Assembly: GCA_021851895.1 (NCBI GenBank)
Contig: JAJZQJ010000004.1
Location: 9,127 to 73,126, forward strand
Reading direction: 5' to 3'
From: a bacterium
Lineage (GTDB): Bacteria; Patescibacteriota; Minisyncoccia; Phycocordibacterales; UBA6899
DNA length: 64,000 nt
A program made the position numbers and the translations under genes. Of the stretch, positions 1-64,000 are shown piece after piece. The notes under the pieces were generated by a model. That model had not been told where the DNA came from and did not search any database. It was given only the letters and a program-made list of their open reading frames with translations. Positions within the stretch are counted from its first letter, which is position 1, and each line of letters begins with the position of its first letter.

Positions 1-156
1 CTGTTCCAATGAGGGTAAAACCATTCTTTCTCTCCATGTATATATTATAATGGTGCGGCTTTTACTATACAAGTAGTAGTATTGCGTATTCAGAACGAAT
101 TTTCATAAGGTTGTCCCCAGTTGGACCGTTGTCGTTTTTGGCTGTATAAGTAGTGG

Positions 157-1122
157 ATGAAGAAGACGCTCCTTTATGGTATCTCTCTAATTTCAATCGT
201 GTTACTTATTCTCGTCGCAGCCTATGCTCGCAATGGGTTTTTAAAAAGCCATGATACTGAGTCGAAGGAGCATTCTTTCCTTGATGTATTCGAAGTCGAG
301 CAAGCAACTTATCCAAGCCCTGAGACGATCGATAAGACGGGGAGCAAAGAGGCGAGTTTCGACGATGAATTCTCTACGTCGACAGCGCACGTCACTTCGC
401 ATAATCCTGTTGCGGGGTATGTCGTTACGGCGACATCCTCTACGTCAGTACTTCGTGTGCCCGTAATGATCTATCACAGCGTGCGGCCGCATGTTTCTGA
501 AAGCTCGCTGCAGGATGCATACGATATCACTCCTGAGTTGCTTGCGCAGGAGATCGAGTTCTTGAAAGTGAATGGTTACACATGCATACGTTTTTCTGAT
601 CTTGTTGCCGCAATGGATGGTACAACGACCCTCCCCGCAAAGCCCGTCATCCTCTCTTTCGATGATGGATGGGAAAATCAGTATGTCTATGCATTTCCTA
701 TTCTCAAGAAATATAAAGTCCCAGGAACGTTTTTCATCTATACGAATCCTGTTGGTCGCAACCCGCATTGGATGACATGGTCACAGATCGTAGAGATGGA
801 TAGGGCAGGTATGGAGATAGGCGGCCATTCGCGTACACATCCGTATCTTACGAAGATCATCGATAATCATTTGCTCGACAAAGAGATCGCAGAACCAAAA
901 GCGATCATCGAGGCACACATTGGACACCCTATTTACGCATTTGCATACCCTTTTGGATTTTATAATGCGCGTGTGGTCGCTGCGGTGAAACGTGCGGGAT
1001 ATGTAGTCGCACGAAATGTGTTTAACGGTGTATGGCAAGACGCCGCACATCGCTATGAAGTGCGCGGTGCATTGTCGACCGATCGCATCACTGATTTCGA
1101 GCGATATCTTAAGATGCCATAA
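157..1122 (+). CDS. polysaccharide deacetylase family protein (NodB homology domain), N-terminal membrane anchor
   Basis: NodB-like motifs VPVMIYHSV, ILSFDDGWENQ, HSRTHPYL; TM helix at N-terminus; ATG at 157. Confidence 0.75.
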   Translation: MKKTLLYGISLISIVLLILVAAYARNGFLKSHDTESKEHSFLDVFEVEQATYPSPETIDKTGSKEASFDDEFSTSTAHVTSHNPVAGYVVTATSSTSVLRVPVMIYHSVRPHVSESSLQDAYDITPELLAQEIEFLKVNGYTCIRFSDLVAAMDGTTTLPAKPVILSFDDGWENQYVYAFPILKKYKVPGTFFIYTNPVGRNPHWMTWSQIVEMDRAGMEIGGHSRTHPYLTKIIDNHLLDKEIAEPKAIIEAHIGHPIYAFAYPFGFYNARVVAAVKRAGYVVARNVFNGVWQDAAHRYEVRGALSTDRITDFERYLKMP

Positions 1123-1123
1123 A

Positions 1124-1150
1124 GAAAACGCCCTTGGGCGTTTTCTTTAT
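1124..1150. terminator. bidirectional rho-independent terminator
   Basis: hairpin aaaacgcccttgggcgtttt flanked by A-run/T-run between convergent genes. Confidence 0.7.
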
Positions 1151-1653
1151 GGGATACAGCGACAGTTTGCATATTGTCCGCCTGAAGAAGGTTGGTTGTA
1201 CCCACCGCAGTCCGTGAATGGATATTTCGGTGGTACATAGGTGTAGAAGTGAATGATCGCTTTGATCGTACTTGTACAGAAATCGTTTCCTGACCCGGAA
1301 GTGTAGTCACCAAGGCGGTAATAATAGTAGTTGTCGTTTTGGAATACGAAAGGACGAGAGAGATAACCTCCACTCACGAGATTGTCCATGAATGGTGTCG
1401 ATGTTGATTGGCTGAGATCCGCCCAGCCATCGGAGCGCAGTGGTACGGGGTTTGGAAGTGTATCATTGTTGGAGTCGGCATAATTCATGATCGCGAGATA
1501 AAGCTGGTCCATCTCCGCAAATGCACGTGCGTCGCGTGCTTTGAGCCGCGCACTATTAAGCGTTGCGAGCACGACACTCGAAAGAAGAGAAATGATCGCG
1601 ATGACGACGAGCAATTCGATGAGGGTGAATCCGCGACGTGTTTTCATCTTCAT
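1147..1653 (-). CDS. type IV pilin-like protein (prepilin-type N-terminal cleavage/methylation domain)
   Basis: N-terminus MKMKTRRGFTLIELLVVIAIISLLSSVVLATL = class III signal peptide G|FTLIELL. Confidence 0.8.
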   Translation of the reverse strand: MKMKTRRGFTLIELLVVIAIISLLSSVVLATLNSARLKARDARAFAEMDQLYLAIMNYADSNNDTLPNPVPLRSDGWADLSQSTSTPFMDNLVSGGYLSRPFVFQNDNYYYYRLGDYTSGSGNDFCTSTIKAIIHFYTYVPPKYPFTDCGGYNQPSSGGQYANCRCIP

Positions 1654-1757
1654 ATTTTACCGTCCGACACTATATTTGCAACAGTATGGGCTTGATTTTC
1701 ATATCTCGATGTGGAGAATTCGTCAGTCGCAAAATATTCTCATGCTATGATGGAGTG

Positions 1758-2363
1758 ATGGAAAGTGATTCATACACACAGCATCATCCACATACGCTTG
1801 GAGATTATCTCTCGCGAGGGCTCGTGCTTTTCGTCTATCGTCTCGCAAGGATCATCTTTAGGTCTTCTTTCGCGGAACATACGCTCGTCTTGGAGGCAAC
1901 CCTTTCGTCGATGCAAACCTCCGCTGCGGCGCATGTACATTATGCAGCCATCCGTAATGTACGCGCGGACAGAGAGCGTATCGAAGAGCTTCTTGGCGAG
2001 GCAAGTGTTGAACACTTACATGTCCTAGTATTAAAGCGCATCACGGAGCTTTCATGGTATGGAAGACTCGCGATCTGGAAGATGCAATTCATCTATGTTC
2101 CGATCTATCGTTTACTGTATATGCTGTCGCCCTCAGCAGCACATCGCCTCATTGCATATAGTGAAGAGCGTCTCGCGGGTATCTATGCAGATTGGTTGCT
2201 AGCGCTCATGTGTGGTGCTGCGGAAAATAAGGATGCACCATCTTTAGCGATTCAATACTGGGAGCTTGAGGACGATGCGTCACTCATCGATGTTGTGAAT
2301 ATGTTTATTGCAGACACCGCGAAGCATCGCGATCACAATCACTTGATCGCGGATGGAGAATGA
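1758..2363 (+). CDS. hypothetical protein (start uncertain; ORF opens at 1638)
   Basis: ORF only; internal ATG at 1758 preceded by ggag; terminator follows. Confidence 0.4.
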   Translation: MESDSYTQHHPHTLGDYLSRGLVLFVYRLARIIFRSSFAEHTLVLEATLSSMQTSAAAHVHYAAIRNVRADRERIEELLGEASVEHLHVLVLKRITELSWYGRLAIWKMQFIYVPIYRLLYMLSPSAAHRLIAYSEERLAGIYADWLLALMCGAAENKDAPSLAIQYWELEDDASLIDVVNMFIADTAKHRDHNHLIADGE

Positions 2364-2395
2364 ATACTCACCTGAGTGTTCATTTTTTTTGTATA

Positions 2396-2430
2396 TGAAA
2401 AAGCGAGCGCAATGCGCTCGCTCGGTATAT
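2396..2430. terminator. bidirectional terminator hairpin
   Basis: agcgagcgcaatgcgctcgct palindrome flanked by A/T runs between convergent genes. Confidence 0.5.
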
Positions 2431-3968
2431 TATTTCGAATTTCTTGATCGGTTTTTATCCCGAATACCGCGTTCAGCGATAAAATCAGTGAGCTCTTCGG
2501 CAGCTTCGGGGTGGCGTCCATACACGCCAAGGGTGTCCCGAATCTCAATGAGCTCTTTCTTGTAGAACGCGTATTTGTTGTATCTGCTCTCCGCCTCCCA
2601 GGCGGTTTTCACGAAACGGATGAGCTGTCCGACATCAGGGGAGGAATCTCCTCTCTCGACTCGGTTGAGTCGATTTGCGATCTCGAGGCAAGTCCTCTGG
2701 ACTTCTGCGGGGAAGCGCTGGATCGCAAACTTGATCCGACTCCACTCCGGCTTTCCGGCGATATGCGTGCGCCCCTTACTGAACATCAGGAGGAGTGTAT
2801 ACATATAATCCGGATTGGTGACGAACTCCCAGGCGTGGTGCTCAGTGCGGTGAAACAGTTCGCCCAGCTCAGGGGTCATCTTCTTATCCGCGTGACGGAT
2901 GAGTGCAGCGAGCGTCTTTGCGAAACTAAGCTTCTCCGGCTCGAGCATCGACAAGAAGCGTTCTTTGGGGAGATTCAGAAAATATTGCCAGATCGCAGCT
3001 TGGTGCAGCATCGTGATATACGTGTAGTCGAAACTATATCCCTGTTTGCGTCGTTGGAGGAGCTCTATGTCCATGTGCTCCAACTTCCTTCCGAATAAAC
3101 TGATTGCTTCATCGGGCAATATGCTTGGCATGCGCCAAGCGACTGCATGAAGTGCGGTCACATTGCCCGGAAACTCGAAGAACGAGAACAGGGAAAGGAG
3201 GAGCAACTGCCGCTTCTCATCCCCCTTGTGGTCGTCGTGGAGGATCGAAAACATCGCAGCGCGGAGTTCGGGAAGTATTCCGTATGAGTGGATACTCGCG
3301 AGAAGCACATTGCTCGGAAAGAAGTTGCGGTATTGGAGCATGAGCTCACGCGCAGTACGAAGGAGGTCGTCAGGCATCGCGCTCTCGGTACGCGCAAGAG
3401 CGCAGAGCGCATGTCCCGCAAGATCCCAATGACCGATGAGGCTGAGTGCCGCACAGAGTCGTAGGAGCTTGGTCGATTCACGGTGCGCCGTCGTCCAATC
3501 ATTGAAATGTTCGAACGGGGCACCTCCATACTTGAGTATCTTCCCAATACGCTCGATGAAGATCTCGGGATAGATCTTATTCTCTGTGATGCGACCGAGT
3601 TCATCGTTGATGATTCCCCAAACCCCCGCGCCGTAGTTTTCAAAAGCGAGTTCGAAGGTCAGGGAGTCATATTCGGCATACAGCAGGGCGTTGCGAATGT
3701 GGAGGCCGATCGAAGTTTCGCCCTTTTCGACTGCGCCGATAGGGGTACGCTCCATCATTAGGCGGAGGATAAGTCCTCTCCATGTGTTCGGCTCCGCGAG
3801 CGTTGCCTCGAGAAGTTCTTCAAGCGGTGCCGCAAGGATGCGATCACCGACTTCGTTATAAGTCCCTATGAAAAAGGGATGGGAGGGTTTTTGGTCGACG
3901 GACATCGTCGCTCCTTGTGTGAGGCCAAAGGGAATTCCCTTCGGGCATAGAAAGAACGCCAGGGCCAT
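2430..3968 (-). CDS. hypothetical protein (alternative starts 4034 or 3905)
   Basis: long ORF; ATG at 3968 preceded by aaaggag RBS and an upstream TTGACG-16-TATAAC promoter; no recognisable domain. Confidence 0.55.
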   Translation of the reverse strand: MALAFFLCPKGIPFGLTQGATMSVDQKPSHPFFIGTYNEVGDRILAAPLEELLEATLAEPNTWRGLILRLMMERTPIGAVEKGETSIGLHIRNALLYAEYDSLTFELAFENYGAGVWGIINDELGRITENKIYPEIFIERIGKILKYGGAPFEHFNDWTTAHRESTKLLRLCAALSLIGHWDLAGHALCALARTESAMPDDLLRTARELMLQYRNFFPSNVLLASIHSYGILPELRAAMFSILHDDHKGDEKRQLLLLSLFSFFEFPGNVTALHAVAWRMPSILPDEAISLFGRKLEHMDIELLQRRKQGYSFDYTYITMLHQAAIWQYFLNLPKERFLSMLEPEKLSFAKTLAALIRHADKKMTPELGELFHRTEHHAWEFVTNPDYMYTLLLMFSKGRTHIAGKPEWSRIKFAIQRFPAEVQRTCLEIANRLNRVERGDSSPDVGQLIRFVKTAWEAESRYNKYAFYKKELIEIRDTLGVYGRHPEAAEELTDFIAERGIRDKNRSRNSK

Positions 3969-4001
3969 GCGCTCCTTTGAGCGTATGGATGGATTCCTTT
4001 T

Positions 4002-4056
4002 TGTTATAGCACTCTCTCCTCCCGCGTCAAACAAAAACCACCGATGGTGGTTAGTG
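4002..4056 (-). promoter_or_regulatory. capA terminator hairpin (aaccaccatcggtggtt) followed by sigma70-like promoter TTGACG-17-TATAAC
   Basis: read on minus strand from sequence. Confidence 0.4.
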
Positions 4057-4059
4057 TGT

Positions 4060-5190
4060 TCATTCCTCTGTGGTGAGTGAAAACGTGCATCCGTCGGGGC
4101 TGATGTTTGGCATCACACCGAGATATCCCGCACACCACTTATTTGCCTCAAGTGGGGAGAGAAATGTTGGTGTCGCATGTGTGATCGTGTATGGGTAGAT
4201 CATGAACTCTGCGCTCCCCGAGTAAAGGGTCATACCAACTCCCATACCCTCGTTTTCCTTTACTCCGATCTGGTCAAAGATGAAATTTCCAAGCGCATAG
4301 AAAATCGCATGCCCTTTGTAGTTTTCGACGTTCTCGACGACATGGGGATGATTGCCGATGATGACATCAGCACCTGCGTCGATCCATGTATGCGCGAGTG
4401 CCTTTTGTGTAGCATTTGCTCGGAGTGCATATTCGTCGCCCCAGTGGACGGTGACGAGAACGATATCATGCGTGCGTTTAAGATCGGCGATGAGTTGAGG
4501 TATGCCATCGAGCGGCATCGCTCCTATCGTTGCGTCGACTCCGACGATCGCAACACTCGTGCCATTCTCCATCGTCATGTCTACCCATGTGCGTGCTGTT
4601 GTTGGATAACCGGTGACGAATAGGCCCGCATCCTTGATATAACGCACGCTCTCATCGAGACCCTCTTGATTACAGTCGAGCATGTGGTTGTTTGCCATGG
4701 TGACTCCAGTGAAGTTCGCATCGCGCAAAAGAAGGGCGGTCGTCGTGGGGAATTGGAAGTTGAGCTCCTTTTGCTGACATACTTCACGCCGAATCGCCGT
4801 GATCGGTCCCTCAAGATTCAGCATGCGAATCGCATAGTCGCTCATGATGTCTACACTGCGGAGGCTAGAGAATGGATCAACACCGTTATCGATGTTCTTT
4901 CGCACACCTCTGTCGAACATCGCATCGCCGAAGTGTAAGATCTTCACGGGATTGAAGTTCACTCCATGCTTTTTGACTGCGAGTACTGTGGATGTCGCTG
5001 GTGTGCTTGTTGGTAGGACATCATCAACGATCGGCGCCGACGACGTTGCCGCGAGCATGCCCCCGGTGAATGTCCGTGTGCCCGTATGGCCAGCCACCTT
5101 GCTCCATGCGGAGGAGAATATGAATACATTGATCACTGATGTGATCACGATGAGTAGGCCGATATAGAAGTGGTGCTTGCGACCGTGCAT
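4060..5190 (-). CDS. CapA/PgsA-family metallophosphatase (poly-gamma-glutamate synthesis-like), membrane anchored
   Basis: motifs VTVHWGDEY and GADVIIGNHPHV typical of the CapA family; N-terminal TM segment. Confidence 0.7.
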   Translation of the reverse strand: MHGRKHHFYIGLLIVITSVINVFIFSSAWSKVAGHTGTRTFTGGMLAATSSAPIVDDVLPTSTPATSTVLAVKKHGVNFNPVKILHFGDAMFDRGVRKNIDNGVDPFSSLRSVDIMSDYAIRMLNLEGPITAIRREVCQQKELNFQFPTTTALLLRDANFTGVTMANNHMLDCNQEGLDESVRYIKDAGLFVTGYPTTARTWVDMTMENGTSVAIVGVDATIGAMPLDGIPQLIADLKRTHDIVLVTVHWGDEYALRANATQKALAHTWIDAGADVIIGNHPHVVENVENYKGHAIFYALGNFIFDQIGVKENEGMGVGMTLYSGSAEFMIYPYTITHATPTFLSPLEANKWCAGYLGVMPNISPDGCTFSLTTEE

Positions 5191-5269
5191 GAAATCATAG
5201 TACCTCTAATTAACAAAGAGTAAAGTAAACAGTTATTGCAAAAGAGGACCATTCTAGTACTATGAGCTC

Positions 5270-6349
5270 ATGATATCCCTAGATGATTATGATTACGATC
5301 TTCCGCAGGAACATATCGCGAAGGATCCCGCGCAGCCACGAGAGAGCGCACGTCTTTTCGTATACAACACGGCAACTGATGAGATCTCCTTTGATACGTT
5401 TGCGAATATAAGGCAGTATCTTCCGAAAGACACACTTCTTGTATTCAATAATACTCGCGTCATCCCCGCACGCCTTTGGCTTAAAAAGGAGACTGGAGGG
5501 AAGATCGAGGTCTTGCTCATGATGAATGAATACCGTGCTGGCGATGCGCTCATCAAGGGTGTTGTGGATCGCAAGATCACGAAGGGTGCGAAATTGTATT
5601 TTAGGAATGGTGCATGGCTCGAAGTCGATCACCAGGAAGAGCAGTATTTTTTCTTTAAGCCCAGCTTCTCTATGCCTGAGATATGGACATTGCTCGATGA
5701 CGAAGGAGTCACCCCGATACCTCCATATATAAAAGGGTCTTCGCTCAATGAAAAGGCATTGCGCGAAGAATATCAAAGCGTACTTGCAAAGGTGCCTGCG
5801 TCGGTCGCCGCACCGACCGCATCGTTGCATTTCTCCGATGTCCTCCTTGGTGAGCTTGAGGAGAAAGGTGTACAGCGTGCAGAGGTCACACTCCATGTTG
5901 GCGCAGGAACGTTTGCTCCGATCGGGCCAGAGAATTTCGCATCGAAGAAGTTGTTCACTGAATATTTTTCGGTAGACGATGAGAATGCAGAGAAGATCAA
6001 TATTGCAAAAGCTGATCGCGTATCGGTGATTCCCGTAGGGACCACGGCACTACGCACATTGGAGTCTGCTGCGGTGATCGATCATATCGACGAGCGCGGT
6101 GAAACCCACTACAAAATCGCGGTCGAGCATGGCAAGCCGACGGACATCTTTGTCTATCCACCGTATGATTTCAAGATCGCCGATGCGCTCATCACGAATT
6201 TTCATGTTCCACGCTCATCACTCATGCTCCTCGTGGACGCGATGCTTGAAGCGAAAGGTGCAAAGCGTCGCATCAAAGAGCTCTATGCGATCGCAATGAA
6301 AGAAAACTTTCGTTTCTACTCATTTGGTGATGGAATGCTGATCTTGTGA
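5270..6349 (+). CDS. queA: S-adenosylmethionine:tRNA ribosyltransferase-isomerase
   Basis: N-terminus MISLDDYDYDLPQEHIA, LLVFNNTRVIPARL, TTALRTLES, YSFGDGMLI all match QueA. Confidence 0.8.
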   Translation: MISLDDYDYDLPQEHIAKDPAQPRESARLFVYNTATDEISFDTFANIRQYLPKDTLLVFNNTRVIPARLWLKKETGGKIEVLLMMNEYRAGDALIKGVVDRKITKGAKLYFRNGAWLEVDHQEEQYFFFKPSFSMPEIWTLLDDEGVTPIPPYIKGSSLNEKALREEYQSVLAKVPASVAAPTASLHFSDVLLGELEEKGVQRAEVTLHVGAGTFAPIGPENFASKKLFTEYFSVDDENAEKINIAKADRVSVIPVGTTALRTLESAAVIDHIDERGETHYKIAVEHGKPTDIFVYPPYDFKIADALITNFHVPRSSLMLLVDAMLEAKGAKRRIKELYAIAMKENFRFYSFGDGMLIL

Positions 6350-6478
6350 GTTTTCGAAAGGACGCCCTCTGTGGCGTTTTTTCTTTACTTTGCATATGAA
6401 GAGTGCTACTATGCGCGCAGAATTTTTCGCATTGAGTTTTCTTGATGCGTCCGCATAAGTGCGGGGGAGGTAAGAGCA

Positions 6479-7066
6479 ATGCGCATTGCCGCCACCCTTG
6501 GTGTCGATGAAGGATCTCGCGTGGCTCGCACGATCGTGTCTGCGATCAACGAAGCGAAGTCGTGCCCCGAGCAGACCGCGAACTTCAATTGTCTTGGGGT
6601 GACCATCGCGGTCAACCCCGATTCCGTACCGCGACTGATCTTTGACGAATTTCTCCGTGTCCTCAACGGGCGCCTCGAAGGGGTGGTCGGTCCATACCCA
6701 ATCGATATCCCCATCGAAGACCTTTCTGTGCCTTCTTTGCGTGCGCGCATAGAAGCGGAGCTTGCGTTCGCGGAGCCCATGGCCGTCAATAGTGAGCCCG
6801 CATGGACCGAGTTCAAGACGATGAATCGGGATGTCTGCGGATACGCCCAAAGCATGGTTGAGTATATCGAGCGATGGGCTCGATTGATGCAGGTGCGGAT
6901 ACGCGCGGGGCAGAAGATTGAAGACGTAGCCATCGGTGCCTCGTATGAGGCAGATTTCGATGGTATCCGTCTGCTCGTGTTTCAGCGAGCTATGGTCGAG
7001 CTTTCTTTGCACTGGAAATTCGGTAAGGAACTTCTGCGCGAGCGGTGGCGTGGCCTCTATTGGTAA
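6479..7066 (+). CDS. hypothetical protein
   Basis: strong RBS gggggaggtaagagcaATG; terminator after queA upstream; own terminator downstream. Confidence 0.5.
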   Translation: MRIAATLGVDEGSRVARTIVSAINEAKSCPEQTANFNCLGVTIAVNPDSVPRLIFDEFLRVLNGRLEGVVGPYPIDIPIEDLSVPSLRARIEAELAFAEPMAVNSEPAWTEFKTMNRDVCGYAQSMVEYIERWARLMQVRIRAGQKIEDVAIGASYEADFDGIRLLVFQRAMVELSLHWKFGKELLRERWRGLYW

Positions 7067-7073
7067 ACAACGC

Positions 7074-7110
7074 AAAACTCTGTTAGGCATAGCCTTGGCA
7101 GAGTTTTTTA
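7074..7110 (+). terminator. rho-independent terminator
   Basis: stem ctctg...cagag followed by ttttt. Confidence 0.6.
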
Positions 7111-7244
7111 TAAATACGGCTCTGCGTAGTCATATTTTCCTATGTCCTTGAGTAGTGGGGTGCCCCATTCTTAAGGACATGTGGTCCAATACTATACTTT
7201 GCTGAAAAAAATCAATAAATAGTGCTAAATAAGGCTAAAATCGA

Positions 7245-7273
7245 TTGACAAAAGTAAAATTTGAGAGTAGTAT
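7245..7273 (+). promoter_or_regulatory. sigma70-like promoter TTGACA-17-TAGTAT upstream of rpsS, followed by a ~300-nt leader
   Basis: consensus hexamers read from sequence; leader contains a tandem 14-mer (7411-7438) and a perfect palindrome agaaggcatatgccttct (7538-7556). Confidence 0.45.
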
Positions 7274-7578
7274 CGAATCCAAGCTAATTGAATAAGGAAA
7301 TTTCTACGCCGTGGGAGGATCAGGGGCGCTAGATTTTCTATGTCAATACGCGGTCGAGTAGTGCATGGGAGATAGGATGTAGGTGCTAGTGAATGCAATT
7401 TGTATTTCACTATTCCCTATACCCTATTCCCTATACCCTCGGCATTTAATAGTATCGTTAAACTCCGCATCTTCTTAGAGAAGCTATACGACATCCTCCC
7501 TCGTGTCGGTGATCCTTCGTAAGATTCGGCAGGAACATACAGGGAGAAGGCATATGCCTTCTACCTTCAATCAACAAC

Positions 7579-7923
7579 ATGACGCGTTCACTTAAAAAGG
7601 GTCCTTACGTCTACGATCGCCTCCTCAAGAAAATCGAGGGGAAGCGTCCAGAAGACATGGGGGTCATCAAGACTTGGGCACGTGCGTCGGTCATCTCACC
7701 AGAGATGCTCAACTTCACGTTCGGTGTCCACAATGGAAAGGACTTCATCGAAGTCAAGGTTACTGAGGATATGATCGGACATCGCTTTGGCGAGTTCTCT
7801 CAGACTCGTAAGTTTACAAGACACGGAGGTAAGATGCAGAAGGAGCTCGAGCAGAAGCAGAAGCTCGCTGAGGTAGCTGCAGCAAAGGCAGCAAAGGCTT
7901 CCGGTGATGCTAAGAAGAAGTAA
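7579..7923 (+). CDS. rpsS: 30S ribosomal protein S19 with Lys/Ala-rich C-terminal extension
   Basis: MTRSLKKGPYVYDRLLKKIE...HNGKDFIEV...GHRFGEF matches S19. Confidence 0.9.
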   Translation: MTRSLKKGPYVYDRLLKKIEGKRPEDMGVIKTWARASVISPEMLNFTFGVHNGKDFIEVKVTEDMIGHRFGEFSQTRKFTRHGGKMQKELEQKQKLAEVAAAKAAKASGDAKKK

Positions 7924-7931
7924 AGACGCAT

Positions 7932-8402
7932 ATGCAATACGCAACAGCAAAACTCTCTGCTTATCGCACATCACCTCGTAAGATGGGTCTCGTCGCGGGT
8001 CTCATCCGTGGCATGAAGGCATCACAAGCAGCAGCTGAACTCGAGCATTGTGCAAAGCGCGCAGCTCCAGTCATCGGCAAGCTCCTTGCATCAGCAGTCG
8101 CTAACGCAAAGGCGCTCGGCATGAATGTCGACGCACTTCGCGTCGTCGAGGTCCGTGTAGACAAAGGTTCGGTACTCAAGCGCTCAATGCCACGTGCATA
8201 TGGTCGCGCATATCCGATCCACAAGCACACGAGCCATGTCATCATTAAGCTCGCAGAAGACGTTGCAGCGATCAAGCCAGCAACGAAGGAAACAAAGGCA
8301 GTAAAGGAGGTCAAGGAGACGAAGGTCGCCAAGAAGACCACCGCAAAGAAGGAGGCTAAGGTCGACGCCCCAGCAAAGAAGACCGTAAAGAAGACAAAGT
8401 AA
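7932..8402 (+). CDS. rplV: 50S ribosomal protein L22 with Lys-rich C-terminal tail
   Basis: conserved L22 core then KETKAVKEVKETKVAKK tail. Confidence 0.9.
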   Translation: MQYATAKLSAYRTSPRKMGLVAGLIRGMKASQAAAELEHCAKRAAPVIGKLLASAVANAKALGMNVDALRVVEVRVDKGSVLKRSMPRAYGRAYPIHKHTSHVIIKLAEDVAAIKPATKETKAVKEVKETKVAKKTTAKKEAKVDAPAKKTVKKTK

Positions 8403-8403
8403 T

Positions 8404-9219
8404 ATGTCACATCACGTACATCCCTATGCACACCGCCTTGGCACCATCCGCGGATGGCAGTCACGTTGGTTCGCAGACAACAACAAGGGTGATTACCAGG
8501 CAAATCTTCGCGCCGATGTCCTCCTTCGCCAGTACTTGGAGAAGCGACTTCGCGGCATGCACATTGCAGCGATCGAAATGGAGCGCAATGAGAAGCAGTG
8601 GAAGGTCATCATCAAGACGGGCCGCCCAGGTTTCGTCATCGGCCGTCAGGGCGAGGGCGCAACGAAGCTCAAGGCAGACATTCTCAGCAAGTGTGCACGT
8701 TGGAAGCTCAAGGCTCCAAAGGACATTCGCATCGAGATCGAGGAGGTGCGCACACCAGAGGCAAATGCAGCGATCGTTTCACAGATGGTTGCAGAGGGTC
8801 TTGAGAAGCGCCTTCCTTTCAAGCGTGTCATCAAGCAGACACTCGAGCGTGTTATGCAGACCTATGGCGTTAAGGGAGCTCGCATCGAGATCTCGGGTCG
8901 CTTGGGTGGTGCAGAAATGTCACGTCGCGAATTCGTGAAGGGAGGAAACCTTCCTCTCCAGACGATCCGCGCAGACGTTGAGTTCGCACGCGAGAAGGCA
9001 TACATGACTTACGGAGTCATCGGTATCCAGGTTTGGATTTATAAGGGTGAGGTCTTCGATGGTATGGAGCAGCGCGAAGAGCGCGCACCACGCCGTGATG
9101 ACAATCGTCGCGATGGTCGTCGCGATGGCCGTCCAGCACGTGATTCGCGCGGTCCCCGCGCACCACGCGCAGGGGCACCACGCGCGCCACGTGCACCACG
9201 TGCAGCAGCAACTAATTAA
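8404..9219 (+). CDS. rpsC: 30S ribosomal protein S3 with Arg-rich C-terminal tail
   Basis: KH/S3-C domain GRLGGAEMSRREFVKGG...; tail RRDDNRRDGRRDGRPARDSRGPRAPRAGAPRAPRAPR. Confidence 0.9.
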   Translation: MSHHVHPYAHRLGTIRGWQSRWFADNNKGDYQANLRADVLLRQYLEKRLRGMHIAAIEMERNEKQWKVIIKTGRPGFVIGRQGEGATKLKADILSKCARWKLKAPKDIRIEIEEVRTPEANAAIVSQMVAEGLEKRLPFKRVIKQTLERVMQTYGVKGARIEISGRLGGAEMSRREFVKGGNLPLQTIRADVEFAREKAYMTYGVIGIQVWIYKGEVFDGMEQREERAPRRDDNRRDGRRDGRPARDSRGPRAPRAGAPRAPRAPRAAATN

Positions 9220-9227
9220 TTCGGCAT

Positions 9228-9650
9228 ATGTTATTTCCGAAGAAGGTCAAGCATCGCAAATGGCAGAGTAACCGTTGGAACCCACGCTTCACGCATACGG
9301 AGTCACGCGGTATCACACTCGCATACGGTGCATATGGTTTGAAGGCTGAGTCCGCAGCGCGTATCACCTCGAATCAGATCGAGGCAGCACGCCGCGTGCT
9401 CTCACGCACGATCGGCAAGACTGGCCGTATCTTTATCCGCATCTTCCCTGATCGTCCATACACCGCAAAGGGTGCAGAGACGCCGATGGGTAAGGGAAAG
9501 GGAGATCCGCAGGGCTTCGTTTGCGAAGTGCTTCCGGGTCGTGTCCTCTTTGAGCTCGATGGAGTTACTCCAGAGATCGCTAAGGAGGCAGTGCGTAAGG
9601 CAGGCACGAAGCTCGCCGTCCGCTCTCGTTTCATCACTCGCGTAATCTAA
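9228..9650 (+). CDS. rplP: 50S ribosomal protein L16
   Basis: MLFPKKVKHRKWQ...QIEAARRVLSR...MGKGKGDPQGFV. Confidence 0.9.
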   Translation: MLFPKKVKHRKWQSNRWNPRFTHTESRGITLAYGAYGLKAESAARITSNQIEAARRVLSRTIGKTGRIFIRIFPDRPYTAKGAETPMGKGKGDPQGFVCEVLPGRVLFELDGVTPEIAKEAVRKAGTKLAVRSRFITRVI

Positions 9651-9655
9651 ATCAT

Positions 9656-9844
9656 ATGAAGAAATACGCAGAAATTTCAAAGTTCACTTCCTCTGAGATC
9701 ACGAAGGAGCTCGCAGAGGTTCGCCTCAAGCTCCGCGAATTTCGTGTCGGTATGGCAGGAAGTCGCGTGAAGAACGTCAAGGAGGGCCGTGTGCTTCGCA
9801 AGACGATCGCACGTTTGTTAACCGCACGTAAGGGTGCCAACTAA
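9656..9844 (+). CDS. rpmC: 50S ribosomal protein L29
   Basis: size, position and helical L29 pattern. Confidence 0.85.
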   Translation: MKKYAEISKFTSSEITKELAEVRLKLREFRVGMAGSRVKNVKEGRVLRKTIARLLTARKGAN

Positions 9845-9846
9845 AT

Positions 9847-10140
9847 ATGGAAAACACAAAAAAGCAATCACTCAATGGTGTTGTTGTTTCCGACAAGATG
9901 GACAAGACACGCGTTGTCTTGGTCACCCGTTACGAGCAGCACCCAAAGTACAAGAAGTACGTGAAGCTCCAGAAGCGCTACAAGGCGCATGATGCAACGA
10001 ACACCTACAAGGTAGGTGACAAGGTGCGCATGGAGGCTATCGCTCCGATCTCTCGCCACAAGCAGTTCGCTATCGTCGAGAAGCTCGGTCACCAGGATGT
10101 CGAGCAGTACCTCAAGGTACGTGCACAGGCACACAATTAA
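9847..10140 (+). CDS. rpsQ: 30S ribosomal protein S17
   Basis: GVVVSDKMDKTRVVLVTR...HPKYKKY matches S17. Confidence 0.9.
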   Translation: MENTKKQSLNGVVVSDKMDKTRVVLVTRYEQHPKYKKYVKLQKRYKAHDATNTYKVGDKVRMEAIAPISRHKQFAIVEKLGHQDVEQYLKVRAQAHN

Positions 10141-10167
10141 TTATCCGCAAGCTTAAATTGAAATCTT

Positions 10168-10536
10168 ATGATTCAACCACGTTCAATAGTGAAGATTGCG
10201 GATAACACCGGAGGAAAGATCGGTCGTATCTTCAAGGTCTTGGGTGGCAGCAAGCGCCGCTACGCAGGACTCGGGGATATCGTCGTCCTTTCTATCCAGA
10301 CCGCAGAGCCTCGCAAGACAGTGAAGAAGGGTGACGTTTGTAAGGCAGTTGTCGTTCGCCAGGCGAACGCACAGCGCCGTGCGGACGGTTCATACATCCG
10401 TTTCGATGAGAACGCAGTCGTGCTTCTCGATGCAAAGGGAGAGCCACGAGGCTCACGCGTCTTCGGACCAATCCCACGAGAGCTCGTTGAGAAGGGCTTC
10501 CAGAAGATCGGTACTTTGGCCCCTGAAGTTATCTAA
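10168..10536 (+). CDS. rplN: 50S ribosomal protein L14
   Basis: MIQPRSIVKIADNTGGK...IRFDENAVVLL...FGPIPREL. Confidence 0.9.
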   Translation: MIQPRSIVKIADNTGGKIGRIFKVLGGSKRRYAGLGDIVVLSIQTAEPRKTVKKGDVCKAVVVRQANAQRRADGSYIRFDENAVVLLDAKGEPRGSRVFGPIPRELVEKGFQKIGTLAPEVI

Positions 10537-10705
10537 TTAGGTGCGCGTATTTTTGACACATATTGCATGCTTCACTTTGCGACTCGCTCAATGGGCAATG
10601 AGCCCATCTCGCTTGAGTTCGCAAAGCTCCAGCATAGCAATCTGTATTCAAAATTACTTTGCACGTACGCAACTCATAAAATTATAAGTAGCAATAAAAA
10701 CTAAT

Positions 10706-10924
10706 ATGGCAAACTTCAAAAAGGGAGACACTGTTGTCGTTCTCGCGGGAGATGACAAGGGCAAGAAGGGCAAGGTCCTTCACGTGTTCACGCGAGAGGG
10801 TAAGGCGCTCGTCGAGGGCATCAATATCAAGAAGGATCACATCAAGCCTCGTGAAGAGGGTAAGAAGGGTCAGGTTATTGATAAGCCACATCCTGTGAAC
10901 CTCTCTAACCTCAAAGCGGCGTAG
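10706..10924 (+). CDS. rplX: 50S ribosomal protein L24
   Basis: MANFKKGDTVVVLAGDDKGKKGKV KOW motif. Confidence 0.85.
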   Translation: MANFKKGDTVVVLAGDDKGKKGKVLHVFTREGKALVEGINIKKDHIKPREEGKKGQVIDKPHPVNLSNLKAA

Positions 10925-11093
10925 TGAGAAGGAAGAAGGAAGAAGTAAGAAGGAGCTGTAAAAGCAATTCTTGATTTCTCCTAAGGATCCTCTTGCATTT
11001 ATAAGGAATTAAATTCCATTGCAGAATGGTACAGTGAGTGTGCAGTGACAGTAGGTGGCTCTAGCTTCTTACTTCTCACTTCTTACTTCTCAC
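10925..11093. repeat. heptamer-built inverted-repeat element, copy 1 (arms of tandem GTRAGAA units flanking ~100-nt core)
   Basis: left arm gtgagaaggaagaaggaagaagtaagaagg, right arm cttcttacttctcacttcttacttctcac; sits inside the operon between rplX and rplE. Confidence 0.8.
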
Positions 11094-11115
11094 TAATCTC
11101 TGTAAAAACACATAT

Positions 11116-11748
11116 ATGGCAAAAGTACAAACAATGAAGGAGAAGGCACTCGCTGCTTTCCCTCTCATGAAGAAGGAGTTCGGTTACACGAACCCAATGC
11201 AGGCACCAAAGCTCGAGAAGGTACTCGTTTCAGTCGGTACTGGTAAGTTGAGTCGTGGTGACAAGAAGCGCACAGAGTTTATCGTGAGCCGCCTTTCGAC
11301 CATCACTGGACAGAAGGCATCACCACGAAAGGCAAAGAAGTCGATCGCTACGTTCAAGCTCCGTGAGGGCGAGATCATCGGTCAGCTCGTTACGCTTCGA
11401 GGAGCACGCATGTACGCGTTTCTCGACAAGTACCTCAACATCGCAATTCCACGTACGAAGGACTTCCGAGGTTTCTCGGTGAAGTCGATCGATGCGATGG
11501 GTAATGTGACGTTCGGTATCAAGGAGCACACGGTGTTCCCTGAGCACGCAGATGAGAACCTCGCAGATGTCTTCGGTATGGCGATCACGATCGTCACGAA
11601 CTGCAAGACAAAGGCAGAGGCTGAGGCATTCCTCACGAATCTTGGTTTCCCATTCCGTCCTGAGGCTGAGCTTGCGACCCGTCGCGGACTCAAGCGTTCA
11701 AAGAAGGGTGGCATGGCAACCAACATGACGCGCGGAAAGAAGAAGTAA
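11116..11748 (+). CDS. rplE: 50S ribosomal protein L5 with C-terminal extension
   Basis: L5 core motifs; extra ~30 basic residues at C-terminus. Confidence 0.9.
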   Translation: MAKVQTMKEKALAAFPLMKKEFGYTNPMQAPKLEKVLVSVGTGKLSRGDKKRTEFIVSRLSTITGQKASPRKAKKSIATFKLREGEIIGQLVTLRGARMYAFLDKYLNIAIPRTKDFRGFSVKSIDAMGNVTFGIKEHTVFPEHADENLADVFGMAITIVTNCKTKAEAEAFLTNLGFPFRPEAELATRRGLKRSKKGGMATNMTRGKKK

Positions 11749-11764
11749 TTCTCTTTCTCGCACA

Positions 11765-11792
11765 AAAAGAACCCGAAAGGGTTCTTTTTCGT
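11765..11792 (+). terminator. rho-independent terminator after rplE
   Basis: agaacccgaaagggttct + ttttt. Confidence 0.7.
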
Positions 11793-11810
11793 TCGTGCTA
11801 TACTATATAT

Positions 11811-12347
11811 ATGAAACTACGGTCACGAAGCGGTTTTACACTCATTGAATTATTGGTGGTCATTGCGATCATTGCCTTGCTCTCGAGTGTTGTACTCGCG
11901 ACACTTTCCACGGCACGTGCGAAGGCACGAGATGCACGCAGAATACAGGATATCAGGCAGTTGCAGCGTGCGATCGAACTCTATGCCGATGATCATGGTG
12001 GCCTCTATCCAACATCGGCGAATTTCGCGACGGTTGCGGATGTGGGTACGACTACCGCATATGGATCGAAGCGCATCACGAGTTCTGTTTACACGACTTG
12101 GGAAACCGATCTTGGACCGTTGCTTGCTCCGTATTTCTCAAAGATGCCGAAGGATCCGATCAATGTCGCGCCATATAGTTATGACTATCTTCCGGATGGA
12201 TATTCGCAATGTCCATCGTCGGCTCCGATGGGGAGTACGACCAAGTATGCGATCATCTTCTCTACTGAAGTGAATACGTATGACCTTTCACCACTTGAAG
12301 CACCGACATATCTTGGCGCAATCGGACGATATTGTGTGACCCCATAA
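11811..12347 (+). CDS. type IV pilin-like protein (prepilin N-terminal domain); paralog of 34635..35165
   Basis: MKLRSRSGFTLIELLVVIAIIALL...; shares ...LYADDHGGLYPTSA... and C-terminal RYCVTP with 34635..35165; preceded by tgctatactatatatATG. Confidence 0.8.
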   Translation: MKLRSRSGFTLIELLVVIAIIALLSSVVLATLSTARAKARDARRIQDIRQLQRAIELYADDHGGLYPTSANFATVADVGTTTAYGSKRITSSVYTTWETDLGPLLAPYFSKMPKDPINVAPYSYDYLPDGYSQCPSSAPMGSTTKYAIIFSTEVNTYDLSPLEAPTYLGAIGRYCVTP

Positions 12348-12350
12348 GAT

Positions 12351-12377
12351 AAAAAGACCCGATTGGGTCTTTTTTAG
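12351..12377. terminator. bidirectional terminator
   Basis: agacccgattgggtct flanked by A and T runs. Confidence 0.7.
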
Positions 12378-12961
12378 TGGAGCAAGTCGGCATGCGAAAG
12401 CTCAATGTGAAGAAGTTCGCAATTCGCATAAAGCGCCCTGCAGTTGCATGAAGGACTCTCGAATTCTGACTTGAGGTGTGTGATTGCGAGTGCGCTTCGT
12501 GCGAGAAAGCGAACGCGATCATCATTCTCAGCTCTTAAGGCAGCCGCTTTTTCGAATGCAGTATCAAGCACTCCTTGGAGTAGGGCAGATGCGATACTTT
12601 TATCGCTGTAATCAGCCCTGTCAGCGAGCGCATTTTCGTAGATGCGCGAAAGCATGTGTGCACGACGCTCGAGCAGGGCATAATCTTTCTTGAGTACGCG
12701 AAGCGACAGTGATTTCGCTGCATGCTGTTCGTCGAGTTTCCGATAGTGCATGCAGAGAGATTTCAATATCTCCGCGTGGAGAAGTGCGGGATCTCGCTGT
12801 GCATAATTCGTGATCGCCCGACAGAGCATGTGTAGCGCGCGAACGCAGTCATGCTGTAATCGTATAAAGCGTTTTTGTTTTATGATGATGAGCAGCTTGG
12901 CGCCGAGTGCGCCAAACGTGAACAGGAGAGCAATAAGGAGCATGTTGTGGAGGGAAAGCAT
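12374..12961 (-). CDS. hypothetical membrane-anchored protein (ORF extends to 13030)
   Basis: N-terminal TM helix then helical domain; ATG at 12961 with ggagaag RBS. Confidence 0.45.
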   Translation of the reverse strand: MLSLHNMLLIALLFTFGALGAKLLIIIKQKRFIRLQHDCVRALHMLCRAITNYAQRDPALLHAEILKSLCMHYRKLDEQHAAKSLSLRVLKKDYALLERRAHMLSRIYENALADRADYSDKSIASALLQGVLDTAFEKAAALRAENDDRVRFLARSALAITHLKSEFESPSCNCRALYANCELLHIELSHADLLH

Positions 12962-13075
12962 GATCTTCTCCGCCGTGATCTCACCATAGAGTACATGAGC
13001 ATGGGTATCTGTCAAAAATGTATTGCGCATTCAGTCTATTGATGATAGAAACGGTACAGAACGAAGGAGAGTGTC

Positions 13076-13645
13076 ATGAGTATTGCCATTGTTCTCGATG
13101 GACGGGAAATCGACATCACGCATCCGCGTGAGGTCTCTGCGAGTGATCGAAAGCTTATCGCCAAGTGCTTGGAAAAGGATTGGAATGACTATATCGATCT
13201 ACAAGTAGAGGAAATGGAGACCGATGGTCGGGGTGTCAGCCCACTTGCGGTGCAGGTATTCGAGTCTGCTCGGCTCGTACGGAGACTCTACCTTCCGAAA
13301 GAGAAGATGGAGAATGATGTCGAAGAGACTTACCGCGTAGGGAGATTCACGGTGAAGTTGCTGGCTTCTTGTTGCCCTACGCTGAGCAGTATGCATATCA
13401 CCGTTGTGCATGCTGGCCGTCGCTTCGCGCAGATATCGTTTCACGTGAATCCGTATGGAACTCCGCACTATGATACCGACCGCTTCAACGAGCGAAATCG
13501 TTTGAATCGGGCTTTCATCGATGCGGTGCTCAGATTCAAGGAGTCCGCGCGCACTGATGTCGAACGTATTGTGATCTTTCACAATCTGAGCCATCTCACG
13601 TTCGCCGCGTACCCGAACTATTTCCGTCGCCGTCTGCAGAAGTGA
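13076..13645 (+). CDS. hypothetical protein
   Basis: RBS aaggagag; terminator ccccgtgttgcacgggg + T-run at 13652-13678. Confidence 0.5.
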   Translation: MSIAIVLDGREIDITHPREVSASDRKLIAKCLEKDWNDYIDLQVEEMETDGRGVSPLAVQVFESARLVRRLYLPKEKMENDVEETYRVGRFTVKLLASCCPTLSSMHITVVHAGRRFAQISFHVNPYGTPHYDTDRFNERNRLNRAFIDAVLRFKESARTDVERIVIFHNLSHLTFAAYPNYFRRRLQK

Positions 13646-13699
13646 GATCAAATGCCCCGTGTTGCACGGGGTTTTCTATTGGGAAGAATACGTTCGATA

Positions 13700-13722
13700 T
13701 GAAAAACCCGCCATGGCGGGTG
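13700..13722 (-). terminator. terminator for 13727..14275
   Basis: acccgccatggcgggt hairpin followed on the minus strand by ttttt. Confidence 0.6.
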
Positions 13723-13726
13723 TCGT

Positions 13727-14275
13727 TTATGCGTAGATGACGAAATTATCCATTTCAGCCATTGCGATCGCACAGCGTCGGTAGGCGAAGAGGGGTTCCG
13801 TATTGTCCGCGGCTCCTGCATCTCGTGCAGCTTGTTCCGCACGCTCGATCGCGCGCGCCAGCATGAGACTTGGCTTCAGGGAGCTTGCTTTTGCTTTCTT
13901 GATCGCACGCGGAAGTTTCTCCGCGAAGAGCTCATTGCACGCTAGGGCAAAGCGATCTTCGTCGAGGTGTGAGAGCAGGAGCGGTGACGTAATGAATTCC
14001 ATCTCTAGAATGAAACAGCGCATTGCGAGAAGTTTCGGGACGAGGGCAGGAAGAGATAAGGTTCTTTCTTCAAAGGACTTACGGGTCGCGGTGATTGACG
14101 CGCACATGTCCGTCATGCTCCCGACGGGCAGGGCTGGGTTCAGTGCAAAAGTATGGCAGGCTTCCTCGAATCTCTTGAGGTCATTTGAAAATGACGAGGT
14201 GATGCGTCGCTTGATGGCTGTAAAAAATAGCCAAATGAAGACGAGTGAGATGAGGAGGGAGAGCTTGAAAAGCAT
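13727..14275 (-). CDS. hypothetical membrane-anchored protein
   Basis: N-terminal TM helix; RBS ggaga; -10 taatat upstream. Confidence 0.5.
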   Translation of the reverse strand: MLFKLSLLISLVFIWLFFTAIKRRITSSFSNDLKRFEEACHTFALNPALPVGSMTDMCASITATRKSFEERTLSLPALVPKLLAMRCFILEMEFITSPLLLSHLDEDRFALACNELFAEKLPRAIKKAKASSLKPSLMLARAIERAEQAARDAGAADNTEPLFAYRRCAIAMAEMDNFVIYA

Positions 14276-14418
14276 GGTGTCTCCAGGGAACAGGGCCTAT
14301 CTTCATATTACCTCCGACCCCAATTGTGTCAAAACGGCCAATGTTAGGGCTATATATGCACTTATGTGTAAATGACGGTTTTTAGTCAATTGGTGAGCTG
14401 GTTTTAGTCATAGATATC

Positions 14419-14448
14419 TTGACTTTTCTTCACTTTTCCGGTAAATTG
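14419..14448 (+). promoter_or_regulatory. sigma70-like promoter TTGACT-18-TAAATT re-initiating the rpsN-secY part of the r-protein cluster, followed by a ~150-nt structured leader
   Basis: hexamers read from sequence; leader hairpin ctccttttgtg...cacaaaagaag. Confidence 0.4.
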
Positions 14449-14603
14449 AGCGAACGGAGATGTCATCCGCCACTCTCCTTTTGTGCCCACTTGGACACAA
14501 AAGAAGTGTTGCGCGATATGCTCTTCGTTTATAAACCCAGCCGCTTAGGAAAGCGTGCTTTTGCGTCATGCAGAAGTACATTCCTTCGCGAAAGCAAATA
14601 AGA

Positions 14604-14789
14604 ATGGCAAAAAAGTCAGTCATCGCACGCTCGAAGAAGACCCCAAAGTTTTCTACGCGCGCAGTGAACCGCTGTTTCAAATGCGGTCGCAAGCATGGTT
14701 ACATTCGCGACTTCGATCTCTGTCGCATCTGTTTCCGTGAATTAGCAAACGAGGGTAAGATCCCGGGAGTAACGAAGTCATCATGGTAG
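14604..14789 (+). CDS. rpsN: 30S ribosomal protein S14 (Zn-ribbon type Z)
   Basis: [12 protein letters not shown]...[25 protein letters not shown]...SW, 61 aa, CxxC...CxxC. Confidence 0.85.
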
Positions 14790-15190
14790 TCACCGATCCT
14801 ATCGCAGACATGTTGGTGCGTATCAAGAATGCAGGAGATGCAGGCAAGGCAATTGTCGACGTTCCACATTCTGATATCAAGCTCCGCATCGCAAATGTCC
14901 TCATCAAGGAGGGATTCGTCGAGTACGCGACGAAGAAGATCAAGAAGGTCGGCAATCGCCAGGTTCGTGTGATCGAGATCGGTCTCAAGAATCAGGCAGG
15001 AGCACCTTATATCCGCGGCATGGAGCGCGTATCGCGTTCATCCGTCCGTGTTTACAAGGGAGCAGCAGAGTTGCGCCCAGTAAAGAACGGTTATGGCATC
15101 ATGGTCGTCTCGACGCCAAAGGGAATTATGAGCGACGCACAGGCACGCAAGGAGCATGTCGGTGGTGAAGTCATCTGTAAGGTCTGGTAA
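14783..15190 (+). CDS. rpsH: 30S ribosomal protein S8
   Basis: [18 protein letters not shown]... Confidence 0.9.
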
Positions 15191-15191
15191 T

Positions 15192-15725
15192 ATGTCACGT
15201 CTCGCAAAAAAGCCGCTCGTGCTTCCTAAGGGAGTCGAGGCGAAGCTTGATGGTACAACGCTTACCGTCAAGGGTCCAAAGGGTGAACTTACACGTTCAT
15301 TCCCAGAATTCGTAAAGTTCGTTATTGCAGACAATGCAATCACCGTAAGCATCGATTCAGTTGAGCGTAAGGATCAGCCGATGCTCGGAACCTCAGCTGC
15401 GCTCGCGCGCAATATGGTTGTCGGAGTTACGGAGGGTTTCAAGAAGCAGCTCCTCATCGAGGGTGTCGGCTTCAAGGCAGATGCAAAGGGTGAAGAGCTC
15501 CACATGGCGCTCGGGTTCTCGCATCCTGTCGTCGTTGCAGTGCCTAAGGGACTCAAGGTCACCACAGGTAAGGGAACGATCGACGTCGAAGGTATCGATA
15601 AGGAACTTGTCGGTGCATTCGCAGCTGATGTGCGCGCGCTCAAGAAGCCTGAGCCATTCAAGGGTAAGGGCATCCGCTATGTCGATGAGGTTATTCGCCG
15701 TAAGCAGGGTAAGAAGTCTGCATAA
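15192..15725 (+). CDS. rplF: 50S ribosomal protein L6
   Basis: MSRLAKKPLVLPKGV...GVTEGF...PEPYKGKGIRY pattern. Confidence 0.9.
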   Translation: MSRLAKKPLVLPKGVEAKLDGTTLTVKGPKGELTRSFPEFVKFVIADNAITVSIDSVERKDQPMLGTSAALARNMVVGVTEGFKKQLLIEGVGFKADAKGEELHMALGFSHPVVVAVPKGLKVTTGKGTIDVEGIDKELVGAFAADVRALKKPEPFKGKGIRYVDEVIRRKQGKKSA

Positions 15726-15730
15726 TACTA

Positions 15731-15823
15731 AGTAAGAAGGAAACAGTAAGAAGTAAGAAGGAAAAACTAGAACGTATTTGCGCTTCAGGATCACCTTCTC
15801 ACTTCTCACTTCTCACTTCTCAC
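15731..15823. repeat. heptamer-built inverted-repeat element, copy 2
   Basis: left arm agtaagaaggaaacagtaagaagtaagaagg, right arm ccttctcacttctcacttctcacttctcac; between rplF and rplR. Confidence 0.8.
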
Positions 15824-15834
15824 TACTTAAACTT

Positions 15835-16188
15835 ATGATGAATAAAACACAGCAAAAGCAGTACAACCTCATGCGCCGAAGCAATCGCATTCGCGCAAAG
15901 ATCGTTGGAACTGCAGCAAAGCCTCGTCTCGCGGTCTTTCGTTCGACCGTACACATGCAGGCACAGCTCATCGATGATGTGAAGGGAATCACCCTCGCAG
16001 CCGCTCATGACCTCAAGGACATGAAGGGTACAAAGATGGAGCGCGCAGTCGCAGTGGGCAAGCAGCTCGCAGCAGCCGCAAAGGCAAAGGGTATTACAGC
16101 AGTCGTCTTTGATCGTGGAGGTTTCCTCTACGCAGGTCGCGTCAAGGCACTCGCAGATGCAGCTCGCGAAGGCGGTCTCGTCTTCTAA
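15835..16188 (+). CDS. rplR: 50S ribosomal protein L18
   Basis: ...RLAVFRS...[17 protein letters not shown]; start moved to ATG 15835 because the ORF's 5' end is the repeat arm. Confidence 0.85.
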
Positions 16189-16202
16189 TTCGAAATATCT
16201 AT

Positions 16203-16883
16203 ATGGAAGCAAATAACAAGACAGCAGAAGCAGCAGCTCCAGCAGCAGCTCGCCCAGCAGGCGCACGCCCAATGGGTCCTCGCACTGGTGGACGCCCAGG
16301 TTTCGGTGGTGCTCGCGGTGGTGCTCGCGGTGGCCGTGATGGTCAGCGCGGAGGTCGTGACGGTCAGCGCGGAGGTCGCGCAGAGCGTCCAAAGCCTGAG
16401 TTCGACCAGAAGTCGATCGACGTTCGTCGCGTGGCCCGCGTGGTCACCGGAGGTCGCCGTTTCTCATTCTCAGTTGCGATGATCATCGGTGACCGAAAGG
16501 GTCGCGTTGGTGTCGGTACGGGAAAGGCAGGAGATATCTCTCTTGCTATGGAGAAGGCAGTGAAGGATGCAAAGAAGCACATGATCACTGTCCGCACGAC
16601 GAAGTCACATTCGATCGCGCATGACGTTAAGGCAAAGAGCTCTTCGGCGATCATTGAGATCCGTCCAGCTCCAGAGCGCGGTCTCGTCGCAGGTTCAGCA
16701 GTACGTAACGTACTTGAGCTTGCAGGTGTGACTGATGTCACCGCGAAGATCCTCTCGGGAAGCAAGAACAAGCTTAACATTGCCCGTGCAACGATCGTTG
16801 CACTCGAAAATCTCCGTGCGCCAAAGAAGGCGAAGGAGGCCGCTCCAAAGGTCGAAGAGGTGGCAGCAGAAACTAAAGCGTAA
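16203..16883 (+). CDS. rpsE: 30S ribosomal protein S5 with N-terminal RGG-repeat extension
   Basis: S5 core RVARVVTGGRRFSF...; N-terminus GGARGGARGGRDGQRGGRDGQRGG. Confidence 0.9.
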   Translation: MEANNKTAEAAAPAAARPAGARPMGPRTGGRPGFGGARGGARGGRDGQRGGRDGQRGGRAERPKPEFDQKSIDVRRVARVVTGGRRFSFSVAMIIGDRKGRVGVGTGKAGDISLAMEKAVKDAKKHMITVRTTKSHSIAHDVKAKSSSAIIEIRPAPERGLVAGSAVRNVLELAGVTDVTAKILSGSKNKLNIARATIVALENLRAPKKAKEAAPKVEEVAAETKA

Positions 16884-16888
16884 AACAT

Positions 16889-17320
16889 ATGCAGTTAAAT
16901 GAACTCAAGCGCGCAAACGCAAACATCGGCACAAGTCGTGTCGGTCGTGGTGGTAAGCGCGGAAAGACCGCAGGTCGTGGTACCAAGGGTCAGAAGGCAC
17001 GTTCAGGACATCGCATCCGTCCGAATATGCGCGATATCATCAAGAAGTATCCAAAGCTTCGTGGCTACAAGTTCTCTTCAACAGAGGTGAAGCCAGAGGT
17101 GGTGAATCTTGCTGTGATCGAATTGCATTTTGAGAATGGTGATACCGTTTCTCCTGCAACACTCATCGAAAAGAAGCTCGTACGTAAGTTCGCTGGTCGC
17201 ACCCCAGAGGTCAAGATCCTCGCAACAGGTGCGCTTTCAAAGAAGCTTACTGTTACTGGATGCATTCTCTCTGCGGCCGCAAAGGCAGCAGTAGAGAAGG
17301 CTGGTGGGAAGGTTGCGTAA
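16889..17320 (+). CDS. rplO: 50S ribosomal protein L15 (no L30 gene between S5 and L15)
   Basis: GRGGKRGKTAGRGTKGQKARSG motif. Confidence 0.85.
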   Translation: MQLNELKRANANIGTSRVGRGGKRGKTAGRGTKGQKARSGHRIRPNMRDIIKKYPKLRGYKFSSTEVKPEVVNLAVIELHFENGDTVSPATLIEKKLVRKFAGRTPEVKILATGALSKKLTVTGCILSAAAKAAVEKAGGKVA

Positions 17321-17420
17321 TTATCCAATAGTGTAAGCGTGCGGAGTCGTGCTGCCGCAGCCCATGTTTCATGAGTTGCGCACACACTCCGACTGCTTAC
17401 TACTTCTAAACATTACGCGT

Positions 17421-18692
17421 ATGACCAACTTCTTCAATAAGGTCCACGCGATCTTCGCGGATCCAGTGCTCCGTCGCCGAATGCTCTTCACGATCGGCGC
17501 ACTCGTACTTTTCCGCCTTGCTGCGGCAGTGCCTATTCCAGGTGTTGACGCAACACGACTCGCGCGTGTCCTCGAGCAAAACCAGTTTCTCGGTCTGCTC
17601 AATGTGTTCTCTGGTTCCGGTTTGGGCAATCTCTCGATAGTGATGCTCGGTGTCGGTCCAAGTATCACTGCATCGATCATCATGCAGCTCCTTACGATGC
17701 TCTCGCCGAAATTGAAGGCGATGTATCACGAGGAGGGCGAGCTTGGTCGAAAGAAGTTCTATCAGGTAAGTCGCTTGATCACCATTCCACTCGCGCTCAT
17801 TCAGGGTTTTGGACTTTTGATCTTGCTTCGTAATCAGGGCGTTTTGGGCGCATCGACTCCGTTTACATTGTTCATGAACGTGCTCGTCGTGACGGCAGGA
17901 TCGATCCTCCTTATGTGGCTCGGTGAACTCATTACGGAGTTCGGTGTCGGAAACGGCTCCTCGCTCATCATCTTCGCAGGTATCGTTGTCCGTATCCCGA
18001 GCATCATCGCTCAGGTTGCGGCGAACTACACACCTTCTGACATCCCTATGTATATCGGATTTGCAGTCGTCGCATTCGGCGTTCTTGCAGCGATCATTTT
18101 GATGTCGGAGGCGGAACGTCCTGTTCCGATAACCTATGCGAAATCGGTTGCAGGCGGTCGTCAGATCGGTGGTGTTGCCACCTACTTGCCACTTCGTGTG
18201 AATCAGGCAGGTGTCATCCCAATAATCTTCGCTTTGTCGATGTTCCTCTTCCCACAGCTTATTGGTGGATTCTTGAAGGGACTCGCAAGTCCGACCGCAC
18301 AAAGTATAGGAAACTTTTTGGTGACCTATATCTCAGGCGGATGGATTCACGCAGTGCTCTACTTCTTATTGGTGCTCTTCTTCACGTATTTCTATACAGC
18401 GGTCACTTTCGATCCAGAAGCGATCGCGAAGAATTTGCAGCAGTCAGGAGCATTCATTCCAGGTATACGTCCAGGTGTTTCGACTTCCGAGTATCTCGCG
18501 AAGGTCGTCGCACGTGTGACCTTCCCTGGTGCAGTCTTCCTCGCAGTCATCGCCGTGTTGCCATTCGTGATGCAGAGCATCACCGGCAATCAGGCGCTCG
18601 CGATCGGAGGTACGGCGATCCTCATCGTCGTGTCTGTGGTCACGGATCTTGTGAAGCAGATGAATGCGCAGCTTTCGATGCGCGAATACTAA
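17421..18692 (+). CDS. secY: preprotein translocase subunit SecY
   Basis: 10-TM SecY pattern, N-terminus MTNFFNKVHAIFADPVLRRRMLFT. Confidence 0.9.
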   Translation: MTNFFNKVHAIFADPVLRRRMLFTIGALVLFRLAAAVPIPGVDATRLARVLEQNQFLGLLNVFSGSGLGNLSIVMLGVGPSITASIIMQLLTMLSPKLKAMYHEEGELGRKKFYQVSRLITIPLALIQGFGLLILLRNQGVLGASTPFTLFMNVLVVTAGSILLMWLGELITEFGVGNGSSLIIFAGIVVRIPSIIAQVAANYTPSDIPMYIGFAVVAFGVLAAIILMSEAERPVPITYAKSVAGGRQIGGVATYLPLRVNQAGVIPIIFALSMFLFPQLIGGFLKGLASPTAQSIGNFLVTYISGGWIHAVLYFLLVLFFTYFYTAVTFDPEAIAKNLQQSGAFIPGIRPGVSTSEYLAKVVARVTFPGAVFLAVIAVLPFVMQSITGNQALAIGGTAILIVVSVVTDLVKQMNAQLSMREY

Positions 18693-18722
18693 AAACAAAC
18701 CCCGCAAGGGGTTTGTTTTTAG
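18693..18722 (+). terminator. rho-independent terminator after secY
   Basis: aaacaaaccccgcaaggggtttgttttt. Confidence 0.75.
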
Positions 18723-18749
18723 TACTTCGCACGTCAGCTGCTTTACGGC

Positions 18750-18855
18750 ACTGGTCTTTTCGCCGGGGGTTGCCTCACGCTTCGCCCTCGCCGTACCATC
18801 GTACGTCGTCGGGCTCCAGCGAGGCCACCGCCGACAAAAATCCACAGTGCAATGT
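18750..18855 (+). repeat. ~110-nt long-hairpin dispersed repeat, copy A
   Basis: modules ctcacgcttcgcc / ccgtaccatcgtacg / ggctccagcgagg / gccgacaaaaatcc shared with copies B-E. Confidence 0.75.
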
Positions 18856-18890
18856 ATATTTTCGTTCGGCGCGTGAAACTATGATTTTGA

Positions 18891-18953
18891 AAATAACCAA
18901 CCCTTCGGGGTTGGTTATTTTTTGCATGAAGAAAAACCACCTTGCGGTGGTTG
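18891..18953. terminator. two back-to-back terminator hairpins (bidirectional)
   Basis: aaataaccaacccttcggggttggttatttttt and aaaccaccttgcggtggtt. Confidence 0.65.
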
Positions 18954-18956
18954 GGG

Positions 18957-19583
18957 TCACTTCACGTAGCGCTGCGCGAGTGATGTGTGAATGAGATCCG
19001 CTCGGTGCACGATGTCGTTGAGCTCAGTGACTGCCGCGGTGATCTCGCCGAACGTCTGCAGCTCTCGGTGCATTTGTGCATACTGCGTACGCGTCGGAAT
19101 GAGTGCGAGCGCACCGAGGAGTGTTCGATCGGCTTCCCGAATCTCCGCGATATGCTCGCTGATGATATCGTCGATGTACTTATTCGAGGTGTCGAGCAGA
19201 TCGAGCAACAATGCGAGCTGCTCGCGCTGCGCATGCTCTCTTTCTGTGCTCGCGATCTTGGCGAAAAGAGTCGGTCGCTCCGCGAGATCGAGAACGAAAG
19301 AGTTCCAGGCGTCGTACACGCTGCAGAGGTGCTTCAGGGAGGCGAACCTGCCAGGAATTTCGAAGCGATCATGGAACTGGTGATACGCCTCGACGAATTC
19401 GATGTAGTCAGTCTCAATTGTATCCGCCGTTGCGAAATATCCGCGGTCTCGGATGCTGCGTATCATTGGATAGATCTGCTGATCGTAGAACATGACTGCA
19501 TTACTGAACAGCTTTTGCGCTTCGGCTACTTTTGCTTCAATGCCTTCGCGCAGGTTCTTGCAGTCGCGCTTGTTATGCATCAA
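18957..19583 (-). CDS. hypothetical helical protein, paralog family member 1 of 4
   Basis: ORF with own terminator; weak shared motifs with 19891, 20575, 21350 genes. Confidence 0.5.
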   Translation of the reverse strand: MMHNKRDCKNLREGIEAKVAEAQKLFSNAVMFYDQQIYPMIRSIRDRGYFATADTIETDYIEFVEAYHQFHDRFEIPGRFASLKHLCSVYDAWNSFVLDLAERPTLFAKIASTEREHAQREQLALLLDLLDTSNKYIDDIISEHIAEIREADRTLLGALALIPTRTQYAQMHRELQTFGEITAAVTELNDIVHRADLIHTSLAQRYVK

Positions 19584-19653
19584 TGGTCTCCTCTAGACTT
19601 CTGATGGCATCCTACCGTATAGAAAATATATTGCAACGAAGGCGCTGAGGTGA

Positions 19654-19821
19654 TCAGTATCCTCTTGTCCAGCGGAAGGCCACGTATATGCCAAGGATGG
19701 CACCAACTGCGCCAAGCAAAAGACCCCAGAAGGAAAAAAGATCTGCACCCCAAAGTGAAGGGATCATGCTGCCGAGCGACGATCCGACGAACATTCCGAG
19801 CCAAATGAATTTACGGTCCAT
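19654..19821 (-). CDS. GlsB/YeaQ/YmgE-family small membrane protein
   Basis: MDRKFIWLGMFVGSSLGSMIPSLWGADLFSFWGLLLGAVGAILGIYVAF matches family pattern. Confidence 0.6.
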   Translation of the reverse strand: MDRKFIWLGMFVGSSLGSMIPSLWGADLFSFWGLLLGAVGAILGIYVAFRWTRGY

Positions 19822-19890
19822 GAATATATGATAGCACAGTACACTCCGTTGTGTCGGCATAAGAAAAAGCCCGCAGCTGCGGGCTTTCGA

Positions 19891-20496
19891 TCATCGAAGA
19901 TTCGATCTGAATAGGCGGAGTGCCGCGACATGGCGCTGTAGTCCCTCATAGTGCTTCGTGAGCGCAAGAAAACTGTCGAGCACCCTCGGGCGCATGATCT
20001 CTAAATGCTGCGTGCGCAGTTCGCGAAATCCAGCGATCATTGAGGGGTGCTCGGTGCCACGAGTCTTCGGTTCGGCAGACATTCTTCCGGAAAGTTCCTG
20101 AATGAGATGATCTGCCTCCTCAGCGAGGCCGTCAATGCCAATGCGCAGAATGATCTCATCTGCAGGATCGAAGTCGCTCGCGTCTGGGGGAGCGAAATAT
20201 CGCAGTGCTACGCGATGCTGTTCGAAGCGCAGAAGCTCCTGGGTGAGATTTTCTGTGTCGAGTATTGCGATATGCCCAAGGTCTTTCGAAAGAAGTTCGT
20301 GCATCTCGAGTAGTGCAGTGACGCGTGCGGCGCATTCGTGTGCGGTCGCGGGGTTGCCATCCGCGCGCAGCTTATCTGCCTGTGCGCGTATGGTATCGAA
20401 TGCTGCACGTTTCGACTCCAAAAGTACATCGGCTTCCTTCTTGCACGCGAGGATCATCTCGCGGAGCTTTCGTTTCTTTCCAAAAAAGCTGAACAT
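19891..20496 (-). CDS. hypothetical helical protein, paralog family member 2
   Basis: ADGNPATAHECAARVTALLE and ..AGFRELRTQHLE.. segments align to members 3/4; own terminator 19863-19888. Confidence 0.5.
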   Translation of the reverse strand: MFSFFGKKRKLREMILACKKEADVLLESKRAAFDTIRAQADKLRADGNPATAHECAARVTALLEMHELLSKDLGHIAILDTENLTQELLRFEQHRVALRYFAPPDASDFDPADEIILRIGIDGLAEEADHLIQELSGRMSAEPKTRGTEHPSMIAGFRELRTQHLEIMRPRVLDSFLALTKHYEGLQRHVAALRLFRSNLR

Positions 20497-20574
20497 ATGT
20501 CCTCCATGCTTCTCGCTCCTTTATACATGACCGTGCTGTATTGTCAAAGAAAAACCGCCAGAGGCGGTTGAAGA

Positions 20575-21219
20575 TCAATGCATTTGTTTGAGCGTATCCA
20601 TGAGATCATGCATACGCACGCTGAGGCGCGTAAGCGTCTCAAGGTGTGCTCGAAGTCCGTTGAAGTTATGGATCCGGGGGGCGTGATTGAGTCGTGACCA
20701 TTCCTCGATGATGTGCGCGAACTCGATGATGGGCTCAGTGTCGTGCACCGTGAGCATGCCCATCTTTCGGATCATGAGCACGGTGAGGTCTGACTTCAGG
20801 TTATCCACGCTTCGCGCGCGGTCGCCGATCTCTCTGCGGAGTGCTTTTTCATGCGCAGGGGAAGTCGAGAGCCCCTCGCTGAAGTCTGTTGCGATCACGC
20901 GCTTCTTGTAGTCCCCGAGTTCGTCGATGATCTCTCGAAGCATTCCCTTGTTCGCAATCGCGATGGCCGCCTGTTTTTCCTCGAGATACGCTGCGAAATT
21001 CTTGTCGAGTGCAGCATACCATTCATTGATCGCCGTTGCGGTCGCGGTGTGGTCGCATTCATCGAGCTTCGATGCTTCGGCGCGCAGTTCGACATAGCGC
21101 GAAAGCGAGTCGATCTGGGCGCTCCTAACGGTAGCGAGGAGCGCTGTTGCTTCTTCGCGGAGTGCGCGTTTCGTGCGAAATGCAGAAAGCGCGGAGAAAA
21201 ACTGCAATATTTTTTGCAT
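20575..21219 (-). CDS. hypothetical helical protein, paralog family member 3
   Basis: KLDECDHTATATAINEWYAALDKNFAAYLEEKQ aligns with member 4 KFAEEGHTATAARMLEPAQKFFLEWEQHKEQ; own terminator 20551-20567. Confidence 0.5.
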   Translation of the reverse strand: MQKILQFFSALSAFRTKRALREEATALLATVRSAQIDSLSRYVELRAEASKLDECDHTATATAINEWYAALDKNFAAYLEEKQAAIAIANKGMLREIIDELGDYKKRVIATDFSEGLSTSPAHEKALRREIGDRARSVDNLKSDLTVLMIRKMGMLTVHDTEPIIEFAHIIEEWSRLNHAPRIHNFNGLRAHLETLTRLSVRMHDLMDTLKQMH

Positions 21220-21349
21220 GATGACCTCACTTGAGGGGTTGTGGGGAAGGTGCTCTTGCCGGATTTTAACACACTTTTAGAATTAAAGCAATATGCTCAA
21301 GTTATGAAAATAGCCCGCCGAAGCGGGCTATTGTTGTGGGCGACCATGA

Positions 21350-21976
21350 CTACTCGGACTTGAACCCCGCGTAGTTCGTGATCCGGTGGGTGCAGTTGAG
21401 GATCACCAGGCGCGCATCTTCGATCCGCGCCATGAGCTTGTCCAGTTCCTTGAAGGAGTGGACGCGTCCATAGCGCTCGATCCCATTGAAGGTCTCGAAT
21501 GCCGTCGCGGCGCTCGAGAGGATGTGCGGCTCCTTCCTCTGGATGATTTGCAGCATGTCCGCGATGAGCTTATTCAGCTCGTTGCGCGCGCAGAGCGTCT
21601 CCGTGTAGCGCTCGCCGATCTTCCTGCGGTAGGCCACTTCTTCTCCCGACGTGTCCGCATAGGGTTCGACGAGGGTGGCGAAGTAGTCGATGCGGGGGAG
21701 TAGGTTCACGTAGTAGGCGCGGGTCTTCTGCAGGTCGGCCCTGCCCATCGTGTCGATGGTCTTGCTGAACTGCTCCTTGTGCTGCTCCCACTCGAGGAAG
21801 AACTTCTGGGCCGGCTCGAGCATGCGCGCGGCGGTCGCAGTGTGGCCTTCCTCGGCGAATTTCGCCGCGGCCGCGTAGAAGGGGCGCAGGTGGTCTTCGG
21901 TGTCCGCGACCGCCTTGCAGATCCCCTTGTGGAACTCGATCAGCTTGGCGCGCAGGGTCGAATTCAGAACGTACAT
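21350..21976 (-). CDS. hypothetical helical protein, paralog family member 4 (ORF opens at 22015)
   Basis: HTATA and FNG motifs shared with member 3; higher local GC; own terminator 21310-21337. Confidence 0.5.
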   Translation of the reverse strand: MYVLNSTLRAKLIEFHKGICKAVADTEDHLRPFYAAAAKFAEEGHTATAARMLEPAQKFFLEWEQHKEQFSKTIDTMGRADLQKTRAYYVNLLPRIDYFATLVEPYADTSGEEVAYRRKIGERYTETLCARNELNKLIADMLQIIQRKEPHILSSAATAFETFNGIERYGRVHSFKELDKLMARIEDARLVILNCTHRITNYAGFKSE

Positions 21977-22082
21977 GTTGCCTCCGTGGCAAAAGTGCCA
22001 TTGCAATATTAACACTATATATTGCTTTTGTCAATATGCTCGCCACGTCGCTCCTAAATGAAAATGGCCGAACAGGGCCATT

Positions 22083-22709
22083 TTAGAGAACTTCGCGGAT
22101 TTCCGTAAACACTTTTTTGATGATTTCCTGGTATACCGCCTCAATTGTTTGCTCGCCGTTGATTTCGACGAAATCATAGTCACGATCGCGACGATAATGT
22201 TCGACGACGGGGAGTACGTCACTCTCATACCAAGCAAGGCGTTTCTCGATCGCTTCCTTTGTGTCATCTGCGCGCCCTTCCTCCTTTGCTCTTCCCAGCA
22301 TGCGTTCAAGTGCCCAGTCATGGGAGACCTGCATATAGATCACCGTTGGCTGAGTCCGCTTGAAGAACTTCAGTGCGATATCGAGATTCTGCTGTTCATT
22401 AAGTGAGCGCGGAGATCCGTCGATGATGAGATGTTCATGACCATGGAGGTTTTCAATGAACGTATTCGACCAGATCCACATTGCAAGAAAATCAGGCTGG
22501 CGCTCACCGTTGTTAAGTGCATTGCGCGAGATGTCTGCGGCGTAGGTAGCGCCTTTTACGAATTCGCGGAAATAGTTTCCTGATTGATGATAGAAGATCT
22601 CGCAGGTGGGATCTTGTTCCCTAAGGTAGTTCTGGAGCAGTTTCACTTGTGTGCCTTTTCCACATCCTGACGGTCCAATGAAGATGAATGTTCGTTGTGG
22701 TGTATTCAT
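22083..22709 (-). CDS. adk: adenylate kinase family protein
   Basis: P-loop IFIGPSGCGKGTQ, LID-like DGSPRSLNEQ; on the opposite strand to the r-protein cluster. Confidence 0.7.
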   Translation of the reverse strand: MNTPQRTFIFIGPSGCGKGTQVKLLQNYLREQDPTCEIFYHQSGNYFREFVKGATYAADISRNALNNGERQPDFLAMWIWSNTFIENLHGHEHLIIDGSPRSLNEQQNLDIALKFFKRTQPTVIYMQVSHDWALERMLGRAKEEGRADDTKEAIEKRLAWYESDVLPVVEHYRRDRDYDFVEINGEQTIEAVYQEIIKKVFTEIREVL

Positions 22710-22798
22710 GCACCTATCATAGCATAAATTGCGAAAGCCCCGCGGGAAAATATTTTGCTGTTTTGACACAAAGTCGTGATATACTGAGGGCGATTATC

Positions 22799-23290
22799 AT
22801 GAAAAGAGGCTTTACACTCATCGAATTATTGGTCGTCATCGCAATCATCGGGCTGCTTTCGAGTGTCGTTCTTGTAACGCTTTCGACGGCTCGTGCAAAA
22901 GGGAGGTTCGCACGTACGATCGCGGATATGCATCAGGTACAGATCGCGGCGGATGCATTCGCTGCCAGTACGGGCGACTACCCCGATGATGCAGTCAATG
23001 GGCAGCTCCCTCCGAATGCGACCAGTGATTTTTTGAGTTCGTGGCCATCCGCGCCCTGTCCTGGCTGGACATATGATTATGATTATTGGCGTCCGACCGA
23101 TTACAGCGTCGTCGCTCCTGAGCAAGAGAAGATGTCGCGTATCGTGTTCCTGCGATCAGGCGTTCCGAGATTCTACTATTGTATAAAACCCGGGATTTCG
23201 AATCTCTGTAAACATCCCGTCGATGAATCGGATCCCACATTCATCGATATCCGAGATAAGGAAATCAAGGAAATAACTTGTGCCGAATGA
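22799..23290 (+). CDS. type IV pilin-like protein
   Basis: MKRGFTLIELLVVIAIIGLLSSVVLVTL; -10 TATACT 13 nt upstream of ATG. Confidence 0.75.
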   Translation: MKRGFTLIELLVVIAIIGLLSSVVLVTLSTARAKGRFARTIADMHQVQIAADAFAASTGDYPDDAVNGQLPPNATSDFLSSWPSAPCPGWTYDYDYWRPTDYSVVAPEQEKMSRIVFLRSGVPRFYYCIKPGISNLCKHPVDESDPTFIDIRDKEIKEITCAE

Positions 23291-23326
23291 TCGACAACCG
23301 ATATTTTTTGATGCTATACTATATAT

Positions 23327-23815
23327 ATGAAAGTGCAGAATAAAGGTTTCACACTCATCGAACTCCTCGTCGTGATTGCAATAATCGCCTTGCTCTCGAG
23401 TGTTGTCCTTGCGACACTTGCGGTATCTCGGGCAAAAGGGAGAGATGCCAAGCGCAGGAGTGATCTTGAGCAGATGCGCATCGCTTTGGAATTATATTAT
23501 GATGCCACAGGTGGATATCCTTCATCGAGTGATGGAAATTGTGACGCGATTGACGATCGTAGTTTTCTGCCCGGGGGTTGTCTCGAGGTACTTGTAACGG
23601 GAGGATATCTTCCGAGACTTCCCGAAGATCCACTCGCAACATCGACCGATCCGCTCTACCGCTACGATGATTACTGTGCACTTCCTGCTCCCGCTGCGCG
23701 CAATAACCAGCGCTATCGTTTCATTGCAGATACTGAGTTGCCTGCTGGTGGACTCGCCAATAATCTCTGGGGAGAGAATCAGGTAGTCATCGCTTCGTGC
23801 GCTGACCCAAAGTAA
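23327..23815 (+). CDS. type IV pilin-like protein
   Basis: MKVQNKGFTLIELLVVIAIIALL; upstream tgctatactatatatATG identical to the motif at 11811. Confidence 0.8.
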   Translation: MKVQNKGFTLIELLVVIAIIALLSSVVLATLAVSRAKGRDAKRRSDLEQMRIALELYYDATGGYPSSSDGNCDAIDDRSFLPGGCLEVLVTGGYLPRLPEDPLATSTDPLYRYDDYCALPAPAARNNQRYRFIADTELPAGGLANNLWGENQVVIASCADPK

Positions 23816-23861
23816 AAGCGAGTACACTCGCTTTTTTCGTACATTTTGATAGTATGGGGCA

Positions 23862-24629
23862 ATGTCTTTGATCAAAACTCCGGGAGAAATAGAAATATTA
23901 CGTGAGGGCGGGAAGCGCCTCGCGAAGGTTTTGCGTATGACCCGCGATTACATCAAGCCGGGGATGACCACGCGCGAGATCGATGCGTATGCTGAAAAGC
24001 TCATTCTCGATTTCGGTGATACGACCCCATTCAAGAATTATCAGCCGCGTGGAGCACGCAAGCCATTTCCTGCTGCACTTTGTATTTCCGTAAACGATGA
24101 GATCGTGCACGGCATCCCTGGTGATCGTGTTATTAAGGATGGAGATGTTGTGAGTATCGATCTTGGTCTCACACATCGAGGACTCGTAACCGATCATGCG
24201 CTTTCGGTGATCGTTGGTGATGCTCCGCAGCGCGTAAAAGATCTCCTTCGTTATACCGAAGAAGCATTATGGAAGGGTATCGACGCAGCGAAGATCGGAG
24301 GCCATATTGGCGATATCTCCGCAGCGATCGAAGAGGTACAGGTAAAGCATAAGTATGGCAATGTGCGTGAACTCGGTGGTCACGGTGTCGGGCATGGTGT
24401 GCATGAGGATCCCTATGTACCAAATTACGGACGCAAAGGGACGGGCCCGCGCTTACAGCAGGGTATGGTACTCGCAATCGAGCCAATGTTCATACTTGAT
24501 GGTACTGAGGATATTCGTCAGATGCCGGACGGTTGGACGATCGTCACCCATTCGGGCGCGACAGCAGCACACTTTGAGCATACGATTGCATTCACGGATA
24601 AGGGTGTGGAGGTGCTTACAATGGAGTAA
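23862..24629 (+). CDS. map: type I methionine aminopeptidase
   Basis: metal ligand pattern D..D..H..E..E and MAP core, 255 aa. Confidence 0.9.
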   Translation: MSLIKTPGEIEILREGGKRLAKVLRMTRDYIKPGMTTREIDAYAEKLILDFGDTTPFKNYQPRGARKPFPAALCISVNDEIVHGIPGDRVIKDGDVVSIDLGLTHRGLVTDHALSVIVGDAPQRVKDLLRYTEEALWKGIDAAKIGGHIGDISAAIEEVQVKHKYGNVRELGGHGVGHGVHEDPYVPNYGRKGTGPRLQQGMVLAIEPMFILDGTEDIRQMPDGWTIVTHSGATAAHFEHTIAFTDKGVEVLTME

Positions 24630-24853
24630 GAACGCCACTTCGTGGGCCAGGCGTTCTTGCCTGTAGATGAGCCGCCACCGCGGCACACAACAACTCAATT
24701 AAAACCACCACTAAAGCATAGTGGTTTTAATTTTTCAGGTAAGAAATACCCTTCGTGGGCCAGGCGTTCTTGCCTGTAGATGAGCCGCCACCGCGGCACA
24801 CAACAACTCAATTAAAACCACCACCAAAGCATAGTGGTCTTAATTTTTCAGGT
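24628..24853 (+). repeat. two tandem direct repeats (~113 nt each), each carrying two hairpins
   Basis: unit aagaacgcc...ggccaggcgttcttgcctgtagatgagccgccaccgcggcacacaacaactcaattaaaaccaccac.aaagcatagtgg.tttaatttttcaggta repeated; followed by a third terminator 24855-24887. Confidence 0.85.
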
Positions 24854-24996
24854 AGAACAAAAGACCCCCTTGGGGTCTTTTGTTCTGTGCGAACCCTACG
24901 GAGCTTTGTCCAACGAATGCCACTGATATGATCTCTTGATTGACCTTTATGTAAAGTCATGCCTACACGGTATTTACTGTGATACAATATGCGCAT

Positions 24997-26622
24997 ATGC
25001 GATCGTTGAAAGAAGGTTTCACGCTTATTGAATTGTTGGTGGTCATTGCAATAATCGCCTTACTTTCAAGTGTTGTGCTCACTGTGCTCACCACGGCACG
25101 TTCGAAGGCGCGCGATAGCCAGCGTATTCGGAATGCACACGAGCTTTCTCTGGCGCTCGAGCAGTATGAGTCGACCGAAAATACTTACAGGGTCGCGGGT
25201 GCAGGATACGCAAATTCTGGTGGCGGTTATGTTGCAAAAGGCGCAGAGACTTTAGGATATTCAAACTCGATCATCACGGTACTTAGTGCGAAGGGTTACT
25301 ATACGGCGGACACTTTATCAGATCCAATATATGGAACGGATAATTATTATCTCGGGATGTGCACTTCAACGTATAGTGTCTTTTTGAAAGTTGAGCAACC
25401 AGAATTGCAGCAATCTTCTTCAACGATTGCTTCTGCGTGCGATGGTGTAAATGCCTCCGCAGCAGGATTCAATTTTATTGCTGGTGGTGGTGATTATGGG
25501 GCGGCCAGTGGCGTTGCGGCAGGTGGCGGTTTCATTACTTCACTTACGGGTGATGTAGATCCGACGTTTGTCTCTGGGCAATATGGGGGCGCCGATGGCT
25601 CCATTTATGATCTTAGGATCCAGAGTGATGGCAAGGTTGTCGTTGTCGGCAACTTCTCCAGCATGTTCAATGGATCGTCTCGGCGAGGCGTTGCAAGAGT
25701 CAATGGAGATGGCTCTCTCGATGCGAATTTTGCAGCAACTTGTGGGCTTGACGTCGGAGGGTCGACCCTGGAGACACAGTCAGACGGCAAGATCATCGTG
25801 GGTGGTGGTTTTTCGACATACTGTGGTAGCTCATCAAAAAATCTTGTACGCTTAAATCCTGATGGTTCGATCGATACGAGTTTCATTGGAAATGGTGCCC
25901 CCGATGGCGCTGTGCGTACGATGAAGTTCCAGCAAGATGGGAAATTGATCATTGGTGGTGATTTCTTGAAGGTGGGTGGAGTATCGAGTCCACATATAGC
26001 AAGATTGAATGTCGACGGTTCCCTTGATTCTTCCTTCTCGGTTGGTTCTGGTTTCGATCAATATCCGCTTTCATTGGCTGTACAGTCAGACGGGAAGATT
26101 GTTGCGGCGGGTATTTTCGTCTCATTCAACGGAACAGCTCGAAATCACGTTGCTCGCCTGAATGGAGATGGTTCTCTTGATGTAACCTTCACTTCTCCGA
26201 TCATCGGAGGAAGTTTTGCACAGGCCTTGAGTATACAGAGTGATGGAAAGATCATCGTCGGTGGGGGATTCGGTGCGTGGAATTTTTCATATTATAACTT
26301 GCTGCGGATGCTACCCGATGGAACCATTGATTCGAGCTTTAATACAGGTACTGCTCCTGATAGCACGGTGTATAGCACTCTCGTGCTTCCAAACGGGGAG
26401 ATCCTCATTTCGGGTGCGTTCAATCATTATAATGGGGTGACGAGAAACAAAGTGGCGTTGCTCAAGTCCGATGGCACACTCGACACAGGTTTCGCATCGG
26501 TAGCGGATACGATTAATTACATTCTTGCTCTCGGTCTACAAAGTGATGGTCGCGTGATTCTTGGAGGAACCTTCACGAGTTATGGGGGAATACCTCAGTC
26601 AGATCTCGCACGTGTCCAATGA
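24997..26622 (+). CDS. prepilin-type N-terminal domain fused to delta-60-repeat beta-propeller domain
   Basis: MRSLKEGFTLIELLVVIAIIALL N-terminus; at least 7 repeats of ..DGS[LI]D.[ST]F..G.. about every 55-60 aa (GDGSLDANF, PDGSIDTSF, VDGSLDSSF, GDGSLDVTF, PDGTIDSSF, SDGTLDTGF). Confidence 0.7.
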   Translation: MRSLKEGFTLIELLVVIAIIALLSSVVLTVLTTARSKARDSQRIRNAHELSLALEQYESTENTYRVAGAGYANSGGGYVAKGAETLGYSNSIITVLSAKGYYTADTLSDPIYGTDNYYLGMCTSTYSVFLKVEQPELQQSSSTIASACDGVNASAAGFNFIAGGGDYGAASGVAAGGGFITSLTGDVDPTFVSGQYGGADGSIYDLRIQSDGKVVVVGNFSSMFNGSSRRGVARVNGDGSLDANFAATCGLDVGGSTLETQSDGKIIVGGGFSTYCGSSSKNLVRLNPDGSIDTSFIGNGAPDGAVRTMKFQQDGKLIIGGDFLKVGGVSSPHIARLNVDGSLDSSFSVGSGFDQYPLSLAVQSDGKIVAAGIFVSFNGTARNHVARLNGDGSLDVTFTSPIIGGSFAQALSIQSDGKIIVGGGFGAWNFSYYNLLRMLPDGTIDSSFNTGTAPDSTVYSTLVLPNGEILISGAFNHYNGVTRNKVALLKSDGTLDTGFASVADTINYILALGLQSDGRVILGGTFTSYGGIPQSDLARVQ

Positions 26623-26655
26623 TGTTCGTGTTCTCAGCTCATTTCTGATTTTCTA

Positions 26656-26694
26656 AAAACAAAAAAAAGACCCCTTGGGGTCTTTTTGTTTTGG
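26656..26694. terminator. bidirectional terminator
   Basis: aaaaaaaagaccccttggggtctttttgtttt. Confidence 0.75.
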
Positions 26695-26696
26695 CT

Positions 26697-27110
26697 TTAG
26701 TAGCCCATCATGTTTTGGACAGGAAGTCCTGGCTGTGCGCTTGGGCTTACCTGGAGGTAGTAGCCTCCCATCGTTCCACGACCCTGGCCGTAATAGTTTA
26801 CATTACGCATCATGCCACTGCGGTAACCGTAGTCACCATAGCCATAATCCATCATGCGTCCATAACCATACTCACCTCGGAACTCGCCTACTTTGACGCC
26901 GAGCCAAAAGACGAAGAAGAGCATACCGAGAAGGAGCACAATGCGAAGGACACGGTGCTTGTTCCATAGGCAATGACCGTACATATGGTCGTGCTTATGC
27001 ATTTGCTCGCCCATTTCGCCACCATTGTGATGATGGTCGTGATCACAGAATTCACACATATTATGATGTTGTTTATTGTTAATATGTACACCGCAGTCGC
27101 GGTTATGCAT
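26697..27110 (-). CDS. His-rich / Gly-Tyr-rich small membrane protein (possible metal-binding), probably leaderless
   Basis: HNMCEFCDHDHHHNGGEMGEQMHKHDHMYGHC then TM helix VLRIVLLLGMLFFVFWLGV then GYGYGRMMDYGYGDYGYRSG; TATAAT immediately before the ATG. Confidence 0.4.
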   Translation of the reverse strand: MHNRDCGVHINNKQHHNMCEFCDHDHHHNGGEMGEQMHKHDHMYGHCLWNKHRVLRIVLLLGMLFFVFWLGVKVGEFRGEYGYGRMMDYGYGDYGYRSGMMRNVNYYGQGRGTMGGYYLQVSPSAQPGLPVQNMMGY

Positions 27111-27234
27111 TCATTATACGCCCAATACTGTATTTATGAAAGCAAAGAGATGAAGAAAGCATGAAGTGCTGTGTATATTGACAGCGCTGCCGCACAAGTC
27201 TAGTCTCAAGTGAGAAAACATAGAGGAGCTGCAT

Positions 27235-27804
27235 ATGCATTTCGTTTATGTTGTACTCGGCAAACGGCTTTCGCGGAAGGTGTATCTCAACACAACAGAA
27301 GAGGTCGCTCTGCATCCTGACGCGATGATCCGAGTTGAAGCACTCGCGATGATCTCCCGGGAGTCGCCGATCGACATCGCCGTTTTCACCGGCGGTAAGA
27401 CTGCGGGGGATGATCTTCCGAGCGAAGCCGAATCGATGCTCTTTCATTACCTCGGGTTCCCTCACGGTCCGGTGACACCACGCTGTATTTGCGAGCGGAG
27501 TGCTCGGAATACTCGTGAAAATGCGATCGGTGTGAAGTGTGCGCTCAAAGATGTGCAGTACCTTACTGTACACGTCATCACGAATAGATATCACATGAAT
27601 CGCGTGCAGAAGATCTTCAAATCTGCAGGACTCAATGTGGTCGTACTCAGCGCGGAGGATGTGATCGCAAACATCGATCCTTCTCGAAAGGAAGAGATGC
27701 TGCGCTATAAGCGAAGTCTCCCTGTGCGCATGGAGCAGTGCAAGGAGTGGATCATCGAGCATCTCCCCGTGCGTATCGCGAAGCGGTTTAGGTTGTGCTT
27801 TTGA
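27235..27804 (+). CDS. YdcF/DUF218-family protein
   Basis: ERSARNTRENA matches the DUF218 ExxxNTxENA signature. Confidence 0.6.
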   Translation: MHFVYVVLGKRLSRKVYLNTTEEVALHPDAMIRVEALAMISRESPIDIAVFTGGKTAGDDLPSEAESMLFHYLGFPHGPVTPRCICERSARNTRENAIGVKCALKDVQYLTVHVITNRYHMNRVQKIFKSAGLNVVVLSAEDVIANIDPSRKEEMLRYKRSLPVRMEQCKEWIIEHLPVRIAKRFRLCF

Positions 27805-27812
27805 TAGATCAA

Positions 27813-27838
27813 TGAAGGCCTTCGGGCCTTTTTGTTTC
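27813..27838 (+). terminator. rho-independent terminator
   Basis: aaggccttcgggcctttttg. Confidence 0.7.
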
Positions 27839-27953
27839 TTTTGGCGCTCGCTGTACAGCAATATATTTTTGGAATATTAAGCGCTTCTACGGGAGGAAAT
27901 GGGAAAGTATAGAAAAGCGTATATATAGATTCATTTTTCTGTGGAATGGTCGC

Positions 27954-27981
27954 TTGACAGTATTTCGGATTCTGCTATACT
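27954..27981 (+). promoter_or_regulatory. rRNA promoter P1, TTGACA-16-TATACT
   Basis: consensus hexamers. Confidence 0.55.
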
Positions 27982-28055
27982 CGTCATCAGCTCACGAGGA
28001 ATTTGGTCCGCAGGAATCAGCCTAAAAGTCGAAATACTGCAGGGGAGAAAATTGC

Positions 28056-28083
28056 TTGACAGTTTTCAAAATCCGAATATACT
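28056..28083 (+). promoter_or_regulatory. rRNA promoter P2, TTGACA-16-TATACT
   Basis: second near-identical promoter 100 nt downstream of P1. Confidence 0.55.
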
Positions 28084-28421
28084 TGAGAGCACCTGAAATA
28101 TGTTTAACTCCTACTAAGAAACGCAACTTGCACGGACGTCTTAAACAGACATCTGCGCGCAAAGCGCTTTTTTATTCGGAAAACGATTCGGGTACGAACA
28201 TTGAAAATTGAATCCACTGATGATTGTGAGGAGATGAGTAATCGACTTGCGTGAATCATACAGTGTAACAAAAGGTGTAATCATTGAGCAACACTCTGAG
28301 AAGCACTCTTCTATTAAGAATTTTCTCGAAAGAGAGGTCTTTTCGTCGGAAGAGCAGCGAAGAACAGAGAAAAGTAGATCGTGTAGTACACGATCCACTC
28401 GAATATGTTGCGGTTATGGTT

Positions 28422-31400
<2,979 letters not shown>

Positions 31401-31513
31401 AGTCAGTTGACGACTTATGTTCTGAAACACGCAACATGTTCGACGCAGAAATGCGATAGTTGCTCAATGATTACACTTTTTGTTCAAGGATTCAGTTTAC
31501 TGATCCATTGTTT

Positions 31514-31638
31514 GCATTGATAGAGGTGGCTCGACGTTGTGGACCCACCCGGTCTCATTCCGAACCCGGAAGTGAAACATGATAGTGCCGATGATACTCC
31601 TCAGAAGGGGGAAAAGTAGGTAGCTGCCTCGATCAATG
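31514..31638 (+). rRNA. rrf: 5S ribosomal RNA
   Basis: ccggaagtgaaacatgatagtgccgatg... typical 5S; terminal helix cattgatagaggtggc / gctgcctcgatcaatg. Confidence 0.8.
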
Positions 31639-32290
31639 TAAAGAATGTAGAAAAACACCAGCGATGGTGTTTTTCTTTTTTTGGAGAAAATTCTAAATGC
31701 TTGGTCTCTTCCTTGCGGAAGAGTCATTGATTATTCAGAAGGGGTCAAAGTAAGAACGCCCCTTCGGGGACCAGGGCGTTCTTGCCCGACAAGGTGTCGC
31801 CACTGCGACGCTGTTCAACTCAAGCCGTCGCTCCGCTCCGTCTCTCACGGGTAGGTACGCTGCCTCGATCAATGCAAAGAATAAAGAAGCACCCGAAAGG
31901 GTGTTTTTCTTTATATATTCAATTCTCGATGCGCGGTCTCTCCCCTTTGGGGAGAGTCATTGATTTGTCCGGAAGTGAAACATGATAAGAACGCCGCCGA
32001 GGACGGCGGACCAGGGCGTTCTTGCCCGACAAGGAGCGGCCACCGCCGCCCACTTCAACTCACGCCTCAGCTGCGCTGAGTCGCTCACGGGTAAGCCGAT
32101 GATACATAAATACATCTGTTTACCACGGGTAGGAACGCTGCCTCGATCAATGCAAAGAATAGAAATAAAACACCAGTAATGGTGTTTTTTGATAATCCCT
32201 CAATGCTCGATTTCTTCCTTGCGGAAGAGTCAGAAATTTTTTTCGAAGAGGTATGAAAAGAGACGTTTAGGACGAACATCATAAACGTCC
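31611..32290 (+). repeat. about 2.7 degenerate tandem repeats of ~240 nt, each = 5S 3'-end-like segment + terminator hairpin + structured hairpins
   Basis: gtaggta.gctgcctcgatcaatg.aaagaat recurs at 31614, 31851, 32130; unit 2 also repeats 5S-internal ggaagtgaaacatgata. Confidence 0.75.
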
Positions 32291-32315
32291 TTTTGCCAAA
32301 ATAGTGAGACAGAGC

Positions 32316-32343
32316 TTGACATTTTGTCAGCTTGAATTAATAT
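32316..32343 (+). promoter_or_regulatory. promoter TTGACA-16-TAATAT upstream of the tRNA-like RNA; a degenerate copy of the same motif at 32494-32516
   Basis: hexamers read from sequence. Confidence 0.45.
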
Positions 32344-32377
32344 TATGAAGCTCCGTTCTTTCCGAGTACATCCCCAG

Positions 32378-32442
32378 GGGGCCGTCAGGCCGACGTTTGC
32401 GCTGTGCTCAAACGCATGGGTTCGATCCCATCGGCCCCGCCA
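32378..32442 (+). ncRNA. tRNA-like small RNA (acceptor stem ggggccg/cggcccc + T-arm + encoded GCCA 3' end; non-canonical D/anticodon region) with its own terminator at 32453-32478
   Basis: atgggttcgatcccat T-arm-like, 7-bp acceptor pairing, discriminator G + CCA; only ~31 nt between acceptor and T-arm, T-loop 6 nt. Confidence 0.3.
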
Positions 32443-32556
32443 GGGAACTTTACGCCTCCTCCGGGGGGCTTTTGTTTTGTTACAAATTTGTTATTGACAT
32501 TTTGAATTAATATTGTATCTTGTGTACGTTCAGCTCTTTCCAACAAGGAGGATTCC

Positions 32557-32973
32557 ATGTCACCAGAGGATGAGGTTTGTATGCGTGATCGGGCCTACAT
32601 CGAGAAGATGCTCGGGCTGACGCTCGCGAAACTCGAGCTCGCCATGCGTGGCGTCGTATCGCATAATCTGCTCTCCGCGGAGAGCTGCGTCTCGAGCACG
32701 CTTTTCTGCGCTTTTGATCCGGCGTATCACATGCAGGGGTCGCACGATGACCTCGTCGAGCAGGAACTCGGGAGGGTGCACGCTGCGCTCAGGCAGGCGG
32801 TTGCTTCGTCGAGTGATGAGGCTGCATTTGCTGCTGCGATCCTCGATGCTGCTGTCGTCATCGTTGACGCTGCTGCGGTGCTCCGTGGCGGCACTGCACC
32901 GACGATCTTCGTCGCTGTTCGGACGGATATTGCGATGCAGTACATCGAATTCGCGGCTTTGCAGCCCCTTTAA
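32557..32973 (+). CDS. hypothetical protein
   Basis: RBS aaggaggattccATG; terminator ggacgtttacgc...gcgtaaacgtcc at 32984-33015. Confidence 0.45.
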   Translation: MSPEDEVCMRDRAYIEKMLGLTLAKLELAMRGVVSHNLLSAESCVSSTLFCAFDPAYHMQGSHDDLVEQELGRVHAALRQAVASSSDEAAFAAAILDAAVVIVDAAAVLRGGTAPTIFVAVRTDIAMQYIEFAALQPL

Positions 32974-33180
32974 TCTTCATTTCGGACGTTTACGCTGTTT
33001 GGCGTAAACGTCCTTTTCTTTAGCATACTGCATTGACTTTTCCGTGAAAAACAGTAATATGTAAGTCAACGCTGAAGACAGCAGGTGTCCCGATAAAGGG
33101 GCTTAATCTCCTGCCGAAGTAACCAACTCTACCCCTTTTTGGGGCGGTTGATCTTCTCGTTAAGGTCGATCTTTTTATTA

Positions 33181-33274
33181 GTGAGAAGTAAGAAGTGAGA
33201 AGTGAGAAGAAATTCAATATACCTCAGGGTTCTTGAATTTCCTTCTTTCTTCTTGCTTCTCACTTCTTACTTAT
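33181..33274. repeat. heptamer-built inverted-repeat element, copy 3
   Basis: left arm gtgagaagtaagaagtgagaagtgagaag, right arm cttctttcttcttgcttctcacttcttac; immediately upstream of rplJ. Confidence 0.8.
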
Positions 33275-33281
33275 TACATAT

Positions 33282-33770
33282 ATGGCAATCACAAAGCAGA
33301 AGAAGGCAGAGATCACAGAGAAACTTTCTCTCGGTCTCTCATCAGCAGCAGGCGCAGCATTCGTCTCCGCTCGCGGTATCACCGCAAACGAAATGAATAC
33401 GCTTCGCCGTGAGCTTCGCGAGAAGGGAGTCAAGTATGCCGTTGCGAAGAAGTCGCTCATGAAGCGCGCATTCGCAGAGCGCGGTATCACTGGAACCCTT
33501 CCTGAGCTTCCAGGTGAGGTTGCAATCGCATGGTCAGCAGACCCGATCGCAGCATCAAAGGGGGTCTACGAGTTCGCGAAGGCAAACAAGGAGCGCATGC
33601 AGCTCGTCGGAGGAATCTACGAGGGCGCGTTCATGTCGAAGGAGGAGATCATGCAGCTCGCACTCGTTCCATCATACAAGGAACTCCAGGGCAAGTTCGC
33701 TGGTGTACTCAGTGCGGTCGTCACGAAGTTCGTTCGTGTAGTCGACGCAAAGGCAGCAAAGGGCGAATAA
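33282..33770 (+). CDS. rplJ: 50S ribosomal protein L10
   Basis: MAITKQKKAEITEKL...FVSARGITANEMNTLRRELREKGVKYAVAKKSL. Confidence 0.85.
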   Translation: MAITKQKKAEITEKLSLGLSSAAGAAFVSARGITANEMNTLRRELREKGVKYAVAKKSLMKRAFAERGITGTLPELPGEVAIAWSADPIAASKGVYEFAKANKERMQLVGGIYEGAFMSKEEIMQLALVPSYKELQGKFAGVLSAVVTKFVRVVDAKAAKGE

Positions 33771-33829
33771 TTTTCTCTCGAAGAATATTTGCAAAGAATT
33801 TATTTTAGTTTCATTTAATTCATAAAAAC

Positions 33830-34225
33830 ATGGAAGAGAAGTCAACAGTTGAGGTTCCTGCAAAGTTTGCAGCAATCGTCACCGCAGTTGAGAAGCTCAC
33901 GCTTCTCGAACTCAATGAGCTCGTAAAGCTCCTCGAGGCAAAGTGGGAGGTATCAGCAGCAGCAGTCGCAGTTGTAGGTCCTGCAGCAGCAGGCGCAGCA
34001 GCAGCGGAGGAGAAGACATCATTTGATGTTGAGCTCGCAGCAGCAGGTGCAACCCCAGTTCAGGTCATCAAGGCGATCAAGGAGGTGCTTGGTCTCGGAC
34101 TCAAGGAGGCTAAGGACATCGTCGATGCAGCACCAGCAATGGTGAAGCAGGGCCTCAAGAAGGAGGAGGCAGATGCACTCAAGGCGAAGATCGAGGCAGC
34201 AGGTGGATCTGTAACGCTTAAGTAA
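33830..34225 (+). CDS. rplL: 50S ribosomal protein L7/L12
   Basis: Ala-rich hinge then [24 protein letters not shown]...KIEAAGG. Confidence 0.9.
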
Positions 34226-34232
34226 TACAAAT

Positions 34233-34262
34233 AAAAAAGACCCCTTGGGTCTTTTTTATTTG
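34233..34262 (+). terminator. rho-independent terminator
   Basis: aaaaaagaccccttgggtcttttttatttg. Confidence 0.75.
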
Positions 34263-34294
34263 CATAACTTAAGCTCGACTGCATAGTGGCGGCC

Positions 34295-34548
34295 GCGGTC
34301 TTTTTCGCGGGGAAGGGTTCAGGCTTCGCTATCGCGGTACCATTGTACCGCTTCAAGCTCCAGCCAACCCTTCGCCGCGAAAAATCCGCGCGGTTTCATG
34401 ATGTAGATTGTGTTAGGATATAACGCTCCAGCCAAGCCGCCGCAGACAAAAATCCTCAGTGTTTCATAGTGTGACATATGTATAATAGTGTCATTCGTCG
34501 TCAAGCTCCAGCCAACCCTTCGCCACGAAAATCCCACGCGGTTTCATG
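34295..34548 (+). repeat. long-hairpin repeat copy B plus two partial tandem copies of its 3' module
   Basis: aagctccagccaacccttcgccgcgaaaaatccgcgcggtttcatg (34352-34400) repeated at 34501-34548 and degenerate at 34425-34468. Confidence 0.75.
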
Positions 34549-34634
34549 GCGTTGCATTTGTCAAAATTCCTCGCTATACATGGAGATTATCAGGTTTCAG
34601 TGGCTGTAAGCAAAGTCTCTGGTATACTATCATC

Positions 34635-35165
34635 ATGAAAGCGTCGAACGAAAAAGGTTTTACACTGATCGAACTTCTGGTTGTCATTGCGATCATCGGA
34701 TTGCTTTCGAGCGTCATCGTCGCTACGTTGTCTACGGCGCGAGCGAAGTCAAGAGATGCGCGTCGCATAAGTGACATACGAGAGATTCAGAAAGCCCTCG
34801 AGCTTTATGCGGACGATCATGGTGGACTCTATCCGACTTCAGCGAGCTTTGCGGATTATACGGAGGACGCAGGAGCGCTTGGTGCGAAGAAATATGTCAC
34901 AAGTAGGATGACTGAGTGGGATACAGTCTTTGCGCCACTAATTGCGGCATATATGAAGACAGTACCGAAAGACCCACTCAATGACCCTTGGCCCTATGTC
35001 TATTATTATCTTCCTGAAGGTCATGTCGCGTGTACATCCTCTGGTGTTATTGATGGCATGACGCGATATACATTGGTATTCTCGACAGAAGTAAGCAATT
35101 TCGATCTTCAGCAGATCTCCGCAGGGCAGGGAGGATCACAGGCGCGCTATTGTATGACGCCATAA
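34635..35165 (+). CDS. type IV pilin-like protein; paralog of 11811..12347
   Basis: MKASNEKGFTLIELLVVIAIIGLL...; ends RYCMTP; TATACT 6 nt upstream of ATG. Confidence 0.8.
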   Translation: MKASNEKGFTLIELLVVIAIIGLLSSVIVATLSTARAKSRDARRISDIREIQKALELYADDHGGLYPTSASFADYTEDAGALGAKKYVTSRMTEWDTVFAPLIAAYMKTVPKDPLNDPWPYVYYYLPEGHVACTSSGVIDGMTRYTLVFSTEVSNFDLQQISAGQGGSQARYCMTP

Positions 35166-35231
35166 TGAGTAAACGAGTATAGCGCTCGTTTTTCATTTGT
35201 ATGCAGGGGGAAACAATGGTATAACTTTTCT

Positions 35232-36686
35232 ATGTCAGACGATAAAGCAGTCTATATTACTACGACGCTCCCTTATGTGAATGCCGCGCCGCATGTCGGT
35301 TTTGCCATGGAGATCATCCGTGCCGATAGCCTTGCGCGCTATTACCGTTCACTTGGAAAAGAGGTATTTCTCAATACTGGAACCGATGAGCATGGAGCAA
35401 AGATCCACGAGGCTGCAATGGCAGAAGGTATTTCTCCTCAAGAGTACACAGACAAGCTCGCAGTACGTTTTAAGGACCTTGCACCCGCGCTTAATCTCAA
35501 GATCGACAATTTCATTCGCACGACGGATGCACATCATGTCGCTGCTGCTCAGGAATTTTGGAAGCTTTGTGCGAAGAAGGGCGATATCTACAAGAAGCAG
35601 TACTCCGTGAAGTATTGTGTGGGCTGTGAGCTTGAGAAGACGGATTCAGAACTTGTCGATGGTCGCTGTGCGATCCATCCGAATCGTGAGATCGAGCTGC
35701 GCGATGAGGAAAACTATTTCTTCAAATTCTCAAACTACGAGAAGCCGCTGCTCGCCTTCTATGAAGCGCACCCAGATTTCGTCATTCCGGATTTCCGTTT
35801 CAATGAGATGCGTGCATTCGTCGGAAATGGTTTGCAGGATTTCTCGATCTCACGTCTTGCAACAAAGATGCCTTGGGGTGTTCCCGTTCCTGGCGACGAA
35901 GAGCATGTCATGTATGTGTGGTTCGATGCGCTCGTAAACTATATCTCCGCGATCGGATGGCCGACGGATATGTCGCAGTTCAATAAGCTTTGGCCAGTTA
36001 TCCAATATTGCGGCAAGGACAACAATCGTCAGCAGTCCGCGATGTGGCAAGCAATGCTCATGAGTGCCGGAATCGAGAATTCGAAGCATATCATCATCAA
36101 CGGTTTCATCGTTTCGGGTGGGCAGAAGATGAGTAAGTCCCTCGGTAATGTCATCAGTCCATTCGATGTGATCGAACGCTATAAGCCACTCACTCCGTTC
36201 CCTGAGGACGTGCTCCGTTTCGTACTCCTTCACGATATTCCATCATTTGAAGATGGTGATATGACGATGGAGTCGATCGCGATTTCGTATGCGGCAAATT
36301 TGCAGAATGGTATCGGCAATCTCACTAATCGCATCATGAAGATGGCGACAACCTATGGCGCAAATGCTTCATTCGAAGAGCTTGATGGAGCAACCGCTAC
36401 CGTAGAACTTTCACTTATGATGGAGTCATTTGATCTACAGAAGGGGATCGGTGCGGTCGTTGAACGTATGCGTGAGCTCGATCGTACCATTCAGTCGACA
36501 GAGCCATTCAAGAAGATCAAGGTAGAACCCGAGGAGGCAAAGCGTGATGTCCATGCGATGCTCATCGAGCTTTATGCAATCGGTCGTGACCTCGCGGTCT
36601 TCCTCCCGCGCACCGGCGAGGCAGTCATGAATTTCGTTAAAGAAAACAAGATGCCCGAGACTCCGCTCTTTGCGCGAGTGGGTTGA
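35232..36686 (+). CDS. metG: methionyl-tRNA synthetase, short form
   Basis: LPYVNAAPHVGF (HIGH-type), KMSKSLGN, Zn-knuckle CVGCELEK...CAIHPN; collinear with MetRS catalytic core. Confidence 0.8.
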   Translation: MSDDKAVYITTTLPYVNAAPHVGFAMEIIRADSLARYYRSLGKEVFLNTGTDEHGAKIHEAAMAEGISPQEYTDKLAVRFKDLAPALNLKIDNFIRTTDAHHVAAAQEFWKLCAKKGDIYKKQYSVKYCVGCELEKTDSELVDGRCAIHPNREIELRDEENYFFKFSNYEKPLLAFYEAHPDFVIPDFRFNEMRAFVGNGLQDFSISRLATKMPWGVPVPGDEEHVMYVWFDALVNYISAIGWPTDMSQFNKLWPVIQYCGKDNNRQQSAMWQAMLMSAGIENSKHIIINGFIVSGGQKMSKSLGNVISPFDVIERYKPLTPFPEDVLRFVLLHDIPSFEDGDMTMESIAISYAANLQNGIGNLTNRIMKMATTYGANASFEELDGATATVELSLMMESFDLQKGIGAVVERMRELDRTIQSTEPFKKIKVEPEEAKRDVHAMLIELYAIGRDLAVFLPRTGEAVMNFVKENKMPETPLFARVG

Positions 36687-36692
36687 TGGAAG

Positions 36693-36730
36693 ATACAAAC
36701 ATAAAAACCTGTGCCTTGGCACAGGTTTTG
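36693..36730. terminator. bidirectional terminator
   Basis: aaaaacctgtgccttggcacaggttttg. Confidence 0.7.
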
Positions 36731-36732
36731 CG

Positions 36733-37119
36733 TTATCGAGATGGTTTGAAGTAGAACTTTTTGCAGGACATGCAGAACAGCCCTGTGAATGATCTCCCTT
36801 GGATCACCGCTTGGTTGCAGTGAGGGCAGAAGGGTTTCTGCACGATTTCTGGCACATGCTCAGGCGTCTTGCCGCAGAGCTCACAGACGCCATCTTCTGT
36901 GAGCATCCCAGCGCATTCGGGGGTAGCGTGCTGCGCTTTGAACTGTACTGGTTCGAGGTGGTGGCACTCCTTGAGGTGTTCATCCATGTAGCCGAAAATG
37001 ATCGCGGTGCCACAGAGCACACATTTCCCGCTGCAGCATGGCGCGCAGTGGCGCACCATGGAATTACTATGGCAATCACAAGAACAAGCATGCATGCATC
37101 CCATAGGACATCCTTTCAA
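36733..37119 (-). CDS. cysteine-rich protein with multiple CxxC zinc-ribbon motifs
   Basis: about 20 Cys in 128 aa incl. CPMGC, CSCDC, CAPCC, CVLCG, CELCG, CPHC, CMSC; preferred over the overlapping + ORF. Confidence 0.45.
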   Translation of the reverse strand: MKGCPMGCMHACSCDCHSNSMVRHCAPCCSGKCVLCGTAIIFGYMDEHLKECHHLEPVQFKAQHATPECAGMLTEDGVCELCGKTPEHVPEIVQKPFCPHCNQAVIQGRSFTGLFCMSCKKFYFKPSR

Positions 37120-37241
37120 TGGGAGGTTTTTCTCCCCCTATACAAGCATGTATTCACAAAAAAGAAAAGCAGAAATAACGACTTGCTCGAGGTTTTCTTA
37201 TGGAGTATAGTTGCCAAAGACACGTTCATTTGGAGGCGTAA

Positions 37242-37613
37242 TTGTCCGGAGAGGCGAAGTTGCCCGGTATCCATTATGTCGAATTCAAGCGCCATCGTGA
37301 CCTTGAGCGCGCTCGGCTAGAGTCGCTTGAGGGGATCGGGGATGACAAGGGGCGTCGAGATCAGTTAGATCAGTATTGGCTCCAGGTGCAGCATGCAATG
37401 GCGGTCAATGTGTTGTGGAAGAGAAGGATCTTCATTCGCGACGCCTTCTCTGCTGATGGAGCGAGGGTGATGGGTAATTTCTTCGTCAAAGGAGTTGAGG
37501 TTTCACCCTCTGTTGGAAGAGGACTCGTGCTCCTCCAGCTGACGCAAGCGCTTCCCAATGAGCCCTTTACGGTTTCCGTTCGTCTCGAGACGTTCATTAT
37601 GTGCACGTCGTGA
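37242..37613 (+). CDS. hypothetical protein (weakly supported)
   Basis: ORF only. Confidence 0.3.
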   Translation: MSGEAKLPGIHYVEFKRHRDLERARLESLEGIGDDKGRRDQLDQYWLQVQHAMAVNVLWKRRIFIRDAFSADGARVMGNFFVKGVEVSPSVGRGLVLLQLTQALPNEPFTVSVRLETFIMCTS

Positions 37614-37628
37614 GGTCTTTCAATTGAT

Positions 37629-37656
37629 TTGACAAGGCATGCCGCTGCGCTAGTAT
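37629..37656 (+). promoter_or_regulatory. promoter TTGACA-16-TAGTAT
   Basis: consensus hexamers ~25 nt upstream of ggag RBS. Confidence 0.5.
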
Positions 37657-37683
37657 CGAAGCAGTCTTTCATTGGAGTCCTTT

Positions 37684-38055
37684 ATGGGTCGCAATACATC
37701 GGTTCGTACCGAGTTCAACTGGCACAAGCCGCAGCACCATCTCGCGTATGCTATCGCCTCTTCCGAGCGGAGTCGACTCGCTTTCCATGAATGCATGGAA
37801 ATGCTCGACATGATCCTCGCGCATGCTGAGGAGGAACTCCTCCATTATGCGCTCCTCGACATCGTTTCTGCGGCGCTTCCGGACGAGATGGGCTTCACGG
37901 GCCCTTTCAACGTGACGAAGGTGCGCATGCCCACCGCCGATGAATTCGATGGCGGAGCGCTTCTCGTGCTCATTGGGTATGCGCAAGACACGCCGCTTAC
38001 TGGCGAGCTCTCGATCTTCATCACTGAGCACACGGTTATTCGCTTCCAGCACTAA
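37684..38055 (+). CDS. hypothetical protein
   Basis: promoter + ggag RBS + downstream terminator aaacatgcttccgagcatgttttttt all in + orientation; chosen over the same-size minus-strand ORF. Confidence 0.45.
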   Translation: MGRNTSVRTEFNWHKPQHHLAYAIASSERSRLAFHECMEMLDMILAHAEEELLHYALLDIVSAALPDEMGFTGPFNVTKVRMPTADEFDGGALLVLIGYAQDTPLTGELSIFITEHTVIRFQH

Positions 38056-38108
38056 AGATCAAACATGCTTCCGAGCATGTTTTTTTAATTTTCTTCTTAT
38101 TCGGTATG

Positions 38109-38133
38109 AAAAAGCACGCAGTGCGTGCTTTTG
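38109..38133. terminator. bidirectional terminator
   Basis: aaaagcacgcagtgcgtgctttt. Confidence 0.65.
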
Positions 38134-38141
38134 AATTTGGA

Positions 38142-38750
38142 TCAGTGAAGATGGGAAAGTGCACGGCGAATGTCACCGATCGTTTGCAGGCCTGTCGGGA
38201 TGATGACGCGGAGGCCACAATCCGCGCAGAAGAGTACATCCTTGAAACGTGATGTGCGCTTCCTTGCGATCCTTCCTTCGCAGTAGCGGTGCTCGAATCG
38301 GCCCGCTTCGAATTTCACGCTGTCGGCGGTGTGATCATAGTGACGGCGACGTGCTGACTCTACGAGATATTCATCATCTCTCGTTAGCTTTATGGGCTTG
38401 AAAGCAAAGCCGTGTTTCTCGAGGTATTCGATGACGATATCGAGATGATCCGGAGCACCGAATTGCTCCTCGTTCGCCTGGACAAACCAGAGCAGTTTTC
38501 CTATCCACTCTTCCGCATCGCGATAGCGTCTTCCGTTCTCGTCGGTAATTTCGCAGAAGACAGCTGTCTGCAAACCGACTTCCTCTGTGACGAAGACGAT
38601 ATTGCCGAAATCGATGAGGGCATCTGAGAGTACTTTTTCGAGTACTTTACGATCGGATTCATTGAGTTCTCGGTAGCGCTCTTTCGTATACTTCTCACTT
38701 ATATCAGTAAGCCGCTTCGCGGTTTGCGTGAGGTATTCCTTGCTGCGCAT
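38142..38750 (-). CDS. hypothetical protein
   Basis: ORF with terminator; C-terminal C..C..CxxC cluster. Confidence 0.5.
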   Translation of the reverse strand: MRSKEYLTQTAKRLTDISEKYTKERYRELNESDRKVLEKVLSDALIDFGNIVFVTEEVGLQTAVFCEITDENGRRYRDAEEWIGKLLWFVQANEEQFGAPDHLDIVIEYLEKHGFAFKPIKLTRDDEYLVESARRRHYDHTADSVKFEAGRFEHRYCEGRIARKRTSRFKDVLFCADCGLRVIIPTGLQTIGDIRRALSHLH

Positions 38751-38829
38751 GATTCCTCCGGTTGGTGGTCATCTTATTCCATACTATGTGTGTTTCCTAT
38801 TGTGTCAATTCTGGATTTTATGGTTCCGC

Positions 38830-38886
38830 TTGACTCTCAAAAGGGTTGGTGTATTATACCTAGTACCTGGGTAGGGGGTACCTACG
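38830..38886 (+). promoter_or_regulatory. promoter TTGACT-17-TATTAT plus GC-rich pseudo-palindrome tacctgggtagggggtacctac (candidate CsoR operator)
   Basis: hexamers; operator resembles the TACC...GGGGGTA type bound by CsoR-family repressors. Confidence 0.45.
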
Positions 38887-38895
38887 CTCAAACAT

Positions 38896-39174
38896 ATGCA
38901 CAACCATGGACACACCTGCACGCCCGACAAGTCGCGTGCGCTCAAATTAGCAAAACAGGCAGAGGGAACGCTCCGCAAGGTCATTACGATGATCGAGGAG
39001 GATGTCTACTGTCCTGAGATCATTCAGCAGGCAGATAGTGCGATGGGTCTTTTGCGTACGATGCGCAAGGATCTCCTCGCGGGGCACTTGGATAGCTGCG
39101 CATTCGAACGCCTCAAGGAAAACAAGAAAGAGGCGATCGATGAACTGATGAAGATCTATAATCTCAATAGTTAA
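38896..39174 (+). CDS. csoR: CsoR/RcnR-family metal-sensing transcriptional repressor (Cu-type C-H-C ligand set)
   Basis: ...[20 protein letters not shown]...GHLDSC, 92 aa, directly upstream of the Cu-ATPase gene. Confidence 0.75.
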
Positions 39175-39175
39175 T

Positions 39176-41437
39176 ATGCAAACATCGACATATAAGATCA
39201 AGGGCATGCATTGCGCATCATGCGCAATAAGTATTGAGGATACCTTCAAGAAGACTGCAGGTGTTGTGTCTGCGAATGTGAACTACGGGACAGAGGCCGC
39301 AAAGGTCTCATTCGACGAAAGTACTATTTCGCCCGCAGATCTTTCAAAGAAGATCGAGCCATTAGGGTACTCGCTCGTCGTTGAGGAGGAGCAGACGATG
39401 GCGGGGATGGATCATGCAAAGATGGAGTCCGCAGATGAACTCAAAGTGATGGGACAGAAGGTCTTCTCGATGATCCCATTTGCGGTCATGAGTATCTTCA
39501 TCATGACTTGGGATATTCTCGGGAGCTTGCGGTATGTCCCGAAGATGTCAAATACTGAAGCTACCTTTTTCCATCACCTCTTGCCAGTGATGGCAACAGC
39601 AACACTCGCCGTGCTCGGACGACCTTATCTCTTGGGTATCTATCGTTTCATTCGTTATGGAAAGGCGAATATGGATACACTTGTCGGTATTGGTACTTCG
39701 GCCGCATTCCTCTATAGTTTTGCGCTCGGAGCTTTCGAAAATGTGCTTCGTCCATATCTCAACGTCGATCAAGGGTATTACGATGTGACCGTGGTCGTTC
39801 TCGTATTCATCGCGCTTGGTAAATATCTCGAGTTGCGCTCGAAACGCAAGACGGGAGATGCAATCGAGAAGCTGCTCAATCTGCAGGCAAAGAAAGCGCT
39901 CGTGCGTCGACAGGATGGCGAGATCGAAATCCCCATGGAAGAGGTCGTGCACGGCGACATCGTCATCGTGAAGCCCGCAGAAAAGATTCCTGTCGATGGT
40001 ACGATCATCGAGGGATCGACCTATGTCGATGAATCGATGATCTCAGGGGAACCGATGCCTGTAAAGAAGAATGTGGGCGATAGTGTCGTTTCGGGAACGA
40101 TCAATACGACGGGGGCATTTAGCTTTAAGGCGACAAAGGTCGGTAGTGAGACCATGCTCGCACGCATTATTGCGATGGTGGAAGATGCACAGGGAAGTAA
40201 GGCGCCGATCCAAGCGCTCGCAGATAAGATCTCTGCGGTATTCGTTCCTGTCGTTCTTGTGCTTGCCGTGCTTGCATTTGGATCTTGGCTGCTTGTCGCA
40301 CCGCAATATATCGGTTTTGCGAAGGCGCTCTCTGCCGGCCTCGTTTCATTCGTTGGTATCCTCGTGATCGCTTGTCCTTGTGCGCTCGGACTTGCAACGC
40401 CGACTGCGATCATCGTCGGTGTGGGCAAAGGTGCCCGTGAAGGAATACTTGTGAAGGATGCTGCAACACTTGAGACACTGCACAAGGCGAATGTCGTCGT
40501 ATTAGATAAGACGGGAACGATCACCAAGGGAAAGCCTGAGCTTGCCTCAGTCATGAACTTCTCTGGCCAGGACGATGAAGAGGTGCTCAGTGTGCTTGCG
40601 TCCCTCGAAAAGAAGTCTGAACATCCGATCGCACACGCTATTGTGACGCATGCAGCGGAGCGCAAGATCGCACTCAAGGAAGTCAAAGATTTCCAAGCGA
40701 TCAAAGGCAAGGGAATAGAGGGAACCATCGAAGATGTTGTCTATTATGCAGGAAATACAAAGCTCATCGCAGATCTTCGTCTTGCTTTCGATACCGCGAC
40801 GTTGGCTGAGGAAACGAAGAGAGGGAAGACACCGATCATCCTCGCAACAAAAGAAAAGGTCGTAGGAGTGGTTATGGTCGCTGATGCAGTGAAGCCGGAG
40901 GCTATTGTGGCGATCGCACACCTCCATAAGCTGGGTATCAAAACGGTGCTGCTTACGGGTGATGATAGCAATACTGCACTCGCCATCGCAAAAGAAGTCG
41001 GCATTGATGATGTGGTCGCAGAGGTGCTCCCTGAGGATAAACTCAATAAGGTAAAGGAATTACAGGCAAAGGGGCTTGTCGTTGCAATGGCTGGAGATGG
41101 CGTCAACGACGCACCCGCACTCGCACAGGCAAATGTTGGCATCGCGATGGCAACAGGCACTGATGTGGCGATTGAATCTGCAGGGATCACATTGCTTCAC
41201 GGTGACATTGCAAAACTCGTGAAGGCTATCGAGCTCTCCCGTGTCACCATGCGTACGATAAAACAGAATCTCTTTTGGGCTTTTATCTACAACATCATCG
41301 GCATCCCGCTCGCAGGCGGCGCATTCTATCCACTCTTCGGTTGGTTGCTCTCACCGATCTTTGCTGGACTTGCAATGGCATTCTCGAGCGTCTCCGTTGT
41401 TTCGAATTCATTGCGTTTGAAGATGATAAAACTTTAA
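39176..41437 (+). CDS. copA: copper-translocating P1B-type ATPase
   Basis: N-terminal [11 protein letters not shown]; CPC in TM6; DKTGTIT; [10 protein letters not shown]; YN....P and M..SS motifs of Cu(I) subtype. Confidence 0.9.
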
Positions 41438-41440
41438 TTC

Positions 41441-42475
41441 ATGGAAAATAAAAACACATATACATTTCACGTTAGCGGAATGCATTGCAAATCTTGCGTG
41501 CTTGTGACGGAAAGCAAGATCGGCGAAGCTGAGGGCGTAAGCGATGTGAAGACTGACCTCGCGACACAAACAGTACACGTCGTCGGCGACTTCTCGGGAA
41601 AGACGAGGGAGGAGGTGCGGGGTCTACTCTCTGCGACCATCGAAAAGCATGGATATGCCCTCGATGATGGAGCAGTAGAAGCTGATGGCGGAAAACGTTG
41701 GTCAGAGTTCGCATACGCACTTCCAATAGCGATGCTCTTCGTTTTTCTCTTCATCTTCTTGCAGCGCGTGGGGCTCGTGAATCTCATCGGTACAGGTAAG
41801 CCGACCTATGGCACCGCATTCATCGTCGGCATTGTCGCCTCGCTTTCATCATGTATGGCGGTTGTCGGAGGCCTCGTCCTCTCGATGGCAGCAACCTTCG
41901 CAAGGACAGGTGATCGCGTGAAGCCGCAGGTACTCTTTCACGTTGGTAGACTCGTTTCATTCTTCATCCTCGGTGGAGTTATTGGCATGCTCGGTTCTGC
42001 CTTTCAATTGAACGGATTGGGAACATTCATATTGTCGCTTGTCATCGGTGTGACAATGTTCATACTTGGTGTGAATCTCCTTGACATATTCCATGTAGCC
42101 AAAAAATTTCAGCTTGCGATGCCGAAGTTCCTTGGCGCTCATGCGATGAATCTTACGAAGGTCAATCACGCACTTACACCATTTCTCGTCGGTGTGGCGA
42201 CATTCTTTCTTCCTTGTGGTTTCACGCAATCGATGCAGATATATTCGCTTGGCACGGGGAGTTTCACGGTGGGCGCACTTACCATGTTCACCTTCGCACT
42301 GGGTACGCTTCCTGTACTTGCGCTGCTCTCATTCAGTTCGTTCGGAATTGCCGATGGTAAATGGTCTGGAGTGTTCTTTAAGACTGCCGGACTCATCGTC
42401 ATTGTCTTCGCGATTTTCAATATTATTAATGGGGCGGCCGCATTTGGTCTTATCCGTCCTGTCTTCAGCTTTTAA
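41441..42475 (+). CDS. HMA (CopZ-like) domain fused to a polytopic membrane domain (DsbD_2/TauE-like permease)
   Basis: N-terminus HVSGMHCKSCV; about 7 predicted TM helices. Confidence 0.5.
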   Translation: MENKNTYTFHVSGMHCKSCVLVTESKIGEAEGVSDVKTDLATQTVHVVGDFSGKTREEVRGLLSATIEKHGYALDDGAVEADGGKRWSEFAYALPIAMLFVFLFIFLQRVGLVNLIGTGKPTYGTAFIVGIVASLSSCMAVVGGLVLSMAATFARTGDRVKPQVLFHVGRLVSFFILGGVIGMLGSAFQLNGLGTFILSLVIGVTMFILGVNLLDIFHVAKKFQLAMPKFLGAHAMNLTKVNHALTPFLVGVATFFLPCGFTQSMQIYSLGTGSFTVGALTMFTFALGTLPVLALLSFSSFGIADGKWSGVFFKTAGLIVIVFAIFNIINGAAAFGLIRPVFSF

Positions 42476-42478
42476 TCG

Positions 42479-42895
42479 ATGAAAGAGATTTTTATAAGTG
42501 TTGTTGTTGCAGTCAGCCTCATGCTGATCGGGATGTTCTTTGCGGGAAGATTGAGTATCGGTGGAGCAGCGCAGGGTGATGCGGATAGTGGCAATCAGGC
42601 AAGTGTTCAGAATGTGAGTATGGTTGATGGCAAGCAAATCATCGAGGTTACCGCGCGTGGTGGCTACTCTCCACGTTTCTCGGTCGCAAAGGCAGGTGTA
42701 CCAACGGTCATTCGCATGAAAACAGAAGGGACGTTCGATTGCTCGTCGATATTCACATTACCATCGCTCGGTATACGTGAGGCGCTTCCATCGTCTGGGG
42801 TAAAGGATATCGACATACCCGCACAAGTATCAGGCACGACGCTCACGGGCACCTGTGCGATGGGTATGTATAGCCTCCAGGTACAATTCCAGTAG
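42479..42895 (+). CDS. membrane-anchored cupredoxin-like domain protein
   Basis: TM anchor then IEVTARGGYSPRFSVAKAGVPTVIRMKTEG...TGTCAMGMYS resembling the Cupredoxin_1 fold with C/M ligands. Confidence 0.45.
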   Translation: MKEIFISVVVAVSLMLIGMFFAGRLSIGGAAQGDADSGNQASVQNVSMVDGKQIIEVTARGGYSPRFSVAKAGVPTVIRMKTEGTFDCSSIFTLPSLGIREALPSSGVKDIDIPAQVSGTTLTGTCAMGMYSLQVQFQ

Positions 42896-43073
42896 AGTCA
42901 AAGTCATGAGTCCTTGTTTCAAGTCATGAGTCATGAGTGTGAGTCATGAGATAAATATAGGAATTCACAAAGAATACACAAGCAAAAATGCTCGTGTATT
43001 TTTCGTATTTGTTTGTTCTCATGACTCATGACTTTAACTCATGACATGAAACAAGGGCTCATGACTTGGCATT
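42896..43073. repeat. inverted-repeat element built from tandem GTCATGA/AGTCATG heptamers, with an internal terminator-like hairpin
   Basis: arms gagtcaaagtcatgagtccttgtttcaagtcatgagtcatgagtgtgagtcatgag and ctcatgactcatgactttaactcatgacatgaaacaagggctcatgac; core atacacaagcaaaaatgctcgtgtattttt. Confidence 0.8.
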
Positions 43074-43090
43074 ACGCCTGTGTTATTATT

Positions 43091-46000
43091 ATGGGAGCTA
43101 TGTTACCTAATGAGGAAATGCATGAAGTCGTACCAGCAGCGCCGATAGTCGAATCGGAACTCGCACACGTTCGTGAGCAGGTTTCTTTGCGCGAGGCAGT
43201 CGCCCAGGCTAAAGGCGTCGAGATGCCGCGCAGTCAGATCGTATCTAAGGTGCTTGCAGAGTATGCAGATCAGAAGCCCGAAGATGTACTTCCAGAACAT
43301 GCGATCATCGGCAATCCGAAATTCGAGGAGATCGTGCGCTCTGTCGATGCGCTTCCGCATCGCGAGAAGATTCGTGAGCTCTATGCGATCATGCAGGAGC
43401 GTGGCATATTGAATGCGATAAAAATCGCAGAAGGGCTCGGCAATCCTCACGTTGAGGAAGATTTTCATCATGTGCTCGTCCATTATGTGCATACCGGATC
43501 ACTTATACCTGGTCTCGATAAGGAAAAGGAGCTGCGTAAGGAATTAGATCGCACGGTATTTCAGGTGGTTGTTCCATTGCAGAAAGAGCGCGGTGAGGTG
43601 GATCCCCAGCAGGTACTGCTCTCTATGCAGCGTTTTCTCTCGGGCATCTTTGGTCAAGGTGGAGGTGACGTGCAGTATGCATTCGAGATAGCGCTCCCGA
43701 ACTTCTCCTCAGACGTTTCATTTTTTGTCACTGTTCCTGATGAGCAGAAAGACCTTTTCTTGAAGCAATTCTTGGGTAATTTCCCTACTGCAAGGGCGAT
43801 GCCGATCGATGATGACTACAATATCTTTAATGAGTTTGGTGTCTCAGCGGTCGCCGTCGGTAGGCATGAAAAGCGTTTCGCCTATGCACTTTCGGTTCCT
43901 GAGGGGGCGATGGAGTCCCTCTCACCTATCCTTGCTGCTTTTTCAAACATCGCGCATCAGGGTGAAGCTGCCGCGATTCAGTACATCGTTCGTAAAGACG
44001 ATCGGGATCTCTTGAAGAAGACCCGTTCCGCTATAGGAAAGATAAACGGTGGCATGAAGATCGGTGAGGCGACAGATATTCCGCTCACTCTTGGTGGCGA
44101 TACGATGAAATTCATCGGCAATCTTTTCTCTTCTGAAAAAGAGAAGTCGAAAGAGATCTCTCCTGAGGAGCAAGAACGACGTAATAGGGAGATCAAGGTC
44201 ATTGAAAATAAGACCGTTGCACCTTTTGTGCGTGTCGATCTGCGCATCATTGTGTCCTCTCCTGACCGCGATCGAACGATGCAAATTCTCAATGCACTCA
44301 TCGCGGCTTTTGGACAATTTGCGAACCGCGAATCGTCTGGTGGGCTACGCTTCGATGTGATCACGCGGGGAAGTGCGTTCGATGAGCAGCTCCACGCATT
44401 CACCTATCGCCTGGGAACGAATGATGCTCTTGTGTTGAATCACAATGAATTTTCTGGACTCTTTCATCCACCGCTTGCGATCACTGCAGCAGAAGCACCG
44501 AACCTCGCATCGATAAAATCTGCTACGGCTCCGCCCCCAGCACAACTTTCAGAGGAGGGGACTTTGCTCGGTGAAAGCGTCTATCGCGGTGTGCGAAAGC
44601 CTGTTCGCATGCTTCCACAGGATCGTCTCCGTCATCTCTATGTTATCGGTCAAACCGGTACAGGTAAGACCACGATCATGAAGAACATGATCATCGAGGA
44701 CATTAAGGCAGGTAATGGTGCGTGCTTCATTGATCCGCATGGTTCTGATGTGCAGGATATTCTCGCAAACATTCCCAGAGACCGTATTGATGATGTCATC
44801 TATTTTGATCCCTCATATACTGCGCGTCCGTTTGGGCTCAACATGCTCGAGTATGATGAATCTCGCCCCGAGCAGAAGATCTTTGTCGTGAATGAGCTGC
44901 TCGCGATCTTCAAGAAACTCTATTCGTCCTCACCAGAGTCGATGGGTCCCGCATTCGAGCAATATTTCCGTAACGCAACGATGCTCGTTATGGAGGATCC
45001 CGAAACAGGGAACACGATGCTCGAGATCACGCGCGTGCTTGCCGATGCGAAGTTCAGAGATTTGAAGCTCAGTAGGTGTAAGAACCCGATCGTCACACAG
45101 TTTTGGAGAGACATCGCAACAAAATCGACCGGTGAAGCATCGCTTGCGAACATGGTCCCGTACATCACGAATAAATTCGATGTATTCATTTCGAATGACG
45201 TGATGCGTCCGATCATCGCCCAGCAACGTTCCTCGTTCAACTTCCGGGATATCATGGATAACAAGAAGATCCTTCTTGTGAATCTCGCAAAAGGAAAGCT
45301 TGGTGAGATGAATGCGAATCTCCTCGGTATGATCATCGTTGGTAAGCTCTTCCTTGCTGCAATGAGTCGCGTGGATTCTTATGGTATGAAGTTGCCAGAC
45401 TTCTACCTCTATATCGATGAATTCCAAAACATCTCTACGCCATCGATCGCAGGAATCCTCTCTGAAGCAAGAAAGTATGGTCTTTCACTCAATATCGCAC
45501 ACCAGTTCATTGCGCAGATCGACCCTGAAATACGTGACGCGGTATTCGGTAATGTTGGTTCAATGGCAGTATTCCGTATCAGCGCAGACGATGCGCAGTA
45601 TCTCGAGTCGCACTTCTCTCCGACTTTCACCGCGACCGATCTTATGAAGATCGAGAGTCATAATTGCTATCTGAAGCCACTTATCAACGGAGTACCTGTT
45701 GCTCCATTCAATATTGCTGTATATCCGCCAAATAAGGGCGTTCCTCAAATCGTTGAGCAGTTACAGCAGCTCTCATACATGAAATATGGAAGAGAGCGTG
45801 AAGTGGTTGATAGTGCAATCGTAAAGAAATATCAGCAAACTGCAGCAGCGGCTTCGAATCAGCCAAAACCATCTGCGCCGGCAGCACCAGCACCAAAGCC
45901 TGCGCCAGCGCCGATGGTCCAGCAGCCATTTGTTCCGTCGCCGCAGGCTCTCGCATACCCTCAGCAGCAACCATTTGCGCAGCCACAAATGCAGCCTTAC

Positions 46001-46252
46001 CCACCACAGGGTTATGCATATCCTGCTCCGCAGATGCCGCCACAATATGCGGTCCCTCCGCAACCTTTCGTTCCCCATGGAAATACGGCACCATATATGT
46101 ATCCGCCCGTATATCCGCCGCCAATGTATCCTCCGCACCCAATGCAGGCGGGGCCCTATGGATATCCTCCGCAGTATATTCCGCCGCAGCAATATCCGCA
46201 GCCACCAGTCATGCCGCCGGAAATACATGAACATACGGATGATCAAAGATAA
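43091..46252 (+). CDS. HerA/VirB4/VirD4-superfamily (FtsK-HerA clade) P-loop ATPase with ~520-aa N-terminal domain and Pro/Gln/Tyr-rich C-terminal tail (start 43091/43100/43118 uncertain)
   Basis: Walker A VIGQTGTGKTT followed by FIDPHGSD; Walker B LYIDEFQNI; ARKYGLSLNIAHQ; tail PSAPAAPAPKPAPAP...YPPQ repeats. Confidence 0.55.
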   Translation: MGAMLPNEEMHEVVPAAPIVESELAHVREQVSLREAVAQAKGVEMPRSQIVSKVLAEYADQKPEDVLPEHAIIGNPKFEEIVRSVDALPHREKIRELYAIMQERGILNAIKIAEGLGNPHVEEDFHHVLVHYVHTGSLIPGLDKEKELRKELDRTVFQVVVPLQKERGEVDPQQVLLSMQRFLSGIFGQGGGDVQYAFEIALPNFSSDVSFFVTVPDEQKDLFLKQFLGNFPTARAMPIDDDYNIFNEFGVSAVAVGRHEKRFAYALSVPEGAMESLSPILAAFSNIAHQGEAAAIQYIVRKDDRDLLKKTRSAIGKINGGMKIGEATDIPLTLGGDTMKFIGNLFSSEKEKSKEISPEEQERRNREIKVIENKTVAPFVRVDLRIIVSSPDRDRTMQILNALIAAFGQFANRESSGGLRFDVITRGSAFDEQLHAFTYRLGTNDALVLNHNEFSGLFHPPLAITAAEAPNLASIKSATAPPPAQLSEEGTLLGESVYRGVRKPVRMLPQDRLRHLYVIGQTGTGKTTIMKNMIIEDIKAGNGACFIDPHGSDVQDILANIPRDRIDDVIYFDPSYTARPFGLNMLEYDESRPEQKIFVVNELLAIFKKLYSSSPESMGPAFEQYFRNATMLVMEDPETGNTMLEITRVLADAKFRDLKLSRCKNPIVTQFWRDIATKSTGEASLANMVPYITNKFDVFISNDVMRPIIAQQRSSFNFRDIMDNKKILLVNLAKGKLGEMNANLLGMIIVGKLFLAAMSRVDSYGMKLPDFYLYIDEFQNISTPSIAGILSEARKYGLSLNIAHQFIAQIDPEIRDAVFGNVGSMAVFRISADDAQYLESHFSPTFTATDLMKIESHNCYLKPLINGVPVAPFNIAVYPPNKGVPQIVEQLQQLSYMKYGREREVVDSAIVKKYQQTAAAASNQPKPSAPAAPAPKPAPAPMVQQPFVPSPQALAYPQQQPFAQPQMQPYPPQGYAYPAPQMPPQYAVPPQPFVPHGNTAPYMYPPVYPPPMYPPHPMQAGPYGYPPQYIPPQQYPQPPVMPPEIHEHTDDQR

Positions 46253-46280
46253 AAGACACCCTAATGGGTGTCTTTTATCG
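46252..46280. terminator. bidirectional terminator
   Basis: aaaagacaccctaatgggtgtctttt. Confidence 0.65.
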
Positions 46281-47015
46281 TAGTGCCGCTTTGAATCTAT
46301 CGATCACACTATCGAATAGTGCGAGTTCTTGTATCGTGCATATCGCGTGCTTTTCCTTTCGTGCGTCGCTCATGCGCATTGATATGTTTCCTGCAATGCC
46401 GAGCACGGTTGTTGCAGCACCGACGAGTGCGGCGATGGTGGTTATCCCTGCATTGGCCTCGCTCATGACGTCAGAGACGACCGCCCCGATGACGCAAAAG
46501 AGTGCAACAGAGAATCCGATCATAAACACGCGGTGTTGTGCATCTCTGTTGCGGAAATGGCGTGCATAGAGCTTCCGCTCAAGCTCATCGGTGGGGAGTC
46601 CGACGATATCATGAAGTGGAAGCTCTATATATTTCGCGAGCTCCACGCGTGCGCGTGTACGTGCGTCATCGAGTTTCGTGATAATACGATTGGCAGAGGC
46701 GGCATCAACCTCTATGGTCCGTGAGGTGATCTCTCCATCGCTGACTTCCTTTAGGCGCGTAATGCACTGTTCGTCCGAGTAGGGGATTCGCGCATAGGGA
46801 GTATTCATATTCTGCGCCATGCTTGGGATGCCAAAGCTCGTGAACTGCACAGTGACTTTTCTTGATTGGCGATCATTTATATCATGTTCATTCGGCTGCA
46901 TATGCCCGAAATATGCCTCAGCTCCTCGTGCGATACGCGAAGTCTCACCTTGGTTGTCTGGCTGCACTTCTCCTTCGTTTGTTTCCGCACCCTTCTCTGA
47001 AGATTCATTCATCAC
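46275..47015 (-). CDS. hypothetical membrane protein (C-terminal TM helices)
   Basis: ORF; hydrophobic segments FMIGFSVALFCVIGAVV and TTIAALVGAATTVLGIAG. Confidence 0.45.
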   Translation of the reverse strand: MMNESSEKGAETNEGEVQPDNQGETSRIARGAEAYFGHMQPNEHDINDRQSRKVTVQFTSFGIPSMAQNMNTPYARIPYSDEQCITRLKEVSDGEITSRTIEVDAASANRIITKLDDARTRARVELAKYIELPLHDIVGLPTDELERKLYARHFRNRDAQHRVFMIGFSVALFCVIGAVVSDVMSEANAGITTIAALVGAATTVLGIAGNISMRMSDARKEKHAICTIQELALFDSVIDRFKAALR

Positions 47016-47163
47016 TTTATTATACTACAGCATTTGTTATCAGCGGTGCTGTCCAAAATTTATTGCATGTATACTGCACGTCCATGCTGATTTTGTGTTA
47101 CAATGTATACATTATTGCCTTTCTTGGAGGAGGGCATGCTTTGTCAATAAATAATCTTTTACC

Positions 47164-50100
47164 ATGGGAAAACGCGAAGGACAATCGATAGGAGGATTCT
47201 CGGCGCTTGGCGCAGCATTCGAGGGGCAAGAGCTTCCGATAGCTCCTGAGCCGAGACCAGCAGAGGAGGATCCGATCCCGAACAGCGCAGACACTGCTGG
47301 CGACCCTATCATCTTCGAAAATCATAGATATATTTTTGATGGTTATGATGCTGATGGTATGGCACGCCTTGAGGATTATTACTCTGGTGATATGAATGTT
47401 CCTCCAACGATAAAGCTCGTGACGCGCGAGCAGCTCCTCGAAGGTTTTCGTTTGGCAAAAGAGGATGAAGCAGCGGAAGAACGTCGAGCAATAGAAGGAG
47501 GTGAGCGCGCAGAGCGCGAGGCGGCTGCACGCATGGCGCAGGATATCGAGCATGGTATCGCACCATCATTGGCAGTAGATAATGAAATCGCGCGCGACGA
47601 GGTTGCTGTACAAGCGGCGGTCGATGTGGCAGAAGCAGTTCCTGCTCTTGCATCAGATGAATCAATGACTACCCCTCCTGGCATGGAGCCCGTTCCACCA
47701 CAGCCTGAAGGCGAGCTTTCTGTGGATGATCAGCCCGAGAGGGCAAAGTGGCTCAACGTGGCGATTACACGCCTTATCGAGGTTGAAGGGCAGCTCAGGG
47801 CTCTAAAAAATAAAAATGGTCAAAAGCGTAAGGTTGGAGAATTATATCTGAAGCGCGACAAACTCGATGAAGAGATCCATGGAGTATTGAATGAAGTTGC
47901 ACCCGAGGTACTCAAAAGCATAAGGGTTGATGATTACGCACATATTGAAAATATGCGAGAGCTCTTCGGTAGTGAAAGAGATATTGTTGCACGCAAGGAG
48001 AAGGAGCAAGCATTGATCGCAGAGGGGAAGATCACTCAAGATGATCTCGATGCCTACAAAGCAGCACTTGCAAAGCGTAGCGAATTCATCAGCTCAATGA
48101 AAAAGATCGGTGTTCCTCATCACGTCGCAACGCGTCTCTTCCGAAATGAAGTAGACGAATTGCGCGCATTGGAGCAGGTCATTGCACGTGCCGATGTCCG
48201 AGACGCAAAGGTCTTGGATACACGGCAGGCGAAGCATCTTCTATCGCGTTTCGGTGTTAAGGATGAAAAAATTGAGTGGTATAAGGAAGTCATGCGTAAG
48301 AAGATCGAAGCAAATGAACCGCTGGCTCCAGACGAGTTTTCATCCTTTGTTTCGCGAGGCCAAGAGAGGCCGGTAGTGCCCGCTGCTCCAGATGTGCTTT
48401 CTGCAACTGAAGCATCAGCGCAACACTCAGACACCTCGGGGAATGAATCTGCTTTAGTTACTAATGCGAGCGAGGACATTGATCGTGAGATAGCAAGACT
48501 CGAATATAAATTGAAGAATACAGGATTCAGTTCTCTTACTGAAATGCGTGCTGCAAAAACTCGACTTGAAGAGTTGAAGCAAGACAAGGCAACGCTAGTG
48601 GGGAGAAATAAGCCTACTGCTTCAAAAAAGGATGATAGTGCATCTCCTGAGGTGAAGCGTGAGGATATTGCAGGAGTACTCGCCGAGGAACAAGAAGTTA
48701 AGGAGACCATTGCAAGAGATCGTCAACTCCAAGATGAAGCAGAACTTATCATCAAGCTCGAAGAGGAGATCGCGGGACTTACTGGTGGCAATAGAAAGGA
48801 ATATTTCGAGAATGTATTACGTGGTCTTACTGATGCGCACGAGGCGTTCTCTCGAGATAAGAAGGCGAGGTTATCGGACGGTCCACTTGCGCAATTGAAA
48901 AAATTGTCTGGAGAGATCGTTGCTCTACGAGAAGAGGGCGCTGCGCTTAGTGAGCGTAACCCGATTTCTCTACACGTACTCGAGGCGTTCAGTAAAGAAG
49001 GTGTCGAGTATGCCGACCTTGAAGCTATTCCAGGTTTCGTGGGGCTTAGTGAGGGGCAACAATTGTTGATGCTCAAGAACTATAGCACCGCGGTCGTCAA
49101 TAAAGTGAAGCGCGAGGCGAAGAGCGAGTCTGATGCAGCATGGAGTGAGCGAACATTCCTCGGCAAGCTTGGTCTCAGCATGCTGACGCTTGGTCTAGCA
49201 AAGAACATCAGTGAGCAGGCAAGACAGCGTGATATCGCACGAAAATTGAGCTCGGGAGAGAAGCTGGTCAAAGAGGAGCGTAGAGTCATGCTCGAAGCGT
49301 TTGCGAAGATCGCTATAGAGGGACCAGAAGTGGAACGAAGTGCAGACGGAGCCTTGCATACGCATTATCTTGCAACGGAGCGTTTCAAGGATGACAAGGA
49401 GGCACTCGAAGCAGTCAATGCGTATAATCGTGTAGCAGAAAAGTTCGCGAAATTGCCGAAGCAGTGGATCGATGCGGATCTTGCATTGCCACGTAATGAG
49501 CAACAGAGTTATTTCTCTAAATTGCTCGGCAAGAAGCACATGATGCTTTCTGGCAAAGAACACCTCGAGGTTGCAGAGACGAAGGAGGAATATCAAGAGT
49601 CGAGGAAACGCTTGCTCGCGGTCCTTGAGAAGCACAATGATAAGGAGCCGGGTGTAGAGGCGCGACGTAGCGCGATGCTCGAGATGAATGCGCTCGATGA
49701 ACGCGTCCAGCTCGATCAATTGTTCGCCTCGAATCCTGATGCCGAGGAGGCACTGCAGGACATAAGGGATACGAATGTGTTCACGCGTGCACTCAGTGAG
49801 TTCGGTAAACACCGCGGTCAATATATCGCATATGGTGCGGCGACGCGCTTTGTAGCGACAGCTGTCGTGGGTGCTATCGCAATACCGGGCACTATGGCTA
49901 TTGCCGGTGGTGCGGTCGCTGTCGGTGTCGCAGGCGCGGTCGGATATTTCCAGGCGCGCCGAGAGGCAAAGGAACTTTTGAAGACACGAAGAGCTTCGGG
50001 GCTCCTTAGTGATGAAGATCTTCGTGAGGATGTTGCATATACCGTCAACAACAGTGAGATCCTCGGACGTAAGGAAGAGGCGCACGCAGCAGCCCTAGAG

Positions 50101-52488
50101 AAGGGTGATCAAGAGCTTGCGAATCTCATAAAGCAGGACATCGATATCTTGCGCGGCAAGGTGAAGTCCGGTTCAGTAATTGAGCGAAGGATCAAACAGT
50201 TGAAGGAGTTCAAAGATGCGAAGTTCTATACTGATCGCATTGAACGCCTGCTGACGAAACTTGATGTAGCGAACGATATGGGTGATAAGGCGGCTGCAGA
50301 GACGATCGAGCGCAAGATCGCGCAAACCGCAACACTTATGCGTGAGCTCATGAAGCAGGGTATGCTGAGTTTTGGTGCCGAGAGTAGACTCGCGCGGGTA
50401 CATACGCGCCTCGATGGCGGTCCGCAGAAGGACCGTCATGATGATGCGGATGTTGCAATAAATAGCCTTGCATTCATGCAGGCACTCGGTCATGCAGATG
50501 CGGTCCATTCGCTCGACATGTCTGCGATAGAAGAGAAGCTCGAGAAGACACTCGGCGGATATCGTGAAGATATTGATGCCGCAGCGCGAAAGCGAAGTAC
50601 AAAACATGTCGCAAAAGCAGTTGCATTGCGTGCTGGATTCGGACTCGCAGGTTATGGTCTCGCGCGCGCAGGTATGCAATTCTTTGGAGGACATGGGGAA
50701 CAGGTCACACAACATGCGCATGGTGCAACACATGGACAGCCACATCAGTGGGCATTACCGAAGACTCCAGCACCAAAGACACATACTTGGGCATTGCCGG
50801 AGACGCCACGACCACCAGTTGCAAGCATAGAGCATGGCGGCCTTGCGCTTGGAGTACATACGGTCGCACATGGAGAGACGTTGACCGCGATCGCACGAAA
50901 GTTCCCTGAAATTGCGAAGCTTTCGGGGCATGACCAAGAAGTCGCTATTGCGAATCTCGTGAAGCATCTTTCTCCAGAGAAATTGAAGCTTCTTGGTATC
51001 TCAAGTGGTAACCCTAATCTCATTCGCACGGGTGAACATATCGATCTTACGAAGCTCCACGAGGAATTCGTCTCACTGAAGACCAGTGGTGCGCAGGTGG
51101 CAGCACATGCGGACAAGGTGATTCATCATGAGGTCGCTCCACGAGCAGGGGGTCAGGTCGTTCACGAAGACATGGGTGCAGAGAAGGAGGCTCAAGAAGC
51201 AGCGCATGCGCCGATGCGCATTCCTGCTCGCGGAAGAGTCAATCTTCCTCCTGGGTCACGACATGATGGGGTTGATGAGAGTATGCCCCATCCTCGACAT
51301 AAGGGTGGGTTCACGCTACCTCCTCCTGTCCCAGGTCAAGAAATACCACATTTCGGTTCTCCAATGGAGGCAGCTGCAGTCGTTCAGAATAAGATGGATC
51401 ATGCATTGAAGAGCATATTCGGTCAAAAGGGTCTCTTTGGTAGAGATCATACGAGGGAATGGGAAGGTGATCCACTTTCTCGAGTGCATGGACTCAAGGA
51501 TGCACCCGCACAACGTATGCTTGAGCATCGTTCCGGACTCCTTGCGGAATCTCGAACGCGTATGGGGCTGCGCAACTATATGCAAGAGTTGCATGGTCGC
51601 ACGCATATTGAGCCGCGCACGGGTGAGACGACGGAGATGTATATAAGACGCGCATTACTCTCTGAGGAGGGTGGTGTGCATGATGCGGTGAAGGCTCCCG
51701 TCAGTGAAATGAAGGAACTCGTACTCTCGCGCGTAGCTGAGGAGGTACATTCGACGAACGAAGCACTCGATGCATTTATTCCGAAGTTCATGAAGCGGTT
51801 TCCTGAAATCGCGCATGAGAGTGAGAGTGCTCGCGTGCAGACGATCGTCAATTTCTTACGCACTGCGAAGCCACAGCATTTTAAAGCGCTCGGCCTGAAC
51901 GGAGACGATATGCAGGCGCATATCGCGGGTGGAAGGCTTGATGCTGCACGTCTTACCGCATATCTTCATCAGCAAGGAGGAGCATCGCAGTCGATGCCGC
52001 ATGCAGTTGCTGAGAGTGCGCATCAGACTGTGCAAGCGCACATTCCGTCTGCAGAGAAGGTGATTCCAGGACCTGCGACGGCAACTGAAGGCGGACATTT
52101 GGCTCCGCTTTCACATGACGATGTCGTCATCATGGAGAAACGTTGGGATGATCTTACTGTGCTCAATAGGTCAGAGCTCGCTAATCGTATGGTTCCTGAT
52201 TACATCGATCGGGACATCGTGTCGCATCTGAAAGGCGCAGACCCAGAACATCTCATGAGCGCGCTGAAGGATCTTCCGATGCGCTTACTCTTCGCTGATA
52301 AGGAGAGTCTCGCAAAGACGATGGATCCAGGTGTTGCTGACGGTGTTGTCGCGCTTGGAAAGATCGTTACTGAAAGACATCTCATGAATATGGAAGAGGG
52401 TATCGACTGGGAGCAGCCAATTTCTACTTTTGTGAAAGAGGCTTACTTGAAGAAGTTACTCAGTGAGGGTCCTACTGCATTCAAATGA
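47164..52488 (+). CDS. giant (1774 aa) charged, coiled-coil-rich protein with central glycine-zipper TM hairpin, His-rich segment, WALP.TP.P mini-repeat and LysM-like segment
   Basis: E/K/R/A-rich heptad-like sequence over about 850 aa; FVATAVVGAIAIPGTMAIAGGAVAVGVAGAVGYF; HTVAHGETLTAIARKF...NLIRTGEHIDL resembles LysM. Confidence 0.6.
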   Translation: MGKREGQSIGGFSALGAAFEGQELPIAPEPRPAEEDPIPNSADTAGDPIIFENHRYIFDGYDADGMARLEDYYSGDMNVPPTIKLVTREQLLEGFRLAKEDEAAEERRAIEGGERAEREAAARMAQDIEHGIAPSLAVDNEIARDEVAVQAAVDVAEAVPALASDESMTTPPGMEPVPPQPEGELSVDDQPERAKWLNVAITRLIEVEGQLRALKNKNGQKRKVGELYLKRDKLDEEIHGVLNEVAPEVLKSIRVDDYAHIENMRELFGSERDIVARKEKEQALIAEGKITQDDLDAYKAALAKRSEFISSMKKIGVPHHVATRLFRNEVDELRALEQVIARADVRDAKVLDTRQAKHLLSRFGVKDEKIEWYKEVMRKKIEANEPLAPDEFSSFVSRGQERPVVPAAPDVLSATEASAQHSDTSGNESALVTNASEDIDREIARLEYKLKNTGFSSLTEMRAAKTRLEELKQDKATLVGRNKPTASKKDDSASPEVKREDIAGVLAEEQEVKETIARDRQLQDEAELIIKLEEEIAGLTGGNRKEYFENVLRGLTDAHEAFSRDKKARLSDGPLAQLKKLSGEIVALREEGAALSERNPISLHVLEAFSKEGVEYADLEAIPGFVGLSEGQQLLMLKNYSTAVVNKVKREAKSESDAAWSERTFLGKLGLSMLTLGLAKNISEQARQRDIARKLSSGEKLVKEERRVMLEAFAKIAIEGPEVERSADGALHTHYLATERFKDDKEALEAVNAYNRVAEKFAKLPKQWIDADLALPRNEQQSYFSKLLGKKHMMLSGKEHLEVAETKEEYQESRKRLLAVLEKHNDKEPGVEARRSAMLEMNALDERVQLDQLFASNPDAEEALQDIRDTNVFTRALSEFGKHRGQYIAYGAATRFVATAVVGAIAIPGTMAIAGGAVAVGVAGAVGYFQARREAKELLKTRRASGLLSDEDLREDVAYTVNNSEILGRKEEAHAAALEKGDQELANLIKQDIDILRGKVKSGSVIERRIKQLKEFKDAKFYTDRIERLLTKLDVANDMGDKAAAETIERKIAQTATLMRELMKQGMLSFGAESRLARVHTRLDGGPQKDRHDDADVAINSLAFMQALGHADAVHSLDMSAIEEKLEKTLGGYREDIDAAARKRSTKHVAKAVALRAGFGLAGYGLARAGMQFFGGHGEQVTQHAHGATHGQPHQWALPKTPAPKTHTWALPETPRPPVASIEHGGLALGVHTVAHGETLTAIARKFPEIAKLSGHDQEVAIANLVKHLSPEKLKLLGISSGNPNLIRTGEHIDLTKLHEEFVSLKTSGAQVAAHADKVIHHEVAPRAGGQVVHEDMGAEKEAQEAAHAPMRIPARGRVNLPPGSRHDGVDESMPHPRHKGGFTLPPPVPGQEIPHFGSPMEAAAVVQNKMDHALKSIFGQKGLFGRDHTREWEGDPLSRVHGLKDAPAQRMLEHRSGLLAESRTRMGLRNYMQELHGRTHIEPRTGETTEMYIRRALLSEEGGVHDAVKAPVSEMKELVLSRVAEEVHSTNEALDAFIPKFMKRFPEIAHESESARVQTIVNFLRTAKPQHFKALGLNGDDMQAHIAGGRLDAARLTAYLHQQGGASQSMPHAVAESAHQTVQAHIPSAEKVIPGPATATEGGHLAPLSHDDVVIMEKRWDDLTVLNRSELANRMVPDYIDRDIVSHLKGADPEHLMSALKDLPMRLLFADKESLAKTMDPGVADGVVALGKIVTERHLMNMEEGIDWEQPISTFVKEAYLKKLLSEGPTAFK

Positions 52489-52491
52489 TAA

Positions 52492-52521
52492 AAACCAGAG
52501 CCTTGCTCTGGTTTTTGTTTT
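52492..52521. terminator. bidirectional terminator
   Basis: aaaccagagccttgctctggtttttgttttt. Confidence 0.75.
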
Positions 52522-53148
52522 TCAGTGATGGTGTGCGCAGCAGTGCTGTTTGCCACTGCGTGCGTCCTTCAGGATCTGCATCGTCCAAATAAACATCCAT
52601 AGTGCGATGCCAAAGGAGAGCAGTGGGTCAATGATGGGACGATGGGTGAATGCGATCACCATCGTACCGACGACGACTGCGACACTCTGCGCGAGATCGG
52701 AGAGGATGTGTACGTCGAGTGCGCGTTTGGTGATGTTGTGTGCCGTGTCCTTCGTAGTGACGATATAGTGCTGCGCGTAGTTGCCGAACGTACCCAAGAC
52801 GGCGATCGTAATGACCCAACCGAGGTCGAGTACGCGCGGAGCCTGGAGGCGTTCGTACGCTTCCTTTGTCATCCAGAGACAGACGATGATGAGCAGTAAG
52901 GCCTGGGCATAGGCTCCATACCTTCTGATCTTTGCGACGTGTTCAGGTTTCTTGTCGCGGACGAATAGCGAGATGGCAAGTGCCATGCTGATCGCTCCCG
53001 CGTCAGCAAGGACATGCCAGGCATCGCCAACGAGCGCGAGACTGTGTGCGTGACTGCCGACGACGATCTCCATGATGAAGATCATGACGGCGAGCAGAAG
53101 AACGAATGCATAGCGTTTCGGTTCATCGTGGTCGTGGGTATACCCCAT
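52522..53148 (-). CDS. cation diffusion facilitator (CDF) family transporter, TM-domain only, His-rich C-terminus
   Basis: HSLALVGDAWHVLADAGAI signature; 6 TM; RBS gaggtg before ATG 53148. Confidence 0.7.
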   Translation of the reverse strand: MGYTHDHDEPKRYAFVLLLAVMIFIMEIVVGSHAHSLALVGDAWHVLADAGAISMALAISLFVRDKKPEHVAKIRRYGAYAQALLLIIVCLWMTKEAYERLQAPRVLDLGWVITIAVLGTFGNYAQHYIVTTKDTAHNITKRALDVHILSDLAQSVAVVVGTMVIAFTHRPIIDPLLSFGIALWMFIWTMQILKDARSGKQHCCAHHH

Positions 53149-53269
53149 GAAACACCTCAAAAAGTACGAGCTCTTTCCAGATTAGGGGACTATGGTGTCA
53201 TTGTCAAACGTCATTGCGCAAACGATTGAGCATGCTATCATTCCGATATTAATATTTCATTTTCTGAAT

Positions 53270-53878
53270 ATGGATAAGAATCATCCTCGTTATGAACGTA
53301 CATTTGTGATTGTAAAACCTGATGGTGTGCAGCGTGGTCTCTCGGGAGAGGTCATCGAGCGCATCGAGCGCTCAGGCCTCAAGATGATCGGCATGAAGTT
53401 CATGGTTGCGACACGCGAGCAGGCAGCAAAGCATTATGGTAAGGACGATGCATGGTGTGCAAAGGTCGGTCAGCGCACCGTCGATCGCATCATCAGTGAG
53501 GGCGGAAAGCCAGAGAAGGAGGCAGTCGCATATGGTCGCGATGTCCTGAATGGACTCCTCGATTTCCTCACGTGCTCTCCGATCGTCGTGATGGCATGGG
53601 AGGGAAACCAGGCAGTTGGTATCGTCAAGAAGATCGTCGGTGGTACAGAGCCGCTTACAAGTGATGTGGGTACGATTCGTGGCGACCTCACGCTCGATTC
53701 CTATGACATCGCAAACATCGATGGACGTGCAGTCCGCAACTTGGTCCACTGCTCGGATATGGTAGAGGAGGCGAAGCGAGAGCTCGCGATCTGGTTCAAG
53801 GAGGAGGAGCTTATTAAGTGGAAGTCGATACAGGAGAAGATGCTGTATGATGTGAATCTCGACGGCATCCTAGAATAG
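53270..53878 (+). CDS. ndk: nucleoside diphosphate kinase with C-terminal extension
   Basis: ERTFVIVKPDGVQRGL..., catalytic region ...NLVHCSD; ORF opens at 53192. Confidence 0.75.
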   Translation: MDKNHPRYERTFVIVKPDGVQRGLSGEVIERIERSGLKMIGMKFMVATREQAAKHYGKDDAWCAKVGQRTVDRIISEGGKPEKEAVAYGRDVLNGLLDFLTCSPIVVMAWEGNQAVGIVKKIVGGTEPLTSDVGTIRGDLTLDSYDIANIDGRAVRNLVHCSDMVEEAKRELAIWFKEEELIKWKSIQEKMLYDVNLDGILE

Positions 53879-53883
53879 ACCGC

Positions 53884-53999
53884 ATATTTGGGCGATCTTG
53901 CCCTCACGCTTCGGCATGCGACTCGCTCACCGTAGAACACCTACGGCTCGCTAGAGTTCGCACGCCTCCAGCGAGGGCAATCTCATCCCAAATCTTCGG
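53884..53999 (+). repeat. long-hairpin dispersed repeat, copy C
   Basis: ccctcacgcttcgg...tcaccgtagaacacctacggctcgct...cgcctccagcgaggg...atcccaaatcttc; ends atttggg.../...cccaaat pair. Confidence 0.75.
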
Positions 54000-54045
54000 T
54001 CTTGAAATTCCAAATGCAATACGGTCTTTCATTTTGAGAATGCGA

Positions 54046-54125
54046 CAGATGCAAATGCTGTTGCATTTTTTTTGATTCAAAATGCGGTAGTAAAAACAGC
54101 TCACGAGGAGCTGTTTTTAGTGGTA
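54046..54125 (+). terminator. two tandem terminators after ndk
   Basis: tgcaaatgctgttgcatttttttt and aaaaacagctcacgaggagctgttttt. Confidence 0.65.
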
Positions 54126-54466
54126 TTGGGAATGAGCCTTAGTAGATAAGTGGGCGGCCGCAGCACGGCATCCAAGGATGACGGCGATATGAGCTAGCCC
54201 TTTGACTCAGTTAGGGTTTTTCCCAATACTTATTCATAGTAGCACAGATAGAATTTTTGCAATACACAGGACATCATTTTACGACACGAAGAATAGCTCA
54301 TATTATAGCCATTTTTTCACTGTTTAGCGCAAAGCTGTTTTGCTTGAATTTTTCTCGTTTTGTGTTTCGGGGTCATATTCATCATTGATGGTGGTGTGCG
54401 TTCGTGCGGAGTGAGTAAGGAGATCTCTCTGCCATAAAGTAGTAATTTGGGATATAATGGCTGCAT

Positions 54467-55840
54467 ATGTCACATAAAGCGCGAATTGGTTTTTTCGGAG
54501 CCGTCGATTCTGTAACGGGAAATAACTTCTATTTTGAGGCAAGCGGTAAGAAACTCATGATCGACTGCGGTCTCTATCAGGGTGCACATTATGCAGATGA
54601 GCGCAATCACGCGCCTTTTGCTGTTGATCCAAAGACGATCGATATATTGCTTGTCACTCATGCGCACATCGACCATATCGGTCGCATTCCAAAGTTCGTT
54701 AAGGAGGGTTTCAAGGGTCGGATCATTTCGACGGTCCCCACGAAGGAGCTCGCCGAGATCATGCTCCGCGATACGGTCAGCATTCTTGCGCATGAGGCGA
54801 CGAGGGATGGTACGGAGCCTATCTATGAAGAGCACGATGTTGAGCGCACTATGCATCTTTGGCATACCGAGGAGTATTATGAGCCGTTTCCGATCGCCGA
54901 CCACTTGTCGTGCGAGATGAAGGACGCTGGCCATATGCTCGGGTCTGCAATGATGTTCCTCAAATTGGGCAGTGAGATCATGGTCTTTACGGGTGATCTT
55001 GGTAATTCTCCAACGCCACTCATTCGCGACACTGACTCGATAGCGGGAGCGAAATATCTTTTGATGGAAGCGGTTTATGGTGATCGCAATCATGAGGATC
55101 GCGATGAGCGTAAAGAGAATCTCAAGAAGGCTATTCTCGCGAGTGTTGCTAAGGGTGGCACGCTGCTCTTGCCCGCGTTCTCGATCGAGCGCACACAAGA
55201 GTTGCTTTTCGAGCTCAATGCAATGGTCGAGCACCATCAACTGCCGAGCGTGAAGATCTTCGTTGATTCACCGCTCGCGATAAAGGCGACACAGGTTTAC
55301 CATCATAGCGAGCGTTACTTCAACAAGGAGGCACGTCATATCATCAAGAGTGGCGATGATGTATTCCGTTTCCCGAATTTACATTTCACAGAGACGCGTG
55401 CAGAAAGTATGGCAATATGGGATCAACATGGTCCGAAGGTCATCATGGCAGGATCAGGAATGCTTAACGGTGGACGCATCATGCATCACTTCAAACATTT
55501 CGCAGGTGATGAGAAGACCGCGATCCTGCTCGCGGGATATCAGGCAGCAGGGACTGTCGGGAGACGACTCATCGATGGTGAGCGCCGCATACGCATGGGG
55601 GATGCTGAAGTTGAGGTTCGTGCGCAGTTGTCCGTGCTGAATGGTTACTCCGGACACAAAGATATGGATCACCTCGTTGAGTTTGTGCAGAATGGTGCAC
55701 CGACGCTGAAGAAGATATTCGTCGCTATCGGCGAGCCCCGCAGTACCATGTTCCTTGCGCAGCGCATTCGTGATTATCTCGGACTCGATGCACAAGTTCC
55801 TGAACTTGGCACGACGATCGAGCTCGAGTTCGCAGAATAA
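54467..55840 (+). CDS. beta-CASP family MBL-fold ribonuclease (RNase J / CPSF-like)
   Basis: LVTHAHIDHIG (HxHxDH), further His/Asp ligands, beta-CASP-length 457 aa. Confidence 0.7.
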   Translation: MSHKARIGFFGAVDSVTGNNFYFEASGKKLMIDCGLYQGAHYADERNHAPFAVDPKTIDILLVTHAHIDHIGRIPKFVKEGFKGRIISTVPTKELAEIMLRDTVSILAHEATRDGTEPIYEEHDVERTMHLWHTEEYYEPFPIADHLSCEMKDAGHMLGSAMMFLKLGSEIMVFTGDLGNSPTPLIRDTDSIAGAKYLLMEAVYGDRNHEDRDERKENLKKAILASVAKGGTLLLPAFSIERTQELLFELNAMVEHHQLPSVKIFVDSPLAIKATQVYHHSERYFNKEARHIIKSGDDVFRFPNLHFTETRAESMAIWDQHGPKVIMAGSGMLNGGRIMHHFKHFAGDEKTAILLAGYQAAGTVGRRLIDGERRIRMGDAEVEVRAQLSVLNGYSGHKDMDHLVEFVQNGAPTLKKIFVAIGEPRSTMFLAQRIRDYLGLDAQVPELGTTIELEFAE

Positions 55841-55996
55841 GTGTGATTTCGCGTGTTCATCAAGAAAACCATCACTACACAACGGTAGTGATGGTTTTTC
55901 AATGGGAAATGCCTGGAAAGTCTTGATTTCTGGGCCTTTATTATTGGACAAAACTGAGAATATCTGCTATACTTTGACCACTAATTCATATTCCCC

Positions 55997-56566
55997 GTGA
56001 AAGAAAAAGTAAGGATAAATAATCAAATTCGTGCCCGTGAACTTCGGGTGATCGACGAAGAAAAGGGAAATCTCGGCATCATGCCTTTTGAGGATGCTTT
56101 CAAACTCGCCAAAGAGCGTGGTTTGGACCTCATCGAGATCTCTCCAGAAGCCGATCCACCTATTGCAAAAATTACCGATTATGGTAAGTTTCAGTACACT
56201 GCACAAAAAAAGGAGAGCGAAGCACGCGCGAAAGCGCACGTGACCGAAACCAAGAACGTTCAGGTGAAAATCGCAACCGGAGAGCACGATCTCGAGCTCA
56301 AAGCGAAGCGCATATCTGAATGGTTGAAGGAAGGACATCGTGTCAAGCTCGACCTTTATTTGGCTGGTCGAGCGAAATACCTCGATCCGAAGTTTCTCGA
56401 GGAGCGCTTGCATCGTATCCTTGTTCTCGTTTCCGAGGATTACAAAATAGCCGAAGCACCGAAGCGTGGACCTAAGGGTCTCTCGACCGTTCTTGAAAGG
56501 GGAAAGCCTAAGAAAGAGGCGAAGGACGAGAAGAGCGTTAACGTTGCAAAGGAGACAAAAGCATAA
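55997..56566 (+). CDS. infC: translation initiation factor IF-3
   Basis: INNQIRARELRVIDEEKGNLGIM...LDLIEISPEADPPIAKITDYGKFQY. Confidence 0.85.
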   Translation: MKEKVRINNQIRARELRVIDEEKGNLGIMPFEDAFKLAKERGLDLIEISPEADPPIAKITDYGKFQYTAQKKESEARAKAHVTETKNVQVKIATGEHDLELKAKRISEWLKEGHRVKLDLYLAGRAKYLDPKFLEERLHRILVLVSEDYKIAEAPKRGPKGLSTVLERGKPKKEAKDEKSVNVAKETKA

Positions 56567-56576
56567 AGAAATCATT

Positions 56577-56765
56577 ATGAAGACCAACAAGTCATACGCA
56601 AAGCGTGTAAAGGTTACGACCGCGGGTAAGGCACTCGTGCGCAAGCCAGGCCTCAACCACTACAACGCTCTTGAGAGCCGCAATGCCCAGCTTAAGCGCA
56701 AGGGTCGCATCGGCCTCAACATGTCGGCAAAGACTGCCGCACGTTTCCTCTCCAATATCGGCTAG
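56577..56765 (+). CDS. rpmI: 50S ribosomal protein L35
   Basis: MKTNKSYAKRVKVTTAGKALVRKPGLNHYNALE, 62 aa. Confidence 0.85.
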   Translation: MKTNKSYAKRVKVTTAGKALVRKPGLNHYNALESRNAQLKRKGRIGLNMSAKTAARFLSNIG

Positions 56766-56782
56766 GAACATTACCAACCGTA

Positions 56783-56900
56783 AATTTTCCTGATGACGAA
56801 CTTCTTCGTTATGGGGCCCCACCGCCTCGTCACCGTAGAGCTCCTACGGCTCCGTCGGTCGGTCACCCCATGCCTCGAATTTCATCCATCAGGAAAAATT
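56783..56900 (+). repeat. long-hairpin dispersed repeat, copy D (terminal pair ttttcctgatg / catcaggaaaa)
   Basis: tcaccgtagagctcctacggctccgtcgg... between rpmI and rplT. Confidence 0.75.
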
Positions 56901-56924
56901 CACACATAACTAATCAAAGAAAAT

Positions 56925-57272
56925 ATGTCACGTGTAAAGCGCGGTGTGATGTCCGTAAAGCGTCGCCGCAATGTGCTCAAAGCAGCAAAGGGTTTCCGCA
57001 ATGCTCGTAGCACCAAGGAAGCACAGGCGAAGGTTGCACTCCGCAAGGCGGGTGTGTACGCATTCGCTCATCGCCGCGACAAGAAAAATGATTTCCGCCG
57101 TCTCTGGCAGGTGCGCATCAGCGCAGCAGTGAAGCCACTCGGCTATTCATTCTCAAAGTTCATCGGAGCTGCAGCAAAGAAGAATATTGCGCTCGATCGC
57201 AAGATCCTCGCAACGCTCGCTACGGAGAACCCAGAGACCTTCACTCGTATCGTTAAGGAGGTCATGGCGTAA
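56925..57272 (+). CDS. rplT: 50S ribosomal protein L20
   Basis: MSRVKRGVMSVKRRRNVLKAAKGFRNARS. Confidence 0.9.
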   Translation: MSRVKRGVMSVKRRRNVLKAAKGFRNARSTKEAQAKVALRKAGVYAFAHRRDKKNDFRRLWQVRISAAVKPLGYSFSKFIGAAAKKNIALDRKILATLATENPETFTRIVKEVMA

Positions 57273-57273
57273 A

Positions 57274-57304
57274 AAATTCCCGAAAGGGGATTTTTTCTTT
57301 CAGC
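57274..57304 (+). terminator. rho-independent terminator
   Basis: aaaaaattcccgaaaggggattttttc. Confidence 0.75.
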
Positions 57305-57374
57305 TCACAAGTTTGACACTTAGCATAAAATATTGTAGAAATAGCAACGGATATTTCTTTCATTTGGAGGCCAT

Positions 57375-58754
57375 ATGAATGGCAATCAGGTCGCATTCCC
57401 GCTCTCCTATAGTGGTCGTATTCCGAAAGGGTCGGCGCTTAAGGAGGCTGAGGTGGAAATGGCGATGTCCACGCACACGTGCAGTGTGCGCGTCGCTAAG
57501 GTTTCTGCGCAGTTCATGAAGAAGATCGAGTCGGAATTGTGTACTACGTGTACGGTGGATGGAGTGGAAATCCCACTGCTCTTCCCACCGCGAGTCGCTA
57601 TCGAGCCTGGGCCTATCCCCGGGGATGATCCACGGGGGAAGGAACAATTCGAAGGGTTTCTCGCAGAGAACAAGGATATGTTCGAAAGGCTGTCCCTGTT
57701 CGCGGGATTCTTCGGTCTCGACCGCATCCTCATTCGATTCGAAAGAGGTGACGCACAGGCACCGTTTCCCGTGCGTTCCCGCTCCGAGCTCGATGTGCTC
57801 ATTTTCACTGGACCCATCAGTTCTGTGGACAAGAAGACGATGAAGAGCATCGGCGGCATGCCGATCAATGGAAATGATAAGGGCCGCCCGGTTCTCATGT
57901 CGCATTGCCCGATTCGTGGCGGAGTGCTCATTGAGGGCGAGCAAGTGCTCATGCAGTACATCGATAATACGATTTACACGCTGTTCCACCCCTCGACGCT
58001 TGTCGAACGCGGTGGCATCTATGCGACCGACTGTTATCTCGATGCATTGATCAATACCATTGCGCTTTGGCGTGCGAAGAAAACCGGCTATGAGGATGCT
58101 GATGCATCGCTTAAGCCAACATTTCTTCCCGTTGATGGCGAGGGTGTTGCGACTGAGTTCGCGCGTGCAGAAAAGAAGGTGCGCGATGAGTGCACGAGAG
58201 AAATCGGTGACCTCAACGAGCGAATTCGTAAGCAAGAGAAAGAGCTCTTGAGGTTGCGCAGGGAAGTCCTTGTGCTGCAGAAGCAGTGCACGATGCCGCT
58301 ACTTTTCAGTAATGCCGCATTTGTGCTCGATGAAGCGCGTCGTGATGAGCTGCTTGAGAGCGTGCGCCGCTTCTCGGTGCACCCGCTTGTGGAGAAGCTT
58401 CAAATCGTCTCTGACCTCGGCATCCACCTGCTCACGAAGGAGGTGGTCATTACGCACGAGTCGCAGCGCTATCGCATCGGAACGTTCAGTGCGCTCTTTC
58501 ACTACGATGGGAACATCAGCGTCTGGGCGACGACGACCCATCATCCCGATGGGGTCCCTCATCCGCATATCGAGCGAGATACAGGAATGTGCCTCGGCAA
58601 TGTGAGTGACGCGATCAGGCGTGCGCTTGCGGAATTTCGCTTCGGCGACGCGATCGAGTTCTTTCTCGTGTCGCTCGAAGAGGGCTACACTCATGAGAAT
58701 GTGCTATTCCACCCGGTTACCGAGTGGCCCATCGTTTGCAAAGAGGAGGCCTGA
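57375..58754 (+). CDS. multidomain protein with C-terminal E2-like (UBC-fold) domain: unknown N-terminal region, coiled coil, then HPH...C catalytic-type motif
   Basis: ...VWATTTHHPDGVPHPHIERDTGMCLGNVSDAI...EWP matches the HPN-x4-G-x-C-L signature of ubiquitin-conjugating enzymes; strong ggagg RBS; stop overlaps the next start (TGATG). Confidence 0.5.
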   Translation: MNGNQVAFPLSYSGRIPKGSALKEAEVEMAMSTHTCSVRVAKVSAQFMKKIESELCTTCTVDGVEIPLLFPPRVAIEPGPIPGDDPRGKEQFEGFLAENKDMFERLSLFAGFFGLDRILIRFERGDAQAPFPVRSRSELDVLIFTGPISSVDKKTMKSIGGMPINGNDKGRPVLMSHCPIRGGVLIEGEQVLMQYIDNTIYTLFHPSTLVERGGIYATDCYLDALINTIALWRAKKTGYEDADASLKPTFLPVDGEGVATEFARAEKKVRDECTREIGDLNERIRKQEKELLRLRREVLVLQKQCTMPLLFSNAAFVLDEARRDELLESVRRFSVHPLVEKLQIVSDLGIHLLTKEVVITHESQRYRIGTFSALFHYDGNISVWATTTHHPDGVPHPHIERDTGMCLGNVSDAIRRALAEFRFGDAIEFFLVSLEEGYTHENVLFHPVTEWPIVCKEEA

Positions 58755-59416
58755 TGCCGCGAATGAATTTTTCCATGCAGAATCGTCTGTTCGATCCTGA
58801 GCACGCGCGCTCGGTCACCGTTATCGGTGTGGGCTCTGTCGGCAGCAATGTCGCCGATATGCTCGCGCGCATCGGCGTGGAGCACCTTGCGGTCGTCGAT
58901 GGCGATTGTGTGGAGTCCCACAACATTCCCGCTTCGCGATTCGGTATTGCCGACCTTGGATATTTCAAGGCCGACATCGTCGCGAAGAGGCTGCTCAAGG
59001 AGACTGGCCTTACCGCCAAAGTCGAGCGCCGCTACTATGAGGGCAACGATCGCCTCAAGGGATCCGTCTTCTCCTGTGTCGACACCATGTCGGCGCGAAT
59101 GAAGATCTGGTCCGCAGTCAAAAAGAATCCGCTCGTCGATGTCTTTATCGACACGCGAGTGGCCGTACGTTTCTTCACCGTGTTCTGCGTGCGCCCCTCG
59201 GTTCCCGAGGATATCGCACATTACGAGCAGTTTCTCTATGAGGATGCCGAGGCGACCGGTCAGAGCTGTGGAGCGCACGGCATCATCACTGCGTCCGCAA
59301 TGGTCGCTGCTGAGGCTGTAGAGCGCTTGTGCGCATTTTGGTCTGATGGTAATATCCGCCTACAGACGGAAGGTCTCGTCGGTGGTGCACGTTTTCCCGT
59401 AACCCCTCACAACTAA
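58754..59416 (+). CDS. ThiF/MoeB/E1-like adenylyltransferase (minimal E1)
   Basis: VTVIGVGSVGSNVADMLARIGVEHLAVVDGDCVESHNI Rossmann/ATP-binding signature of the E1 superfamily; translationally coupled to upstream gene. Confidence 0.7.
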   Translation: MPRMNFSMQNRLFDPEHARSVTVIGVGSVGSNVADMLARIGVEHLAVVDGDCVESHNIPASRFGIADLGYFKADIVAKRLLKETGLTAKVERRYYEGNDRLKGSVFSCVDTMSARMKIWSAVKKNPLVDVFIDTRVAVRFFTVFCVRPSVPEDIAHYEQFLYEDAEATGQSCGAHGIITASAMVAAEAVERLCAFWSDGNIRLQTEGLVGGARFPVTPHN

Positions 59417-59426
59417 GGAGGAACTC

Positions 59427-59675
59427 GTGAGCAAACACGAGATCGAAATCAACCTGGAACAGATCCCCCTGGAGGGTGACACCCTCAACGCGAAGGTCAA
59501 GGTGCCCGCGAAGCTGGTGGAGACCCTCGGGGCCACCGTCGCCGACATCGCCGAGAGCCAGGGCATCTCCCTCAAGGGCAAGAACATCTACGTCAACGGC
59601 AAGCACGCCAACGAGAGCACTGTGGTGACGGGCAATGACACCGTCCGCTTCACTGAGCGCCCGAAGAGCTCTTAA
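59427..59675 (+). CDS. small beta-grasp (ubiquitin-like / ThiS-MoaD-like) protein, GTG start, C-terminus ...TERPKSS (no terminal Gly-Gly)
   Basis: 82 aa; ...KGKNIYVNGKHANESTVVTGNDTVRFTE resembles the VNG...v..GD.V pattern of sulfur-carrier/Ubl proteins; aaggagg RBS 5 nt before GTG; 10 nt after E1 stop. Confidence 0.4.
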   Translation: MSKHEIEINLEQIPLEGDTLNAKVKVPAKLVETLGATVADIAESQGISLKGKNIYVNGKHANESTVVTGNDTVRFTERPKSS

Positions 59676-59687
59676 GTTCTTATCAAT

Positions 59688-59714
59688 ACGACTCCGCTAC
59701 GGCGGAGTTTTTCA
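59688..59714 (+). terminator. rho-independent terminator ending the three-gene cassette
   Basis: actccgctacggcggagttttt. Confidence 0.7.
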
Positions 59715-59730
59715 TTGTGGATAACTTTTG

Positions 59731-59759
59731 TTGACGGTAATTACAAATGCAATATAATA
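59731..59759 (+). promoter_or_regulatory. promoter TTGACG-17-TATAAT followed by two hairpin+T-run structures (59763-59795, 59803-59835) in the leader of the next gene
   Basis: hexamers; hairpins aggaggcgtcgcctct+tttttt and aagaagagagtcaacgtctcttctt+tattt. Confidence 0.45.
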
Positions 59760-59857
59760 ACATTATTGGAGGAGGCGTCGCCTCTCTTTTTTGTCCAAAA
59801 ATTTTGGATGAAGAAGAGAGTCAACGTCTCTTCTTTATTTAGTTCTTAATAATTTCT

Positions 59858-60553
59858 ATGAAAGAAAAACATTCCGATGTGCATGTGCTTATGATTGCGG
59901 CGCTTCTCTTGGTCGCTGCGAGTGCGGTCATTCAGACCGCGATTGGATTGCAGTCCGATAAATTAAGTGCAGTAAGGTCACAGCAGATGTTTGCAGCGGT
60001 CGTCGCATCCTCTGCTGCATCGACGAATCCTCGCCTGCTTCAATTCGTCAACCAGACTATGAAAGTGGAAGTCAACGAGAAAGGAGACGCGACGCTTCGC
60101 GGTGTCGCCTATGCTGTCTCTGGTAATGCGGTGATTCTTCATACGTGGGGTGGGGATTGGCGTATCTTGCTTTCTCCTGCGACGAAGTACGCGGGTATCG
60201 CGAGACAAGCAAGCGCATCAGCGATAAAGCCGGGGGACATACTACAAGTAAAGGGTTTGGCGAGTGTTGCTACGCCGAATGTTGTCGCAGCTCAATTCGT
60301 CTACGATTTTACCTTGCCGCAAATAAAGGGCGCGAAGCTGATTATCCCATTTGAAGAGAAGGTCATATCGTCAGATTCGGTCCTTACAAACGGAACAGTC
60401 GCCACGAATACGGTGAATATCACTCAGCCTCGTCCCGAAGTTGAGTCTCCGATGATGAAGCAGAACACGAAGGGAGATATCGGTGTCGTGCCGAATCTCG
60501 ACGCTCGTTCTATGAACGACATGAAGGCACGATTGCAGAAATTGATGGAATAA
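59858..60553 (+). CDS. hypothetical exported/membrane-anchored protein
   Basis: N-terminal hydrophobic signal-anchor VHVLMIAALLLVAASAVIQTAIG. Confidence 0.5.
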   Translation: MKEKHSDVHVLMIAALLLVAASAVIQTAIGLQSDKLSAVRSQQMFAAVVASSAASTNPRLLQFVNQTMKVEVNEKGDATLRGVAYAVSGNAVILHTWGGDWRILLSPATKYAGIARQASASAIKPGDILQVKGLASVATPNVVAAQFVYDFTLPQIKGAKLIIPFEEKVISSDSVLTNGTVATNTVNITQPRPEVESPMMKQNTKGDIGVVPNLDARSMNDMKARLQKLME

Positions 60554-60565
60554 TACTTTTAACAT

Positions 60566-60593
60566 AAAAACACAGCCCGTACGCTGTGTTTTT
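60566..60593. terminator. bidirectional terminator
   Basis: aaaaacacagcccgtacgctgtgttttt. Confidence 0.75.
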
Positions 60594-61068
60594 ATGTTGC
60601 GAGTGGATGACTTTCTGCGTCGACACCTCCTTCGCGAAGGGACCGTACAGTGCGTGCATAGCGTTTTGCTATGACGATCTTTCCCGGACCGAGAAGGCAG
60701 ACTGCCGTCGTTGCCGCGAGGATGAGCAGTGAATATTCATAACCGCCATTCTCGACGAAGAATCCACGTCCACCTTGTGTGAGGAACATCGTAAAAAAGG
60801 TGATCGTGGCTTGGGTTGCTGCAGCGAGCTCGACGACAAAACCTGAGAGCATCATGATGCCCGAGAGTAATTCGATGGTTGCGATGATGAGACCAAGTGC
60901 CCCAGGGACGCCATAAGCCGTGAACGCATCAATCGTGTCATTAGCAAAAGCGATCATGATAGCCGCGTGAGCAACGAAGATGAATGCGAGCACGAAGCGA
61001 AGGAAGAACACCGCGAGGTCGAATTTGTGTGTTCGAGCGAAGAGCTTGTATTGTTCGATTTTCTCCAT
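60592..61068 (-). CDS. DoxX-family membrane protein
   Basis: 4-TM DoxX pattern FFLRFVLAFIFVAHAAIMIAF... Confidence 0.65.
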   Translation of the reverse strand: MEKIEQYKLFARTHKFDLAVFFLRFVLAFIFVAHAAIMIAFANDTIDAFTAYGVPGALGLIIATIELLSGIMMLSGFVVELAAATQATITFFTMFLTQGGRGFFVENGGYEYSLLILAATTAVCLLGPGKIVIAKRYARTVRSLREGGVDAESHPLAT

Positions 61069-61077
61069 GTTCAGTGG

Positions 61078-61269
61078 TTAGCCTTTTATGCCGCGGTCGC
61101 TGTGTTTCACACGTACACCATGACCAGCGCGATTCTGTAGTTTGATCTTGTTGTCCCATTTTGGCGAATGGCATTTCGCGCAGAATTTCGGTCTTGGGAC
61201 GCGTGGGATATATTGCGCAGCACAGTTCGCGCAATTGATCTCGCGATAGGGGAAATTTACATTGCTCAT
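61078..61269 (-). CDS. small zinc-ribbon protein (hypothetical)
   Basis: CANCAA...CAKCHSP, 63 aa. Confidence 0.35.
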   Translation of the reverse strand: MSNVNFPYREINCANCAAQYIPRVPRPKFCAKCHSPKWDNKIKLQNRAGHGVRVKHSDRGIKG

Positions 61270-61387
61270 ATGTATTTTATTACTTTACAATAGTATAGCA
61301 TGAAGATGCGAAGACGTCGGCATGGTGAGTGGATATCTTTCATGTAAAGCGTTTATTGTTTCCCATTCGGCATTTTTACGTTAGTAT

Positions 61388-61843
61388 ATGTCTGCGATGG
61401 CGAATTTGATCGAGCATAGACGAGTGCGTTTTGATTTCGAACTCCAGAAGACCTATGAAGCAGGTATGGAGCTTCTTGGTGGTGAGGTGAAATCCCTGCG
61501 CGCGCATCACGGCAAACTCGAGGGTGCTCATGTGACTGTTCGCGGGGGAGAAGCATATCTCATCGGTATGGAAATTCCTCCCTATCAATCACAGCCGATC
61601 TCCGAAGGATATGAGGCACAGCGCAATCGCAGGTTGCTCCTCAATAAAACAGAGCTTCGTGAATTAAGCGAAGCGGAGGAAACAAGAGGGTTGACAATAG
61701 TGCCAATTGCAGTGTATAATAAAGGGCGCGTTATCAAGATTTCCATCGCAATTGCGAAGGGAAAGAAGAAGGGTGATAAGCGCGAAACCATCAAAAAGCG
61801 TGAGGCGGAGCGAGAGATCGCCCGCGCCATGAAGATACGCTAG
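61388..61843 (+). CDS. smpB: SsrA-binding protein SmpB
   Basis: RVRFDFELQKTYEAGMELLGGEVKSLRAHHGKLEGAHVTVRGGEAYLIGMEI matches SmpB. Confidence 0.85.
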   Translation: MSAMANLIEHRRVRFDFELQKTYEAGMELLGGEVKSLRAHHGKLEGAHVTVRGGEAYLIGMEIPPYQSQPISEGYEAQRNRRLLLNKTELRELSEAEETRGLTIVPIAVYNKGRVIKISIAIAKGKKKGDKRETIKKREAEREIARAMKIR

Positions 61844-61915
61844 ATAGCTTGATCGTGCTTTAAGATTATTTTAGCTAATACTGAGTGTTGTAAAATACGC
61901 CAGCATTAGCGCGCA

Positions 61916-62022
61916 CAGATTTTGGATGCAGGTACCCTCCGCTGGAGCCAAGCGAACTCAAGCGAGCCGTACGTTGGTACGGTGAGTGAGTCGCTTGGCG
62001 AAGCGAGGGTATATGCGCCAAA
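61916..62022 (-). repeat. long-hairpin dispersed repeat, copy E (inverted orientation)
   Basis: reverse complement reads ...tcaccgtaccaacgtacggctcgcttgagttcgcttggctccagcggaggg...atccaaaatct, matching copies A-D. Confidence 0.75.
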
Positions 62023-62039
62023 ATATGTGTGCGACTACT

Positions 62040-62428
62040 GGGGATGACTTGGCTTCGACAAGTTGACTCGTAGTGAATCGTGCGTGCCGGAGATGCCGAT
62101 TGTCTCCGCAAAAACATCGGTAAACCATAAGTGCAAACAAAAGCACCGGAGTTGCTTCACCATATTTTGGTGCCAAGGACTTCTCATTCGCATACGCATA
62201 ATTGCGGCGACGTGGCATAGGGAGGACTCCTTATAGGCTCTATCCCACGATCACTTCATAAGGATAGGTGACTTCCGTACGATAAGTCATTCGAACATTA
62301 AGTACTCGTGTTGAGTGAATTTTGTTTCTTTCATATCACTCTTCATTAAACACTTAAAGAAACTACGCCCGTAGAAACATTCATTACTTCGATTTGGACG
62401 GGGGTTCAATTCCCCCCATCTCCACAAA
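62040..62428 (+). ncRNA. ssrA: tmRNA (SsrA); predicted tag ANKSTGVASPYFGAKDFSFAYA; CCA not encoded
   Basis: 5' ggggatgacttggcttcgaca..., 3' ...ggacgggggttcaattccccccatctcca; resume codon GCA then ORF ending ...FAYA taa; terminator 62432-62468; adjacent to smpB. Confidence 0.8.
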
Positions 62429-62858
62429 ATGACCACCCAGAAGCGAAAGCTTCTGGGTGGTTTCATTTTGCAGAGATGTGGGGAATTGAAAGACGGAGCC
62501 GGGTACCGTCACCCGGCGCAAGATTTATCCGAGCTTCGCTCGTGATAAATCCAGCCGCGTGCACGGTCGGCGAGTCGGGGTCGCGAGTACTTAGGCTTTT
62601 GACGTCTCGCAGAGCGTCAAAAGACTTAGTAACTTGTGACCGATGCCCCCATCTCTTATTTAGTGCGGCTTTGCGCTCAATGAAACTCAAACCGGAACGG
62701 TTTTACGTTTCCCTTATGTATTGTAATCTATTTAGTGACGAAGGGGCGATTCCCATTCCTGTTCTGCATGGCTTTACGCTCAATGAGTCAAAAACCCGAA
62801 GGGTTTTTCTGCTCCTTAATGCATTGCAATTAAAAAGCAGCCCCTAGGCTGCTCTCTC

Positions 62859-63527
62859 TTATCTCAATACCCGCGCCTCATACAGCGCTTGGATCAACTT
62901 CGTCCTATCCTTGTTCCCATCGAACATTCTTTCTCTGACCTGTTCATGATCGAGGCTTACTCCTTTATCCTCACGATGGAGCGCATCGTAGTAATCCGCG
63001 ATCGCGAGGATCCGTCCGTACTCCATGATGAGCAGCTTGTTTGCCTCATCGTATTCGTGGAGTGGGAAGGGGAGCTTTTTCGGATACCCATTCATCTGGA
63101 ACCGATGGTGGAGGACGATCACTTCTGCGGTGAAGTCGAGCCTCCCGCGCAGGATGCGATAGCCATCCATCACATGCAGGCGCATCCGTGCAGCATCCCC
63201 ACCATGCCAGCCACAGGTTTTTCCGAGCACCTCAGGAGGGCTCTGTACCTTCCCGAGATCGTGCAGGGCGCCTGCGAAGAGCAGTGGCTTCTCCTCATGA
63301 TGAATGAACCTGCCGATATCACGGCACAGGAGTCCCACTCGGAGCATGTGCAGATAGTGCTTGTGTGTGTGTTCATTCTTTTCACGCAGCGGCGAAAGGA
63401 GCGCATCGATCGTGCATTTATCTTCATTGCGGATGCCTACTTCATTACATGCGAGATCGAACAGGACTTCCGTCGTGTGTCTTGTCATGCATACCTCGTT
63501 ACGTTGTTTCTCATCGTACATTCCCAT
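62859..63527 (-). CDS. HD-domain phosphohydrolase
   Basis: H...HD...D pattern: HKHYLHMLRVG...GALHDLGK...; terminator 62832-62855. Confidence 0.65.
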   Translation of the reverse strand: MGMYDEKQRNEVCMTRHTTEVLFDLACNEVGIRNEDKCTIDALLSPLREKNEHTHKHYLHMLRVGLLCRDIGRFIHHEEKPLLFAGALHDLGKVQSPPEVLGKTCGWHGGDAARMRLHVMDGYRILRGRLDFTAEVIVLHHRFQMNGYPKKLPFPLHEYDEANKLLIMEYGRILAIADYYDALHREDKGVSLDHEQVRERMFDGNKDRTKLIQALYEARVLR

Positions 63528-63595
63528 ATCGTCTTCGCCTTGTCAATTCGTGTGATTTACAGTAGTCTTCTCGCTAGAATAAAGTGGAGGCTCTA

Positions 63596-64000
63596 TGCCG
63601 ATGCCTGAACCGAGACCTGCGTATCACAAGCATCCTGATTCAGGAGTTCCTCTCTACGGTATCCTCCTGAAGCCAGGAATGCGACTCTGGTCAAGTGATT
63701 TGCATGCGAGCATAAGCGGTGACTGGGAGCCGAATCCATTTCCTCCTGGCGTGCTGCTGCTCGAGAATGACGACAAGCGATGGGTACGACCAGTACCCGA
63801 AGGCGTGACCTCGAGTCTCGAATATGTGCCCGGCAACTATCGGCATCCGAAGTCGTCGGCACAGATCATCGGCACGGCAATCCTGCCGGGCACGCTGCTG
63901 CATCCCGGCGACGTGTACTCCGATCCGAATGGCAAGTGGGAATCCTGTCCCTGCCCAGGAGTTGTGCTTGAGTCGATTTCAGGTGGCGTGATTTGGATCC
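63596..64000 (+). CDS. hypothetical protein, 3' end beyond window (partial)
   Basis: open frame from ATG 63596 to window end; not in the ORF track because it has no stop. Confidence 0.3.

Follow-up and report, generated by a model that had tools for sequence, protein, structure and literature searches.

A coupling-protein-like core ATPase of Paceibacteria and a giant, predicted cytoplasm-to-wall protein encoded beside it in one lineage

Introduction

What does an ATPase resembling a type IV coupling protein (T4CP) do when it is encoded far from any secretion system, and might a giant protein encoded beside it be its partner? Patescibacteria depend on other cells, and the exchange of material with their hosts is poorly understood, while thousands of coupling-protein-like ATPases in these bacteria lie remote from any secretion system. 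One recent survey counts 5,713 VirD4-type homologues in 2,918 Patescibacteria genomes, places only 148 of them near virB4, and suggests exaptation of the orphan homologues for other functions (Quinonero-Coronel et al. 2025, PMC12102498). The locus considered below comes from a genome of the Paceibacteria (CPR) and lies in a 64,000-nt stretch of DNA (GCA_021851895.1, JAJZQJ010000004.1:9127-73126), the whole of which is termed the window. Its analysis shows that the DUF8128 ATPase family is a core gene fixed across Paceibacteria, delimits a large and hitherto unannotated family of giants predicted to reach from cytoplasm to wall, and identifies one lineage in which ATPase and giant are consistently paired and the ATPase carries an added tail. 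The giant is a concrete candidate partner for this orphan motor, and the surfaces at which the two would meet are open to testing; should the pairing prove coincidental, this first architectural description of the giant family would still be useful.

Layout of the locus

The locus comprises the following elements:

42901..43067, no strand assigned: GTCATGA heptamer-array inverted repeat around a terminator-like hairpin (42967-43006), upstream of the ATPase gene and outside it
43028-46252, plus strand: longest ATPase ORF, 1074 aa
46275-47015, minus strand: 246-aa ORF, with a cytoplasmic N-terminal region and two C-terminal TM helices
47164..52488, plus strand: giant membrane protein gene, 1774 aa, with full-length homologues P0020 and P0021

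ORF calling returned the three ORFs at the lengths given in the first-pass annotation (1074, 246 and 1774 aa). That annotation had allowed that the giant might be a fusion artefact containing internal stops; ORF 47164-52488 contains none, and ORF length together with homologues in independent assemblies excludes both chance ORFs and an assembly fusion. Metal-resistance genes adjoin the locus, as had been noticed, with CsoR, CopA, HMA-DsbD_2 and a cupredoxin-like gene upstream and a CDF transporter downstream; they are missing from related loci L003 and L004 and are the inserted elements at this locus. The heptamer inverted repeat, previously thought to bracket the locus, instead lies on either side of the terminator that ends the operon upstream, and does not enclose the locus; a smaller version is found in L001 and none in L002 or L003. 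The divergent 246-aa product was correctly described as a membrane protein, its two C-terminal TM segments being found by Kyte-Doolittle analysis. The gene is restricted to the sub-lineage of the window, with homologues only in L001 and L002 (48-49% identity, equivalent position), and its product has no family match in Pfam, NCBIfam, PHROG or PADLOC profile searches.

A T4CP-like ATPase in a housekeeping slot

The features of the ATPase gene, all on the plus strand, are as follows:

43100..46252, plus: DUF8128/T4CP-like ATPase gene from its probable true start, 1050 aa (homologue alignment, -10 box)
43100..44527, plus: N-terminal alpha/beta domain (Pfam DUF8128 in homologues), free of TM segments
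44585..45832, plus: P-loop motor domain, with Walker A, Walker B and a predicted helical insertion between them
44648-44671, plus: Walker A GQTGTGKT, within the motor domain
about 45404-45424, plus: Walker B YLYIDEF, followed by the motif EARKYGLSL..AHQ
45833..46249, plus: Pro/Gln/Tyr-rich, low-complexity C-terminal tail

Judged from sequence, translation most probably starts at 43100 (MLPNEEMHE) and not at 43028, because homologues begin MSLIEEMHE and a conserved -10 box (TGnTATTAT) precedes 43100; the ATG at 43028 falls within the heptamer inverted repeat. The motifs listed in the first-pass annotation (VIGQTGTGKTT, FIDPHGSD, LYIDEF and EARKYGLSLNIAHQ) can all be read directly in the protein, as can the Pro/Gln/Tyr-rich tail, which runs about 100-140 aa beyond the conserved end. 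Kyte-Doolittle analysis reveals no N-terminal hydrophobic segment, the sole candidate (residues 761-779) sitting within the motor core. In the AlphaFold2 (AF2) model the N-terminal domain is predicted at pLDDT 70-90 (model residues 20-470), and seven helices lie between Walker A and Walker B (residues 578-706), where pLDDT is below 50-65. Homologues P0002-P0018 are 42-80% identical to the window protein. Precomputed matches to PF26449 (DUF8128) exist for P0004-P0018 and for the ATPases of L091, L093 and L094, with none recorded for the window protein; the N-terminal domains of the window protein and its homologues align along their whole length.

The earlier assignment to the FtsK-HerA superfamily holds: the RecA-like core, Walker A, Walker B and superfamily fold are all present, and profiles, a PDB sequence search and fold searches place the protein on the VirB4/VirD4 side, apart from FtsK, the grouping that would have spoken against the first reading. 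Pfam TrwB_AAD_bind scores 26.7 bits (cut-off 20.5), yet no stretch is individually significant; TraG-D_C, at 21.8 bits, just misses its cut-off of 22, and the NCBIfam TraD/VirD4 models reach 15-39 bits where 250-650 are required (SXT_TraD, 38.8 vs 366). TrwB is the top PDB sequence match. A full-length Foldseek comparison matches TrwK/VirB4 at E 4e-8, and in the fold searches two-domain similarity is greatest with VirB4, while FtsK ranks well below VirB4, TrwB and HerA. Matches from tblastn include a Bacillus plasmid conjugation operon, Sulfolobus pING1 and haloarchaeal plasmids, and the ATPase also matches phrog_5156, of unknown function, at E 9e-66, with relatives in the large Bacillus phages G (gp156), SP-10 and SPO1 (gp27.4). 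Its nearest annotated relatives are a large ATPase without TM segments that takes the place of the coupling protein in a pLS20-size Bacillus plasmid, the ATPase of the archaeal plasmid pING1 and, by fold, TrwB/VirB4. The protein is best read as a soluble P-loop motor akin to type IV coupling proteins, and presumably forms rings.

Several more specific identities were considered and set aside. An FtsK/SpoIIIE translocase would carry a Pfam FtsK_SpoIIIE match, an N-terminal TM domain and a C-terminal gamma domain, all absent here. For HerA, DUF87 scores 20.6 bits against 23.2, around Walker A only, and no NurA, Sir2 or DUF4297 gene is among the neighbors. VirB4 proper is contradicted by the lack of a PF03135 (CagE_TrbE_VirB) match, by a score of 16.7 bits against 590 with NCBIfam VirB4_plasma, and by the absence of neighboring VirB3, VirB6 and VirB8 genes; the true VirB4 proteins of Patescibacteria, moreover, form a clade of their own encoded close to dnaA (PMC12102498). 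Finally, in PADLOC the motor of the ATPase matches mad8 (6e-14) and its P-loop alone matches HerA; the partner genes, methylase and nuclease of a MADS or HerA-based anti-phage system are all absent from the neighborhood, and neither the giant nor the 246-aa ORF matches any PADLOC model.

No relaxase or mating-pair formation gene lies within 10 kb in the window or related loci, the neighbors of the ATPase being map, ndk, a beta-CASP RNase and ribosomal genes. A relative of the ATPase is encoded in at least 581 species-representative genomes; map is found upstream of the ATPase in 42 loci, and ndk downstream of it in 45. Across hundreds of species the locus keeps its synteny with housekeeping and ribosomal genes. 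The ATPase is inherited vertically as part of the Paceibacteria core, and most Paceibacteria carry it without a dedicated neighbor; the suggestion of a remnant or mobile module is not supported.

Architecture of the giant protein

The giant belongs to a previously undescribed, unannotated family of 597 representative clusters. Its regions, all encoded on the plus strand, are as follows:

47164..48957, plus: aa 1-598, variable, charged, helix-rich N-terminal region, predicted cytoplasmic
48958..49818, plus: aa 599-885, conserved cytoplasmic helical core, the family signature, a confident AF2 helical domain
49819..49968, plus: aa 886-935, Gly/Ala-rich TM hairpin with Arg/Lys-rich flanks on both sides (Kyte-Doolittle 1.53-1.99)
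49969..50610, plus: aa 936-1149, alpha/beta loop domain from hairpin to third helix, predicted cytoplasmic
50611..50688, plus: aa 1150-1175, third Gly-zipper helix, weakly hydrophobic, with a positive flank before it and a His-rich stretch after
50689..50847, plus: aa about 1176-1222, linker of His-rich block and two WALP.TP.P mini-repeats, read directly
50848..51069, plus: aa 1229-1302, module read as a split LysM, with about 35 aa of helical insert between its halves (family profile A6)
51790..51963, plus: aa 1543-1600, second, degenerate partial split-LysM copy (hmmsearch with A6, 18.3 bits, i-E 2e-6)

The N-terminal region contains 28-40% charged residues and heptad-like segments, and shows similarity only within the close sub-lineage; a PP2C domain occupies the equivalent region of the L004 giant. 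The coiled coil of about 850 aa previously ascribed to the protein was overstated, a crude heptad scan giving about 400 residues in nine separate segments. The central Gly-rich TM hairpin, in contrast, stands as a hydrophobic Gly/Ala-rich stretch (aa 886-935, Kyte-Doolittle maximum 1.99) in which G..R and Pro are conserved (alignment A3). Among 144 giant-family members, 125 have a hydrophobic segment at the hairpin position and only six have one before the core. The loop is modelled by AF2 at pLDDT 90-97 (model residues 360-470) and conserves the motif REF.DA.F..DRIERL. The third helix conserves AGFA.AG (alignment A3) and ends the long helix 522-577 of the AF2 model; we infer that it is a TM segment. 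The His-rich block, the WALP.TP.P repeats and the absence of a signal peptide or any N-terminal hydrophobic segment, all noticed earlier, are evident in the sequence, the block and repeats being unconserved beyond the close sub-lineage. Together these features predict an N-in/C-out membrane protein with about 885 cytoplasmic residues and an extracellular LysM module, a topology that stays a prediction because the third TM helix is only weakly hydrophobic.

The LysM-like segment described in the first-pass annotation falls, as a single sequence, below the Pfam LysM cut-off (15.1 bits vs 20.9, E 0.023, profile positions 1-16 only), and across the giant family Pfam LysM reaches 5e-5 in one of 32 members. 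At the family level the assignment fares better: profile A6, on which the window module scores 89 bits, matches the solved LysM domains of LytE (3e-7), SafA (1.2e-6, both halves) and Ecp6 (2.6e-6). The AF2 model of the module (pLDDT 89-96) has strands at both ends and four helices instead of two. We read the segment as a LysM with an insertion, an assignment made for the family. The second copy is found in L001 and L002 as well; the L003 giant has no LysM module.

Pairing of ATPase and giant

The giant directly adjoins the ATPase, on the same strand, wherever the ATPase shares at least 53% identity with that of the window (14 of 14 loci: the window itself, L091, L094 and 11 found by the genome scan), and in none of the 74 loci where identity is at most 49%. 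Adjacency persists where the giant has diverged to 23-25% identity. L093 has the swapped order giant-ATPase-ndk with a 27-nt gap, and in L026, outside the clade, an ORF with the LysM part of the family lies 79 nt upstream of the ATPase. The refuting possibility that the pair is kept in no relative was thus not borne out. In 14 of the 15 giant loci the ATPase has a PQ-rich tail extending 46-423 aa past its conserved end, the exception being L093, where the tail is absent; in the 74 giant-less loci the extension has a median of 2 aa and a maximum of 65. The co-occurrence of tail and giant is essentially one phylogenetic event.

The pairing is recurrent in one lineage, and not obligate. Of 89 loci examined, 74 have the ATPase without the giant, many with ndk directly downstream, and three of six distant giant-family members (L092, L097, L098) lie away from any ATPase. 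Elsewhere, unrelated large surface proteins flank the ATPase (L041, L078, L085, L005), those of L041 and L085 having N-terminal hydrophobic segments of their own, so the flank may be merely a variable slot. Gene order is generally well kept in these small genomes, and the ATPase-ndk order, too, is kept although nothing obvious ties the two together in function. In the window, moreover, the divergent 246-aa gene means that ATPase and giant do not form one operon. Adjacency throughout one lineage nonetheless suggests that the two may work together.

Proposed role and alternative explanations

Our leading reading, to which we give a probability of roughly 0.35, is that the giant spans the envelope, is anchored to peptidoglycan and provides the ATPase with a platform. 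It builds on homology, domain architecture, predicted topology, synteny and the co-occurrence of tail and giant, and it entails a presumed contact between the two proteins, presumed oligomerization, and a putative substrate and direction of transport. The giant would act as a scaffold and bind the ATPase by its core on the cytoplasmic side; the Pro/Gln/Tyr-rich tail, acquired by the ATPase in that lineage, may be the docking point. Within the membrane the Gly-zipper helices of the giant would oligomerize, and its LysM ectodomain would bind peptidoglycan and hold the assembly at the cell wall. Stationed in this way at membrane and wall, the ATPase would feed a substrate, DNA or protein, to the cell's export or exchange machinery. 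A bolder version, in which motor, Gly-zipper pore and wall anchor form a minimal self-contained translocon that needs no VirB4-type T4SS and moves DNA or proteins between this lineage and its host, seems improbable.

The two may alternatively be neighbors without shared function, the ATPase serving the Patescibacteria T4SS encoded at another chromosomal site or some other housekeeping translocation, and the giant being an independent envelope scaffold (for wall organization, division or host attachment) in a variable ATPase-ndk slot. This explanation, doubtful though by no means negligible, accommodates the 74 giant-less loci, often with ndk next, the family members distant from any ATPase, the unrelated surface proteins that flank the ATPase elsewhere, the metal-resistance genes that have also entered the locus, the divergent gene that parts the pair in the window, and the 148 of 5,713 T4CP homologues near virB4 (PMC12102498). 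It sits less easily with adjacency in 14 of 14 clade loci despite deep divergence of the giant, with adjacency retained in L093 after the swap of gene order, with a PQ-rich ATPase tail arising in the same lineage, and with the LysM-part ORF beside the ATPase of L026. If the two do interact, the giant could conversely be a client, recognized by a motor that helps insert or export its 600-aa C-terminal part. T4CPs such as VirD4 and DotL recognize protein substrates, the giant has no N-terminal signal peptide although its LysM should be outside the cell, and other lineages also place large surface or peptidoglycan-binding proteins beside the ATPase. We consider this unlikely: internal TM helices can serve as Sec/YidC signal anchors, making a special motor unnecessary, the L041 and L085 surface proteins bring their own N-terminal hydrophobic segments, most ATPase loci have no such neighbor, and a one-substrate motor would be an unlikely core gene.

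Two further explanations recast the ATPase itself. An FtsK-like chromosome or septum DNA pump with the giant as septal anchor, in an FtsK/FtsN-like division module, is suggested by the housekeeping position, by a PQ-rich low-complexity region that recalls the FtsK linker and by a peptidoglycan-binding partner; the low rank of FtsK in both fold searches, the missing FtsK_SpoIIIE match, and the lack of a TM anchor and of a gamma (KOPS-binding) domain make it quite implausible. Least credible of all is a prophage or mobile-element remnant, with a tape-measure-like giant and an ATPase for packaging or transfer. The phrog_5156 match and the relatives in large Bacillus phages point that way, and the giant, long and helical with a hydrophobic stretch inside, bears a superficial likeness to tape-measure proteins, the resemblance proposed at first. 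The evidence speaks against this reading: the giant has no match, tape-measure or other, in PHROG, Pfam or NCBIfam, no phage, integrase or relaxase gene is nearby, the syntenic housekeeping setting recurs across hundreds of species, GC content is unremarkable, and the predicted topology is that of a membrane protein with its LysM outside.

Comparison with known systems

Phage tape-measure proteins share with the giant great length, helix richness and a hydrophobic stretch in the interior, and some also carry at the C-terminus a module for wall binding or lysis; the giant differs in its conserved cytoplasmic core, positive-inside flanks and housekeeping chromosomal context devoid of tail genes. 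LysM wall-anchoring proteins (LytE, SafA, MltD, Ecp6) offer a closer parallel, since both halves, Y.V..GDTL..I and GN.D.I..G..I.L, are recognizable in the giant and are predicted as terminal strands with helices between. The module of the giant is, however, broken by the insert of about 35 aa, and sits in a polytopic protein of 1774 aa that has 885 cytoplasmic residues and lacks a catalytic domain.

With type IV coupling proteins (VirD4/TraG/TrwB), and above all with the large variant lacking TM segments that monoderm and archaeal conjugative plasmids encode (such as the Sulfolobus pING1 'ATP-binding protein'), the ATPase shares a P-loop motor with the Walker A context RHLxVxGxTGxGKS/T ... DPxG. 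It also has borderline matches to the TraG-D_C and TrwB_AAD_bind profiles, and its model suggests a helical insertion separating the two Walker motifs. It differs from classical VirD4/TrwB in missing the N-terminal TM anchor, and from coupling proteins generally in being a chromosomal core gene in a housekeeping slot away from relaxase and mating-pair genes, in scoring far below curated family cut-offs such as that of SXT_TraD, and in an N-terminal domain that is matched to DUF8128 in homologues. The DUF87 protein of the pLS20-size B. subtilis plasmid resembles it in having a large N-terminal domain and no TM segment. From VirB4 (TrwK of R388) it is set apart by low TM-scores (0.25-0.34), which make equivalence of the N-terminal domains doubtful, and by the lack of virB3, virB6 and virB8 neighbors. 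DUF8128, the map-ATPase-ndk position, the PQ-rich tail and the giant neighbor are not described in the parts of PMC12102498 drawn on here; the ATPase is nevertheless the same class of object as the orphan T4CP homologues of Patescibacteria reported there.

Gene layout and the start of the ATPase gene

A HerA/VirB4-superfamily ATPase followed by a giant coiled-coil protein had been proposed for this locus by the first-pass annotation. The three ORFs concerned were confirmed in the window, and nearly all of the motifs quoted for the ATPase and the giant are legible in the two translations.

Features of the locus
43028-46252, + strand: ATPase, 1074 aa
46275-47015, - strand: ORF between the ATPase and giant genes, 246 aa
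47164-52488, + strand: giant, 1774 aa, free of internal stops
38896-42895, upstream of the pair: copper/metal cassette (CsoR-type repressor, CopA P-type ATPase, HMA-DsbD_2 membrane protein, cupredoxin-like protein)
52522-53160, downstream of the pair: CDF transporter, 212 aa, truncated-looking

As judged from the sequences, the ATPase gene probably starts at 43100 rather than 43028, because 17 homologues start in alignment at the equivalent of MLPNEEMHE, the ATG at 43028 sits within an inverted repeat of GTCATGA heptamers, and an extended -10-like box (TGnTATTAT) is kept about 10 nt 5' of the start codon in the window (43061-43100) and in two loci from related genomes, L001 (about 4925-4952) and L002 (about 9980-10001). 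The position of this box suggests that the mRNA leader is very short or absent. The inverted repeat (42901-43067) lies between the cupredoxin-like gene and the ATPase; its two arms, 51 nt long and 82% complementary, each consist of four heptamers in array and enclose a terminator-like hairpin (42967-43006). L001 has a smaller inverted repeat at the same site (about 4816-4925), and none is present in L002 or L003.

The locus, noted as lying next to metal-resistance genes, had been proposed as a possible remnant or novel module; the comparison with relatives does not uphold the remnant view. Copper/metal genes flank the pair solely in the window, L001 and L002 and are missing in L003 and L004; they are therefore insertions, and the ATPase lies outside any island. 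A Pfam P23-45 portal match on the DsbD_2 protein is below cut-off and due to chance. Elsewhere, the window contains a tmRNA, 23S and 5S rRNA genes (28429-31632) with no 16S gene adjacent within the window, and, flanked by the L10/L12 genes and MetRS, a gene (34488-35165) for a 225-aa protein whose N-terminus shows the methylation motif of type IV pilins; in L003, PilB/PilT-type ATPases lie just 5' of the same ribosomal genes. The nucleoside diphosphate kinase (53192-53878, 228 aa) is extended at its N-terminus and contains an insertion, by which its Pfam NDK match is divided into two stretches.

A coupling-protein-like motor among housekeeping genes

Profile matches of the ATPase are weak and confined to models of coupling proteins or of the HerA type: Pfam TrwB_AAD_bind at 26.7 bits, TraG-D_C at 21.8 and DUF87 at 20.6, and SXT_TraD at 38.8 bits against a cut-off of 366. 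A sequence profile of 18 family members matches one solved structure significantly, that of TrwB (E 5e-4). The AF2 model has a mean pLDDT of 67, with a good N-terminal domain and a motor that is poor in parts, and its best Foldseek match, spanning about 900 aligned columns, is TrwK/VirB4 of R388 (E 4e-8). Relatives at 22-32% identity were recovered by tblastn from plasmids and phages, including the Sulfolobus conjugative plasmid pING1, haloarchaeal and Streptomyces plasmids, and the large Bacillus phages G (gp156), SP-10 and SPO1 (gp27.4). A further relative, encoded on a 65-kb Bacillus subtilis plasmid 5' of TcpD/TcpE-type conjugation genes, occupies the position expected of a coupling protein; it is likewise devoid of a transmembrane (TM) segment, a hydropathy scan having found none in the window ATPase. 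Because of these profile, TrwB, Foldseek and tblastn matches, the ATPase is assigned as a motor resembling type IV coupling proteins (T4CPs) and VirB4, much as the first-pass annotation had supposed.

The N-terminal half of the homologues bears a precomputed Pfam domain, PF26449 (DUF8128), of which no mention was found in the literature searched, and phrog_5156 (function unknown) matches ATPase residues 204-913 (E 9e-66). Several other matches were set aside: Pfam RecA at residues 338-409 (23.9 bits vs 27) is a spurious hit to a charged low-complexity stretch, a PHROG terminase match (E 7e-8) covers the P-loop alone, and the PADLOC mad8 and HerA matches involve the motor alone, their partner genes being absent.

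A scan in which each species was represented by one genome found a relative of the ATPase in at least 581 genomes; among these, the titles of the best 80 are all of Patescibacteria type (Paceibacteria, Nomura-, Zambryski-, Taylor- and Campbell-bacteria). Homologues that bear a name derive from Candidatus Paceibacterota MAGs. Across 91 loci the gene is surrounded by housekeeping genes, with map (42 loci), adk (37) and secY (27) upstream, and ndk (45) and a beta-CASP RNase (35), then IF3/L35/L20, downstream. This context agrees with a published Patescibacteria survey, which counts 5,713 VirD4-type homologues in 2,918 genomes, 148 of them near virB4, and describes a VirD4-type homologue as non-essential in Southlakia and possibly exapted (PMC12102498).

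The ATPase flank seems to be a variable site occupied by envelope proteins. Directly 5' of the gene, other Paceibacteria encode unrelated large surface proteins (L078, 145-3345; L085, 6309-9089; L041, 6701-9307; L005, 8872-9867), and the domains found in this slot are Big + PG_binding_1, PG_binding_1 + InlB B-repeat, DUF11/CARDB, and CAP. Three loci encode a 535-540-aa protein between map and the ATPase (L004, 8227-9837; L007, 8316-9938; L094, 3119-4726); the copies are 48-54% identical to each other, have no Pfam match and are absent from the window. Kinship of this protein with the giant N-terminus or the 246-aa ORF was rejected, similarity not being found. The 535-540-aa protein may be another partner of the ATPase.

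The giant family and its probable split LysM module

Word-based searches recovered two full-length relatives of the giant, both beside the two closest ATPase homologues, and a word-indexed search with the giant core profile likewise returned 2 proteins; exhaustive profile searching was needed to reveal 597 cluster representatives at E <=1e-3, of which 371 remain at E <=1e-10 and 62 at <=1e-30. Family members are mostly 700-2561 aa long. No Pfam family covering them was found, nor were giant proteins of this kind in Patescibacteria found in the literature searched. Matches of the window giant to Pfam DUF7091 and NCBIfam PVV_CTERM are both below cut-off. By BLAST, the large ORFs downstream of the ATPase in related loci share a core at 23-68% identity, corresponding to window giant residues about 600-1190 plus 1200-1330.

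The family architecture was drawn from alignments, from hydropathy scanning and from AF2 modelling of residues 599-1340 (32-sequence alignment, pLDDT 73). The N-terminal region is variable, ranges from 1 to 1490 aa and has a hydrophobic segment in 6 of 144 members; behind it comes a helical core that is conserved over about 290 aa (pLDDT 80-96). There follow a Gly/Ala-rich hydrophobic hairpin with Arg/Lys-rich flanks on both sides (125 of 144 members), a loop domain of alpha/beta type (about 215 aa, pLDDT 90-97), a Gly-zipper helix of weak hydrophobicity preceded by a basic and followed by a His-rich stretch, and, C-terminal to this helix, a conserved module of about 75 aa. From the positive-inside rule and an external LysM, we infer the topology N-in, hairpin, loop-in, helix, C-out. 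For the 850 aa of coiled coil first described in the giant, about nine heptad-like segments (~400 residues in all) together with a globular helical domain are a better description. In L004, at 14237-18706, the giant homologue (2514 aa) has a PP2C/SpoIIE-type phosphatase domain (E 1e-12) in an N-terminal extension that is presumably cytoplasmic.

The LysM-like segment noted earlier falls below the Pfam LysM cut-off when the window sequence is taken alone (E 0.023), but a 28-sequence profile of the module matches the solved LysM domains of LytE (3e-7), SafA (1.2e-6) and Ecp6 (2.6e-6). A helical insert of about 35 residues parts the two LysM halves, both of which are taken in by the SafA alignment. 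A second, degenerate copy lies at giant residues 1543-1600; a search with the family profile found no module in the L003 giant.

Association of the ATPase with the giant

A recurring pair was borne out in relatives. In all loci with an ATPase sharing at least 53% identity with that of the window (L001-L004, L007-L013, L091, L094 and the window itself), a giant-family ORF lies directly downstream on the same strand; where identity is 49% or less, this holds in 0 of 74 loci. Three further points were counted for a link. Adjacency is kept in L093, where the giant comes first and a 27-nt gap separates it from the ATPase, with ndk after that; in L026, which falls outside the clade, the LysM part of the giant family is encoded in an ORF that lies upstream of the ATPase at a distance of 79 nt; and in 14 of 15 loci with a giant the ATPase has a Pro/Gln-rich tail reaching 46-423 aa beyond its conserved end, the tail in the other 74 loci having a median of 2 aa and a maximum of 65. 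Other large ORFs beside the ATPase in distant loci were rejected as cryptic family members, being EF-G or unrelated surface proteins. In L009, two giant paralogues stand in tandem 3' of one ATPase (6671-10192 and 11995-16220, the second cut by the contig end). A short, conserved D-[PQA]-Y-R-E motif, which may be a docking peptide, ends several tails (homologues P0006-P0008, P0010, P0013 and P0016 in the ATPase alignment A1); the window tail has no such motif.

Interpretation and comparison with known systems

We rank first, at a probability of about 0.35, the reading in which the giant serves as a platform anchored to both membrane and wall, whose conserved cytoplasmic parts would recruit the soluble ATPase motor, possibly through the Pro/Gln-rich tail. 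Its main rival, possible if somewhat doubtful, is that the neighbourhood is coincidental and the ATPase serves machinery encoded elsewhere. The adjacency and tail speak for a link, but the co-occurrences of ATPase, giant and tail amount to about one evolutionary event, and synteny is strong in general across these genomes. Also counted against a link are the divergent gene for a 246-283-aa membrane protein that separates the pair in the window, L001 and L002, the tailless ATPase of L093, the unrelated surface or peptidoglycan-binding proteins at the ATPase flank in other lineages, and the 3 of 6 distant giant-family members that do not adjoin an ATPase (L092, L097, L098). Two of these stand beside toxin-antitoxin-type genes (HEPN; nucleotidyltransferase with a HepT-like gene; Fic) at L092 126-6564 and L097 2798-6963.

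The same adjacency could be read as that of a motor with its substrate, the giant being what the ATPase handles, which we consider improbable. An FtsK/FtsN-like division module is more improbable again; the ATPase does not group with FtsK. Relatives of the ATPase do occur in phages, and the giant had been likened to tape-measure proteins, but a phage or tape-measure remnant is contradicted by the evidence and very improbable.

The pairing gives an orphan motor a candidate partner with a predicted role. In the literature searched, no description was found of the giant family, of its split LysM or of the pairing, specific to this lineage, between the giant and an ATPase with a tail. The ATPase belongs to a recognised but uncharacterised class. 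Compared with classical T4CPs and VirB4, it departs in TM anchor, gene context and curated scores, and we class it as a protein that works like these families rather than a member of them.

Follow-up and report, generated by a model that had tools for sequence, protein, structure and literature searches.

A 64,000-nucleotide stretch of DNA (the window) from a small-genome (CPR-type) bacterium contains a three-gene cassette, not catalogued before, that is related to the ubiquitin-tagging machinery but has no peptidase. Its three parts show homology to E2, E1 and Ubl proteins, their catalytic-type residues are conserved and the operon coupling is conserved too; the fold of the third product is read from its sequence. 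These findings uphold the E2-like/E1-like/Ubl reading of the original prediction, and the cassette is probably a self-contained ubiquitination-like conjugation module that operates without a peptidase. Its chemical steps, its target and its physiological role are what we infer from these features. The positions are as follows.

57304..57331, plus strand: sigma70-like promoter candidate CTCACA-16-TAAAAT (9/12 match; weak, consensus scan only)
57375..58754, plus strand: gene 1, 459-aa multidomain E2-like protein with an N-terminal GATase1-like domain, a long helix and a C-terminal UBC-fold domain
57375..58076, plus strand: gene 1 residues 1-234, alpha/beta domain of GATase1-like fold, putative role in target recognition or assembly
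58137..58292, plus strand: gene 1 residues 255-306, single long helix, coiled-coil-like linker (AF2; coiled-coil-only matches)
58332..58751, plus strand: gene 1 residues 320-459, predicted UBC/E2-fold domain (AF2 model, hhalign)
58560..58601, plus strand: E2 active-site motif H396-P-H398-x7-C406-x-G408-N409 (Cys codon TGC at 58590-58592)
58754..59416, plus strand: gene 2, 220-aa single-domain ThiF/E1 adenylyltransferase, translationally coupled to gene 1
58826..58843, plus strand: E1 nucleotide-binding loop G25-V-G-S-V-G30 (G25, G27 and G30 invariant)
59267..59269, plus strand: E1 Cys172 (TGT), sole invariant Cys of the E1 family, at the crossover-loop end
59415..59421, plus strand: gene 3 ribosome-binding site AAGGAGG, overlapping the gene 2 stop codon
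59427..59675, plus strand: gene 3, 82-aa beta-grasp Ubl, SAMP2/ThiS-like, GTG start, GC3 0.89
59667..59672, plus strand: Ubl C-terminal Ser81-Ser82, Ser82 being the residue expected to be activated
59690..59714, plus strand: intrinsic-terminator-like hairpin (8-bp stem, 5 GC pairs) and T-run, operon end

The three ORFs, read directly in the window, lie where the original prediction placed them and have the predicted sizes (459, 220 and 82 aa). The gene 2 ATG at 58754 is located within the TGA of gene 1 (TGATG), with AGGAGG shortly 5′ of it, and the gene 3 GTG at 59427 follows the gene 2 stop by 10 nt, preceded by AAGGAGG. The terminator-like hairpin and T-run expected downstream of gene 3 were found at 59690-59709. 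The start of the operon had been described as promoter-less, which is inaccurate because the 100-nt gap between rplT and gene 1 contains, besides a T-run hairpin, sigma70-like hexamers, namely the candidate listed above and a further hexamer, TTGACA, at about 57313. The identical three-gene order was found in about 15 distinct lineages within unrelated neighbourhoods, so the cassette is far beyond chance. No fourth conserved gene accompanies it across the loci compared.

Residues 396-410 of gene 1 read HPHIERDTGMCLGNV and EWP occupies residues 450-452, in agreement with the E2 signature first proposed. A word-index homologue search returned 2-7 relatives, and the family, which has roughly 285 members, emerged by exhaustive profile search. 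H396, P397, H398, C406, G408 and N409 are invariant in 98/98 family members, and in the 98-sequence alignment Cys406 sits 8 residues past the HPN-type tripeptide, as in the UBC/E2 superfamily. The HPN Asn is absent in the family; His398 is invariant in its place and N409 (C-x-G-N) is invariant nearby. Using hhalign, with controls run, the HPH...C406 loop was aligned to H75-P-N77...C85 of UBE2D2 (P 5.5e-6). An AF2 model generated with the 98-sequence alignment predicts the order helix, 5-strand meander, HPH...C loop, two helices and EWP, and together with the hhalign result it indicates that residues 320-459 adopt the UBC fold anticipated for this C-terminus. The coiled coil proposed ahead of the E2 domain was modelled as one long helix. 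A metal or JAMM-like site at HPDGVPHPH…C was considered and rejected, as the spacing misfits HxH-x7-S-xx-D and both fold and profile alignment are those of UBC.

Searches of gene 1 against Pfam, NCBIfam, PADLOC, PHROGs and PDB sequences gave coiled-coil noise only. The Pfam UQ_con and Prok-E2_A-E models matched neither gene 1 nor the 98 relatives, and they missed the C-terminal domain even when it was searched alone with E up to 10; this E2 family is recognised by no domain library searched. A BFVD search gave weak matches only, to phage proteins of 423-542 aa. P147, G182, Q194 and Y201 are conserved in residues 1-234, and a Cys/His/Glu triad is not conserved in this GATase1-like domain. A PfpI/DJ-1-type cysteine peptidase standing in for a DUB was rejected on the same ground, there being no conserved Cys or His in the domain.

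Gene 2 is the minimal E1 of 220 aa that was predicted, and it carries VTVIGVGSVGSNV. It matched PF00899 with 54.8 bits against a gathering score of 28.1. G25, G27, G30, D49, D51, H56, N57, K72, D110, R115 and R135 are invariant in the family, and the score and conserved adenylation residues place the protein, at the sequence level, in the E1/ThiF-MoeB superfamily. The original prediction saw no obvious separate catalytic-cysteine domain; the E1 is a single domain, but it does have an invariant Cys, C172, in the crossover loop. C172 was aligned to E. coli ThiF Cys184, the acyl-persulfide Cys, in a second alignment segment that is weak alone. Against the ThiF and MoeB equivalog models gene 2 scored 50.8 vs 159 and 49.2 vs 275 bits, far below every cut-off.

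The beta-grasp character suggested for gene 3 was borne out by sequence matches to the ThiS model (23.8 vs 22.5 bits, marginal) and to the SAMP2 model, the latter matched by 7 of the 14 Ubl family members; the match to PDB SAMP2 (5lda_B) had an E of 1.2e-5. Its C-terminus reads TERPKSS, as originally noted, and so departs from the Gly or Gly-Gly end of the ThiS/MoaD/SAMP Ubls. The -SS tail is restricted to the window's clade and -GS is the family norm (-GS in 11, -DS in 1, -GG in 1). Ser is terminal in 13 tail variants, and L015 alone ends in Gly. To our knowledge, the small modifier of known Ubl systems ends in glycine throughout, and neither a CPR Ubl system nor a Ser-ended Ubl was found in the open-access literature. 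A terminal Ser acting as a one-residue cap, as polyubiquitin caps do, is disfavoured because the terminal Ser persists in the window's clade, where the Gly before it has been lost, and because the tail has the length of the ThiS model's. The ThiS HMM alignment stops 7 positions short of both the gene 3 and the model termini.

The serine end also bears on a tailoring activity like that of MccB or PaaA, in which the E1 would activate the C-terminal Ser and modify the small protein itself (e.g. as a nucleotide adduct), without target ligation. Among PDB sequences the E1 profile matched MccB (3.6e-12) and PaaA (5e-11) best, two enzymes that work on non-Gly C-termini; MccA ends in Asn, and the Ubl terminus is almost invariantly Ser, or Asn in a phage-like relative, L010. 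However, the alignment covers the shared Rossmann segment only (residues 18-91), and the scores of ThiF and UBA5 are just as good. MccB and PaaA have an N-terminal peptide-clamp domain that is missing from the 220-aa E1, and gene 3 appears to encode a folded beta-grasp protein (71-93 aa across the family) rather than a short peptide. Tailoring would leave the invariant E2-type Cys and the relative with JAB and poly-Ubl unexplained, and we consider it highly improbable.

The best matches of gene 3, ThiS and SAMP2, are both sulfur carriers (SAMP2 conjugates too), and C172 aligns to ThiF Cys184; a rhodanese-domain gene near locus L012 could be added to these. They are consistent with an E1 that adenylates the gene 3 protein, whose C-terminus would become a thiocarboxylate like those of ThiS, MoaD, TtuB and SAMP, for tRNA or cofactor thiolation. 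This is improbable, and equally so is its corollary that the conserved Cys of gene 1 is a persulfide relay and not an E2 residue. The arrangement named beforehand as counting against conjugation, the cassette beside thiamine or molybdopterin genes, was absent: none of the loci examined has a linked gene for thiamine, Moco or tRNA thiolation (TtuA/NcsA type). Known sulfur carriers all end in Gly-Gly. Gene 2 has neither CxxC zinc motifs nor a rhodanese domain, and by these features and its equivalog scores it is not a ThiF/MoeB sulfur-carrier activator in the strict sense. Sulfur transfer is not known to involve a UBC-fold partner with a canonical HPx...C loop, and L010 joins the same E2 type to both a JAB and a poly-Ubl, the equipment of conjugation.

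For conjugation, the following course is proposed. The gene 2 E1, probably homodimeric like ThiF, MoeB and UBA5, would bind the abundant 82-aa Ubl and adenylate the carboxylate of Ser82, which stands at the terminal-Gly position of ThiS and ubiquitin. The acyl group would then move onto Cys172 and, by transthioesterification, to Cys406 of the gene 1 UBC-fold domain. No E3 is encoded, and the GATase1-like domain and long helix may give gene 1 its own means of recognising substrates and dimerising, as in an E2/E3 hybrid. The target would receive the Ubl on an amine, probably a lysine. A JAMM motif was found neither in the window nor around any cellular cassette, in line with the predicted lack of an adjacent JAB/DUB, and because of this lack the Ubl is presumably used as encoded and the mark not removed by a dedicated enzyme. 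A more specific version, a CPR-native E1-E2 cascade with Ser-carboxylate activation and irreversible ligation to host proteins by a self-targeting E2, forming a fourth bacterial ubiquitination-like family, distinct in mechanism and of housekeeping rather than immune function, is possible but doubtful. If true, it would be an exception to the 'C-terminal glycine' rule that all known Ubl pathways follow.

The cassette resembles Bil in that Ubl, E2 and E1 are separate genes of one operon and in its Cys-using E2, thought to choose the target without an E3; the phage-like L010 has the same four components, JAB included. Bil (type 6d of Iyer 2006) consists of the Ubl BilA, the E2 BilB, the JAB BilC and the E1 BilD of IAD-AAD-CYS architecture (PMC11601596). 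The cellular cassette is not Bil by these marks, as it has no JAB and its 220-aa E1 consists of an adenylation domain alone, with the Cys in the crossover loop. The 6d E2s lack the classical His (PMC1779556), whereas gene 1 keeps it (HPH) and fuses its E2 to a roughly 300-aa N-terminal module; in addition, the Ubl ends in Ser and PADLOC is silent on genes 1 and 3. The E1 Rossmann segment is nearest to the PADLOC 'E1-E2' (Cap2) models of CBASS (6a-6c; about 1e-15) and to 6A-MBL cap2_3, and Cys-based E1 and E2 chemistry may be common to both. Cap2 is an E2-E1 fusion whose substrate is a CD-NTase and not a Ubl, with the JAB Cap3 alongside. Here the genes are separate, CD-NTase and JAB are absent and the NCBIfam score is 51.5 vs a cut-off of 320; the cassette is not CBASS type II.

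Bub (6e/DUF6527) shares the E1+E2+Ubl operon, a minimal homodimeric ThiF-like E1 domain and, in many Bub Ubls, multiple beta-grasp domains, which recall the triple Ubl of the phage relative. Bub E1 and E2 lack the catalytic Cys and form oxyesters on Tyr/Ser, with a serine protease, BubE, and gene fusions (PMC11601596). In contrast, C172 and C406 are invariant here, no DUF6527 is present and there is no fusion to Ubl or E1, so the cassette is not Bub. SAMP/UbaA of archaea and TtuB/TtuC of Thermus likewise have a small ThiS/MoaD-like Ubl and a compact non-canonical E1, gene 3 being closest to SAMP2. These systems have no E2, and their Gly-Gly Ubls double as sulfur carriers; against UbaA, gene 2 has an NCBIfam score of 25.5 vs a cut-off of 450. 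UBA5-UFC1-UFM1 has a minimal homodimeric E1 with a crossover-loop catalytic Cys, UBA5 being among the top PDB matches, and UBE2O and BIRC6 hold a UBC domain inside a larger protein providing its own substrate recognition, but no specific sequence relationship to any of them was detectable. UFM1 has its C-terminal Gly exposed by a dedicated protease, and an E3 (UFL1) and DUBs take part in the eukaryotic systems. PRTRC membership failed as well (TIGR03736, 43.7 vs 144.75 bits; no ParB or other conserved partners).

CBASS Cap2, Bil and Bub were characterised recently and each has a peptidase; the tie to phage defence is demonstrated for CBASS and Bil and drawn from genomic context for Bub. Beside them the present cassette is the smallest architecture so far, with a 220-aa E1, an E2 that carries an additional domain of its own and neither DUB nor E3. 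The HPx…Cys loop of gene 1 is closer to the eukaryotic form than those of Bil or Bub E2s. The near-invariant Ser of the modifier raises the testable question of how strict the E1 glycine requirement is, and with three small genes reconstitution in E. coli should be easy.

Most occurrences of the cassette are in ultra-small CPR bacteria, whose proteomes are drastically reduced. Its distribution among related CPR lineages is patchy and its chromosomal positions differ, which would suit a horizontally mobile antiphage system of Bil type with the same enzymology, whose variable gene 1 N-terminus recognises a phage structural protein that the Ubl then tags. The N-terminal half of gene 1 does diverge much faster than its E2 domain, and the related system L010, with the same E2 type, a triple Ubl and a JAB, lies on a phage-like contig; viral-contig scans gave no relatives. 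Bil operons and CBASS E1-E2 fusions act against phages, a role also inferred for Bub (PMC11601596). Nevertheless we regard defence as unlikely. None of about 13 independent neighbourhoods resembles a defence island, PADLOC has no match for gene 1 or gene 3, and the cassette comes without a JAB peptidase, a CapH/CapP or CapW-type regulator or an effector. Inside the window's clade it is syntenic and vertically inherited. The flanks of the cassette include UvrC, MraZ/MraW, TsaD, ribosomal proteins and NUDIX, and the rhodanese-domain gene lies near one locus.

All three genes of the cassette were found exactly as described; they and the signals around them are:

57304-57331, sigma70-like hexamers (9/12 consensus match) in the 100-nt rplT-g1 gap
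57375-58754, g1, E2-like, 459 aa
58754-59416, g2, E1-like, 220 aa; ATG overlaps the g1 TGA by one base, AGGAGG immediately 5′
59427-59675, g3, Ubl, 82 aa; GTG start 10 nt past the g2 stop, AAGGAGG at 59415-59421
59690-59709, terminator-like hairpin and T-run downstream of g3

The three genes are a real, conserved and previously uncatalogued E2-E1-Ubl module. The fold and motif evidence for it is solid; its chemistry, target and role are proposals. The homology assignments of all three proteins are very probably right.

No match to g1 was found in Pfam, NCBIfam, PADLOC, PHROGs or PDB sequences. An exhaustive profile search yielded relatives that, grouped at 50% identity, form 285 clusters, 146 of them at E <= 1e-10; they are mostly 440-520 aa long and share chiefly the C-terminal 130-180 residues. 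This family carries the signature HPH-[IV]-x3-G-x2-C-[FYL]-G-N … E-W-P, with H396, P397, H398, C406, G408, N409 and W451 invariant in 98 sequences. As an independent test, the C-terminal-domain family was compared by hhalign with four canonical E2s; the UBE2D2 sequence, the one of the four that was compared with the PDB, is 100% identical to 1ur6_A. The predicted UBC-type domain was recovered (probability 85.6, P 5.5e-6, 87 columns): HPH aligned with HPN, and C406 with Cys85, the catalytic residue of UBE2D2. The real profile scored 38.3, whereas thirty column shuffles and the reversed profile never exceeded 20.2.

As anticipated, g2 matched the ThiF/E1 adenylation domain PF00899 (54.8 bits, cut-off 28.1). 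It scored far under every equivalog cut-off (ThiF, MoeB, UbaA, TcdA, PRTRC), and its PADLOC matches, to 'E1-E2' models of the Cap2 type, were confined to the Rossmann segment. Among 18-21 relatives the adenylation residues G25, G27, G30, D49, D51, H56, N57, K72, D110, R115 and R135 are invariant and CxxC zinc motifs are absent. The sole invariant cysteine, C172, lies in a C-G-x-H motif. When the family profile is aligned with E. coli ThiF, C172 stands opposite Cys184, where the crossover loop ends; this second segment of the alignment is weak, though collinear with the first one. The original prediction was thus right that g2 has no separate Cys domain, but a catalytic-type cysteine is present, as in UBA5, ThiF and MoeB.

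Sequence matches support the beta-grasp assignment of g3: it barely attained the ThiS gathering score (23.8, cut-off 22.5), 7 of 14 orthologues matched the SAMP2 family, and its family profile found Pyrococcus SAMP2 structures (E 1.2e-5). The ThiS alignment stops seven positions short of both the model end and the g3 end, which places the encoded C-terminus at the position of the ThiS terminal Gly. An end other than Gly or Gly-Gly is correct for the window's Ubl. Tails end in -Gly-Ser in 11 distinct variants (…ERPQGS and …EKTAGS among them); the endings -Ser-Ser and -Asp-Ser are confined to the window's clade, while -Gly-Gly occurs once, in the high-GC MAG L015. The terminal Ser is therefore better conserved than the penultimate Gly. 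An Arg at -4 is shared with ubiquitin. Either the Ser carboxylate itself would be adenylated, or a one-residue Ser cap would be removed, like the caps carried by polyubiquitin. Of these two candidate models the first fits the window clade better, since Gly is wholly absent from the tail there and E1 and E2 are fully intact. MccB-like C-terminal tailoring, a rival to conjugation, is highly improbable.

In L015 (2441-7615), an 877-aa AAA+ ATPase gene (PF00004 and AAA_lid_3, the Cdc48/proteasomal-ATPase type of lid) lies immediately upstream of the cassette; this single case hints at a possible unfoldase link.

We propose that the E1 would adenylate the Ubl C-terminus and that the acyl group would pass to C172 and then to C406 of g1. 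In g1, the N-terminal domain together with the helix might select the target, perhaps dimerising to match a dimeric E1, and the Ubl would be handed to a target amine. This conjugation mechanism is moderately likely. P0020, a distant relative within the E2 family, bears on it:

L010 8985-13223, poly-Ubl/E2/JAB/E1 set on phage-like JGI contig Ga0484395_0000948

The contig also encodes terminase, DnaB, primase and Pol III alpha. Immediately 5′ of P0020 is a head-to-tail triple Ubl, with units ending …KQVKGN and linked by AGG; a protein of 388 aa encoded between P0020 and a ThiF-type E1 contains a perfect JAMM motif (H109-S-H-x7-S-x2-D122). By these motifs the locus has all four components (Ubl, E2, JAB and E1), and the set appears to be virus-encoded. 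It ties the g1 E2 family to Ubl conjugation and makes the cellular cassettes a peptidase-less derivative or sibling. As first noted, no JAB/DUB gene adjoins the cassette: JAMM motifs were absent near every cellular cassette and across the 64-kb window.

The order g1-g2-g3 was kept in every locus recovered. In the window's clade the cassette is syntenic, 3′ of infC-rpmI-rplT, and loci with E1 relatives of 38-55% identity occupy differing neighbourhoods. The order is also found in nine metagenome contigs and in eight genomes with names: two of Lloydbacteria, one of Uhrbacteria, one 'Patescibacteria group', an unclassified bacterium, and three MAGs that were deposited under the label Gammaproteobacteria. 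All-against-all clustering left these three genes alone as common to the lineages. The flanking genes were of ordinary housekeeping kinds (ribosomal proteins, UvrC, MraZ/MraW, TsaD, DinB, NUDIX, HD, transporters). A sulfur-carrier system is unlikely; thiamine or Moco genes, which would have spoken against the original prediction, were found at none of the recovered loci. Two separate CPR clades, the window's and the Lloydbacteria type (L011, L018, L019), have the cassette only a few kb from infC-rpmI-rplT; in two other lineages it is close to rpmB or rpsL. The cassette may be loosely linked to translation genes, or the proximity may be due to chance, small genomes being gene-dense.

The cassette is outside every described family, as had been thought possible, when set against the families' own definitions (PMC1779556, PMC11601596). 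It lacks the E2-E1 fusion plus JAB of 6a-c/CBASS, the JAB, multidomain E1 and E2 without classical His of 6d/Bil, and the Cys-less oxyester enzymes plus BubE of 6e/Bub; nor is it a PRTRC member. In its proposed working it is most like Bil, with a minimal E1 in the style of UBA5 and an E2 in the style of E2/E3 hybrids. A Bil-like antiphage role, which would leave the mechanism unchanged, is doubtful; no defence island was found at any recovered locus. Bacterial E1/E2/Ubl systems are known as a class; the surprising feature is the serine terminus. Neither a CPR Ubl system nor a Ser-ended Ubl was found described in the open-access library searched, an absence of evidence within that scope.

The g1 start had been called promoter-less. 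The gap after rplT, though, holds a hairpin and T-run as well as the sigma70-like hexamers, and by this consensus match the cassette is probably transcribed from a promoter of its own. The g1/g2 junction overlaps in all lineages, which suggests an E2-E1 complex. GC3 of g3 is 0.75-0.89 in six lineages (the window and orthologues in L002, L004, L005, L007 and L009), against about 0.5-0.7 for E1/E2 partners and neighbours, rplT included. This fits a modifier required in stoichiometric amounts, and the cause could be a constraint at the RNA level or selection for high expression.

In the 180-nt gap after the cassette terminator, at 59731-59842, are a near-consensus sigma70-like promoter (TTGACG-16-TATAAT, 11/12) and two more hairpins with T-runs. 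The product of the next gene is 231 aa long and has a hydrophobic segment near its N-terminus; its L002 counterpart weakly matches DUF5666. A few genes upstream of the cassette, a 1774-aa ORF (47164-52488) with no recorded Pfam family encodes a large, acidic protein rich in repeats and helix, with a hydrophobic segment; such composition is typical of CPR giant proteins. A 457-aa RNase J-like metallo-beta-lactamase/beta-CASP protein (54467-55840) has a weak precomputed match to the Anti-Pycsar Apyc1 family, most likely reflecting the shared MBL fold alone. The window carries 23S rRNA (28429-31395) and 5S rRNA (31522-31632), together spanning 28429-31632; no 16S match or tRNA gene was detected in the 64 kb. 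After smpB (61388-61843) comes a tmRNA of full length (62040-62427), with the tag peptide ANKSTGVASPYFGAKDFSFAYA.
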